Positions 1 through 64,000 of a stretch of DNA of 64,000 bases are shown in pieces. Numbering within the stretch: the first letter of the stretch is position 1; each line of letters begins with the position of its first letter. Location of the stretch: positions 1 to 64,000 of the forward strand of contig LSRY02000049.1 in the NCBI GenBank assembly GCA_001643675.2, given 5' to 3'. The position numbers and the translations under genes were made by a program. This DNA is from Monocercomonoides exilis PA203 (lineage: Eukaryota > Protista > Preaxostyla). The notes below the pieces were generated by a model. It did no database searches and was not told where the DNA came from. It saw only the letters and a program-made list of their open reading frames with translations.

Positions 1-1116
1 GGCAGAAGAGCAGCGCCCACTTACGAGTATTATGTGGGCGTGCTGGAAGCTTTTTGCAGGAAGTGGAGAAGCAGGGCAGCGGAAGAGAAGCTGAAGCTGG
101 CGCCAGAGGAGTTTGTGGAGGCGGTGGGAGAGGCAGCAGGGGAAACACGAAAGACAGGAAAGTGCTGGGGCTGTACTGCAAAGTGCTGCGGCATGTGCTG
201 TACGGGAATGCGGGGCTGAGGCAGCGAGTGTTTTCGCGAAGGCTGGCGAAGACGCTTGTTTGGCTGATTGCGCCTCCAGATGCATCGGCCTCAGTGGAAG
301 AGGCAGAGGCGGCTGCAGAGGCAGAGGAAGACGTGGTGGCAGCGCTGTGCCGCCTGACGTGGCAGATGAGGGGCAGAGCAGTGCGAAGTCTGGTGGAGCT
401 GGGGTGTGTGGCGGGGCTGGTGCAGGTGCTGGAGCGAGAGCCGGGGAATGGCAAGTGCAGGCGGATGGCAGCAGCGCTGGGGAATGTGCTGTGTGTGGGT
501 GCGTGTGCAGTGGCCGAGGAGTGTCCGCACCCGTATGGAGCAGCAGCAGAAGAGTGCCGAGCAGCAGAGGTGCTGCAGAAGTGCTTTGAATATGAGGAAG
601 ACAACCAGGTGAAGAGAGACGCTGCGCGGTGTCTGCTGCTGCTGAGCCGCGGGCGTGCGCTGACGAAGATGCCTGACAATATGGTGGAGTTCTGCTGGGG
701 TGTTGCAACCAACACCAAAAGAGAAGAGGCTGAGCGGGCGAACATGCTGTCTGCGCTGTGCCTGTTGTCGCTCTGCCCAGGTTCTGCTTTGTCCTTCACT
801 TGTATTTTTGATTCTGTTCTCCTTTTTCTTTTCTTTTTCTTTTTGTGTTCTGGGTTGGGGGTGTGGCAGACAACCACGGGCGCTGCTGGAAGGGCTGAAC
901 AAGGAGAAATGCAGCCAGCTGCTGAGGGACAGAAGCCGGTGGGTGCGCGTGAACATGGTGGGGCTGGTGCTGCGGATAATGCAGCGCGGCGGGATTGTGA
1001 CAGGCAGCTTGGTGAGCAACGTGGTCGATGCAAAAGTGGAGGCGCTGGCGCAGTCAGACGATAATCTGGTTGCACCAAGGGCCAAAGACATCGCCAACTG
1101 TCTCAAGAATAGTTGA
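1..1116 (+). CDS. Partial (5'-truncated) ARM/HEAT-like alpha-helical repeat protein; apparent frameshift near 139-142 and probable intron ~782-868
   Basis: Amphipathic helical segments (LVELGCVAGLVQVL, MAAALGNVL, VKRDAARCLLLLSRG, VEALAQSDDNLVAPRAKDIANCL) are spread over three frames. A T-rich GT..AG stretch lies at 782-868. Phases do not join cleanly, so there is an indel error or decay. Confidence 0.5.
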
Positions 1117-2574
1117 GGTGCTGCACCTGCAGGTTCCGTCCAGAAGCACCACAGAATGGGCTTTCCTTTTGCTTTATTCCTGCCCATGTTAAGCGAGTGG
1201 TGCTTTCTTTCCACTCAAAATTCTTTAAAAACAATTTTTTCCTCGATATTTCTCTTCCCTTCGTTTTGAGCGGAAGAAACCAAAGTGTTTCATATTTTGT
1301 TTATTTTTTATTTTTTAAATTTATGTTTTGTTATTTTTGTGCTTTTTTCTGCTTTTGGCAGAAACAGAAATGAAAAATGAAAAACAAAAAACAGAAAACG
1401 AATCATTAAAAACAGCTTTTATTTTCAACATGCACTTTCTGCTAAGACGCACAAAACCATAGGCACAGCCTCAAATGACACAAAAACACACAAACATCTG
1501 GAACAAGAGAAAGAGAAAGAAAAAGAAAAAGAAAAAATAAAAAAAAAAAATAAGAAGCAATCACAAAACACGAAAAACACCCTTCCCCCAAACACAGCAA
1601 AAAGAAATAAACAAAGCAAAACCCATGTGAGGATGACCCTGTACATCCCTGTCAGCGGGGCGCGCCCCTCCAGAAATGTAACATAAACTCCTCTTTTCCT
1701 TCTTTCTTTGCGCATCCGCTACTGCGGCTTATCACAAATTTTCGAATGCCGTTTATTACGCGCATTTCCCTTCCTCCTCCAGCCTCCTCCCTCACATACC
1801 CTTCACAGCCCTTTCCTCGCTGCTTCCTGCCCTCATTTTTGTTTCTCAGCAAATGCTCTCTCCCTCTCCGCGATCACCATTTTTGGCCATTTTACCATCT
1901 CAACCACAGCTCCCTCCTTATTTTATACACGCTGCTCCCCTCTGCTCTGCACACTCAGCAAAGCAACTTCATTTCACTGTTTGTTGCTCTCGATCATTTC
2001 CCATTCCTTCCGCCTCTCTCCCATACCCACAAGCACACCCAAACACACCCAAGCACACACCCCCAGCCCACCAAAACAATTGCACATGCAACAAAAAAGG
2101 CAGTGTTAGGCTCGGCTGGGCATGCCTGCAGCCTCATAAATACACAGAGCCTCCAAAAACAAAAATCCAAAAAATTCCAATACATACAAATGCAAAGCAG
2201 CACAACACAGCACAGAAAAAAAAATAAAAATAAAAATAAAATAAAATAAAGCAACAAAACCAAAGACAGGCTCTCCTGCAGTTGTGAACTCGCAAATCAT
2301 AAAAACATCGAGCAGCTTGCTCATAGAAAAGTTTGAACAGACAAAAATGATAAAATACACACACACACACACATAAAATTCAAAAATCAAAATATGAACA
2401 GTAACAACAATAAGAACAATGATAATAATTACGATGATGATGCATAATAACGCTGGCACAAAAGCCCATGCGCTGCAAAAGCACATCAAGCCAAGGCATC
2501 AGCCAGCCGCGGCACCTGCGAATTGCTCTCCCAAGCCCACCAGCCACCCCTTCACGCTTTCTTCGCATTCCCAG

Positions 2575-4040
2575 CTACGCCGAAGAGGCGCTGGCCACTT
2601 CCAGCGGGCACTGCGGCGCCATCTCCACCATCTTCATCCGAATCGCCTCGCTCAGCCGCACAGACTCCCCAACCAGCACCGCCTGCCATCTCTCCATGCG
2701 CTTGCGCTCCTCCTCTGCTGCCTGCGCTTTCTCTGTGCTGCTCCAGCTGCACCTTCCAGCTCTGGTGCCTTTGCCGCGCTCGCATGCACCGCCCTCAGCA
2801 CCCCCAACACCCCCAACATTCCCATCATCATCATCTGCTGCATCATCAGCTCCCTCAGTGCTCTCGACACACACAGCTGCTGCACCGCACGATGTGTCCG
2901 TGCCTGCACCCTCGGAGCAGCCATTCGCAGCTGATGCAATAGATGCCAGCGGAGCGTGCGGGACAGGCACGATGTGGCTGCACGGGATATCGGAGCGTTC
3001 TTCCTTGAGCTTGTGGCTGTGCTTGTGTGCGTCCTTGCGCCTGTCCCGCAGCCTGCTCAGCGCACACATGGCGCAGTGCGTGAGGAGCGAGAGCACAACA
3101 TAGATCGGATACGCATAGTTCGCGGTCACAGTGCCCAGCGCCAAGAACGGGTAGATCCACCTGTACAGCAGAATGCAGCCGCATGCGCACACACACAAAA
3201 AAAGAAACAGAAAACAGAAAAGCGACAAAGCAGAAGACTAGACATCGACAAGGAGTCAAAAGGGGGCACACGTGTAGGCTGCATACAGCCACGACATGAA
3301 GATGTAGAACAGATAGTACGCCACAGACATGTACGCGTGCGCCAGGCCAAACCGGATGCCTGTGAAGAAGTACACGTCCACCACAATCAGCACAAAGCTC
3401 AGCCCGTGCGGGTTCACCCCGAACCACAGGTCGTGCCACACGCGGAACTCCTCGTGCCCCGCGCAAGCACCAGCCAGAACGTCAGGATCGCCAGGAAGCT
3501 GCCGTTCACCCCGATCACCGCCAGCACAAACGTTGCCTTTGCCCGCCCCGACGCTGCTGTCTTCGCCGAATGCACCCTCCCTCCGCTCAGGAACCACTCT
3601 GCCTCTCCTTTGCCAAAAGACGCTGCAAACTGCACCCCGGCAGCAGCACCCCGCAAGCAGCGGAAAAAGACAACAGCAACAATCACAATAAAGTGCGCCC
3701 ATGAAAGGGATGAATGAACACACACCAGGAAATAGGCGTATGTGATTAAATACACCTGCTTCGTCAGATACTTCAGCTGCATCGCATCGCCTGCATCCCC
3801 ACAAAAAGGAGAAAGAGAGAGAGGAGAAAGAGAGGAGAAAGCAGCTCAACAGAAAAACAACACAAAGGAGGAGAAGGGCAGACAGACAATGCACGAAACA
3901 ATAAACATCGTCATGTACGCCACCACGCACAGCCGGTACACAAACACCGCTCTCCGCTTCCGCTGCCCAGCCCCGCACACCATCTTGCTGTCTGTGATGT
4001 TCTCGGCCGAAATCCCTGCTGCACTGGCAAAGTTCCCCAT
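2575..4040 (-). CDS. Multi-pass membrane protein, rolling stone / FAR-17a/AIG1-like family; two introns, one frameshift in a G-run near 3457-3460
   Basis: The spliced reading gives MGNF..VYRLCVVAY..QLKYLTKQ..NPHGLSFVLIVVDVYF..AHAYMSVAYYLFYIFMSWLY..WIYPFL. The KYLT, HG..D and WIYPFL motifs match this family. The 3' end is uncertain. Confidence 0.6.
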
Positions 4041-5458
4041 ATGTTGTTTGTGTTATGCCCTCGATCACAAACATTCGCAATCCCAACAGCTCAGCCACTC
4101 CTGCTTTTCCTGCATTTCCTGCTTTTCCTGCATCGCACAATGCATCCCCCTTGTGCATATGCTGATAAGCATTTGCGAGGCACGTGCCTTGGAAGGCTGC
4201 GTGCAAGTTGAAGTGTCCAGAAACGGAGAATAATGAATTGGAAAAAAAAAAACCAAAAAGGAAATGTTTGTGTTCTTGACGAAGTTGAACACAATGGAGG
4301 AGCGATGTGCAAAGTGGCATTGCGGAGCATTTTTTATTTGTTTCTGCGAGCAGAGCGTCTGCAGGAGAAGCCATCAAATTATTGAGCCACGACGATGCTC
4401 AATGAAGAGAGCATTGCAAAATCGATGGCTATTTTTTTCTGGGTGCACAATGAAGAGCCGTGAGGAACTCTGCTGCAGACAGACTCAGAGAATTTTCTTT
4501 TTTTAAAAAAATTCTTTTTTTTGAAAGATGCTTTTGTTCTTTGAAACAGAGGGGTTTCAGCAATGGAACATGTTTGTGCTTTGAAAAAAAAAGTGGAAAA
4601 AAAAGAGCAGAAAGCGCAGTGCAGCCTGCTGCCTTCAGCTGACAGCCTTTTTGCAGAGAGGTTTTCGTTTTCTTTGCAAAGCCTTTTTGCTCCCCCATTT
4701 CTGCAACTCCTCTTGCACGCCCAACTCTCATTTTTCCTTTGAAAAAAAATTTAAAAAATTAAAGCAAAATGAATATAAACACAAACACAAAGACAGAAAC
4801 AAAATGAAAGCAATTGCACCCGAAGCCAAGAAAAGCAAAGCAAAGCAAAAATCACAAAGAATTCTGTTTTTGCTTCAAAAGCGTGACAGCAACAACAATA
4901 TCCTTCACAAAAGAAAGCCCTGCTTCTTTTCCATCATGCAATCCCATCAATCACACCATTTCTTCGCCAGAGACTGCGGCGCCAGCTGTTTCTGATGTTT
5001 TGGTGTTTTGCAGAGGTTGCCGCCTTGTCCAGCCCGAAAACGCACATGAATCAGCGAGGCCAATCAACCCCAATGACTTTTCTGAAAACGTGAACGAGTT
5101 CCCCAGACATTGCCAATTGGTGCTTTCAATTCACAGTAATATTCAATTTAAAAATGACAATTGAAACTGTCTTTTCCATCGCGCTTGATGGAAGAAACAT
5201 GCAGGACGCACGCACACCAAACATTGTAACGAAGAAGATGCGTCTTTAAAGGAATTCCTTGACACTCGACGAAAAGTGCCCGCTCTCTTTCGTTTTTGTT
5301 CCCGTTGCCGGGCTCATCCACATGCTGTTTCGGTTATATTCGGCATCGACGCGCGCAAATGCGTGTTGCTGCGCGAGACTGCATACGGAGCGAAAGTGCA
5401 GACCGTTGAGGAGGAATGAGGCGTTTGAGCACGATCGGCACCCAAAAGCAAAGGCTTG

Positions 5459-8400
5459 ATGATATTGTTTTTGCTTGTTTTGGTGAAAGCGAGTGCGTGC
5501 GGGTACGCAGAATACGAGTGCCGGAAGGTGGAGACGGATAGCGTGATTGTGGGGGAGTTTGTGAAGCGGGCGGGGGAAGGGCCGTTCCCGCCCGACGCGG
5601 AGTCATTGCACTTTGAGGTGGTGGCGGAGACGCGGGACCGGCTGCACATCAAGATTGTGGACAACACAGAGCCGGCGTACGAGGTGGTGGATGTGGTGGA
5701 GGAGGCGGCGGCGGGGTCGGGGAGCGGGGTGGCGTTTGCCGAGTCGGGGTTCCGTGTGTCTGTGACAGAGGACTGCGGGATTGTGGTGGCGCGGCGGAGC
5801 AGCGGGGAGACGATCTTCGACACGCGGCCGGGGTCGGTGAGGCACGGGCTTGCGTACGGGAAGGGGTTTGTGCAGCTGAGCACGGCGGTCGGGGCGAAGC
5901 CGGTGATATACGGGCTGGGGCAGCGGAGGACGCGGTTTGCGCTGCCGTACCCGTTCAACTACACGCTGACGAACCAGGACCGGGGCACGCCTGGGGACGG
6001 GACGAACCACTACGGGACGCATCCGCTGCACGTGGAGCGGCGGGCCGGGGGCAGGATGCATGGGGTGCTGATGCTGACGGCGAGCCCGCTGCAGGTGGAG
6101 ATTGCGGACGGGGAGCTGACGTGGCGGATGATGGGCGGGCTGATCGACCTGTACATCTTCCTGGGCGGGGAGGAGGGGCGGATGGAGGCGGTGGTGGAGG
6201 AGTACACGGAGCTGGTGGGGAGGCCGTGCCTGATCCCGGCGTGGACGCTGGGGCTGCACCAGTGCTACTGGGGGTACGAGAACATGAGTGTGGTGGAGGG
6301 GGTGGTGGAGCGGTACCGGGAGGAGAAGATCCCGCTGGACGCGATGTGGGTGGACATCGACTACATGGACCACTACCGGCTGTTCACGACAGACCCGGTG
6401 CGGTTCCCGAAAGCAGAGTTTGGGGCGATGCTGCGGCGGATGCGGCGGAGGTACGGGGTGAGGTCGGTGGTGATTGTGGACCCGGGGGTGAAGGTGGAGG
6501 AAGGGTACGAGCCGTACAGGGAGCTGGTGGAGAGCGGGATGTACATCAAGGACAGAGAGGGGAGGCCGGCGAGAGGGGCGGTGTGGCCGGGGTCGACGAT
6601 CTTCCCGGACTTTTCTCACCCGGAGATAGGGAAGCTGTGGGGGAAGTGGGTGGGGCGGTTTGTGCGGGAGGTGGGAGTTGACGGGATCTGGAACGACATG
6701 AACGAGATCTCGAACTTCTGCGACGGGAAGTGCGGGCCGGAGCTGAGCGAGGGGTGGGAGGTGGTGCGGGACGAGAAAGGGGAGCCGGTTGTGCGGAAGG
6801 TGCTGCAGAAGAGCGAAGGGCAGAGAGAAGAGGCAGGGGGTGGAGAAGAAAAGGCGGGCGGGGAAGAAGCGTGGGAGAAGAGCAGCCTTGCAGAATACGA
6901 GTGGGTGCCGAGCGAGGATCTGCTGCACCAGTCGCTGGAGCTGGATGCGAGGACGCACTTTGGGCCGTATCTGTTTGCGAAGCAGCTGTACGGGCACCAA
7001 GAGAACCGCGTGACGGCAGAAGCGCTGCGGGAGGCGGTGGAGGTGGTGTGGGTGCAGCCGGAGATGAAGGAAGCAGCGCTGAAAGAAAAGGTGCAGGAGA
7101 AGCTGGGCGAGGCAGCAGCAGCGCAGACAAAGATGGTGGGGAAAGTGAAGGAGCTGTTCAGCCCGAAGGGGAAGGTGCCTGAGAAGGCGTCTGAGGAAGG
7201 GCAAGCAGAAGATACAGCTGCAGAGAAAGAGGAAGAGAAGGTGTCAGAGAAGGCAGCAGCAGTGCGGCCGTTTATTCTGTCGCGGGCGTCGTTTGCAGGG
7301 TCGGGGCGGACGAACACGATCTGGCTGGGAGACAACAACGCGACGTGGGAGGATCTGAAGGACTCGATCAGCGGGGTGCTGACGATGAATGTTCTGGGGA
7401 TGCCGTTCTGCGGGTGCGATGTGGGCGGGTTTTCGGGGGTGACGAGGGCAGAGCTGATGACGCGGTGGGTGCAGCTGGGGAGCTTCCTCTATCCGTTCTT
7501 CCGCTCGCACGCGGCAGTGTTCCAGGAGTCGCACGAGCTGTACAAGTTTGGGGAGCCTTGGACTTCGATCAACAGGGCGTATGTGCTGCACAGGCAGCGT
7601 CTGCAGAGCTACTGGTACACGCTGCTGGTCAACGCACATGAATACGGTGTGTTGCTCTTTTCTTTTCTTTTCTTTTCTTTTCTGTTTTGTGTTGTGAAGA
7701 GGTGGGATGGGAAGAGATGAGATGAGATGAGCCAATGGAGAAATAAAAAATAAAATAAAATAAAATAAAATAAAAAAAGCGTGAGAAATGAAGTTAAAGG
7801 GAAATGAACTGATTGTTATTGTTCATGTTTTCAATTTTTTGTTTTTTTTTCCCATTCTTTCTCATGATTCATTTCTTTCTTTTTTTTTCTGTGGGTGCTC
7901 AATTTTCTGATTGGTTGGCTCTGCTCGATGCGCTGTTTCAGGCACGCCGATGATCCGTTCGCTTGCGATGGAGTTTCCATCTGACGAGAAGAGCGTGGGT
8001 GTTGATACAGAGGCGATGCTGGGGGATGCGCTGCTTGTGATTCCTATTGTGACGCCTGCGCCTGGCGGGGCGAACAGCACCGACGTGTTTGAGCGGAGGG
8101 ATGCGTATTTCCCTCCGTCGACGCGGTGGTACGATTGGTGGGAGCAGAAGGAGGTGGGGTACAGCGGGGAGACGAGGACGCTGGAGGGGAGGCTGGAGTG
8201 GATGCCGGTGTATCTGCGGGGAGGGCGGATTGTGACGGTGCAGCAGACGGTGAAGGAGACGCTGGAGCTGATGCGAGGAGCGCCGCTGACTGTGATTGCG
8301 GGGCTTGACGAGAAAGGAGAGGCGGCGGGAGAGTTTGTGACGGACGACGGGCTGACAGAGCGGACAGAGCGGCTGAGGGCGAAGTTTTGTGTGAAGAAGG

Positions 8401-8816
8401 AAGAGGGAGAAAGGGGAGAGAGGGAAGGGTGGAGCGTGATGGAGATGGATGTTGTGGACAGGTCATTCGAGACGAAGCAGACGGTGGAGGAGGTGGTTGT
8501 GGTGGGGGTGGAGGGCGAGGTGAAGGAGGTGAAGGTGTGGGTGAAGCTGGCAGAAGGGGAAGAGCCGGGGCTGGCAGAAAGCGTGTCGGCTGCGATGAAG
8601 AGGCTGCTGAAGAAAGAGGAAAAGGCGGGTGTCAGCAGCGGGGAGAGGGAAGTGAGGAGCAGCTTTGTGTTTGAGGAGGAGAAGGGCAGGCTGAGTGTGC
8701 GGGTGAAGGAGCAGACGCCGATGAGCAAAGTGAAGGAAATGCGAGTGATGTGGAGGTGCGAGAAGCGGAAAGGCAGAGAAGAAGAGAGTGGTGAAGAAAA
8801 GCAAAAAGAGTTGTAG
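5459..8816 (+). CDS. Glycoside hydrolase family 31 alpha-glucosidase (secreted/lysosomal type), exons 5459-7646 and 7942-8816
   Basis: Signal-like N-terminus MILFLLVLVKASAC. GH31 motifs PLDAMWVDIDYMD, GIWNDMNE (nucleophile), RPFILSR, WLGDN (acid/base), CGCDVGGF and YPFFRSH. The GT-AG intron 7647-7941 joins EYG|TPMIRSLAMEFP in frame. Confidence 0.93.
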
Positions 8817-10125
8817 CATTTGAGTGAAACCTCTTTGGATTGCGACTGTGTGTCTTTTTTTCCCCCCTCCTTCACTTGTTATTTTTTTGTATTCTGATTG
8901 TTTCACAAATTTTTGATTTTGACTTTTCTTCTGATCTTTTTGGCTGTTTGACCGATCCACAGTTTCGGGTCTTGTTAGTTTGGAGCCAAAGAGAATGGTG
9001 CTCGCAGTTTGCCATTGAGACTTTTTGTTTTTGTTTTTGTTGTTGGTTTATTTTTGAATCGTCTTTGTAATTGTCATTTTTAACATTTTTATCATTAGCA
9101 TTGTTATCGATAGTTAAAAGTTTATAAATTGGAGAATCGAAACAGATTATTTTTGGACAGCTTCGGAGTGGTGTTCTATTTTGTTGAAGAAAACACGAAC
9201 AAAGATTTTGAAATGGATGCAACGTGCTTTCCTGACGGAGGCAGGAGGCTTGCAGAAAACAAGAAATCGGAGCTTCTGGGGGAGTGAAATAAAAGTGAGT
9301 GCATTGGAAGGAGAAGAAGGAAGCAAAACGTGCGGGCATCTGCACCCCCCAAAGACAAAGGCTGCTGGGAATGAGAGGAGCAGAACGACGGGGCAAGGAG
9401 CAAGCGCGTTGCAATGGCAAAAAGCGTTGTTTTCTTTTTGATCACTCTTTTGTGAATCAAAAAAAAAGTATCACATTAAATCCAATGAACGCGGAGCGGT
9501 TTCTTCCTGTTTATTCTGCTTGCTTTTTAGAGTTCCCTTCCAAAATAAAACAAAATAATTTTGCAGATTTCTTAGTATTTTCCAAAAGCAAATCAGATTT
9601 TTGATTCCTTCTCCGTTGGCTTGCCCTCACCTCAATCTCCTTCTCCATTTTCAGAGAAACACTTGACGTCAAATGCCAGTTTGCTGATTTCTTGCTGAAT
9701 CATTCAGCAGATTGGGCGAAGGCGAAAGAGTTTGAGACATCTTCGATGACTCGGAGAGGCCTCTTTTGTATTTTTCCTTGGACTGATCGAAAAGACATTT
9801 TGCTTGCTGACAAGCAAGAAACGATCCAGCAACTCAGAAGAAGCACATGGCTGGCCTGCAATTCATTGACAGCTTCCCATGAGAATTTGCATTGTAATCG
9901 GAATGGCACACATATTCAGAGGGGGAAACAGAACACGCAACTTTGTTGTTGCTATCATCAACAATGTGAATGAAACAAAAAAGAAAAAAAGAAAAATGGA
10001 GTTGTGGCTGAGCAGTGATCTGAATCTATTTGAAAGAGAAAACAATATTATGTGACATCGATCACAGAATGAGAGCTGAGAGAGAACGCAGACAGGAAGG
10101 GGCGAACAAATGCAGATTGGAACTG

Positions 10126-13100
10126 ATGGGGCTGACAATAAAAATGTTTGCCTTGTCTGTGTTTTGTGCTGCTTGTGTTGCTTATGAGGCAGAAAGGTCC
10201 GAGATCGAAGCAACAGCTCTTGCAATGGCAAGCGCTTCTTGCAACATAAGTGCTCTTCGGCAAAGTCCGAAATGGTAAAGCAAAGTTGAGAGAGGGGATA
10301 ATACTTGCTGCATTTGCACTGATGACATTTTGAGGAGCAGCCGTTTGGATGGGGGCTCGACTGTGGAAGGGACTGTGCTTGCTGTCAATTCGTCTGTTGC
10401 TCTTGTGGATGCTGAGTTGAGGCAGCTCCTCCGCTTTCCTGCTGTTGCTGTTGATAGGCAGAGTGCAGCACGTGTGGTGTGCTGCAGAATAGTCACAGAG
10501 GAGAAGCAGGGCAGCCCGATTTCGATGTGTGGCGGCTGTGTGTTTCTGCGGAATGTGTCTCTTAGGATGTGTAGCGCAGCCCAGACAGTGCCTTCCCTTG
10601 TATCTGTTGCAGCAGGTGTGCATGGTGTCCCATTTTTTTCAGAGCAGCTGAGCGTGCTGTCGTGTGTGTTTGCCTCGTTTGCGGTGGCTGTGCCTCCGCT
10701 GCTTCCGTGTGCATCGCAGCACATCTCGTCAACCATGTTTGCGAACATCACGCATGCGGATGGGCAGTTGTCACAGCTGCAGAGGAGCACGCGAAAGAGG
10801 GCATGGGAAGCAGAGATAGTGTCGTCAGAGATGAGGAATTGCACGAACCCATACTCGGGAGTGGTTGTTGTGCCGCCTGACGTCTGGTCGATGCATGCGA
10901 ACTCGACTTTTGCAGACTGCCGCGCAACAACTGGGCGGCAAGAGTTTGTGGATGGAACACACGAAGCGTCGGATTGTGTTTTCAGTGTGGTGACAAATGA
11001 GAGCGGGGGTGCATTTTGCTTCAAGGAAAAAGCATCGCTGAGTGTTGTTCGATGCTCGTTCGTGAATTGCTCCGCAAACCAGGGAGGAGCCATTTATTTT
11101 GAATATTCGTCTGGGTTTTTCCGATGTGAAAGATGTGTGGTTGATGGATGCAATGCAAAAGGTGAAACAGGGGGGATCAATCTGAGGGGATGCTCATCAT
11201 CGGTTGAAAAGGAACTGTGATTGGAAACTCTGTTGCCTCAGGAAAAGCGCTGTTTATGTATGCTAATCTCGCATCAGGAGTTCATGTTATGGATTCGAAT
11301 ATTCTGGAAAACGGAAAAACTGTTGATCATTACACAGGTGCTCTTCATTTGTATTATGTGTTTGATGAATTGACAATCAGCAACACTCTGTTTCATTCAA
11401 ACCATGCAAAGACATTTGCAGGATGCATCTTGTTTGGAGATAGTTCAGGACCAAAGTCAGCAAAATATCAGTTGAGCTTTTGTTTTTTTCGGAACAACAC
11501 AGCAACGCAATTGGGAGGGAACGATATTCATATTTCAAACAACAATTGTAATGAAAATCTTACAGATCGCAATTTGACAGGCTGCTATTCGCTGACAGAA
11601 GGCGTGAGGGTTTCAAAATGCACGAGCGGTGGCTATGATTGTTCGGAAAATCAGACATACACGAATTGGCTGCCTGACATTCCGAGTGCATACGAGACAA
11701 GTGTCGACAGCAGGTCGGGGATGGACAGAAGCGACTGTGGATATGCGCCGCTGTGCCAAACGATCCACTTTGCCTTTGGAAGGATTGAAGCAAGGTCGAG
11801 CAACAAGATTGGTGTGAAGGCAGGGAAGTGTGTGGAGGAGGAAACGGAGGTGTCGAGCAGAAGCGTGGTTGTTGAAGGGGAACAGCGCGAAGGGTGCCGG
11901 ATCGAGTCAGACGGGAGCGGGGGATGTGTGTTTGGGATCACCACTGGGCACTTTGTGGGGAGGAGTGTGACGCTTGTGCACAAGAACAGCGAGAGTGGAG
12001 GGGTGGGGTGTTTCTGGCGATGACTGACAACGGGATTGTGGATCTGGTGGGGTGCAACGTGGAGAGTGCGGCAGGTGAAGAGGCACTGCAGGCACCGTTC
12101 ATGACGATGAGCAGGGGAGTGGCAACGCTGGAAGATGTGAAGATGGAAGGGATGAGGTTTGGAGGGAGGGGGGCGATCCAAGGATCAGCGCCGGGATCAG
12201 GGTGTGGGATTGTGGTGAAGGAGTCGAACATGAGCGGGATGGAGGTGTCGGAGGGAAATGGGAGTGTGGTTTGCTTTGCGCTGGGAGGCGGAGGGGAGGT
12301 GGTTGTGAGCAGCTGCAAGGTGAGTGGGTGTGGGTGCGAAAGCGGGTGTGGAGGGAGTGTGTGCGTGAAGATGGAGGGTGGGGGCAGGGTTGTGGTGAAC
12401 GGGACAGAGCGAACACAGTTTGAGTTGTGCAGGGCAGGCGCAGGGAGGGACGGGGCAGGAGGGCTGGGCGGGGCTGTGTTTGTGGAGACGAACAGGGGAG
12501 GCGGGGAGGTGTGGATGGGGAACACGACGTTTGAGAGGTGCACAGCAAAGAAAGGGGCGAAAGTGTTTGTGAGCATCAGCGACCTGTCGAGTGTGATTGT
12601 GCGGGAGCGGTTTTTGGTGGAGCACACAGCAGAGGATGCAGAGGCGTTGAGCGGGTTTGACCGAGATCGGAGCGGGGAGACAGGATATGTGCCGCTGATT
12701 GTGTTCGTGGAGCAGTGGGGCGGGAGGGCGTTTGTTGCCGGGGAGGAAGGGGCAGAGCACTATCGGTGTGGGTTCAGCTTCTATGCATGCAGCACGATTG
12801 AGAAGGCAGTGGAGCATCGGTTTGCGAGCGGGAAAAGAAGGATGGTTTTGGAGGCACCGTTTGTGTTTGACCACGAGATGGTGTTTTCAGGGGAAGAATA
12901 TGAGATGGAAGGGAGGCAAGCACAGAATGAAATCCGGATTGATGGAGCGAGTGGAGCGGGGCAGAGCGGGCTTTTGTGTGTGCAGACGGGGGTGGCAGTC
13001 TCGGATGTGGTGTTTGTTCTTCCGATGTCGATTGGAGGCAGGAATGTGTTTGTGAGGTGTGAGTCCCACGAGCTGAGGTTGGTTCGATGCACCCTAAGGC

Positions 13101-16100
13101 CAGTGGGTTCATTGTCTTCATCGCCATCATTTGCCACAGGTGTCGCAGCATGCACGCTATTGAGGGAAGAACAGAGAAAGATGACATATTCATTTGTGTG
13201 TGTGGTTGATTCAGCGCTTCGTGTGGAATCGCTTGTGGTGGACAGGGGGATGTGTCTGCAGAGGTCGTCGGTGATTGGGTGCAGTGGGGTGTGCGATGTT
13301 GAGCTGAGGGGGTGTGTGTTTGAAGGGGTTGAGAAGACAGAAGGGAGTGGGGCGTGTGTGGAGGGAGAAGTGAGAGGAGAGGGAACAAAGAGAGAGGGAC
13401 GAATTGTGGTGGAAGGGTGCACATTCAGGCGGTGCAAGACAGCGGAGCAGGAGTCGAGTGGGGGCGGGGTGTGTGCAGCGCTTTGGGGGAAGAGCACGTT
13501 GGTGGTGAACGGCACAGGGGTGTTTGAGGAGTGCAAGGCGAGCGAGGGGAGCAGCGGGAAGGGGAGGGGAGGAGGGGTGATGATAAGGGTGAATGATGAA
13601 GAGAGCTGGCTTGGGATATGTAGAGGGGTTGTGTTTTCGAGGGAGAAGCCGAACTGGGCGAGATGGGGGCGAGATGTGTTTGTGGATTGCGGAAGCGGAG
13701 TACTGCTGGAGGGGAAGATCAGTGCGGAGAGTGTCGGGTTTGCGGATCCGTTGGAAATGGCGGATGATGCGCTGGGGGTGTGTGGGGTGGAGAACGGGAG
13801 TGCTGTGCCTGTGATACCTCTGTTTGTGTATTTGCTTGTGCAGCCTGGGAGGATCCGTGTGGATGGCAGGTCAGGAGCAGATCATGTGTTCTGCGGGTTT
13901 GAGTTGTTTGAGTGTCTGACAGTGGACTATTGTTTTGAGGAGCGAAGCAGTGTGAATGCGAGCAGGATAGAAGTGTGCAGCGAAGCAAGGCTGGGAGCGG
14001 AGATGAAGGTTGAGTCGTTTGGGCTGTCGATATGCTCGCAGAGCGAGGCGGAGGCGCGAGTGGATGTGGAGGATGAAGGGGCGCGGAGTGAAGAAGGGCT
14101 CATCAGCTGCTCTTTCCCGTTCAGTGCAAGTGGCACGTTGTTCTGGCTGGCTCGCAGACTGCAAGTGGGGAGGGAGTGGCTGATTCTGTCGAGGGAGTCG
14201 CTGAGGTTGAGCAAATGCCGGGTGGGGTTTGGATTTGAGGATGGGGAATCGGCTGGGTTCGGTGCGATATGTGTGGTGGGAGGGAGGATGGAGCTGAGGG
14301 AGTGTGTGCTGAGTGTGGAGGCGGAGCTGGAGAAGAAGGCAGCGGTGGATGTGAGGGGTTACAGCACTGTGAATGTGGCAGGATGTGTGTTTGAGGGGTG
14401 GCGGAATGGCAGAGGAGACGGAGGCAGCATGGCGATAAGAAGCGAGGGAGGGGAGGCAGGGAGCGCAGAGATCAGGAACACCACGATAAACGGTTGCTCT
14501 TGCGTTGGGGGTTGCGAGCTGAAAGGGGGTGGGATGAGCATTGCGATTTCAGAGGAGGATGAGTTTGTTGTGCACAACGCTTCGTTGAACAGGTGTTCTG
14601 TTCCGTCTGGGAGCAGCGAGGCATGCGGTGCAGAGAGAGGAGTGGGAGGAGGGGTGTTTGTGGAAGCGGTTGGTGGAGCTGCGGGTTTTGCGCTGAGGGA
14701 GATGAAGTTCAGCGGGTGCGATGGGTGGAAGGGGAAGAATGTGTTTGTGTGTGGGAGGGAATTGGACAGGATAGTGGACAAGGAGCATCTGAACTGGACG
14801 ATGAGCAGCGACGAGCTGGAGCAGCTGGAGTGGATGAGTGGGTGGGAGATGAGCAGCACGGGAACAAGGCTTGCGATCCCGCTTGCTGTGTATTTGTGGG
14901 GCAACTTCAGCATGGAGGGGTATGTGGATGGGGCAGGAGGGGAGGACTTCAGCGGGTGTGGGCAGCCCGTGATTCCGTGCAAGACGATCGATGGGATGGT
15001 GAGCATGAGGCTGGGGAGAGCCACAGCGACATCGAAGTGTGTGATTGGTGTGCTGGGGGAGAGTGCTGCGAGAGGGGCAGTGGAGCTGTCGAAGGCAGGG
15101 TCATACAAGTTGTGTGGGTGCGGGGAGAGGAGGCGGATAGTTGTGGAAGACGGTGGAGGTGGAGCGCAGCGGGGGTATTTTGGATGCCATGTGGAGTGCA
15201 GGTTTGAGAAGGCAGAGTTTGCGGTGCCAGACGAGCTGTCTGGGCAGCTGCGGAGTCTGTTTGAATGCGAGGGAGGAAAGGTGGGATTGAGGGACTGCAG
15301 CGTGAAGGCGCGAGAGACGGGGAAAGGAGTGTCGTTCAGCGTGATAAGCGCGGAGTCTGGGGTTGTGGAGGTGGCAGGGCTGGAGGTGGAGGGGATGGAG
15401 TTTGGGGAGCGCAGCATGGTGGTGATGGACGGGAGTGGGGGAGGGGATGTGAGCGGGAGGATGGATGATGTGGAGCTGGACGGAGTGAGCAGCAAGTCAG
15501 GTGGAGGGCTGGCTGAGCTGAGGAGCTGCTCGTGTGTTGTGTGCGAGGGGTGGATGGTTCGGAGTGTGGAGCAGGTGAATGGGAGTGTTGTGCATGCAGA
15601 AGGGGTGAAGGAGCTGAGGATTCGGAGCAGCGAGTTCCGGAGGTGCTGGCGGGAGATCCGGAACGGGAGTGTGCTTGTTGGATGGGTGTGTGGGGGTGAA
15701 GAGGCGGAGGTGTGGAACTGCACGATGGAGGAGGATGGGACAAGAGACGGGTTCTGCGGGGGAAGTGTGTGCTGTGGAGTTGGGGAAGGGGGCATGCTGA
15801 GGTTTGACGAGAGTGTTGTGAGAAAGAGCGAGACGATGGTGCGGAACGGGGTTGGGGGTGGGCTGTATGTGGAGTTCTTGTCGAGGGAGCTGATCTACTC
15901 AGTGAAGAGTGTGGAGTTTGAGGAGAATGTGGCGTGGCGGGGAAGGAACGCGTATGTGGTGTGCGAGGGAGCGCGGGCAATGATCCAGTACGAGCTGTGG
16001 AAAGGGACAACAACAGAGGAGACGATAGAGGAGAACGATTTGTGGGTGTATGAGAAAGGCAGCACAGGAGAGGGAGAGACGATGAGGAAGCATCTGTTTC

Positions 16101-19100
16101 CGGGGAATGAGATGATTGTGTATGTGGACTCGAGCGGGAGAGAAGGGGAAGGGTGCGGGGCGTACGATGACTACGACTTCTGTGCAGACCTGGTGAGCGG
16201 GTATGCTGTGATGAAAGGAGCACAGCACATCCTGCACATTGCAAAGGATGCGGCGCTGAACGGGGAGCTGATGCGGACAAGGGATCCGCTGACGATCCGG
16301 GGAGGGAAAGAGAAGTCGGTGATGAGGGTTGGGGAAGGCGGGCATCTGGTGCAGAAGTCGGAGGTGGAGTCGAACACATTGGTGCTGAGCCAGCTTGTGG
16401 TTGAGCTGGGGAGCGGAGGGGGTGTGGAGGCAGAGCTTGTGTTGGTGGAGAAGGGGAGGGTGGCTGTGGACAACTGTGCATTTGGAGAGGAGAGTGTGGG
16501 AAGGGGATCGGGGATGTGGATCATCGGGATGAGCGGTGGGAGGTGCATGATGGACAATGTGAGTGTGAGGAACATGGAGTTTGAAGAAGGATGTGGAGTG
16601 GTGAGGGTGGATGGAGGGACGGCAGAGATTGGATGCAGCAACTTGACTGCGTGCAGGACAGATGGGAAAGGGCTGGTTGTTGGAGGCGAGGGAGGAGATG
16701 TGAAGATCAGCGGGTGTGCGTTTTTGGGGTGTGAGGCAGGAGGCGGGAGTGCAGTGAGGTTGTGTGGTGGGTCGAGTGGGAGGATTGGGAATGGGAGTGT
16801 GTTTGAGGAGTGCCTGACACAGGGTGGGGAAGGAGGGGCGATGAAGTGGGAATTGAGCGGAGGAGGCAGATGCACGATGGATGGGGCAGGGGTGCGGAGG
16901 AACTGTGCAGAAGGGGAGGAAGGGAGGGGAGGGGGTGTGTTTGTTGGGATTGTGGAGGAAGGGGATACGAACTTTGAGTTTGGGAGTGGCGTTGAGTTTG
17001 GGGGGAACAGGGCGCAGGCAGGCAAGGATGTCAATGTGATGTGCAGCAGCCTGAACAGCTCGATCCAGGCATCGCGGTTTCTGTTTGAGCTGAGGAGTGG
17101 AGAAGGAGTGTGGAGGTGTGGAATGGAGGGGACGGACGAAAGCATGTTTGAGGGGGTGGATGTGGATCTGATGCTGTTTCTGGTGGAGTACAAGGGGGAG
17201 AGTGTGTATGTGTGGAGCGAGGGGATGGACGTTGCAGGGTGTGGGAAGCAGGAAGTGGAGTGTCGCTCGTTTTGGCGGGGGCTGAAGAATTTGAGGGATG
17301 GGGCAGGAGAAAAGAAAGTGTTTGTGAAGGGGTGGACAAGCATCGCAGATTGCCACGATGTGAGTGGGCTGAGGATAAGCGCAAGGGATGATGGGGAAAC
17401 CTCGGAGTTGCGGGTGGGGAGCAAGCTGCCGAGCGGAAGTGGGGGAGGGGTGCTGAGCTCGACAGCGTCTCTGGCGATTGTCTCGCAGGTGTTTGTGCTG
17501 CCAAGCAGTTTTGATGGAGAGGTGGGCTGTGTGATATCAAGCCGAACACGAGAAGGGTTGCTGGTGCTGAGCGGGTGCTCGTTCAGCCTGGTTGAAGAAG
17601 GAGGAAATGGTGAGGCAGGTGAAGGAAGGCTGGGATACGAGCTGGTCTGTGTGGAGGGAGGAAGCGCAGCGATGGAAGACTGCAGGATACGGTGGATGGA
17701 GTTTGAGAAGAGTCCGCTGCTGTTTGTGGAAGCAAGAGTGAGTCTGGAGAATTGTGTGCTGGATGGGGTGCTGTCAGGTGGAGGAGGCGGAGGGGCAGCG
17801 AGGGCTGTGTGTGGAGAGGAAGGTGTGTTTGTGGTTGAGGGAGGCGAGTTTGGCGGGTGCGAGAACGTTGGGGCAGGAAGCAAAGGCGGGGTGTTTTTTG
17901 TTGACAGCAGGACTTCGAGGATGGCAGAGCCGTTTGGATTGAGGGAGATCAGGGTGGAAGGCACGAACAAGGCGGAGATAGGAAAGCAGCTGTTTATTGC
18001 GTCAGATGATCTGAACAAGACAGTGAGAGAGGAGACGATGGGGTGTGTGGTGGGGCTGAGCGGGATGGATGAGAACAGCTGTGTTGGATGGGAGGAGAGG
18101 TTCGGGGTGATAGATGTGAGGGTATTTCTGGTGAAAGCAGTGCTGGAGGTGGTGGCTGTGTCGGCGAGGGGGCATAACATTTTGGGGTGCGGGAAGGACG
18201 AGATGCCGTGCGAGACAGTGTGGGAGGGGATGAGGCACCTGGATTTGGGGAGCAGGGAGAAGGCGCTGGTGATCGTGGATGAAGCACTTGTGTGCGACGA
18301 TCTGGATGTGAGCGATGTGAAGATTGGAGGGATGGGCAGCGAAGAAGATGAGAAGCACTTGTCAAGGATCCGGTTTGAGAAGAGTGGAGAAGGTTGTGGA
18401 GAAGGTGGGGGAGAGATGGGAAATGGGGTGATGCGGAACAAGGGGGTGTTTGAGATGTGGATGATGGAGGTGGGTGCAGGAGAGGGGTTTGGGAATGCAG
18501 AAGGAGCGCTGATTGTGAGCGAAAGGGGAAGAGTGGTTGTGAGGGAGAGTGTGTTTGAAGGGAGGGGAGAGGATGGGGAGAGGAACGAGTTTGCGCTTGT
18601 GGAGATAGCGGGAGGGGAGCTGGTAATGGAGAATGTGGAAATGAAAGGGGTGTGTGTGAGGGGTTGTGTGGTGAGGATGCGGGAAGGGAGCGAGATGAGA
18701 GCGGAAGGGCTGAGTGTTGGAATGGCGCGGCTGTATGATGGAAGTGTTGTGGAGGTGGGAGAAGGGCTGGGTGCCGAGAATGGGAAGAAGGGGACGGTTG
18801 TGGAGATGAACAAGTCGGAGATTGTGGATGTGAAAAGGGAGGTTGGGAGAGGGTGTGTGGTTGACGAGCGGGGGGAGGGGCTGAGGGGGAGTGTGAGTGT
18901 GCGGATGGTGGGGGTGAGGATGCACACGTGCCAGTCGCTGGGATCGCTGGAGGGGGGAGGGGTGTTTGGAGAGCTTCGGGGAGAGGGGCAGATGGAGGTG
19001 GAGAACTGCTGGATGGTGCAGTGCAGCAGCAACGGGGCAGCAGGAAGAGGAGGCGGGGTGTATGTGAGGACGGTGCTGAAGACAGAGCTGAAGCTGGTGG

Positions 19101-22100
19101 TGAAAGAGGGGGAGTTTGACGGGAATGTTGCGCTGTATGGGAGGAATGTGTTTGTGGAGTGCTTTTGCATCGAGGAGCAGATCAACGAGACGCAGTTCCG
19201 GCTGAAGCTGAGCGGGATGGTGCAGGAGCACCTGTTCAGCGGGGTGGACCGGCAGGAGCACACAGAGGTGGTGGATCTGATGAAGTTCATCCGGGTGTAT
19301 GAGGCGTCGACGATATTTGTGGGGAGCAGAGGGGAGAAGAAGGGGAAGAACGCGAGGCAGTGTGGAAGCTTGGAGGAGCCGTGCCTTTCGCTGGAGTATG
19401 GGTGGGGGCATGCGGTGTCGGACTTTGAGTGCCGGCTGCTTGTGATGGGGGAGTGCGAGCTGAACGGGGATGTGGATCTGAGGGAGGTGGTTGTGAAGCC
19501 TGTTGAGAGGGATGTGGGGCGTGTTTGTGTTTGTGTTGGAGGATGTGGAGGTGGTGGTGGAGGAGGTGGAGGAAAAGGAGGAGCGGGAGCAAGAAGCGGT
19601 CTGATGGAGATGAGTGGGAGTGTGGAGGTGGAAAGGGTGGCATTTGAATTGGGGAGTGTGGAGCGGGGGAGCTATGAATGGCTGATGCGAGTGCAGGAAG
19701 GGACGCTGGAGCTGGAAAAGTGCTCGTTTTTGTCGGGTGGGAGTGAAAAGTCGGGGTTTGTGAAAAGGATTGTGTGCTGCTTGGGAGGGGTGTTGGTGGG
19801 AAAGAATGTTGAGATGAGGATGCTGGATGTGGTGTGTGGGGTTGTGTGCAAAGAGGGGATGGTGGAGGTGGAGGGGATGAAGGCGAGCAACATGGACTGT
19901 GGGGAGTGTCTGATGCGCTGCGAGGATAGCTTTGTGGGGATCGATGGAATGAGTGCAAATGGGATTTGTGTGGGGAAAGGGCCATTGGTTGAGGTGGATG
20001 GGAAGGGAAAGGACAAGACGGGGGAGAGGAATGGAAAGAGCTGGATGAGGGGGGTGAGGGCAGAGAACATGAGCAGCGGTGGGGAAACAGCAGTGTTGAA
20101 GGTGGAGAGGTGGATGGATGGGGAGGTGACGAACTGCTCGTTTGGCAGGTGCGATGGGGAAGGGACTGGAGGGAGGCTGATGGTGTTGGGAGGGTGCAAA
20201 GGGGTTGTGGTGAGCACATGTGTTTTGGATGGAAGGGGCAGAGGCGAGGGGGATGAGCGGAGGGGTGGGAATTGGGAGGGAGAAGTGTGCAAATGGAATG
20301 GATCGGCAGGGGAGTTTGAAGGATGCGAGGCGGTTGTGAAAGACACAACAGTCTCGAATTCAGGAGAGGGCGGGCTTTCTGTTTGTGGAGGAAGTGTGGA
20401 GATTGAAGATGGGAAGTTTGAGAACAACAACCCATCAATTGAAGGATATCCCTCAATGAGAAGAAACATTCTCTGCTCCGATAATGGAGTGTTGAATGTG
20501 ATGAGCCTGAAAGGAGGAGACGGATGGGAAAGAAACACATCCTTGTGGATATTGAATGAAGGATGTGAATTGGGTGGGATTGCTTCTGAGAGAGCATCAT
20601 CGCTGTTCATCCCAGTTGTGGAAGAGGCGAGGAATGAGACAGCATCTGATGGGAGAACAATCATCACGCTGAGTGGGAGACTTCTTCTTCCGTGCAATGT
20701 TTGGTTGAAGTTGAGCTTCAGGAATGGAAGGGAAGAAGTGGTTGAGAGCTATGGGGTTGGTGAAAGGGAAAGTGTGTCAGAGAACGAAATTGTTGCTGCT
20801 GTTTCATCGGGTCAGATGGCAATAGTGGGAGCAGAGACAGAAGTGTCTGTGAGTCTTCTATTTGGCAATCTTGATACTCCATCTGCCACTGATTCTTTCA
20901 TATTGAAGAACAGAAGCGATCCCAAGGCAACTGAAGATGAAAGAATTGTTGAAGGAGGAAAAAAGGAAAGATCAATATGGCCAATAATCGTAATTGTGCT
21001 TGTTGTGATTTTGCTGATAGTTCTTATCGTTGCAGTTGCATTTATTATTCGATGGAAGAAGGCAAAGGATGAGAACAACGATTTGAGAGAAATTGTGAAT
21101 GATAACATCAGAAAAGATCCGAAGGCATTTGAGATGGTGACGATGGAAATGTCACCGGAGGAGCAATGGAGAAGAGCAGAGAGGGAAGCTGAGAAGAAGA
21201 ACGAAGAGAGGATCAAGAGGAGGGTGTATGCGAAAAGTCTGCAGCATTCAGAGTCATCAGAGCATTTGTTGAGTGAGAATGGATCGACTGAATACATATT
21301 TGGGAGTGATTCAGACAAGATCCCTCAATGGATACTGGAGAAGGTGGATGAGAAGGAGGAGGAAGAAGAGACAAATAAGAGAACACCTTCTCCATCCGTC
21401 TCATCCACTTCAACAACTGATTCAGATTCTTCTTTTGTTCGAGTGGAGGATTTGTGTCCAACAACATCATCGATGTCGAATCTGGTGGATGCGATGGCTT
21501 GCTCATCTCCACATGAAAAGCTGATCGTGGACTTGAGGGATTCGCTGTTCATGTTATTACATGGAAGGAACAAGACAAAGGAGATGGCAATTGGATGTCT
21601 TCAAGAGAGGGAGCAAACTGCTGCCCAAATCCTGTTCTGGGTGGCGAATGGAGCACTTCATTCATTTGATGAATGTGAAGTGCCACTTCAGTCGCTGACA
21701 AATCTGAGTCCACACATTGTGCTGTTCTCAGAGCATATGGTGATCTGCATTGCCAAGCATTCCGACTTCTCTTCAGATGATTTTGAGTCGTCATCCATCT
21801 CTTCATCAAGTGTTTTCACATCAGCAAGTGATGATGATGACAGAGACTCTCTGCTCTCGTCTGCCTTTGAGGATGAGGATGATTTCAAAAAAGAGTGTTT
21901 GAGGTGGAAGGCGCCAGAGCTGCTGAATGGGAGGAAGAAGCATGCGACGAAGAAGACAGTTGTGCTTTCGGTTGGGATGATGATGTGGGAGTGCCTGACG
22001 CTTGATGTCCCGTTTGGGAAGTATGAGGCGGAGGTGGCAGGGCAGAAGATGGTGAACGGAGAGAGGCCGTGTGGAGGGGAGAGTGAGGCAAGTGGGATGC

Positions 22101-22327
22101 ATGAGATGGTGAAGGGATGCTGGAAGGCAGACAGTGGGGAAAGGCCAACGTTGCCTGGTGTGACGCGGAAGTGCTTTGAATTCTTTCCGGCTGGGGCGAC
22201 AGTGGTGACGATGAGCGATGCGGTGGGGTGTGAGGGTGGGAGCGAGGATGCAGCCAACAGCGAAGAGATGGAGAGCATGATTGGAGAGAGCGAGCTGAGT
22301 GTAGTGCGAGGCTCGCCAGCCCAATGA
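10126..22327 (+). pseudogene. Giant (~4,000 aa) receptor-like protein: signal peptide, GGA/Cys-rich parallel beta-helix-like repeats, single TM, C-terminal pseudokinase; left copy has a premature TAA (10276) and two 1-nt deletions (~11207, ~12002)
   Basis: ORFs 10030-10278, 10330-11220, 11217-12023 and 11894-22327 align end-to-end with the right-arm copy. Repeated GGAIY/GGGVFV..F..N and CG...PC.T/S motifs. TM IWPIIVIVLVVILLIVLIVAVAFII. Kinase C-lobe motifs RWKAPELL..VGMMMWECLTLDVPF..GERP. Confidence 0.75.
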
Positions 22328-23269
22328 AGAAACTGGGCACTGGAGCAGAATCGTGAAAGTGAATGCATATGCGAGCGAAAATGTGTGGAGGAAATGAATT
22401 GAGAATGAGCAATCGATGGGGTCTGACCTGGTGGGTGGAATAACGAAAGGAAGGCAGAGGACGGATGAAAACAATGATGATTGGAGTTGGCGAATGGAAT
22501 GGAAATGGGACTGGGAATAGTTGGTGGTGTGTGAGTTCAACTCTTTCACTGAAAGGGTGTTGAATGGAGCACTTGTGGAAGGGTGGTGCGGTGGGGTTCA
22601 AGGAGCGGAGAGAAGCGGAGTTGTCAGCTGGTGCATTTGTGGAAGTGCTTTCGAACAATGGAGAGCTTTTTCATTCATTCATTTGTTTGTTTGTTTATTC
22701 ATTATTTTTTTTTTATTGTGAGTTTTTTTATATTTTGTGTGTGTGTGTGTGTGTGTGTGTGAATTTTTGTTGTTGGCAGTGCTGAATGGTATGGGGATTG
22801 CTGATCTTGTTGAACAATCGAATTGTGCCATCTTTTGATTGGTGCTTTTTTCTCTGTTGGCTTCAACATTTTTTGATGCAGAACAAATCGAAAAACACTT
22901 TGAAAAAATACAGAACCAGAACCAACAGCTCTGCTGACATTTCTTTGTCCACTTTCTCTTTCGAAAGCGTCAAATTGTTCATTTCTTTCGTTCCTTTTCA
23001 TTTTCAACCATCTCTTCCATTTTCTCGCTTTGAGCTGCAGTTGAACCATTCCAACAATTCAGAAGACTCTGATGTTTCATATCACTTCCGAAGAAGAGGA
23101 AACAACAAAACATGAAAAGGAGCTGCTCACTGTGAAGAGAGAAGAAACTCCTCGTGAAAAGAGGAAGAGGCATTCCTTGGAATTCACACTTTTTCAAATA
23201 CTGTTTTGATGGCTGAAGGTCAAAACACCATTTGAAAAACCCATGGAAACGCATCTGCCAAAACAACAC

Positions 23270-23800
23270 TTTTGAAAAACAAAGATGCCGATGATGAGAA
23301 GTCGGAATTGCTGGAATGCTCGGGCTTCAAAAACACAAGTTAACAACTGCTCTGTATTTGTGAAATGTGCAGTGTGTGGAGCGAAGGTCACAACTTCGAT
23401 CTCTGCTTCCTTGAATATTTCACGCATAGGAGGATTTGAACTGCATGATTGCATGAGCAGAGGAATCAATCTGAGGCATTATTCTCTTCAGTCACATTTT
23501 CTTCATTCGGTGATGGATGGAAGAAGAACAACAAACGAGAGCTTGTTGAGTGATGTTTGATCCATCCAAAATTGAATTTGGTGAAATATCAAGAGAAGGT
23601 GAAAATAGCATTGAATGCTTTTTTTGTTGAGTTGGAGATGGAGCTGAACAATTGAGTGAAGTGCGAAGCAATGTGCAGCGATTCCTGAATAAAGAGAGTT
23701 GTTTGGACTCGGTTCGACAGCTTTTTTGAATCGAGATTGTTCATCAGCAGGATGAGCAAGGACACAGCTCGATGAAATTGGAATTCAATGCGAAGACTCA
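23270..23800 (-). mobile_element. Degenerate pogo/Tc1-mariner-type (DDE_1-like) transposase relic, left arm
   Basis: Broken frames give ADE, WMDQTSLNKLSFVVLLP, IDSSAH and EIEVVTFAPHTAH..LTCVF. These follow the DDE_1 motif order N-x-DE / GWM..F.P / LLlD...H / lPphttH.lQPlD..vF. Many stops are present. Confidence 0.6.
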
Positions 23801-24239
23801 TTCATGCTGAATGGCAATTCTTCTGAAAAATGATGTTTTTCTTGAGTTTTTCGTAAAGTCTCTTCTGCTCCATTTTCAAGCAAAAACAAACATCCCATTT
23901 TGAGTGCGGATTGCAGATCCAACACACACACTTTCTCGAAGATGTTATTTATGGCTTGATTATTTTATTTTTTCGTTAAGCGAAATTAATTGAGTTGAAA
24001 CGAAGAGTTGATTGAAACAAAAGATTATTTTTCACATTTTGAAACCGAACAAAAGCGATCTTTCAAAAAGGAAAAAGATTCATGAATCATTTCATTCCGT
24101 TTTTGCAAAGATGTTTCATTGGATTGAAAACATCTTCTTTGAAGCAATCAATCGACCAATCGTCACTTGCTTTCTCTGCGATGTTTTCTGTGCCATACGA
24201 TCCCCTATTAATTTGAATATCGTATTCAAAATGCAATAT

Positions 24240-24725
24240 TGGGTAATTCATTTTGAAAAGTCGCAAATGGATAATTTTCAAATAAATCAAAAATTTCATA
24301 TGGCTAATTTTTTTTGAAAAGTTCCTTTTGTTTATTTTTCTAATATAATAAAAATTTCATATTTCGATCTAATTTCTGTTTCCACTCACCATATTTCTCT
24401 GTCGTGAAAGCAAAATCTTGACATTGGTATAATTTCTATTTTTGTGAAGTTTCATGAGAAAGAACAGAAATTTGAGAGAAATATGAAATTATTATTTTAT
24501 TCGAAAAATAAACAAAAGGAACTTTTCAAAAAAAATTAGACATATTTTGCTCAAATTTCTGTTTCCACTCACATATCTTCTTAAGAATGTGTTTAATAGC
24601 ATTATCCAGAAATAGATTCCATATTAGAGAAGTTTGGTGTATGTCAAGAAAAATTTGAGCTAAATATGAAATTTTTGATTTATTTGAAAATTAAACATTT
24701 GCAACTTTTCAAAAAGAATTACCCA
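24240..24725. mobile_element. Palindromic MITE-like element (host) with ~60-bp terminal inverted repeats
   Basis: 24240-24301 (tgggtaattcattttgaaaag...aatttcatat) is the reverse complement of 24664-24725 (atatgaaatt...aaaagaattaccca). Confidence 0.75.
24301..24542. mobile_element. 242-bp palindromic MITE of the same family nested in the previous element, flanked by a TA duplication
   Basis: ~80-bp inverted repeats at 24301-24381 and 24462-24542. TA at 24299-24300 and 24543-24544. Removing the element restores a continuous host arm (aatttcata|ttttgctcaaatttctgtttcc). Confidence 0.75.
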
Positions 24726-24727
24726 TG

Positions 24728-25245
24728 TGGATCATTTTTATTGAAAACTTCCATTTGTTTTATTTTCAGATAAAATAAGAATTTCATATTTTCATCAAAT
24801 CTCTGTTCACACTTATTAAACTTCACAGAAATGGAAATCAAAACCTTAACGATGTTATTATTTTCATTTCAGTTAAGAAATATTTGTGGGAACAGAAAAT
24901 TGATGAAAATATGAAATTCTTATTTTATTTGGGGCAAAATATTTAGATTCAGGCATTTTCATTGAAAAATTATGCACTTTTCATTGACTTTTTTTGATCA
25001 AAAAATGCAATAAAAATGGGTCCATTTTTTTGACATTCGTGAAATGTTGGAAAACTTCTTATTATGATTTCAACGATCCATGTATGGAGATATAAAAGTC
25101 AAATGTATTTTGAAATTAGAGAAAGCGAAACAAAGTTATGAGTGAAACAATTTTTCATTGCCGTGTGCAAAAAATGCTTGAAAGTCCGTATTTATCCCCA
25201 TTTGTTCATTAAACAAAAGGGAGTTTTCAAAAAAAAAATTAATTA
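24728..25245. mobile_element. Third copy of the palindromic MITE family, interrupted by a GGGG..CCCC element
   Basis: Inverted repeats at ~24773-24812 and 24887-24929. The right arm resumes at 25200 (atttgttcattaaacaaaagggagttttcaaaa), matching the family's arm. Confidence 0.6.
24931..25199. mobile_element. 269-bp non-autonomous DNA transposon with GGGG...CCCC termini and a 4-bp ATTT target duplication
   Basis: The left end ggggcaaaatatttagattcaggcatttt resembles the reverse complement of the right end (ggggataaatacggactttcaagcatttt). ATTT at 24927-24930 and 25200-25203. A diverged second copy lies at 27627-27894. Confidence 0.7.
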
Positions 25246-25298
25246 AATATATATGTTATTATTTGATGAAAAATCGCAAACGTAAAATTTTCTAGTTA

Positions 25299-25704
25299 CA
25301 GTTAGTGTTTATAATGGTGGGCACTTTTTTTAACTGTGGACAATCGCATCATCTCAACAACCGTTAATAGTTTCATAAAGACAATTTATCGAATGATTCC
25401 TTCAACGAATATAAACAAATATGAGTTGTTTTTATTTTTTATCCAACACAGTGAAAAATAATGATTATTATTTTTTATTATCGGAGAAACTCGGAGAATC
25501 TTATTTCTCCGAGTTTCTCCAAGAATTGAAAATGATAAGTTTTTTATTTTTGGGGTAAAATTGTTTCATTTTTGAATGACTTATAAGTTTGTGTTCACAG
25601 AGGAAATAATTGGTCTAATTATCAAATAGGAAACGTCAATTGTCGTTGAGATATTGCGACCATCCTCAGTTATTAAAAGTGCCTGCCATTATTTACACTC
25701 ACAA
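25299..25704. mobile_element. 406-bp foldback (fully palindromic) Tc1/mariner-type MITE, TA-flanked
   Basis: TA|CAGTTAGTG...CACTCACAA|TA. The arms align over >100 bp. A perfect 16-bp central stem ggagaaactcggagaa/ttctccgagtttctcc (25483-25520) is centred exactly on the element midpoint. Confidence 0.75.
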
Positions 25705-26030
25705 TAAATATAATTTTCATATCTTGATTAAAATTTTGTTCACACTCACAAATCCACATGATAATGTGCCTAACAGCATTGACATGTTTTTTCCTCCATT
25801 CTGATGAACTTTTGCAAATAAGAACAGAATTATGAAAAAAATAATGAGTGCTTGTTATTGTTTGTGGAAGTGTTTCTGAGGAAGAAAAAACTACAATTGA
25901 TAAACAAATGTTTATAATGAACCTTGACAATTTATTTTATATTTTGTGACATCAAAACTTCTGCAACTTCTGCTTTCATTTAATAAAATACATATTTGAA
26001 AACAAATCTCTTGTTTTAACTTTGTTTTAA

Positions 26031-26754
26031 CAGAGATGCACCAAAAATAATTCAAAGTCGAAAAACTTTCAAACGAAATCGAAAATTATTATTCAAAGTC
26101 GGAAAACATTCATTCAAAGTCGAAAGTTTTTATTCGAAGTCGAAAAGGTTTCATTCAAAGTAGAAAATTTGACAAAAAAAATAACTTTAAATCAAGAGAA
26201 TTCAGTTGGAGAAAAATATTGTTCTTTCATTTTTGAGAACATTATCATAAATGGATGTGTTGTTGATTTCTGCAAAATATGAAGATTTCGAACCAAAACA
26301 AACTCAAAAATAAAATATTAACATAACTTGGAACATTTGTTTCCTTCAATAAGAAATGAGTTGTTTGTGATGAAAAAACACGAAATAAGAGAGCCAATAC
26401 TGTATTCTTCATTCTACATCAAATAGGGGAAAAAATAAAAAATTTCTATGGAAAATTTTCTGTAAAGAAAAGTATTTTCAATTGAAATGAGATAAAAATG
26501 TGTCAGAATTTCTTTCATATTTTCAAATATGCTATTGGACAAAAGAAAGTGAAGAAATATATCGGAAAAAAATATGAAAAGTCATTAAAATAACAAATAT
26601 CATAAGTATTTCAACAATAACGATGTTTTTTTTGACTATTATTGATTTTAGTCACTTTTTTAATATTTGAAGTTTTTCGAACTTTCGACTTTGCTTGAAA
26701 CTTTTTCGATTTTGTTTGAAACTTTTTCGACTTTGAATAATTTTAGGTGTTCTG
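26031..26754. mobile_element. Non-autonomous TIR element with subterminal TTCAAAGTCGAAAA repeats
   Basis: The left end cagagatgcaccaaaaataattcaaagtcgaaaaactttcaaacgaaatcg matches the reverse complement of ~26700-26754. The ~14-bp motif occurs about 5 times at the left end and about 3 times, inverted, at the right end. No clear TSD. Confidence 0.65.
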
Positions 26755-26799
26755 TTTCAAAAGAATAAATCGTTGCAAGAACAGCTGCTGTAACGATGT

Positions 26800-27246
26800 T
26801 GCTTTAACGGAATTGTCATTTGGTAAATCAGAGTGAAATTCTTAATGAATGATTGTGTTCTTTGCAAAGAAAAATTTTGATAATAGAATACAAAGCAACA
26901 ATATGAATGCTAGATATTGAAGAACGGAAAACAGAGCATAATAAAATAATTTTTGATAGCGCTTATGTTAAACAGAAAGAATGAATTTTTCATTCAAAGT
27001 TTAGAAAAATACTCCATGGCGTAAATGATTATTCATTCTGATAAATGCCGAGCTCATTCATGTTAAAATTCTTTGTGTTGAAAGCATTCTACAGTTAGCC
27101 ATAAGTATCGGTTCAAAGATAAAACAACCACTGCTTTCACGAACATTATCGATGGGATTTGGAGTCAACAAAGAAGTTTTTCACTTCGAACAAGTTCAAG
27201 AATGAAATTCATTGATAATTATTTTGCAAGTTTTGTAACATTATAA
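26800..27246 (+). pseudogene. Merlin / IS1595-ISXO2-like DDE transposase relic
   Basis: From 27025: MIIHSDKCRAHSC*NSLC*KHSTVSHKYRFKDKTTTAFTNIIDGIWSQQR..FIDNYFASF. This matches the Merlin/IS1016 pattern I.SD.w.aY..L....H..VNHs..F......TN.IEg.WS. An upstream *MLDIEER segment resembles WVFGGIER. In-frame stops are present. Confidence 0.75.
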
Positions 27247-27626
27247 AATAAATCTAGACATTTTCATGAGTATGTTAGAATGATTAATGATTTTTTCTTT
27301 CAAATGAATGCGAAAAACAAAAGGAGCTAGTTGTTTGTTTCGGTGATGAAAATACAGTGACTGATTGCAATTTCACTCCAACAACAGAAAGATCATCGGA
27401 CGAAGATCTTGGAGTTGGCGATGACTGAGATGCATCTGAATTCGCTGTTGATAGAGATTTTTTTTGATTTTTTATCTCATTCGCAAAATACTACTAGAAT
27501 TCACTCTTTAACCTAACTCATTTTATAAAAACAGTTCAAAAGCTGTTTATGAAGCTTTTTGAGGACTTTACAAAAAAATATTCCTGACTAAAAGAGATTA
27601 GCATATTTTCTGTTCTTTTTTTTTAT

Positions 27627-27894
27627 GGTGAAAAATATTACTCTTTTGGAATTTTCAAGAAAAAAATTTGCACTTATGATAGACTTATTCAGATCAAAAA
27701 ACTCAATTTGAGTGGGTTCATTTTTTGACATCCTTGGAATATTGGAAGACTTTATGTTTTGGTTTCAATGATGTTTGTTTTCAGCAATTAGATTCTAAAT
27801 TATTAAGAAATTTGAGAAAGAGAAATAAAGTTATGAGCGATTAAAATTTTCAGTGCCTTTTGCAAAAAAATGTTGAAAGTTCGTATTTTCCCAC
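27627..27894. mobile_element. Diverged second copy of the 269-bp GGGG..CCCC element
   Basis: Aligns with 24931-25199 in direct orientation (gatcaaaaa..gggttcattttttgaca..gagaaag.gaaa.aaagttatgag..tgcaaaaaa..tgaaagt.cgtattt). Confidence 0.65.
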
Positions 27895-28171
27895 AAATTT
27901 TCAATTTCGAATTTAAGTTTTTGACTTTGCTTATTTTTCATACAGTTGACCAAAACTGGTTCAGATGGTTTTTGATAAAAAAAATGAGTTTTATTGAATT
28001 CAATTACAATAATTTTTTATCAGGATTTACAAATCACTCTATACGATGTATGAAATATAATTCTTGTTAATCTTTTTGAAAACGGAAAAAAAAGTCTCTT
28101 ATCAAAGATTAGAGAACAAAAAATTCTTTTTGTAATAACACATTCATTTTTGCTTTTAAAATCAAATGTAA

Positions 28172-29560
<1,389 letters not shown>

Positions 29561-29751
29561 GCAGATGAATTACGTGAAATAACTTAAGCGTTGACATGGG
29601 CTGTAGTTAAAAGAATAAACCCATTCCTTTTTTATCGCACTTTTTTGATCATATAAATAATAAAAATTATAAAAAAGTTAAAAAATTTATATTTTACACA
29701 AAAGTGAATTCAATTAATACGCATATCAACGCATTTTCATAACTAGATCAA

Positions 29752-32700
29752 ATGGTATTTTCTAATTGATTATATAGCTGTGCTTATGACTTTCAAAATA
29801 ATTCTTTCGTTTTACTCCATTTCTTCGTTCTAATTTTCAGATCCAGGAATATTCAAGCACTGTATCGCCAGTACAGGTAATTTATAACAAAAAGAATCAG
29901 CAGGCATATTATTTTAGCTTCCATCTTTTTGCATAATATGAAAAGAATTATCTTTTTTATCATTTGTTTTTTTTTAAAACAAAACATTTACACAAAAATT
30001 TTTCGATTACCTTTAGAGTGTGATGCTTCTTTTTTGTGCGAAATTAATTTTCACTTTCTTCAATCTTATTTTTGTAGCGTATGAGCAAAGAGAAAATGAT
30101 AATTTATATACAGATAGCACCAATAAAGAACTCCGAAATCCGAATGATTTTTCTCAAAGAGTGCAACAAGAAATTGAAGGCAGTCAAAGATCATCCAGGA
30201 GCCAATCTACTACAAATTATTTCACTCCGTTAGAGGATATCAAATCTTTATTTCGAGCGTTTACAAATTCTGTAACTGATGCATCAGCACTCGGATTATT
30301 GAGCTCAAAAAATTTGTTATGCGTTTTGCGCGTGAAAGTTAACACGGTTGAGCTTCGGGTATTTTGTTTTGAATTGTCTTCCATTAATATATGTGAATAT
30401 TTAATTCTTTTGATAGGATTCTGCTCAAACGCATCTTGTATTAACATTACGCCGTGGGCAGACAAAAATAAAACAGTTAAAAACTGATAGCGTTAATCAA
30501 ACCGATACTCCACGTTATAAACAGAATATTTTTGATTTTGTCATTCCTGCAAACTTACCATTTTACAATCCTCAATTAAATCTGATGGTTGTCAAAGAAG
30601 AAGTGACAGTTGTTGAAAACGAAGATCAAAGTGCATCTCAGACAGTAACGGAAAGCAACGAAGCGAGTGGAGGAGGCGAAAAAGAAGGGCAATCCGAGAA
30701 TGATGCATCATCCATGAAACCATCGAATCTCTCATCACCATCATCTTCCGTGCAGACATCTGCAGGATCTGCTCCAAACACACAAACAACAGTTCCACAA
30801 TTGCCTCTTTCACAGCCTGACGCAACGGCCAATCATTCTGCTTCAAATGAAAATCCGAAGACTTCTCCACAAAAGCAGACAACCACTTCATACTCTCCAT
30901 ATGCTGTCTGTCAGTTTTCGCTTTCACCACTCTTCACAGAAATGATGAAAGGAAGGCCGCTGTATCTGCTGCTCCCTGTCTCTGCGACGTCTCGCTTGCA
31001 GGTGAAGATCCTTCCCCAGACAATGGAATATTGGCTGCGGGCAGGTGTCAAGCAAGTGCAGTTTGTTCAGAACCAGATGGCAATTGTGATGGTGAGTGAT
31101 GGCGTTTTCAGCACATTCGGTGCTCCAGACGCATCTCAGGGCCTATCTTCATCCTCTTCGGAAACAGGCAATTCCTCCCCTTCTTCTTCTGCTTCTTCTT
31201 CACCTTCAAAACCCACAAACTTATCGCAGTTTGCTTCGTATCTTGCCCCGCTTCTCTACAAACAGATGACGAACTCGCAGAATCCAGCCACAAAGGCATT
31301 TTTCCATTCTATTTCGTACAGAAAGCACGTTCCTGGTGTCATCAAAGGATTTGAAGGCGTGTCGAAGGGCACTCCGCTGATCGAAAAGATCATCAGCGAC
31401 AGCAGCGAAGAAGTTTACTCATCGCCTGCTGCCTCTTCTTCCTCTTCTGCTTCTTCATCAGAAGCTCAAATGAGCGAAAAGAAGAAGGCTTTCCAGCTTC
31501 AGTTGAAGAAGAGAAAGGCAAAGCGATGGATGATTGAGCCGTCGCTCATGGGTGTTATTTCGGTGGAGCTTCGGATTTATCCTATTTTCCCAAATGTCAC
31601 TGCAATTCCGCCAGAAATTGTGATTCGTGTTCCGATTAAGCGAGAGCAAAGAAAAATGCTTGCAAGTGAAGAGCATAGAGAAGAAGGGAACGACGAATTT
31701 AATTCACTTCAAAACACTTCACCATCTTCGCCTTCTTCATCTTCTTCATCTTCTTCCTCTTCATCGTCATCATCTTCTTCTCCAACAGAAAATGACTTTC
31801 AGGAGCCTTCTTCGATACCGCAATTGAACACCCACCTGTCGACTGCTTCTCTTGAGCCATTTGTTCGTCCCGACTCGTCCAGCTCTGTCTCTTCTATGAC
31901 GCCTCTCATTCTCCACGAGGATCAACCTCCGAATTCTGACACACGCTCATCGCGCGCACCGCTTGTTCCTCCACTTCACCTCACACCAACACTCACACAA
32001 CGCTCGCAAGGTGCACCTGCTTCTCTGCGTTCTCCTGCTTTCCTATCATCTTCTGTCGCTGATGCTGTTCCTTTGCCTCCTCTGCCGGCAGATGAGGCAG
32101 CCCCGCAGATGGAGACGAAGTCCATTCCTGCACTTTCTCGCCCAGTTGCTGTGCAAATTCACGTGTTCTGGGCAGAAGCTGGTGCAGAAGTGGTGCATCC
32201 ACAGAAGGAAGGCGAATCAATGAAATTTGATCTGCCTGAAATGAACGGCAATGCAAAAGATGAAGACGGCAACATGAACATTAAACAGAAGCTGGAAAAT
32301 CAGCTTGCACTTGCCAAGTTGCAGAAGAACGAGCCAGTCAGAGTGAAAACGGAGGAGCTTCTGCGGAAGTTGGAGGAGGAAGAAGAGCAAAAAGAGAAGC
32401 AGAAGAAGAAGACGTCAAAGACAAGCATCAATTATGTCCTGCCGAAAAGAGTGGTGGTGAGAATACGAGCAACAGACGCAAGATCAGAGCTGGCAGAGAC
32501 GATACCAGGCGTCTACGAAACAGCCGAAGACCCCGATTGCCCAGGGAAGATCAAGGAGCTCAGAGAAAGAGCGTTTGATGCATTTACTTCATCGTCGTTA
32601 TCAATCATTCATCAACCTTTTTTCTTTTATTTTTGAAATAACTTTTTATTTTTTTCTGTTTATTTTATTGACATTATTTACAAACTTATTATAATGATAA

Positions 32701-35380
32701 TGTATAGCTTCTTCTTCGAGGATTTCACTTTTGTGTCTGATATGCGCTCTCCACTGGTCTTTTCGCTGATTTCGCAGACACCAAATGCTCAGACGCAGAA
32801 GACGCCTGAGAAAACGAGCTATTCAGAGTCTCCCCTTTTGACTTTTGCTGTGTCTCTTCGGCAGGCAGCACTGAAAGCAAACGAAACGTTTCTCTGCCGC
32901 TTTGTCGACCCGACAGTTGGGTATGCGCTGTCTGTTGGTATCCACACGCAGCACCTGAAGCGCATCGTCAGAAGCTTCCCTGTGCCGAAGCTGATGCTTG
33001 ATTTTGGCGTGTACACACCACCTGTCCATGGGATCCACCCCCCTTTGCCTCCTGTTGTGGTCACACGGATGACACCTGACTGGGAGTCGCACTGGGAGGC
33101 GATGATGGAGAAGTTTGACCCGACTGCCGCTGAAATGCCGGAGTTCACAAATGGATATCCACACACTTTCCTCCCGTTTGTGTGCGTGCCTGTTAAAGTG
33201 CAGCCAACATGGACAGACATGGCGCGCGTCAGAGAGGTCATCGAGAAGATGGAGATGAATGCGCTAAGCGAGGAAAACTTGTACTACGGAATGTCAGACC
33301 TGGGCAGCTACATCGAAGATACCGCAAGCTGCCCAGACGAAATAAACTATCCTTCGATGACGTTTTATTCTCTTCTGAAGCCGACGTCGCTGGAGTATCA
33401 GAACCATCTTTCTGGCGATGGTAGACAGGAGGCTCCTCCAAACATCTCAGCTTCCCGGCCAAAGCCGTCAAATCCGCAGCCAACGTGCCCTTTGCCGCCG
33501 GCTGGCATTCTCGAATTTCTGTACACGACTCCTCTGCCTAATCCTTCCTCTGTCACAGGCATCGCCTTTATTACTCGGCCTGGGTGGGGCGGGACATTCC
33601 GTGCCTTTGTTGACCCGCTGTATGCGCTGAACCCGGAGTCAGCGATATTCATCGAGTTTTACTCGCCGATTATCAACCAGGAGACGAAGCAAGGGCTGTT
33701 CAAGAAGAAAGCACTGGATTTAATTGAAAAGGAAAGCAAAGACAAGAAAACAAAACAGGAGTCAGAAGCAAAATCTACAGCACTTCAGCTGCCTGTTGTT
33801 TCACTGAAAGATATAAAAAAAGAAACAATCAAAACATTCCTAACACTCAAAGCTGTGGCAATTGCGCCTTTGGTTGATGAAATGTCGAAGGAAGTGTGTT
33901 CTTTTGGATTCGCTTTATGTTTTAAAAGGAGATTTCTTATTGATCATGTTGTAATTATTTTTATAATTTGATATGTTTTGTATAGTATCAACTTCTTAAG
34001 AAGACGCAAACCATCAGAAGGCTGTACATGAAGATCGATAATGTTCCTGTGACATCGACAGACCCGAATGCATATGCGTCCATCAGCATCGACGCCATCA
34101 TCCGCCCAATGCCATTGAACTCCAATGTGAAGAAAGACGGCTCGTACATTGTTCAGCCGCCTGCTTCTTTCACAGTCGACGAATTTGGGCTGAAAGAGGC
34201 ACGGAGAGGAGAAGACGAAGTGGAGGAGCTTTTTATTGGTAAAATCACGCAAACCGTGGAAGGAGAGCAAGAAGAGGATGAAATGGATGGGGATGTTGAT
34301 ACAGAATTTGATATGCTGATGGCTGAGTTAGGAGGAGGAGGAGAAGGAATGTCTGCGGAAGAGCTGAAGTGTTTGAAGGACAGGAAGAAAAAGCAGCGCA
34401 AAAACAAATCACAGAAAAAGGCCGATCTTGCATTGGCAGCAGTGGAAAAGTCGTCGGAGGCATCGCAACAAGACGACGAAGACGACATTATCTCATCAGC
34501 TTTGTTTGAGGCGCAGGCAGAAGCAGCTGGGGTGCCACCGGAGGAGATGCCGGATTCGGAAGGGAAGCGGATCTGGGAAAGGCTGAAGCTGAAAGGGGTG
34601 AATGGCATCATGAAAGTGATGAAAGTGATGCAATCGGGAGACGATCAGAACAACGCGCTGTTGGAGAATGAGATGGAGCATGTTGAGGAGATGAAGAATG
34701 AACTGGAGCAGCAAAAGGAAGAGGAGCTGGCTGAGTTGAAGAAACAGCAAGAAGAAGAGGAAAGAATACGGAAGCAGATGGAGGAGGAGAAGGCAGAAAA
34801 CGAGAGGAAGGCGATGCTGCTTGCTGCTCAGTTGCAAAGAGAACATGAACAGGAATTGGAAAGGCAGAAAATGGAGGAGATGGAAAAGAAGAGACAGGAG
34901 GAAGAAAGAATAGAAGCAGAAAAGTTGGAGCAGAAAAAGAAAGAAGAAGAAGAAGAGTTGGAACGGAAGAAGAAAGAAGAGGAGGAGATTCGTGCAGAAT
35001 TGCTGAGAGAGGAAGAAGAAACGAGAATTGCACATGAAAAGTTGAAAGCAATGTTGGCTGAAAAAGAAAAACAAAAAGAAACCGAAGAGAAGGAGAAAGA
35101 GGAGAAGGAGAAGGAGATAGAGAAAGATTCACTTCCCCAAAATGGATTGTTTTCAATTGTTGGTGTGACAGCAGCATCGATTTCGGCAAAAAAGCAAAAC
35201 AGAAAACAAAAAATTGACAAGAAACTTAAAGCTGCTATGAAGCGAATTCAGAAAGAGGAGGAAGCTGCAAGAAGGTTACAGGAAGAAATTAGAAAGTTAA
35301 ATGAATTGAAAGAAATGCGAAAGAAGAAAAAGAAACAGCAACCGAAAAACGAAGGTGATGAAGAAAATGCATCAAACTGA
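29752..35380 (+). CDS. Large C2-domain-like protein with Ser-rich linkers and a C-terminal Glu/Lys coiled coil; introns 29755-29840, 29877-30016, (30018-30077), 30359-30416, 32573-32707, 33894-33985
   Basis: GT-AG junctions join ORFs 30020, 30585, 32694 and 34028 in frame. LRVKVNTVELR..LKTDSVNQTDTPRYKQNIFDFVIP resembles C2-domain strands. The E/K/Q-rich helix lies at 34660-35340. Confidence 0.7.
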
Positions 35381-36459
35381 ATTTACAAAAACAAAGGCAG
35401 TTTATAGCTTACATTGGAGATGTGATTTAACCACAGAATTGATTATGAGGCATTTCTCGTTTGTTCGGAATTTGGGAGAATTGTGTGACAACACTCTTCT
35501 TCTGCAATATTTGAAATGGAACAGCAAAGCCGAAAATTACTGAGGCAAATGTATTTCGAAGATTTCGAGTTTTTTATTTCACGTTAATCGCACCAATCAA
35601 CACTTTTTGATTGGAGGAATGAAATAATCCATTATTTTGCGCAAAGAATAAAAAAGTAACCGAATATCTTGCAAAACATTCACATTAATGCAAGCGGAAA
35701 ATAGAAAAAAGAATTATTATTATTATTTTTCAATTGTTTTAAGCTTTAATTAAAGCAGAAAATAATTTTCTTTTGTACAATAATCTTTTCATCTTAACTT
35801 TCACATACACTCTTAAATGTTATTCTTCAATAACAAAATTATTCTCTCTGTTTGACTTTCACAACATTTGTATTCGATTTGCATGCATGGGTTATTGCTA
35901 AAGCTTTTTTTTTTACTTTTAATTAATTTATTTTTTGTGATTCTCATTCTCATTTGCTCTTCCATCTTAACTTGCAATGTGTTATGGATGCTTTCATCCT
36001 CCTTTCTTCTACTGTTTTTTTATTTTTTTTCAAATAATTTATTTGTATTTGAAAAAAGATGCTTTTTTTGAAGTTTATGTAGTTATTATTCTCTTTCATT
36101 TGTTTATATTATATTTTTTATATTTTATTCTTTTCCTTGTATTTGTTTATATCCGCTTTTCATTTTGTTTCTTTTCCATTTTGGATTATTGGTGATCACA
36201 AATCGCATAGCAATGCATCTTCCTATTTTTATCTACCAGAAGGTAAAAAGAAATATTCGAACTATTAATTCTTGTTTAACTGAAGAATAGCAAAAATAAT
36301 TGTTTGAAATTAAAAAACTAAACTAATAGATTGAAAAATAAAATGCGTACGAGTATAACAGCAACGCATGTCTTTCATCTTTCAATATGTTTCACAATCT
36401 CCAGAATTCGTGAAGGAAATAACTTTTTCTAGCTCACAAAAAATAAAAAGAAAAGAAAC

Positions 36460-39400
36460 TTAAACTTTTTCTTTTTGAAGCTGAGAAATAATTGACCTCG
36501 CTTCTTGCAGTTCTCGTTCAAGTTTCATTCTTTTCTCCTCATTTGTCTTCACTTTCTCCCAATCTCTCAATATTCCATTCAATTCCACTGACATATCCTT
36601 TCTCTTTCCTTCTTCTTCTTGAGCCATTTTCTGATATCTGTGTAGTTCTTCTTGTGCAATTCTGTATTTTTCTTCTTCTTCTCTCATTTTTTCTTCCCAC
36701 TCTTTTATTTGTATTATTTGGTTGGACACAATTTCTTGATAATTTCTGCATTGCTTTTTCGTTTTCTCTTCATCATCTTCGTATTTTCGCAGTCTTTCAA
36801 CCACTTTCTCGAGTTGCTCTCCATCTTCTTTTATTTTCATTCTCAAATCAGCATTTTCAGCTTCAAGCCTCATTCTCTCCTCTCTTTCTCTTTCCAATCT
36901 CTCTCGCTCTCCAGCCATCCGCTCTGCTTCCCTTTCCAACTGTTTTTTCGCTTCTGCTTCTTTTTGCAAAGACATCTCTAATTCTCTAATTCTTTCGTCC
37001 GTCATCGCTTTCTCCTTCTTTCGTTCGTCTTCAATTTGCTTCAACGAAGTCACTGCACTCTGCAAATGCGCTCCAAACATTTTGTTTTGTCTTTCCAATT
37101 CTTCCTTTGCCTCCTTTTCCTGCTGCAGAGTTGCCATCAAATTGTGAACTTTCTTCATTTGCTGGTTGATTTCGTCTTCCAACACATTTCTTTTGATCTT
37201 TTCTCTTTTCAGTGTTCTTGCCACTAATTCTTCTTCTTCCTCTTCTATGTTCATGTGCATGTCAATATGTCTGCTCAACTCAACTTTCAGCTTCTGGTTC
37301 ATTTCTCTTTCTTTCGAGAGCGCCATCAGCATCTCTTCGTGCTCTTGCCCAATCTGCTTGTTCTGATTCAGAACTTCCTCCACACCTGATCTGAGCACAA
37401 TCAACTCTCTTTCTGCTTCTTCTCTTCTTTCTCTTTCTCTCCTCAGCTCCTCTTCATGCACTTCTCTCTCATTCCTTTTCTCTGCTTCTCTCTTCCTCTC
37501 TCTCCAATTTGACTCTGTTTCCAGCTTCTTCAGCTGCACTTTCAGTTTTCTATTTTGATCCAGCCATTCTTGGTTCTGTGCATCCAATAACGCAATAATG
37601 CCTTGCTGGGCTGTGAGAAGCTCATTAGAAGAAAACACATACGAAGCAGAAGAATCTGAAGAAGGTCCGCTTGCTTCTGATTTCTCTTGCTTCTCTGAAG
37701 ATTGAGTTGAAGACTGTGCAGATGTTTCAGAGAGAGGGTGAGAAGTTTCTGAAGAAGAAGAATTTCCAAAGGCAGAATCTGCAGATGCATCAGAAAATGC
37801 AACTCCATTATGAACAGCAACTTTATGAGAAGTTTGCTCATTTTTCTGTTCAAGTTGCGATGATGCCAATTCTTTTTCCTTTTCATTTGGATGATTGTAA
37901 CCAATTGCGACGTCTTTCTCGGACACAAAGTTTTGCTCCTTTTCTTTTTTTTCAAGCAATCCTTTTTCTGTTTCTTCATCTTTTTCCATTTCAATCGTTG
38001 AAATCTCCTTTTCTTTTGGAACATTCTCACTAACATTATCTTCTTTCTCTTCAATCGCATCTTCAATCATTTTGTTTGTATTCTCTTCTTCACTTTCATT
38101 TATTCCTTCCTTCTGCTTTGATCCTTCTGTTTCATCGCTTTTCTTATTGTCTTCTTCAGTTTCCATGTGATTATCTTCTTTCTCTTCTGACAACTGTTCA
38201 ATTTTCTGAATATCCAAATCTTCTATTGGCTGCTTCTCAATCATTCCGTTGCCATCTTCATCAATCTGTGATTTTCCTGTATTTTCCTTGTTATCTTTTT
38301 GACTTTCTTGTTTTGCTTGGTTTTCACTCATCGTCAGAATAGACAGATGAAGAGGCGATTGAACTGGCTGATTGAATGGCATTGCCAAAGAAATAGGCTT
38401 TTGGGGGGTTGGTAAAGAGGGCAATGAAGAAGTTGAATTTGCTGAAGAAGTGTTGAACGAAAGATCAGCTGAAAAAGAAGCTGAATTCTTTTGTGGGGAC
38501 TGGATAAGCAAAGGAATATGTTTCAAAGGTGATAAAATGGAAGAAGAGGCAGAAAATAAATCGGATGTATTAACAGAAGATGAATTCTCTGAGGAAGTTT
38601 GCAAAAGCTCAGAAGAAGAGAAAGAAGGAGGAAGAGGCATCAGATGTGGAGGAGAAAGATGAGAAGAAGAACTAACAGCAGGCTCTGCAAAGGGAAGATG
38701 AAGAGGCGTGGTGAAATGCTTTTTTGATTCAAGAATGCGATTAACAAGAGCAGAGGACAAAGGATTTTTCAGTCCGAAAAGCGAAGAAGGAATGGCGGAT
38801 GCTGACAAAGATGAGGAAGAGGAAGCAGATGATGGAGTGGAAGATAGCATCATTGAGCCAGCGGGTGAAGGTGTCAGAAGAGAGGGAGATGGAAATGTGA
38901 TGCGAGATGGCAGAAGAGAAGACGGAGAAAAGAATGGCTGATTTGATGGTGAAGAATACTTTGGAGTGGAAGATGTCAAAGAAAAGGGGGCATTTAAAGC
39001 AGAAGGAGCAGAAGCAGAAGCAGAAGCAGAAGAAGAAGAAGAAGACGAGCCAATAAAAGCAGCAACAGAAGGAGAAGTGTTAGAATTAGAAGAAGAGAAA
39101 GAGTTAGAAACAGGCGAAGAAGTCGCATTATTCGTCTCGGCTGCTGTTTCAGATGAAGGAGGAATCAAAGCAGATGGCACAATCGACACACGAGGCGCAT
39201 TGTCTTTTGAAGGCGTTGTGACAGCTCTTTTCAATGAATGTGGAGTGGCTTTGAACGGATGAAGTGGAGTTGTGGTAGAATTGCTCGCATCAGCAGCAAC
39301 AGAAGAGGAAGCAGAAGAGGAGGCAGAAGAAGAAGCAGAAGAAAGAGAAGGAGAAGAAGATAGCAATGCAGATGGAGCAGGAGATGTTGTGTACTTCAGA

Positions 39401-41601
39401 GGAGTTGCTAGCAATCTGCTGTGATTTGCTGAAGCAGACGAGTAAATTGATCTGATTAAAAGTGAATCGTTTGCTGCTTGTGCTTCAGAAGAATTCAATT
39501 GGTTTTGTTGTGTTTGCTCAATTGCCAAAGACTTGAGTGGAGTTGCATGAAACATCACTTTTGATGGAGTAGTTAATGTTATGTCTGTTTTCCTCTGAGA
39601 AGGAGAAGAGTCTATTTTCTCTGCACTTTGACGCATATTTTTAATTGCCTCATTTTCATTTTTGTGTAACGTTACAACATTCTCAGCTTCTCTCTCTTTT
39701 TCAATCTCTTTTTCGAATTCTCTGTCAATTTCAGATTCACTCATCTGCCTTCCATTTGGTGCATTCAGCTTCAATTTATCGTTTCTGTCAACGTCAGAGC
39801 CTTCCTTTCGAAGGAGATTGCGATTCAGATAAACAGGCGTATGCACAGAAGATGAAAAAGCAGCTGTTTCATAGAATGAATGAGACGTGTCAACAGCCTC
39901 TTTTTTCAGCATTTCGCTTCTGTCGTTGGTTGAATAGGCGTCATTGGAGACAAATAGCGGAGGTGCTGACAACCTTTTGGCTGATAAAGGAGTATGAGCA
40001 TTGTTACGTGCAGCTGACGGAAACGAGGGAGTTGAATGCGAGCTGACAGAAACAGACAGGACAGAACGGTTTGGCGTTTGGGGAAGAGGAGTGAGATGGG
40101 AAGCAGCAACAGAAACACGAGAAGGCGTCATTTTTGGGGTCAGAATTGGAAATGACAAGGAATTCTGCAAGCTCGAAGAAAAAGATGAAGGAGAAGCAAC
40201 TGAAAATTTTTTAGAAGTGTCTGGCGTTGAAATGCATGCTTTGTCATTTCTTTGTTTACAATTCTCTTTTAATTCTTTAGCTTCGTCTGGATCTGATATA
40301 TTCTGCAAAAACGGCTTTTCAAAAGAATTGCTAAAAGCAGAAACATCACTTTGTTGCTTCGGTGAATTGCTGAATCCAGTTCTCGTCTTTTGCAAAGGAG
40401 ACGAAGTGGCATTTGATGACAATGAGAATGAAGAAGTGTTTTGCCTGCTGCGAAATGGAGATGTAATTCCCACATCTTGCTGAAGAATTGCTCTTTGGCT
40501 TGCTTTTACATCGTCTTGTCGACCTTTTTGGCTGTCGTCGTGCTCGTACTGAAATTGACTCTCCTGTTTGTTTGCCATCTTTCTTTGTGTAAATGCATCA
40601 CTTAGCATTTGTTCAGGATTTGCTGTGTGTAATGAAGCTGGAGAATGAACAAGCGAGAAAGAATGAGAGTGATATGGTGTAACTCTTCGCACAATTTGCG
40701 CAGAAGAAGTAGTTGGTGTAAAGGAATGCAGGTGAGGAGTCAATGAAATAGGTGTTCTGGATAATTGCAATGGTCCTCTTGATATTGATGGAGTTGAAGC
40801 GATTCTCGAGACTTCAACGATTGGAGAGGATGATGAAAATAAATTCTCATTTTCTTTTTGATGTGCTGCTAGTGAAATTGAATCCTTTTGGTTTATTTCT
40901 TGAGAATTTAATCCATTGTTTAGTTCGTTTGATGCGACAATTCGATCAATGATTTCAGACTGCTCTGTGGACAAAGGTAATTGTTTACTGGAATAATTTT
41001 TAGCTTCAACATTCGTTTCATATTCATTGGCTTCAGTTCGATATAAGTCTTTTAGCGAAGAGATATTCGAATTTATAGAAATTGGCGACTGAGTATCAAA
41101 AATGATTTCATCTGCAGTTGAAGAAAATGAAAACTGATCTCGAATCTCGAAATGATTCCGTAAAACAGTTTGTGGAGAGCTCGAATTTGCCAAATCTTGC
41201 TCGGTCTCGCTTTCTCCAAGAGCTTTCAAAGCTGTTAAATTATGATCTTGAGCAAGATCTCGGTTTTCTTCTTGAATCATTTCGTTAAAATCTGCAGCTG
41301 TAAATTCATGTCTTTTTTCTGATAGTATTGCATCCATTGAACGTTTTTTAGTCTTGTTTTCCTCAAGAGAATTGTTTGTTGATAACATAGTTTTGTTATC
41401 GTGATTTCCCTCAGAATAGTTTTCCCTGGAATTGGCACGAATTGATTTAATAAAAGGAAGCGGAGATATAGAAGGTTCAATAATCTACATTTGAAAAATC
41501 AAGAAAATTAAAATTTGCATTTTTTGAATCAATTGTTGCTTGTGAAATACCGGAGTAAATTTTGTAGTAACTTGTAGAGTATGTGGCAAAGATTCACTCA
41601 T
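36460..41601 (-). CDS. ~1,690-aa Ser/Thr/Pro-rich disordered protein with a C-terminal coiled coil (function unknown); first exon 41601-41551, and possibly one more short 3' exon
   Basis: The 1642-aa ORF extends upstream via MSESLPHTLQVTTKFTP|gt..ag|IIEPSISP in frame. Dense TP/SP dipeptides; heptad-like E/K/R/L pattern in the last ~390 aa. Confidence 0.75.
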
Positions 41602-41928
41602 ATAATTAAGTATGTATGATCGATTTTTCTAAAATTTCACTTCGCTATATTTAAATTTAACACAAAATTAAAAATTTTAGAATATCGAATGTGTTAAATT
41701 ACACATTGATCAATGAATCAATTATGAAAAAAGGTTTATAAATTTCGAAATTGTTTGATTTTTATTTTGAAAGCCTTTACAAATTTTTTATCTTTTAATT
41801 CTAATCACTTTTTTGAATCTGTAACATGTGTTAATTTTTAACACTTCAAAAATTTGTATTAATGTTCAATATATGAAAATTATTTGATAAAATATTTAAT
41901 CGCTTTTGACTGCATATTGAGAATAAAT

Positions 41929-43023
41929 ATGCCAAAATCAAACAAAGTGGGGAATCATAGAAAGAAAGGAAGCGATAACGATCCAAGTAGGTACTGAATA
42001 TATTAATTTTTGTTTTAAACTGATGATTTTTTAAAAAAATCAATTACTCATATAATTATAGACTCTATTGCATATGTCGAGTTTATATCCTAATTTATTT
42101 TCTTTTTAATATATTTTAACGATGAATTTTCGATGAAAATAAAAATTCTTTGGTTTTTTATTTAATTTTTTACACATTTTTAACAGACTCCTTTCATTGA
42201 AGGCCAATTTATGATACAATGTGATAAATGCAAAGAGGTTATTATTATTACTATTTTGATAATTACCATGAGTGAATCTCACAAATTTTAATGATAAATT
42301 TCAAAATAATGTAATTTTTTTCAACTCAGTGGTATCATGGAGTTTGCGTGAGTATAACCCCAAAACAAGCGGAATCCATGGATGTGTATATTTGCGATGC
42401 ATGTTTAGGGAAATCTTTGCAAGGTAAAAAAAGGATAGCAGGACAGTTTTTGCAAGAGGTTTGCACTTATCTTTTCGAATAGAGCGCGTGAAATAAAATT
42501 TATAATATTTAAATTAAAATTAACAGCAACCCGCTCAGCCAAAGCCTCAAAAAGATATAAGAGCTGATGTTATAAGACATTTAGAAGCAATATTGAAACG
42601 AGGATCTGAGAAATGTGTCAATGTTTTAACTCAAGAATTATCATTGAGCATAAGCAACGAAGAAAAGGAGCAAAAAATGGATCAAATAAAGCAATTAAAT
42701 GCATTTATAATGGATGAAAGGAAAATTCATTCAATGGCAGTTGAAGCAGAGAGAGGCCTGAAAGAAACTTATGGAGGAGAAAAAGAGAAAAAGTATAGAG
42801 ATCAATATAAAAACATTAAAAATCGTATGGATTCAGAAGATCCGGCAGTCACTCCATGGAAGTTGAGATTTTTACTTGGAGAAAGTTTGCTTAATTTTGA
42901 AAATATAATTAATAAGTTAAAAAAATTTTTTTTCAACATTGTTATTGATTATGTATAATAGCTCCAGCTTTTGATCTTGGTGCGGTGGAGATAATTAATG
43001 CAGCTGCTGTTGATGCCTTTTAG
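41929..43023 (+). CDS. PHD finger + TFIIS central-domain protein (Bye1/PHF3/DIDO-like), six exons including a 19-nt microexon (42062-42080)
   Basis: Spliced reading: RLYCICR|TPFIEGQFMIQCDKCKE|WYHGVCVSITPKQAESMDVYICDAC (C4HC3 PHD), then AVEAERGLKETY..KKYRDQYKNIKNRM..KLRFLLGE (TFIIS-M-like). All junctions are GT-AG and in frame. The gene is largely missed by the ORF track. Confidence 0.85.
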
Positions 43024-43851
43024 TGGCAATTTATTATTCATCTCAAATATTTATTTTCTCATCACATTGTTTTGTTATCGAAATCATTTTTAATTTTTAG
43101 TTAGAATAATAAAAATTGTTGAAATAAGATTATAATTATATATTTCCGAGAAAAATTAATTTGTTTCTTTTAAGTTAAAAAACATTATTTTTTCTGTCTT
43201 TTGTTTAAAGAATGTAAAAGATCGAAAAGAAAGAATTATTGCCATTAAACGAAAATGAACTTTTGAAAAAGATGGAATCATTCTTGTTATTTAACGATGC
43301 GTTCGTGATTGAGTTGATTTATTGATCTTTTTCATTGGATGTTGTGAATTGCAAATTTTGTTCAGAAGTTATTTTGATTTTTTTCAATTTCTTTACAAAA
43401 GCTGAGGATGGTTTTGAGAAATGCAATTGTTTGTGTTTTTTAAAGTATGTTAAAATTTGCTGATATGTATTTTATGATGCATTTCAAAGAAGCATTAGAA
43501 ATGAACAAATTCTTTTTGAGTTTGTGATTTTATGAAAAATGCTTTTACCAATTGCAAAGAGTCAATGAACTAAACTCGCTATCACTCTCTTATAAATGGA
43601 TGATGGCTTTTCTTCATTCAAACATGTTAAATAATTTTTTTATCTTTTTATTTCTGTTTTAATTATTCACAATTCATGTAAATTTTTAATTTTTTTTTCA
43701 TTTTTTTAATTAACTTATTTCCAACACTGTCATACAGAAATTTGATACAGTAATTTTTTTGATTGTATTAGATAATGAATAATCACGTTTTATCCATCAT
43801 TTTCATCATTTCATTTCTTTTTGGATAATATGAGTAATTTTTTTGTTTCGC

Positions 43852-43852
<1 letters not shown>

Positions 43853-43897
<45 letters not shown>
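43853..43897 (+). repeat. 45-nt poly(A) tract
   Basis: Seen directly, ~140 bp inside the inner end of the right arm. Confidence 0.95.
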
Positions 43898-43899
<2 letters not shown>

Positions 43900-44459
43900 G
43901 AAATAAATGTTTTCAACGATTCAACAATTTTTTATAATTTTTGTAAAAGTCGAAAAATGGTTATGATTAAAAAAGACAGAAATTCAACTCCTCAGTAATA
44001 AATATGGAATTGAAAAAGATAAAATTAATAGGTTTTTGATAACACTGTTCAACTTCAAGAGGTATCGTACGGTACAGAAAACATCGCAGAGAAAGCAAGT
44101 GACGATTGGTCGATTGATTGCTTCAAAGAAGATGTTTTCAATCCAATGAAACAACTTTGCAAAAAGGGGATGAAATGATTCTTGAATCTTTTTCCTTTTT
44201 GAAAGACCGCTTTTGTTCGATTTCAAAATGTGAAAAATAATCTTTTGTGTCAATCAACTCTTCGTTTCAACTCAATTAATTTCTCTTAACGAAAAAATAA
44301 AATAATCAAGCCATCAATAACATCTTCGAGAAAGTGTGTGTGTTGGATCTGCAATCCGAACTCAAAATGGGATGTTTGTTTTTGCTTGAAAATGGAACAG
44401 AAGAGACTTTACGAAAAACTCAAAAAAACAATATCATTTTTCAGAAGAATTGCCATTCA

Positions 44460-45000
44460 GCATGAATGAGCCTTCACATTGAATTCCAATTTCATCGAGC
44501 TGTGTCCTTGCTCATCCTGCTGATGAACAATCTCGATTCAAAAAAGCTGTCGAACCGAGTCCAAACAACTCTCTTTATTCAGGAATCGCTGCACATTGCT
44601 TCACGCTTCACTCACTTGTTCAGCTCCATCCCCAACTCAACAAAAAGAGCCTTCAATGTTTTTTTCACCTTCTCTTGATATTTCACCAAATTCAATTGTT
44701 GGATGGATCAAACATCACTCAACAAGCTCTCGTTTGTTGTTCTTCTTCCATCCATCACCGAATGAAGAAAATGTGACTGAAGAGAATAATGCCTCAGATT
44801 GATTCCTCTGCTCATGCAATCATGCAGTTCAAATCCTCCTATGCGTGAAATATTCAAGGAAGCAGAGATCGAAGTTGTGACCTTCGCTCCACACACAAAG
44901 CACATTTCACAAACACAGAGCAGTTGTTAACTTGTGTTTTTGAAGTTCGAGCATTCCAGCAATTCCGACTTCTCATCATCGGCATCTTTGTTTTTCAAAA
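44460..45000 (+). mobile_element. Degenerate pogo/DDE_1-like transposase relic, right arm
   Basis: Mirror of 23270-23800: WMDQ at ~44700, IDSSAH at ~44798 and VVTFAPHTKHISQ at ~44874-44912. Confidence 0.6.
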
Positions 45001-45910
45001 GTGTTGTTTTGGCAGATGCGTTTCCATGGGTTTTTCAAATGGTGTTTTGACCTTCAGCCATCAAAACAGTATTTGAAAAAGTGTGAATTCCAAGGAATGC
45101 CTCTTCCTCTTTTCACGAGGAGTTTCCTCTCTCTTCACAATAAGCAGTTTCTTCTCATGTTTTGTTGTTTCCTCTTCTTCGGAAGTGATATGAAACATCA
45201 GAGTCTTCTGAATTGTTGGAATGGTTCAACTGCAGCTCAAAGCGAGAAAATGGAAGAGATGGCTGAAAATGAAAAGGAATGAAAGAAATGAACAATTTGA
45301 CGCTTTCGAAAGAGAAAGTGGACAAAGAAATGTCAGCAGAGCTGTTGGTTCTGGTTCTGTATTTTTTCAAAGTGTTTTTCGATTTGTTCTGCATCAAAAA
45401 ATGTTGAAGCCAACAGAGAAAAAAGCACCAATCAAAAGATGGCTCAATTCGATTGTTCAACAAGATCAGCAATCCCCACACCATTCAGCACCTCCGACAA
45501 CAAAAATTCACACATACACACACACAAAATATAAAAGCCTCACAATAAAAAAAAAATGAATGAATGAAAATGCTCTCCATTGTTCGAAAGCACTTCCACA
45601 AATGCACCAGCTGACAACTCCGCTTCTCTCCGCTCCTTGAACCCCACCGCACCACCCTTCCACAAGTGCTCCATTCAACACCCTTTCAGTGAAAGAGTTG
45701 AACTCACACACCACCAACTATTCCCAGTCCCATTTCCATTCCATTCCCCAGCTCCAATCATCATTGTTTTCATCCGTCCTCTGTCTTCCTTTCGTTATTC
45801 CACCCACCAGGTCAGACCCCATCGATTGCTCATTCTCAATTCATATCCTCCACACATTTTCGCTCGCATATGCATTCACTTTCACGATTCTGCTCCAGTG
45901 CCCAGTTTCT

Positions 45911-48900
45911 TCATTGGGCTGGCGAGCCTCGCACCACACTCAACTCGCTTTCTCCAATCATGCTCTCCATCTCTTCGCTGTTGGCTGCATCCTCGCTCCC
46001 ACCCTCACACCCCACCGCATCGCTCATCGTCACCACCGTCGCCCCAGCCGGAAAGAATTCAAAGCACTTCCGCGTCACACCAGGCAACGTTGGCCTTTCC
46101 CCACTGTCTGCCTTCCAGCATCCCTTCACCAGCCCCAACAATCTGCTTTCCGTTATCTTCCCCACCCCTGGCCTCTCTCCGTTCACCATCTTATCTCCAG
46201 CTGCCTCTGCCTCATATTCTCCAAACGGGACATCAAGCGTCAGGCACTCCCACACCATCATCCCAACCGAAAACACAACTGTCTTCTTCGTCGCGTGCTT
46301 CTTCCTCCCATTCAGCAGCTCTGGCGCCTTCCACCTCATGCACTCTTTTTTGAAATCATCCTCATCCTTAAACGCTGATGAGGGAAGAGAATCATCATCA
46401 TCATCATCACTTGCAGAAGTCACAACAGTTGACGAAGAGATGGATGACGACTCAGAATCATCTGAAGAGAAGTTAGAGTGCATCACAATGCAGATCACCA
46501 TATGCTCTGAGAACAACACAATGTGTGGACTCAGATTTGTCAGCGACTGAAGTGGCACTTCACATTCATCAAATGAATGAAGTGCTCCATTCGCCACCCA
46601 GAACAGGATCTGAGCAGCAGTTTGCTCCCTCTGTTGAAGAGTGCCAATCGCCATCTCCTTTGTCTTATTCCTTCCATGCAGCAGCATGAACAAAGAATCC
46701 CTCAGATCCACAATCAGCTTCTCATGAGGTGATGAGCAAGCCATTGCATCCACAAGATTCGACATGGATGAAGTGGTTGGACACAAATCCTCCCCTCGTA
46801 TCAAAGAAGAATCTGAATCAGTTGTTGAAGTGGATGAGGTGGATGAGACGGATGGTGATGGAGTTCTCTTTCTAATTTCCTCTTCTTCAACATTTTCCAA
46901 CATCCATTCTGGAATCTTGTCTGAATCTCTCCCCAATATGTATTCAGTCGATCCATTCTCACTCAACAAATGCTCTGATGACTCTGAATGCTGCAGACTT
47001 TTCGCATACACCCTCCTCTTGATCCTCTCTTCGTTCTTCTTCTCAGCTTCCCTCTCTGCTCTTCTCCATTGCTCCTCCGGTGACATTTCCATCGTCACCA
47101 TCTCAAATGCTTTTGGATCCTTCCTCACTGTATCTTCCACAATCACTTCAAGTTCCTCTGCTCTTCTCTTTTGCTTTCTCCATCGGATAACAAACAAAAT
47201 CAAACCAATGAGAACAATTATGAGAATTATTGCCATAATAATCACAATGATTGGCCAAAATGATTTTCCTTCTTTTCCTCCTTCAACAATTCTTTCATCT
47301 TCAGTTGCCTTGGGATCGCTTCTGTTCTTCAGAATGAAAGAATCAGTGGCAGATGGAGTATCAAGATTGCCAAATAGAAGACTCACAGACACTTCTGTCT
47401 CTGCTCCCACTATTGCCATCTGACCCGATGAAACAGCAGCAACAATTTCGTTCTCTGACACACTTTCCCTTTCACCAATCCCATAGCTCTCAACCACTTC
47501 TTCCCTTCCATTCCTGAAGCTCAACTTCAACCAAACATTGCACGGAAGAAGAAGTCTCCCACTCAGCGTGATGATTGTTCTCCCATCAGATGCTGTCTCA
47601 TTCCTCGCCTCTTCCACAACTGGGATGAACAGCGATGATGTTCTCTCAGAAGCAATCCCACCCAATTCGCATCCTTCATTCAATATCCACAACGATGTGT
47701 TTCTTTCCCATCCGTCTCCTCCTTTCAGGCTCATCACATTCAGCACTCCATCACCGGAGCAGAGAATGTTTCTTCTCATTGAGGGATATCCTTCAATTGA
47801 TGGGTTGTTGTTCTCAAACTTCCCATCTTCAATCTCCACACTTCCTCCACAAACAGAAAGCCCGCCCTCTCCTGAATTCGAGACTGTTGTGTCTTTCACA
47901 ACCACATCGCACCTTTCAAACTCCCCTGCCGATCCATTCCATTTGCACACTTCTCCCTCCCAATTCCCACCCCTCCGCTCATCCCCCTCGCCTCTGCCCC
48001 TTCCATCCAAAACACATGTGCTCACCACAACCCCTTTGCACCCTCCCAACACCATCAGCCTTCCTTGAGTCCATTCCCCATCGCACCTGCAAAACGAGCA
48101 GTTCGTCACCTCCCCATCCCTCCACCTCTCCATCTTCAGCACTGCTGTTTCCCCACCGCTGCTCATGTTCTCTGCCCTCACCCCCCTCATCCAGCTCTTT
48201 CCATTCCTCTCCCCCGTCTTGTCCTTTCCCTTCCCATCCACCTCAACCAATGGCCCTTTCCCCACACAAATCCCATTTGCACTCATTCCATCCATCCCCA
48301 CAAAGCTATCCTCGCAGCGCATCAGACACTCCCCACAGTCCATGTTGCTCGCCTTCATCCCCTCCACCTCCACCATCCCCTCTTTGCACACAACCCCACA
48401 CACCACCTCCAACATCCTCATCTCAACATTCTTTCCCACCAACACGCCTCCCAAGCAGCACACAATCGTTTTCACAAACCCCGACTTTTCACTCCCACCA
48501 GACAAAAACGAGCACTTTTCCAGCTCCAGCGTCCCTTCCTGCACTCGCATCAGCCATTCATAGCTCCCCCGCTCCACACTCCCCAATTCAAATGCCACCC
48601 TTTCCACCTCCACACTCCCACTCATCTCCATCAGACCGCTTCTTGCTCCCGCTCCTCCTTTTCCTCCACCTCCTCCACCACCACCTCCACATCCTCCAAC
48701 ACAAACACAAACATGCCCCACATCCCTCTCAACAGGCTTCACAACCACCTCCCTCAGATCCACCTCCCCGTTCAGCTCGCACTCCCCCGTCACAAGCAGC
48801 CGGCACTCAAAGTCCGACACCGCATGCCCCCACCCATACTCCAGCGAAAGGCACGGCTCCTCCAAGCTTCCACACTGCCTCGCGTTCTTCCCCTTCTTCT

Positions 48901-51900
48901 CCCCTCTGCTCCCCACAAATATCGTCGACGCCTCATACACCCGGATGAACTTCATCAGATCCACCACCTCTGTGTGCTCCTGCCGGTCCACCCCGCTGAA
49001 CAGGTGCTCCTGCACCATCCCGCTCAGCTTCAGCCGGAACTGCGTCTCGTTGATCTGCTCCTCGATCCAAAAGCACTCCACAAACACATTCCTCCCATGC
49101 AGCGCAACATTCCCGTCAAACTCCCCCTCTTTCACCACCAGCTTCAGCTCTGTCTTCAGCACCGTCCTCACATACACCCCGCCTCCTCTTCCTGCTGCCC
49201 CGTTGCTGCTGCACTGCACCATCCAGCAGTTCTCCACCTCCATCCGCCCCTCTCCCCGAAGCTCTCCAAACACCTCTCCCCCTTCCAGCGACCCCAGCGA
49301 CTGGCACGTGTGCATCCTCACCCCCACCATCCGCACACTCACACTCCCCCTCAGCCCCTCTCCCCGCTCGTCAACCACACACCCTCTCCCAACCTCCCTT
49401 TTCACATCCACAATCTCCGACTTGTTCACCTCCACAACCGTCCCCTTCTTCCCATTCTCGGCACCCAGCCCTTCTCCCACCTCCACAACACTTCCATCAT
49501 ACAGCCGCGCCATTCCAACACTCAGCCCTTCCGCTCTCATCTCGCTCCCTTCCCGCATCCTCACCACACAACCCCTCACACACACCCCTTTCATTTCCAC
49601 ACTCTCCATTCTCAGCTCCCCTCCCGCTATCTCCACAAGCGCAAACTCGTTCCTCTCCCCATCCTCTCCCCTCCCTTCAAACACACTCTCCCTCACAACC
49701 ACTCTTCCCCTTTCACTCACAATCAGCGCTCCTTCTGCATTCTCAAACCCCTCTCCTGCACCCACCTCCATCATCCACATCTCAAACACCCCCTTGTTCC
49801 GCATCACCCCATTTCCCATCTCTCCCACACCTTCTCCACAACCTTCTCCACTCTTCTCAAACCGGATCCTTGACAGGTGCTTCTCATCTTCTTCGCTGCC
49901 CATCCCTCCAATCTTCACATCGCTCACATCCAGATCGTCCCACACATCTGCTTCATCCACGATCACCAGCGCCTTCTCCCTGCTCCCCAAATCCAGGTGC
50001 CTCATCCCCTCCCACGCTGTCTCGCACGGCATCTCGTCCTTCCCGCACCCCAAAATGTTATGCCCCCTCGCCGACACAGCCACCACCTCCAGCACTGCTT
50101 TCACCAGAAATACCCTCACATCTATCACCCCGAACCTCTCCTCCCATCCAACACAGCTGTTCTCATCCATCCCGCTCAGCCCCACCACACACCCCATCGT
50201 CTCCTCTCTCACTGTCTTGTTCAGATCATCTGACGCAATAAACAGCTGCTTTCCTATCTCCGCCTTGTTCGTGCCTTCCACCCTGATCTCCCTCAATCCA
50301 AACGGCTCTGCCATCCTCGAAGTCCTGCTGTCAACAAAAAACACTCCGCCTTTGCTTCCTGCCCCAACGCTCTCGCACCCGCCAAACTCGCCTCCATCAA
50401 CCACAAACGCACCTTCCTCTCCACACACAGCCCTCACTCCTCCTCCGCCTCCTCCACCTGATAGCACCCCATCCAGCACACAATTCTCCAGACTCACTCT
50501 TGCTTCCACAAACAGCAGCGGACTCTTCTCAAACTCCATCCACCGTATCCTGCAGTCTTCCATCGCTGCACTCTCTCCCTCCACACGGACCAGCTCGTAT
50601 CCCAGCCTTCCTTCACCCGCCTCACCATTTCCTCCTTCTTCAACCAGGCTGAACGAGCACCCGCTCAGCACCAGCAACCCTTCTCGTGTTCGGCTTGATA
50701 TCACACAGCCCACCTCTCCATCAAAACTGCTTGGCAGCACAAACACCTGCGAGACAATCGCCAGAGACGCTGTCGAGCTCAGCACCCCTCCCCCACTTCC
50801 GCTCGGCAGCTTGCTCCCCACCCGCAACTCCGACGTTTCCCCATCATCCCTTGCGCTTATCCTCAGCCCACTCACATCGTGGCAATCTGCAATGCTTGTC
50901 CACCCCTTCACAAACACTTTCTTTTCTCCTGCCCCATCCCTCAAATTCTTCAGCCCCCGCCAAAACGAGCGACACTCCACTTCCTGCTTCCCACACCCTG
51001 CTACGTCCATCCCCTCGCTCGACACATACACACTCTCCCCCTTGTACTCCACCAGAAACAGCATCAGATCCACATCCACCCCCTCAAACATGCTTTCGTC
51101 CGTCCCCTCCATTGCACACCTCCACACTCCTTCTCCACTCCTCAGCTCAAACAGAAACCGCGATGCCTGGATCGAGCTGTTCAGGCTGCTGCACATCACA
51201 TAGACATCCTTGCCTGCCTGCGCCCTGTTCCCCCCAAACTCAACACCACTCCCAAACTCAAAGTTCGTTTCCCCTTCCTCCACAATCCCAACAAACACAC
51301 CCCCTCCCCTCCCTTCCTCCCCTTCTGCACAGTTCCTCTGCACCCCTGCCCCATCCATCGTGCATCTGCCTCCTCCGCTCAATTCCCACTTCATCGCCCC
51401 TCCTTCCCCACTCTGTGCACCGCACTCCTCAAACACACTCCCATTCCCAATCCTCCCACTCGACCCACCACACAACCTCACTGCGCTCCCACCTCCTGCC
51501 TCACACCCCAAAAACACACACCCGCTGATCTTCACATCTCCCCCCTCGCCTCCAACAACCAGCCCCTTCCCATCTGTCCTGCACACAGTCACGTTGCTGC
51601 ATCCAATCTCTGCCATCCCTCCATCCACCCTCGCCACTCCACATCCTTCTTCAAACTCCATGTTCCTCACACTCACATTGTCTATCATGCACCTCCCACC
51701 GCTCATCCCGATGATCCACATCCCCGATCCCCTTCCCACACTCTCCTCTCCAAATGCACAGTCGTCCACAGCCACCCTCCCCTTCTCCACCAACACAAGC
51801 TCTGCCTCCACACATCCTCCGCTCCCCAGCTCAACCACAAGCTGGCTCAGCACCAATGTGTTCGACTCCACCTCCGACTTCTGCACCAGATGCCCGCCTT

Positions 51901-54900
51901 CCCCAACCCTCATCACCGACTTCTCTTTCCCTCCCCGGATCGTCAGCGGATCCCTTGTCCGCATCAGCTCTCCGTTCAGCGCGGCATCCTTTGCAATGTG
52001 CAGGATGTGCTGCGCTCCTTTCATCACAGCATACCCGCTCACCAGGTCTGCGCAGAAGTCGTAGTCATCGTACGCCCCGCACCCTTCCCCTTCTCTCCCG
52101 CTCGAGTCCACATACACAATCATCTCATTCCCCGGAAACAGATACTTCCTCGTCGTCTCTCCCTCTCCTGTGCTGCCTCTCTCATACACCCACAAATCGT
52201 TCTCCTCTATCGTCTCCTCTGTCGTTGTCCCTTTCCACAGCTCGTACTGGATCATCGCCCGCGCTCCCTCGCACACCACATACGCGTTCCTTCCCCGCCA
52301 CGCCACATTCTCCTCAAACTCCACACTCTTCACTGAGTAGATCAGCTCCCTCGACAAGAACTCCACATACAGCCCACCCCCAACCCCGTTCCACACCATC
52401 GTCTCGCTCTTTCTCACAACACTCTCGTCAAACCTCAGCATGCCCCCTTCCCCAACTCCACAGCACACACTTCCCCCGCAGAACCCGTCTCTTGTCCCAT
52501 CCTCCTCCATCGTGCAGTTCCACACCTCCGCCTCTTCACCCCCACACACCCATCCAACAAGCACACTCCCGTTCCGGATCTCCCGCCAGCACCTCCGGAA
52601 CTCGCTGCTCCGAATCCTCAGCTCCTTCACCCCTTCTGCATGCACAACACTCCCATTCACCTGCTCTACGCCCCAAACCATCCACCCCTCGCACACAACA
52701 CACGAGCAGCTCCTCAGCTCAACCAGCCCTCCACCTGACTTGCTGCTCACTCGGTCCAGCTCCACATCATCCATCCTCCCGCTCACACCCCCTCCCCCAC
52801 TCCCGTCCATCACCACCATGCTGCACTCCCCAAACTCCATCCCCTCCACCTCCAGCCCTGCCACCTCCACAACCCCAGACTCCGCGCTTATCACGCTGAA
52901 CGACACTCCTTTCCCCGTCTCTCGCGCCTTCACGCTGCAGTCCCTCAATCCCACCTTTCCTCCCTCGCACTCAAACAGACTCCGCAGCTGCCCAGACAGC
53001 TCGTCTGGCACCGCAAACTCTGCCTTCTCAAACCTGCACTCCACATGGCATCCAAAATACCCCCGCTGCGCTCCGCCCCCACCGTCTTCCACAACTATCC
53101 GCCTCCTCTCCCCGCACCCACACAACTTGTACGACCCTGCCTTCGACAGCTCCACTGCCTCTCTCACAGCACTCTCCCCCAGCACACCAATCACACACTT
53201 CGATGTTGCTGTGGCTCCCCCCAGCCTCATGCTCACCATCCCATCGATCGTCTTGCACGGAATCACTGGCTGCCCACACCCGCTGAAGTCCTCCCCTCCT
53301 GCCCCATCCACATATCCCTCCATGCTGAAGTTGCCCCACAAATACACAGCAAGCGGGATCGCAAGCCTTGTTCCCGTGCTGCTCATCTCCCACCCACTCA
53401 TCCACTCCAGCTGCTCCAGCTCGTCGCTGCTCATCGTCCAGTTCAGATGCTCCTTGTCCACTATCTTGCCCAATTCCCTCCCACACACAAACACATTCTT
53501 CCCCTTCCACCCATCGCACCCGCTGAACTTCATCTCCCTCAGCACAAAACCCACTGCCCCACCAACCGCTTCCACAAACACCCCTCCCCCAACTCCTCTC
53601 TCTGCACCGCATGCCTCGCTGCTCCCAGACGGAACAGAACACCTGTTCAACGAAGCGTTGTGCACAACAAACTCATCCTCCTCTGAAACTGCAATGCTCA
53701 TCCCACCCCCTTTCAGCTCGCAACCCCCAACGCAAGAGCAACAGTTTATCGTGGTGTTTCTGATCTCTGCGCTCCCTGCCTCCCCTCCCTCGCTTCTTAT
53801 CGCCATGCTGCCTCCGTCTCCTCTTCCATTCCGCCACCCCTCAAACACACATCCTGCCACATTCACAGTGCTGTAACCCCTCACATCCACCGCTGCCTTC
53901 TTCTCCAGCTCCACCTCCACACTCAGCACACTCCCTCAACTCCATCCTCCCTCCCACCACACATATCGCACCGAACCCAGCCGATTCCCCATCCTCAAAT
54001 CCAGACCCCACCCGGCATTTGCTCAACCTCAGCGACTCCCTCGACAGAATCAGCCACTCCCTCCCCACTTGCAGTCTGCGAGCCAGCCAGAACAACGTGC
54101 CACTTGCACTGAACGGGAAAGAGCAGCTGATGAGCCCTTCTTCACTCCGCGTCCCTTCATCCTCCACATCCACTCGCGCCTCCGCCTCGCTCTGCGAGCA
54201 TATCGTCAGCCCAAACGACTCAACCTTCATCTCCGCTCCCAGCCTTGCTTCGCTGCACACTTCTATCCTGCTCGCATTCACACTGCTTCGCTCCTCAAAA
54301 CAATAGTCCACTGTCAGGCACTCAAACAACTCAAACCCGCAGAACGCATGATCTGCTCCTGACCTGCCATCCACACGGATCCTCCCAGGCTGCACAAGCA
54401 AATACACAAACAGTGGTATCACAGGCACAGCACTCCCGTTCTCCACCCCACACACCCCCAGCCCATCATCCGCCATTTCCAACGGATCCGCAAACCCGAC
54501 ACTCTCCGCACTGATCTTCCCCTCCAGCAGCACTCCGCTTCCGCAATCCACAAACACATCTCTCCCCCATCTCGCCCAGTTCGGCTTCTCCCTCGAAAAC
54601 ACAACCCCTCCACATATCCCAAACCGGCTCTCTTCATCATTCACCCTTATCATCACCCCTCCTCCCCTCCCCTTCCCGCTGCTCCCCTCGCTCGCCTTGC
54701 ACTCCTCAAACACCCCTGTGCCGTTCACCACCAACATGCTCTTCCCCCAAAGCGCTGCACACACCCCGCCCCCACTCGACTCCTGCTCCGCTGCCTTGCA
54801 CCGCCTGAATGTGCACCCTTCCACCACAATTCGCCCCTCTCTCTTTGTTCCCACTCCTCTCACTTCTCCCTCCACACACGCCCCACTCCCTTCTGTCTTC

Positions 54901-57900
54901 TCAACCCCTTCAAACACACACCCCCTCAGCTCAACATCGCACACCCCACTGCACCCAATCACCGACGACCTCTGCAGACACATCCCCCTGTCCACCACAA
55001 GCGATTCCACACGAAGCGCTGAATCAACCACACACACAAATGAATATGTCATCTTTCTCTGTTCTTCCCTCGATAGCGTGCCTGCTGCGACACCTGCTGC
55101 AAATGATGGCGATGAAGACAATGAGCCCACTGGCCTTAGGGTGCATCGAACCAACCTCAGCTCGTGGGACTCACACCTCACAAACGCATTCCTGCCTCCA
55201 ATCGACATCGGAAGAACAAACACCACATCCGAGACTGCCACCCCTGTCTGCACACACAAAAGTCCACTCTGCCCCGCTCCACTCGCTCCACTCGCTCCAT
55301 CAATCCGGATTTCATTCTGTGCTTGCCTCCCTTCCATCTCATATTCTTCCCCTGAAAACACCATCTCGTGGTCAAACACAAACGGTGCCTCCAAAACCAT
55401 CCTTCTTTTCCCGCTCGCAAACCGATGCTCCACTGCCTTCTCAATCGTGCTGCATGCATAGAAGCTGAACCCACACCGATAGTGCTCTGCCCCTTCCTCC
55501 CCGGCAACAAACGCCCTCCCGCCCCACTGCTCCACGAACACAATCAGCGGCACATATCCTGCCTCCCCGCTCCAATCTCGGTCAAACCCGCTCAACGCCT
55601 CTGCATCCTCCGCTGTGTGCTCCACCAAAAACCGCTCCCGCACAATCACACTCGACAGGTCGCTGCTGCTCACAAACACTTTCGCCCCTTTCTTTGCTGT
55701 GCACCTCTCAAACGTCGTGTTCCCCATCCACATCTCCCCGCCTCCGCTGTTCGTCTCCACAAACACAGCCCCGCCCAGCCCTCCTGCCCCGTCCCTCCCT
55801 GCGCCTGCCATGCACAACTCAAACTGTGTTCGCTCTGTCCCGTTCACCACAACCCTGCCCCCACCCTCCATCTTCACGCACACACTCCCTCCACACCCGC
55901 TTTCGCACCCACACCCACTCACCTTGCAGCTGCTCACAACTACCTCCCCTCCGCCTCCAAGAGCAAAGCAAACCACACTCCCATTTCCCTCTGACACCTC
56001 GATCCCGCTCATGTTCGACTCCTTCACCACAATCCCACACCCTGATCCCGGCGCTGATCCTTGGATCGCCCCCCTCCCTCCAAACCTCATCCCTTCCATC
56101 TTCACATCTTCCAGCATCGCCATTCCCCTGCTCATCGTCATGAACGGTGCCTGCAGTGCCTCTTCACCTGCCGCACCCTCCACATTGCACCCCACCAGAT
56201 CCACAATCCCATTGTCAGTCATCGCCAGAAACACTCCACCCCCTCCGCTCTCGCTGTTCTTGTGCACAAGCGTCACACTCCTCCCCACAAAGTGCCCGGT
56301 GGTGATCCCAAACACACATCCCCCGCTCCCGTCTGACTCGATCTGGCACCCTTCGCGCTGTTCCCCTTCAACAACCACGCTTCTGCTCGACACCTCCGTT
56401 TCCTCCTCCACACACTTCCCTGCCTTCACACCAATCTTGTTGCTCGACCTTGCTTCAATCCTTCCAAAGGCAAAGTGGATCGTTTGGCACAGCGGCGCAT
56501 ATCCACAGTCGCCTCTGTCCATCCCCGATCTGCTGTCGACACTTGTCTCGTATGCACTCGGAATGTCAGGCAGCCAATTCGTGTATGTCTGATTTTCCGA
56601 GCAATCATAGCCACCGCTCGTGCATTTTGAAACCCTCACGCCTTCTGTCAGCGAATAGCAGCCAGTCAAATTGCGATCTGTAAGATTTTCATAACAATTG
56701 TTGTTTGAAATATGAATATCGTTCCCTCCCAATTGCGTTGCTGTGTTGTTCCGAAAAAAACAAAAGCTCAACTGATATTTTGCTGACTTTGGTCCTGAAG
56801 TTGCTCCAAACAAGATGCATCCTGCAAATGTCTTTGCATGGTTTGAATGAAACAAAGTGTTGCTGATTGTCAATTCATCAAGCACATAATACAAATGAAG
56901 AGCACCTGCGTAATGATCAACAGTTTTTCCGTTTTCCAGAATATTCGAATCCATAACATGAACTCCTGATGCGAGATTAGCATACATAAACAGCGCTTTT
57001 CCTGAGGCAACACAGTTTCCAATCACAGTTCCTTTCACAACCGATGATGAGCATCCCCTCAGAAAAATCCCCCCTGTTTCACCTTTTGCACTGCATCCAT
57101 CAACCACACATCTTTCACATAGGAAAAACCCAGACGAATGTTCAAAATAAATGGCTCCTCCCTGGTATGCGGAGCAATTCACGAACGAGCATCGAACAAC
57201 ACTCAGCGATGCTTTTTCCTTGCAGCAAAATGCACCCCCGCTCTCATTTGTAACCACACTGAAAACACAATCCGACGCTTCGTGTGTTCCATCCACAAAC
57301 TCTTGCCGCCCAGTTGTTGCGCGGCAGTCTGCAAAAGTCGAGTTCACATGCATCGACCAGACGTCAGGCGGCACAACAACCACTCCCGAGTATGGGTTCG
57401 CGCAATTCCTCATCTCTGACGACACTATCTCTGCTTCCCATGCCCTCTTTCGCGTGCTCCTCTGCAGCTGTGACGACTGACCATCCGCATGTGTGATGTT
57501 CGCAAACATGGCTGACGAGATGTGCTGCGATGCACACGGAAGCAGCGGAGGCACAGCCACCGCAAACGAGGCAAACACACACGACAGCACGCTCAGCTGC
57601 TCTGAAAATGGGGCACCATGCACACCTGCTGCAACAGACACAAGGGAAGGCACTGTCTGGGCTGCGCTGCACATCCTAAGAGACACATTCCGCAGAAACA
57701 CACAGCCCCCACACATCGAAATCGGGCTGCCCTGCTTCTCCTCTGTGACTATTCTGCGGCACACCACACATGCTGCACTCTGCCTATCAACAGCAACAGC
57801 AGGAAAGCGGAGGAGCTGCCTCAACTCAGCAGCCACAAGGGCAACAGACGAATTGACAGCAAGCACAGTCCCTTCCACAGACGAACCCCCATTCAAATGG

Positions 57901-58115
57901 CTGCTCCTCAAAATGTCATCAGTGCAAATGCAGCAAGTATTATCTCCTCTCTCAACTTTGCTTTTCCATTTCGGACTTTGCCGAAGGGCACTAATGTTGC
58001 AAGAAGCGCTTGCCATTGCAAGAGCTGTTGCTTCGATGTCGGACCTTTCTGCCTCATAAGCAACACAAGCAGCACAAAACACAGACAAGGCAAACATTTT
58101 GATTGTCAGCCCCAT
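45911..58115 (-). CDS. Giant receptor-like beta-helix/TM/pseudokinase protein, right-arm copy; one 2-nt frameshift in a GT run at ~53927-53932
   Basis: ORFs 53841-58211 and 45911-53929 join if one GT unit is restored (left copy gagtgtgtgctg vs right gagtgtgctg). Same domain motifs as the left copy. Confidence 0.8.
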
Positions 58116-59449
58116 CAGTTCCAATCTGCATTTGTTCGCCCCTTCCCGTCTGCGTTCTCTCTCAACTCTCATTCTGTGATCGATGTCACATAATATTGTT
58201 TTCTCTTTCAAACAGATTCAGATCACTGCTCAGCCACAACTCCATTTTTCTTTTTTTCTTTTTTGTTTCATTCACATTGTTGATGATAGCAACAACAAAG
58301 TTGCGTGTTCTGTTTCCCCCTCTGAATATGTGTGCCATTCCGATTACAATGCAAATTCTCATGGGAAGCTGTCAATGAATTGCAGGCCAGCCATGTGCTT
58401 CTTCTGAGTTGCTGGATCGTTTCTTGCTTGTCAGCAAGCAAAATGTCTTTTCGATCAGTCCAAGGAAAAATACAAAAGAGGCCTCTCCGAGTCATCGAAG
58501 ATGTCTCAAACTCTTTCGCCTTCGCCCAATCTGCTGCATAAATCAACAAGAAATCAGCAAACTGGCATTTGACGTCAAGTGTTTCTCTGAAAATGGAGAA
58601 GGAGATTGAGGTGAGGGCAAGCCAACGGAAAAGACCTCAAAAATCTGATTTGCTTTTGGAAAATACCAAGAAATCTGCAAAATTATTTTTTTTCGTTTTG
58701 GAAGGAAACTCTAAAAAGCAAGCAGAAAAAACAGGAAGAAACCGCTCCGCGTTCATTGGATTTAATGTGATACTTTTTTTTTTGATTCACAAAAGAGTGA
58801 TCAAAAAGAAAACAACGCTTTTTGCCATTGCAACGCGCTTGCTCCTTGCCCCGTCGTTCTGCTCCTCTCATTCCCAGCAGCCTTTATCTTTGGGGGGTGC
58901 AGATGCTCACACGTTTTGCTTCCTTCTTCTCCTTCCAATGCACTCACTTTTATTTCACTCCCCCAGAAGCTCCAATTTCTTGTTTTCTGCAAGCCTCCTG
59001 CCTCCGTCAGGAAAGCACGTTGCATCCATTTCAAAATCTTTGTTCGTGTTTTCTTCAACAAAATAGAACACCACTCCGAAGCTGTCCAAAAATAATCTGT
59101 TTCGGTTCTCCAATTTATAAACTTTTAACTATCGATAACAATGCTAATGATAAAAATGATAAAAATGTTAAAAATGTTAAAAATGTTTAAAATGACAATT
59201 GCAAAGACGATTCAAAAATAAACCAAGAACAAAAACAAAAACAAAAAATCTCAATGGCAAACTGCGAGTACCATTCTCTTTGGCTCCAAACTAACAAGAC
59301 CCGAAACTGTGGATCGGTCAAACAGCCAAAAAGATCAGAAGAAAAGTCAAAATCAAAAATTTGTGAAACAATCAGAATACAAAAAAATAACAAGTGAAGG
59401 GGGAAAAAAAAGACACACAGTCGCAATCCAAAGAGGTTTCACTCAAATT

Positions 59450-62400
59450 CTACAACTCTTTTTGCTTTTCTTCACCACTCTCTTCTTCTCTGCCTTTCCG
59501 CTTCTCGCACCTCCACATCACTCGCATTTCCTTCACTTTGCTCATCGGCGTCTGCTCCTTCACCCGCACACTCAGCCTGCCCTTCTCCTCCTCAAACACA
59601 AAGCTGCTCCTCACTTCCCTCTCCCCGCTGCTGACCCCCGCCTTTTCCTCTTTCTTCAGCAGCCTCTTCATCGCAGCCGACACGCTTTCTGCCAGCCCCG
59701 GCTCTTCCCCTTCTGCCAGCTTCACCCACACCTTCACCTCCTTCACCTCTCCCTCCACCCCCACCACAACCACCTCCTCCACCGTCTGCCTCGTCTCGAA
59801 TGACCTGTCCACAACAACCATCTCCATCACGCTCCACCCTTCCCTCTCTCCCTTTTCTCCCTCTTCCTTCTTCACACAAAACTTCGCCCTCAGCCGCTCT
59901 GTCCGCTCTGTCAGCCCGTCGTCCGTCACAAACTCTCCCGCCGCCTCTCCTTTCTCGTCAAGCCCCGCAATCACCGTCAGCGGCGCTCCTCGCATCAGCT
60001 CCAGCGTCTCCTTCACCGTCTGCTGCACCGTCACAATCCGCCCTCCCCGCAGATACACCGGCATCCACTCCACCCTCCCCTCCAGCGTCCTCGTCTCCCC
60101 GCTGTACGCCACCTCCTTCTGCTCCCACCAATCGTACCACCGCGTCGACGGCGGGAAATACGCATCCCTCCGCTCAAACACGTCGGTGCTGTTCGCCCCG
60201 CCAGGCGCAGGCGTCACAATAGGAATCACAAGCAGCGCATCCCCCAGCATCGCCTCTGTATCAACACCCACGCTCTTCTCGTCAGACGGAAACTCCATCG
60301 CAAGCGAACGGATCATCGGCGTGCCTGAAACAGCGCGTCGAGCAGAGCCAACCAATCAGAAAATTGAGCACCCACAGAAAAAAAGAAATGAATCATGAGA
60401 AAGAAGGGGAGGGGAAAAAAGGAAGGGAAAAAAAAAGAAAAAACAAATGATTGAAAACTTGAACAATAACAATCAGTTCATTTCCCTTTAACTTCATTTC
60501 TCACGCTTTTTTTATTTTATTTTATTTCTCCATCAGCTCATCTCATCTCATCTCTTCCCATCCCACCTCGTCACAACACAAAACAGAAAAGAAAAGAAAA
60601 GAAAAGAAAAGAGCAACACACCGTATTCATGTGCGTTGACCAGCAGCGTGTACCAGTAGCTCTGCAGACGCTGCCTGTGCAGCACATACGCCCTGTTGAT
60701 CGAAGTCCAAGGCTCCCCAAACTTGTACAGCTCGTGCGACTCCTGGAACACTGCCGCGTGCGAGCGGAAGAACGGATAGAGGAAGCTCCCCAGCTGCACC
60801 CACCGCGTCATCAGCTCTGCCCTCGTCACCCCCGAAAACCCGCCCACATCGCACCCGCAGAACGGCATCCCCAGAACATTCATCGTCAGCACCCCGCTGA
60901 TCGAGTCCTTCAGATCCTCCCACGTCGCGTTGTTGTCTCCCAGCCAGATCGTGTTCGTCCGCCCCGACCCTGCAAACGACGCCCGCGACAGAATAAACGG
61001 CCGCACTGCTGCTGCCTTCTCTGACACCTTCTCTTCCTCTTTCTCTGCAGCTGTATCTTCTGCTTGCCCTTCCTCAGAAGCCTTCTCAGACGCCTTCCCC
61101 TTCGGGCTGAACAGCTCCTTCACTTTCCCCACCATCTTTGTCTGCGCTGCTGCTGCCTCGCCCAGCTTCTCCTGCACCTTTTCTTTCAGCGCTGCTTCCT
61201 TCATCTCCGGCTGCACCCACACCACCTCCACCGCCTCCCGCAGCGCTTCTGCCGTCACGCGGTTCTCTTGGTGCCCGTACAGCTGCTTCGCAAACAGATA
61301 CGGCCCAAAGTGCGTCCTCGCATCCAGCTCCAGCGACTGGTGCAGCAGATCCTCGCTCGGCACCCACTCGTATTCTGCAAGGCTGCTCTTCTCCCACGCT
61401 TCTTCCCCGCCCGCCTTTTCTTCTCCACCCCCTGCCTCTTCTCTCTGCCCTTCGCTCTTCTGCAGCACCTTCCGCACAACCGGCTCCCCTTTCTCGTCCC
61501 GCACCACCTCCCACCCCTCGCTCAGCTCCGGCCCGCACTTCCCGTCGCAGAAGTTCGAGATCTCGTTCATGTCGTTCCAGATCCCGTCAACTCCCACCTC
61601 CCGCACAAACCGCCCCACCCACTTCCCCCACAGCTTCCCTATCTCCGGGTGAGAAAAGTCCGGGAAGATCGTCGACCCCGGCCACACCGCCCCTCTCGCC
61701 GGCCTCCCCTCTCTGTCCTTGATGTACATCCCGCTCTCCACCAGCTCCCTGTACGGCTCGTACCCTTCCTCCACCTTCACCCCCGGGTCCACAATCACCA
61801 CCGACCTCACCCCGTACCTCCGCCGCATCCGCCGCAGCATCGCCCCAAACTCTGCTTTCGGGAACCGCACCGGGTCTGTCGTGAACAGCCGGTAGTGGTC
61901 CATGTAGTCGATGTCCACCCACATCGCGTCCAGCGGGATCTTCTCCTCCCGGTACCGCTCCACCACCCCCTCCACCACACTCATGTTCTCGTACCCCCAG
62001 TAGCACTGGTGCAGCCCCAGCGTCCACGCCGGGATCAGGCACGGCCTCCCCACCAGCTCCGTGTACTCCTCCACCACCGCCTCCATCCGCCCCTCCTCCC
62101 CGCCCAGGAAGATGTACAGGTCGATCAGCCCGCCCATCATCCGCCACGTCAGCTCCCCGTCCGCAATCTCCACCTGCAGCGGGCTCGCCGTCAGCATCAG
62201 CACCCCATGCATCCTGCCCCCGGCCCGCCGCTCCACGTGCAGCGGATGCGTCCCGTAGTGGTTCGTCCCGTCCCCAGGCGTGCCCCGGTCCTGGTTCGTC
62301 AGCGTGTAGTTGAACGGGTACGGCAGCGCAAACCGCGTCCTCCGCTGCCCCAGCCCGTATATCACCGGCTTCGCCCCGACCGCCGTGCTCAGCTGCACAA

Positions 62401-62809
62401 ACCCCTTCCCGTACGCAAGCCCGTGCCTCACCGACCCCGGCCGCGTGTCGAAGATCGTCTCCCCGCTGCTCCGCCGCGCCACCACAATCCCGCAGTCCTC
62501 TGTCACAGACACACGGAACCCCGACTCGGCAAACGCCACCCCGCTCCCCGACCCCGCCGCCGCCTCCTCCACCACATCCACCACCTCGTACGCCGGCTCT
62601 GCGTTGTCCACAATCTTGATGTGCAGCCGGTCCCGCGTCTCCGCCACCACCTCAAAGTGCAATGACTCTGCGTCGGGCGGGAACGGCCCTTCCCCCGCCC
62701 GCTTCACAAACTCCCCCACAATCACGCTATCCGTCTCCACCTTCCGGCACTCGTATTCTGCGTACCCGCACGCACTCGCTTTCACCAAAACAAGCAAAAA
62801 CAATATCAT
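59450..62809 (-). CDS. GH31 alpha-glucosidase, right-arm copy (intron 60325-60621)
   Basis: Near-identical mirror of 5459-8816 with only a few amino acid differences (e.g. DNTEP/DNAEP, KVPEK/KASEK). Confidence 0.93.
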
Positions 62810-64000
62810 CAAGCCTTTGCTTTTGGGTGTCGATCGTGCTCAAACGCCTCATTCCTCCTCAACGGTCTGCACTTTCGCTCCGTATGCAGTCTCGCGCAGC
62901 AACACGCATTTGCGCGCGTCGATGCCGAATATAACCGAAACAGCATGTGGATGAGCCCGGCAATGGGAACAAAAACGAAAGAGAGCGGGCGCTTTTCGTC
63001 GAGTGTCAAGGAATGCCTTTAAAGACGCATCTTCTTCGCTACAATGTTTGGTGTGCGTGCGTCCTGCATGTTTCTTCCATCAAGCGCGATGGAAAAGACA
63101 GTTTCAATTGTCATTTTTAAATTGAATATTACTGCTGAATTGAAAGCACCAATTGGCAATGTTTGGGGGAACTCGTTCACGTTTTCAGAAAAGCCATTGG
63201 TGTTGATTGGCCTCGCTGATTCATGTGCGTTTTCGGGCTGGACAAGGCGGCAACCTCTGCAAAACACCAAAACATCAGAAACAGCTGGCGCCGCAGTCTC
63301 TGGTGAAGAAATGGCGTGATTGATGGGATTGCATGATGGAAAAGAAGCAGGACTTTCTCTTGTGAAGGATATTGTTGTTGCTGTCACACTTTTGAAGCGA
63401 AAACAGAATTCTTTTGTGATTTTTGCTTTGCTTTGCTTTTCTTGGCTTCGGGTGCAATTGCTTTCATTTTGTTTCTGTCTTTGTGTTTGTGTTTATATTC
63501 ATTTTGCTTTAATTTTTTAAATTTTTTTTCAAAGGAAAAATGAGAGTTGGGCGTGCAAGAGGAGTTGCAGAAATGGGGGAGCAAAAAGGCTTTGCAAAGA
63601 AAACGAAAACCTCTCTGCAAAAAGGCTGTCAGCTGAAGGCAGCAGGCTGCACTGCGCTTTCTGCTCTTTTTTTTCCACTTTTTTTTTCAAAGCACAAACA
63701 TGTTCCATTGCTGAAACCCCTCTGTTTCAAAGAACAAAAGCATCTTTCAAAAAAAAGAATTTTTTTAAAAAAAGAAAATTCTCTGAGTCTGTCTGCAGCA
63801 GAGTTCCTCACGGCTCTTCATTGTGCACCCAGAAAAAAATAGCCATCGATTTTGCAATGCTCTCTTCATTGAGCATCGTCGTGGCTCAATAATTTGATGG
63901 CTTCTCCTGCAGACGCTCTGCTCGCAGAAACAAATAAAAAATGCTCCGCAATGCCACTTTGCACATCGCTCCTCCATTGTGTTCAACTTCGTCAAGAACA

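Follow-up and report, generated by a model that had tools for sequence, protein, structure and literature searches.

What caused two copies of one giant receptor-like gene, which differ by about 2% over most of their length, to become strongly different in short blocks near their 3' ends? The question is raised by an inverted duplication in Monocercomonoides exilis, and the window is the whole stretch of 64,000 nucleotides that was analysed. In the BLAST comparison of arm with arm, positions 4271-24217 pair with 64000-44048 at 96.8% identity including gaps, and C46:64001-68310(-) is a 99% match to window positions 1-4270. The arms of this inverted repeat are at least 24.2 kb long and about 98% identical, and the spacer is about 19.8 kb. 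A telomere repeat was searched for at the contig end and was absent. The features are collected in Table 1.

Table 1. Features of the inverted duplication and of gene copies A and B (window positions)
Feature	Position	Strand	Basis or remark
Left arm of inverted duplication	1..24217	+	Begins at contig end; BLAST
Right arm of inverted duplication	44048..64000	-	Runs past window to C46:68310
Gene A, giant type-I membrane protein	10144..22327	+	Start inferred from homology to B
Gene B, partner copy	45911..58097	-	Signal-peptide-like start near 58097
C-terminal module of A (last ectodomain cap, stalk, TM, tail)	20270..22069	+	Conserved among paralogs
TM helix of A	20975..21049	+	Translation; AF2 helix; B equivalent ~47186-47260
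Patch 1 (TM)	20963..21058	+	A = L032/L033 type; B = C60/C63 type
Patch 2 (juxtamembrane)	21059..21125	+	A = L075/L073; B = contig-8 cluster
Tract without A-B difference	21126..21299	+	0 differences / 174 nt
Patch 3	21300..21420	+	12-nt and 9-nt indels
Patch 4	21421..21640	+	Differences mostly synonymous
Patch 5, acidic Ser/Asp-rich loop	21746..21870	+	B = L065 type
Kinase-like C-lobe remnant of A (subdomains VIII-XI)	21881..22162	+	PF07714; CSK alignment; B 46076-46357
Patch 6	22015..22108	+	A = C60/C63/C65 subfamily; flanks common to A and B
Mosaic tail of B	46130..47272	-	Counterpart of A 20963-22108

Divergence along the two gene copies

Gene A has an intact ORF at 11894-22327, and 1-nt indels at 11206 and 11999, as compared with B, break its frame upstream. 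In gene B, a 2-nt indel at 53932 separates ORF 53841-58211 from ORF 45911-53929. The nearest protein-language-model cluster of the ectodomain comes from Preaxostyla, with a beta-helix/PMP-like fold as a lead. The tails of the two copies gave PF07714 scores of 36.3 and 39.0 bits (gathering cut-off 23.1), which cover only profile positions 162-254 of 258. The tail aligns to CSK from the APE motif through subdomain XI; upstream of the APE motif, neither PF07714 nor the CSK alignment gave a sequence match to the N-lobe (Gly-loop, VAIK lysine), and HRD and DFG are absent from the family consensus as judged by eye. With an alignment of 42 family sequences as input, AF2 gave a tail model of low confidence (mean pLDDT 47.6) that shows no beta-sheet lobe; a helix was predicted at residues 9-54 with pLDDT of about 80. 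The tail is, judging from its sequence, likely a pseudokinase.

Substitutions between the arms amount to 0.0115 per site in the upstream arm (arm alignment), to 0.0207 in the ectodomain (10145-20954), where they are scattered (about 2%), and to 0.0289 in the 3' end and flank (22109-24217). In the tail (20955-22108), the value is 0.1455 (14.6%), against about 1.9% elsewhere in the arms, and this low-divergence remainder includes 1.9 kb past the stop codon. The number of tail substitutions observed was 166, compared with 21.4 expected (Poisson p = 6e-87). The GH31 glycosidase gene and the intergenic DNA of the arms show a uniform divergence of 1-3%, and no island of divergence was found outside the tail in 24 kb of the arms. 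The differences are clustered within the tail as well: 50-nt bins contain 0 to 19 of them, and the index of dispersion is 4.85 (chi-square p = 4e-13), compared with 1.26 in the ectodomain.

The region 20960-21125, which contains the TM and juxtamembrane segments, is about 35% different between A and B (about 66% identity) and is followed by the tract without any difference. In-frame indels of 12 nt and 9 nt lie at 21300-21420. At 21421-21640, 20 codon differences are synonymous and 5 are non-synonymous, and 21641-21745 contains a single difference. The segment 22015-22108 is again strongly divergent, and 22109-22340 is nearly identical. Non-synonymous differences exceed synonymous ones in the TM block (24 to 15) and in the block 22015-22108 (14 to 6). 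Each divergent block is bounded by identical or nearly identical tracts, and the 3' flank is about 97-99% identical (arm alignment). The preliminary description had set heavily different tail blocks against scattered ectodomain substitutions; this is borne out by 14.6% versus about 2%, by the sharp block boundaries, and by the comparison of identity along the arms, in which divergence is clustered and not uniform. The layout it gave (a TM block, a block with indels, a synonymous block, a block at 22020-22110, and near-identical tracts in between) was reproduced by the alignment, and the two peptide pairs it quoted, for the TM block and the block at about 22020-22110, read exactly as stated.

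The C-terminal module and its paralogs

The C-terminal module shares about 78-88% DNA identity with paralogs and is present in hundreds to about 1000 copies. When 18900-20900 was used as the query, paralog matches started at query positions 1370-1477, and most matches of the tail stopped at about position 1114 of 1376. Between 18900 and about 20270, the DNA search of the genome detected no paralog of the ectodomain except the partner arm. This means that this part of the ectodomain cannot undergo conversion; the conserved C-terminal module is the sole substrate for exchange in the gene. The stalk (20270-20954) has paralogs at 80-95% identity, yet it carries no large A-B patch; set against about five events, a patch-free stalk is not significant (roughly p = 0.17, an estimate). 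Statements on the whole family are based on 65 paralogs and 6 pairs. Paralog tails are intact ORFs of 441-479 aa in 59 out of 60 cases, and they are joined to their own ectodomain ORFs.

In the convergent neighbours L021/L020 and L046/L047, the C-terminal modules and the 3' flanks are 100% identical, with an ectodomain identity of about 20-33% and with ORFs continuous across the module boundary. The pair L032/L033 shows the same pattern as A/B. In L017/L027, the arms are identical apart from the TM/juxtamembrane position, where an island is 10-14% divergent. Identical convergent tails might be taken for the terminal inverted repeats of a giant transposon. This idea fails for L021/L020, where unbroken ORFs run in from different ectodomains and the 1.85-kb spacer holds a 106-aa ORF only.

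Donors were sought by scoring the 40 best candidates per search, and 65 paralogs out of hundreds, picked for similarity to A and B, were compared. In patch 1, A 20963-21049 agrees with L032 (C63:171434-) at 87/87 positions and with L033 (C63:269881+) at 86/87, and the tract common to A and L032/L033 begins at about 20862. B at 20986-21033 is of the C60/C63 type represented by L003/L071/L075 (47/48). In patch 2, A 21056-21124 agrees with L075 (C60:6715-) at 68/69 positions and with L073 at 54/54, and B agrees with the contig-8 cluster (L038-L042) at 30/31 to 35/37. This cluster is closest to both A and B in the stalk. All four combinations of the TM and juxtamembrane types were found (A, B, L032/33, L075/L003). 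For the 12-nt indel of patch 3, the state of A is common to many paralogs and that of B occurs in the C60/C63 subfamily, to which B is similar at 31/34 positions over 21346-21391. The 9-nt tandem duplication at A 21399 is present in B alone; it arose by de novo slippage, not by conversion.

In patch 5, B 21783-21865 agrees with L065 (C58:597341) at 79/84 positions, and no near-identical donor for A was found among the paralogs compared. For patch 4, the 65 paralogs gave only short B-like runs and no near-identical donor. The top matches for 21421-21640 and for A's patch 5 were 88-94% in 80-nt windows. In patch 6, A 22021-22104 agrees with L003/L071 at 81/84 positions and with L074 at 37/37. 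Six members of the C60/C63/C65 subfamily have the version seen in A, within flanks of their own. B's version had no match elsewhere among the genome's paralogs searched and is probably the original state. For most blocks, the partner paralogs are 97-100% identical, compared with an A-B identity of 61-70%. In the TM/juxtamembrane block, the 40 best genome matches of either arm do not include the other, and paralogs reach 89-92%. Better-matching paralogs elsewhere, which the preliminary description had expected for the divergent blocks, were accordingly found for most of them at 97-100%, 21421-21640 being an exception.

Block-wise phylogenies are discordant. A and B are sisters in the stalk tree (SH-aLRT 100), and they fall into separate supported clades in the TM, juxtamembrane and patch 6 blocks: the TM block places A beside L032/L033, and B beside the C60 type (95), and patch 6 places A with the C60/C63/C65 subfamily (90). 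In the recombination-run test on the family, A and many other pairs reached significance. A run of 128 consecutive polymorphic sites is the same in A and L032, whose overall agreement at such sites is 74% (permutation p <= 0.0005), and dozens of other pairs gave a comparable result. A comparison of single sites carries no information, as the family is too polymorphic: both A/B states are held by paralogs (at least three) at 7/9 stalk sites and 141/166 tail sites (Fisher p = 0.63).

Gene conversion and other explanations

These observations are probably explained by homology-limited interlocus gene conversion within the tyrosine-kinase-like family. Two copies of the gene, now about 2% diverged, would have come from a segmental inverted duplication that spanned 24 kb or more, and then five or six short tracts at least, each roughly 50-200 nt long, would have been overwritten in the C-terminal module. 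The donors would be family members on other contigs, so that the process would be non-allelic, and both A and B would have been recipients. Since the patches are flanked by sequence shared between A and B, conversion rather than a single crossover is indicated. It would be confined to paralog-similar DNA, namely the stalk, the TM segment and the dead-kinase tail, and would leave the unique ectodomain untouched. Across the family, concerted evolution would shuffle the module and homogenise it locally, and the divergence between A and B would be a by-product. Parsimony, applied to the sequences, suggests A as the recipient for patch 6 and B as the recipient for the TM block; alternatively, A could have been the donor to L032/L033 and L075. 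The directions of the individual transfers are inferred, as are the timing of the conversions after the duplication and the lack of selection and of dedicated machinery. Segmental conversion from family members, as the preliminary description had proposed for the source of the blocks, thus stands on the matching paralogs, the discordant trees and the shared runs.

It seems unlikely that A and B were originally different members and that palindrome conversion homogenised the 24-kb arms, leaving islands in the tail. Palindromic pairs with wholly homogenised tails do exist, L017/L027 retains its island within identical arms, and the transfers between A and the paralogs could have run in either direction. 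However, the unrelated GH31 gene and the intergenic DNA are uniform in divergence, and the A tracts are 99-100% identical to paralogs, which is at least as close as the A-B background. In addition, two consistent lineages are missing: sequence of the C60 type lies in the TM segment of B, but in the juxtamembrane segment and patch 6 of A. The own flanks of the six subfamily members around the patch 6 version also suggest A as the recipient. That the patches are an error of assembly or polishing is highly improbable. Short reads mis-mapped from paralogs in ten Pilon rounds, or a Canu consensus mixing paralogs, might produce such blocks; Canu, Nanopolish and ten Pilon rounds went into the assembly, whose multi-copy regions are polished less well according to its authors (available part of PMC8767320), and the frameshifting 1-2-nt indels between the arms resemble residual errors. 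However, four segments of A (21027-21109, 21988-22049, 21272-21364 and 21753-21889) are covered without any difference by unitigs that were built from the raw DNA reads of a 2016 and a 2022 run. The check was made on copy A, in the same strain, and some of the runs may have polished the assembly. The exact crossing of A-specific junctions is evidence against a polishing artefact in copy A, which had been named as a possible cause of the blocks. Furthermore, A-specific blocks are present in RNA-library contigs, the patches are in frame, the states of the 12-nt indel are common to paralogs, and many loci share the mosaic pattern.

Local hypermutation of the tail, or positive selection on point mutations in it, is scarcely credible. 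The excess of non-synonymous differences in the TM block and in 22015-22108 would agree with it, but divergence of up to 35% adjoins 174 identical bases, and most variant states, including indels, occur unchanged in paralogs. Moreover, the ratio of 20 synonymous to 5 non-synonymous differences in 21421-21640 fits DNA that had been under purifying selection before its import, and does not fit hypermutation. We regard it as very unlikely that conversion is selected or programmed, being directed at the TM/juxtamembrane/pseudokinase module so as to give new receptor-signalling combinations. Several patches arose in 1.15 kb within the time of about 2% point divergence, the four TM-juxtamembrane combinations all occur, and tail ORFs are intact in 59/60 paralogs, but these features are not specific to such a process. 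Untargeted, homology-limited conversion predicts the same pattern, and the same process homogenised the tails of other pairs. No silent-cassette/expression-site layout was seen, and the spacer ORFs of the window had no Pfam match, neither to a recombinase nor to a reverse transcriptase. The changes in 21421-21640 are mostly synonymous. Unitigs showed no alternative letters inside the A blocks, although such contigs drop rare variants; the alternative letters at 20542-20756 and 22288-22303 are the states of the partner arm. The earlier idea of a system that continually rewrites the signalling tail is therefore not upheld, as the ectodomain has no donors and the tails of other pairs become identical. 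Its likening to a reverse antigenic variation is not retained either: neither an expression site nor silent cassettes were seen, and homology-limited conversion suffices. The A and B tails are a fresh example of a known process, ordinary ectopic gene conversion, and involve no new mechanism.

Relation to known gene families

According to the available part of PMC6759080, the tyrosine-kinase-like (TKL/"PTK") family is the largest gene family of M. exilis, with 332 genes, 320 of them TKL, and the available part of PMC8767320 indicates that it overlaps with the "unclassified repeats" of the long-read assembly. The present genes resemble this family in scoring above the PF07714 gathering threshold and in their huge copy number; the difference is that the kinase C-lobe alone is detectable here. 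Giant ectodomains, loss of the catalytic half, tail-to-tail palindromic pairs and mosaic conversion are not mentioned in the available parts of these two papers.

Interlocus concerted evolution is a general feature of multigene families. Mitotic ectopic recombination and gene conversion are known for the var genes of Plasmodium falciparum (PMC4270465, PMC6532940). Common to these and to the present family are a large surface-protein family and short, in-frame, identity-bounded chimeric tracts between paralogs across chromosomes. In var genes, however, the exposed antigenic domain is exchanged, which leads to antigen diversity, whereas here the TM and cytoplasmic module is exchanged and the ectodomain remains untouched because donors are lacking. 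Monocercomonoides is regarded as a commensal in the available part of PMC6759080. Segmental (mosaic) gene conversion also occurs in the VSG genes of Trypanosoma brucei (available part of PMC13233330). The likeness lies in the patchwise copying out of a large paralog archive. Conversion of VSG genes requires an expression site and antibody selection, and it hits the exposed N-terminal domain. None of these three was seen for A and B; the variable part is not the exposed one, as the patches lie in the TM segment and the cytoplasmic tail. Silent donors, as in VSG, vlsE, pilE and avian Ig, were not found either, 59/60 tails being intact on their own ectodomains.

The ampliconic palindromes of the human Y chromosome undergo arm-to-arm gene conversion within large palindromes. 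They resemble the present locus in their unique spacer and in arms of 98-100% identity, and they resemble the convergent neighbours of the family with identical 3' modules. Pairs with 100% identical modules but unrelated ectodomains lend indirect support to the view that arm identity may be kept up by ongoing conversion and not merely reflect a recent origin. The difference is that the A and B arms also exchange with third-party paralogs and become locally less alike. The transmembrane kinases of Entamoeba histolytica form a large, single-pass, receptor-like family (available parts of PMC2880585 and PMC2211552). These parts describe a similar organisation for this anaerobic protist of the gut: the ectodomains vary, and the tails are kinases or kinase-like. 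However, the ectodomains there are Cys-rich, compared with the beta-helix/PMP-like lead here, and the kinase fold is the only relation. Segmental conversion of the tail is not mentioned in them.

The mode of evolution of the largest family in an amitochondriate model protist is seen here. Throughout the genome, the stalk/TM/dead-kinase module serves as a substrate for ectopic conversion in short tracts, which are 99-100% identical between contigs. Phylogenies of the kinase part and orthology calls of the TKL family will consequently mislead, and long reads are needed for repeat annotation and polishing of the module regions. The family is also a natural system in which one can measure, in a metamonad, how similar sequences must be for mitotic gene conversion and how long its tracts are. 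It seems quite unlikely that the module and its 3' flank are a selected recombination handle that joins ectodomains to TM/signalling modules, possibly in somatic events frequent enough to be measured in culture; if true, this gut flagellate would possess a combinatorial repertoire of receptors. This reading draws on the high conservation of the DNA over about 1000 genes and on the striking excess of tail-to-tail palindromic pairs.

Inverted duplication and the two giant genes

The window consists mostly of an inverted duplication, in which 4271-24217 aligns with 64000-44048. The left-arm stretch 1-4270 has its counterpart at 64001-68310 of the same contig (99% identity). This means that the arms are at least 24.2 kb long, with a spacer of ~19.8 kb. 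Each arm carries one GH31 glycosidase gene and one giant gene, A on the left and B on the right (see table). On the left the repeat reaches the contig end, where no telomere repeat was found; on the right it extends 4.3 kb beyond the window. The outermost 4.25 kb of the repeat occur a third time (95%) where contig 63 begins (C63:2242-6529); that contig also holds the TM partners of A, L032 and L033. Even at E = 1, Pfam gave no match for the spacer ORFs, among which neither a transposase nor a recombinase was recognised. The ectodomain coding strand (12000-20000, 48000-56000) has 57-59% G+C and a GC skew of +0.54 to +0.66, and the spacer DNA beside the arms (24001-30000, 42001-44000) has ~26-28% G+C.

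Frameshifting indels between the arms were observed in A (single nucleotides at 11206 and, in a G-run, at 11999) and in B (2 nt in a GT repeat at 53932). Each gene is broken into several ORFs where the other copy stays open. These frameshifts might be nanopore errors left over where the duplicated region was poorly polished, a risk that the assembly paper points out, or real pseudogenisation.

The arms differ by substitutions at 1.2% of sites in the upstream part, 2.1% in the ectodomain, and 2.9% between 22109 and the end of the arm. In the tail (20955-22108) the divergence is 14.6%, with 166 substitutions vs 21 expected (Poisson p = 6e-87), and the differences are clumped (index of dispersion 4.85, p = 4e-13, vs 1.26 in the ectodomain). 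The blockwise divergence with near-identical tracts between, described from the sequence in the preliminary description, is thus borne out, and the peptide pairs quoted there are exact. In the ectodomain, 45 synonymous vs 65 non-synonymous codon differences suggest that selection is relaxed or diversifying.

Features of the window and of the A/B tails (tail positions in A coordinates)
Feature	Positions	Strand	Observation
Gene A	ORF 11894-22327	+	start probably near 10144
Gene B	58097 to 45911	minus
GH31 glycosyl hydrolase gene	5456-8813 and 59394-62812		two ORFs (intron or frameshift), duplicated with arms
Four large spacer ORFs	30585-35380 (+) and 36460-41388 (-)		683, 425, 450, 1642 aa
A vs B	20960-21125		~35% different
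A vs B	174 nt after 21125		identical
A vs B	21300-21420		in-frame indels, 12 and 9 nt
A vs B (block 3)	21421-21640		mainly synonymous differences, 20 vs 5 codons
A vs B	21641-21745		one difference
A vs B (block 5)	22015-22108		heavily different
A vs B	22109-22340		near-identical
A tract	20963-21049		L032 / L033 (contig 63), 87/87 and 86/87
A tract	21056-21124		L075 (contig 60), 68/69
A tract (block 5)	22021-22104		contig 60/63/65 subfamily, 81/84
B tract	20986-21033		contig-60 type, 47/48
B tract	21079-21115		contig-8 cluster, 35/37
B tract	21346-21391		contig 60/63 type including 12-nt deletion state, 31/34
B tract	21783-21865		L065 (contig 58), 79/84
Unitig cover of A	21027-21109		at least 31 nt either side of the 21058/59 type switch
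Unitig cover of A	21988-22049		left edge of block 5
Unitig cover of A	21272-21364
Unitig cover of A	21753-21889

Paralog tracts in the tails

The tail module occurs at hundreds to ~1000 genome sites with ~78-83% DNA identity; three genome searches gave 1064, 970, and 979 first-look candidates, and the 40 scored in each all matched (40/40). The block-by-block search was decisive for the origin of the patches. Among the best 40 matches scored for the TM/juxtamembrane block, paralogs on other contigs reached 92% (A) and 89% (B), and neither copy was among the best 40 of the other. A and B were aligned with 65 distinct paralog modules out of 70 fetched loci. The tract that A shares with L032/L033 starts at ~20862, inside the stalk (20270-20954), and A's block-5 match is enclosed by flanks found in A and B alike. 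The two TM types and the two juxtamembrane types occur in all four combinations (A; B; L032/33; L075/L003).

Block-wise maximum-likelihood trees bear out the discordance. The stalk places A and B as sisters (support 100), and over 21148-21300 they are identical; separate supported clades hold them in the TM block (95), the juxtamembrane block, and block 5 (90). A and L032 share 128 consecutive matching polymorphic sites vs 74% agreement overall (GENECONV-like permutation test, p <= 0.0005). In the same test, dozens of other paralog pairs have matching runs of 50-164 sites, so that mosaicism is a property of the family, at least in its sampled part. The tracts, trees, and permutation test together support the earlier proposal of segmental gene conversion from family members. 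RNA-library contigs across 20888-21044 carry two other letters, which fit the TC dinucleotide at 20902-20903 of L032 and suggest that this paralog is transcribed.

A and B share the sequence on either side of every patch, which argues for conversion and against a single crossover. No fewer than five or six events must be assumed, with hits in both copies. By parsimony, A would be the recipient in block 5, since six subfamily members carry its version in their own context and the version of B, like the unique 3' end of the gene, has no relative elsewhere. In the juxtamembrane block, B retains the contig-8 type, which also matches the stalk of both copies; therefore A was probably overwritten there. 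B carries the contig-60 type in the TM block. Beyond block 5 and the juxtamembrane block, the transfer may have run either way. None of the 65 paralogs has the 9-nt tandem duplication of B, which is a slip, not conversion.

Explanations of the mosaic

It is very improbable that polishing wrote the mosaic into the assembly. The risk is real: Nanopolish and ten Pilon rounds were used, and the authors of the assembly warn of poor polishing in multi-copy regions (PMC8767320). However, Logan unitigs from 2016 and 2022 DNA runs of the same sample cover A-specific stretches with 0 differences; this read support for the mosaic concerns copy A only. Alternative read letters compared with B (20542, 20566, 20594, 20756, 22288-22303) were B's states, so both arms are present in the reads. 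An independent RNA study gave contigs with A-specific blocks (21271-21369, 21481-21589, 21753-21885), weak evidence that A is transcribed.

The mosaic is probably due to interlocus gene conversion limited by homology, in other words to concerted evolution of the conserved C-terminal module; between these two genes, which were duplicated recently, it would surface as local divergence. In a search with 18900-20900, the partner arm was the sole DNA-level match to the first 1370 nt, and paralog similarity of 70-88% began at ~20270. Possible donors for the ectodomain are therefore lacking, and that it is preserved calls for no special explanation. The stalk does have donors, and other paralog pairs share tracts there; the lack of a large A/B patch in it is compatible with chance. 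That the patches are residual unconverted islands left after homogenisation of the arms is unlikely, and point hypermutation is hardly credible. Selected or programmed shuffling of tails is improbable; the undescribed diversification system proposed earlier, the reverse of antigenic variation, is not supported, as the ectodomain is donorless and the same process also equalises tails. Conversion in A/B most resembles mitotic ectopic recombination among var genes (PMC4270465, PMC6532940), the formation of mosaic VSGs, and conversion between palindrome arms. What sets it apart is that the exchange affects an intracellular part and that no expression-site logic can be seen.

Protein family and other gene pairs

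Both proteins have a signal-peptide-like start, an ectodomain of ~3,600 residues, one TM helix, and a tail of ~430 residues. The ectodomain has no Pfam match. Its nearest protein-language-model cluster is from Preaxostyla, and its sole lead is weak similarity to beta-helix / chlamydial-PMP / DUF1565-like clusters of the same kind. At the end of the tail, similarity to protein kinases starts no earlier than the APE motif and reaches subdomain XI (PF07714 profile positions 162-254 of 258); this part also aligns with CSK. Neither the searches nor inspection of the family consensus by eye revealed an N-lobe, HRD, or DFG in the tail, and the AF2 model of the tail was too poor to add anything. From its sequence, the tail may reasonably be regarded as a "dead half-kinase". 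The proteins belong to the published "protein tyrosine kinase / TKL" family, which is reported to be the largest of the M. exilis genome (PMC6759080) and to overlap its unclassified repeats (PMC8767320). The available parts of these two accounts make no mention of gene conversion, palindromic pairs, or loss of the catalytic half.

In other pairs the same process leaves tails alike. In the convergent neighbours L021/L020 on contig 18 (C18:809076-816594), the final ~665 residues of the encoded proteins are 100% identical; the identity also spans ~0.8 kb of 3' flank, and upstream it is just ~20-25%. Both ORFs cross the module boundary unbroken (L021:1-4121, L020:1-4121). L046/L047 (C26:431778-447420) show the same pattern, with identical C-terminal modules and 3' flanks, unlike ectodomains, and unbroken ORFs. 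Across these two pairs the ectodomain identity is ~20-33%, with an abrupt switch at the start of the conserved module. In L017/L027 only an island at the TM/juxtamembrane position breaks the identity of the tails. The A/B pattern recurs in L032/L033, with ectodomains 96-97% identical and tail blocks 11-25% different. Among the matches listed, neighbouring equal-score family members are by a wide margin convergent, tail to tail (23 pairs and the window pair vs 3 divergent and 2 tandem), for example C18:810576/815094, C62:9024/15384, C29:712448/717988, C6:726812/732454, and C75:1834/8378.
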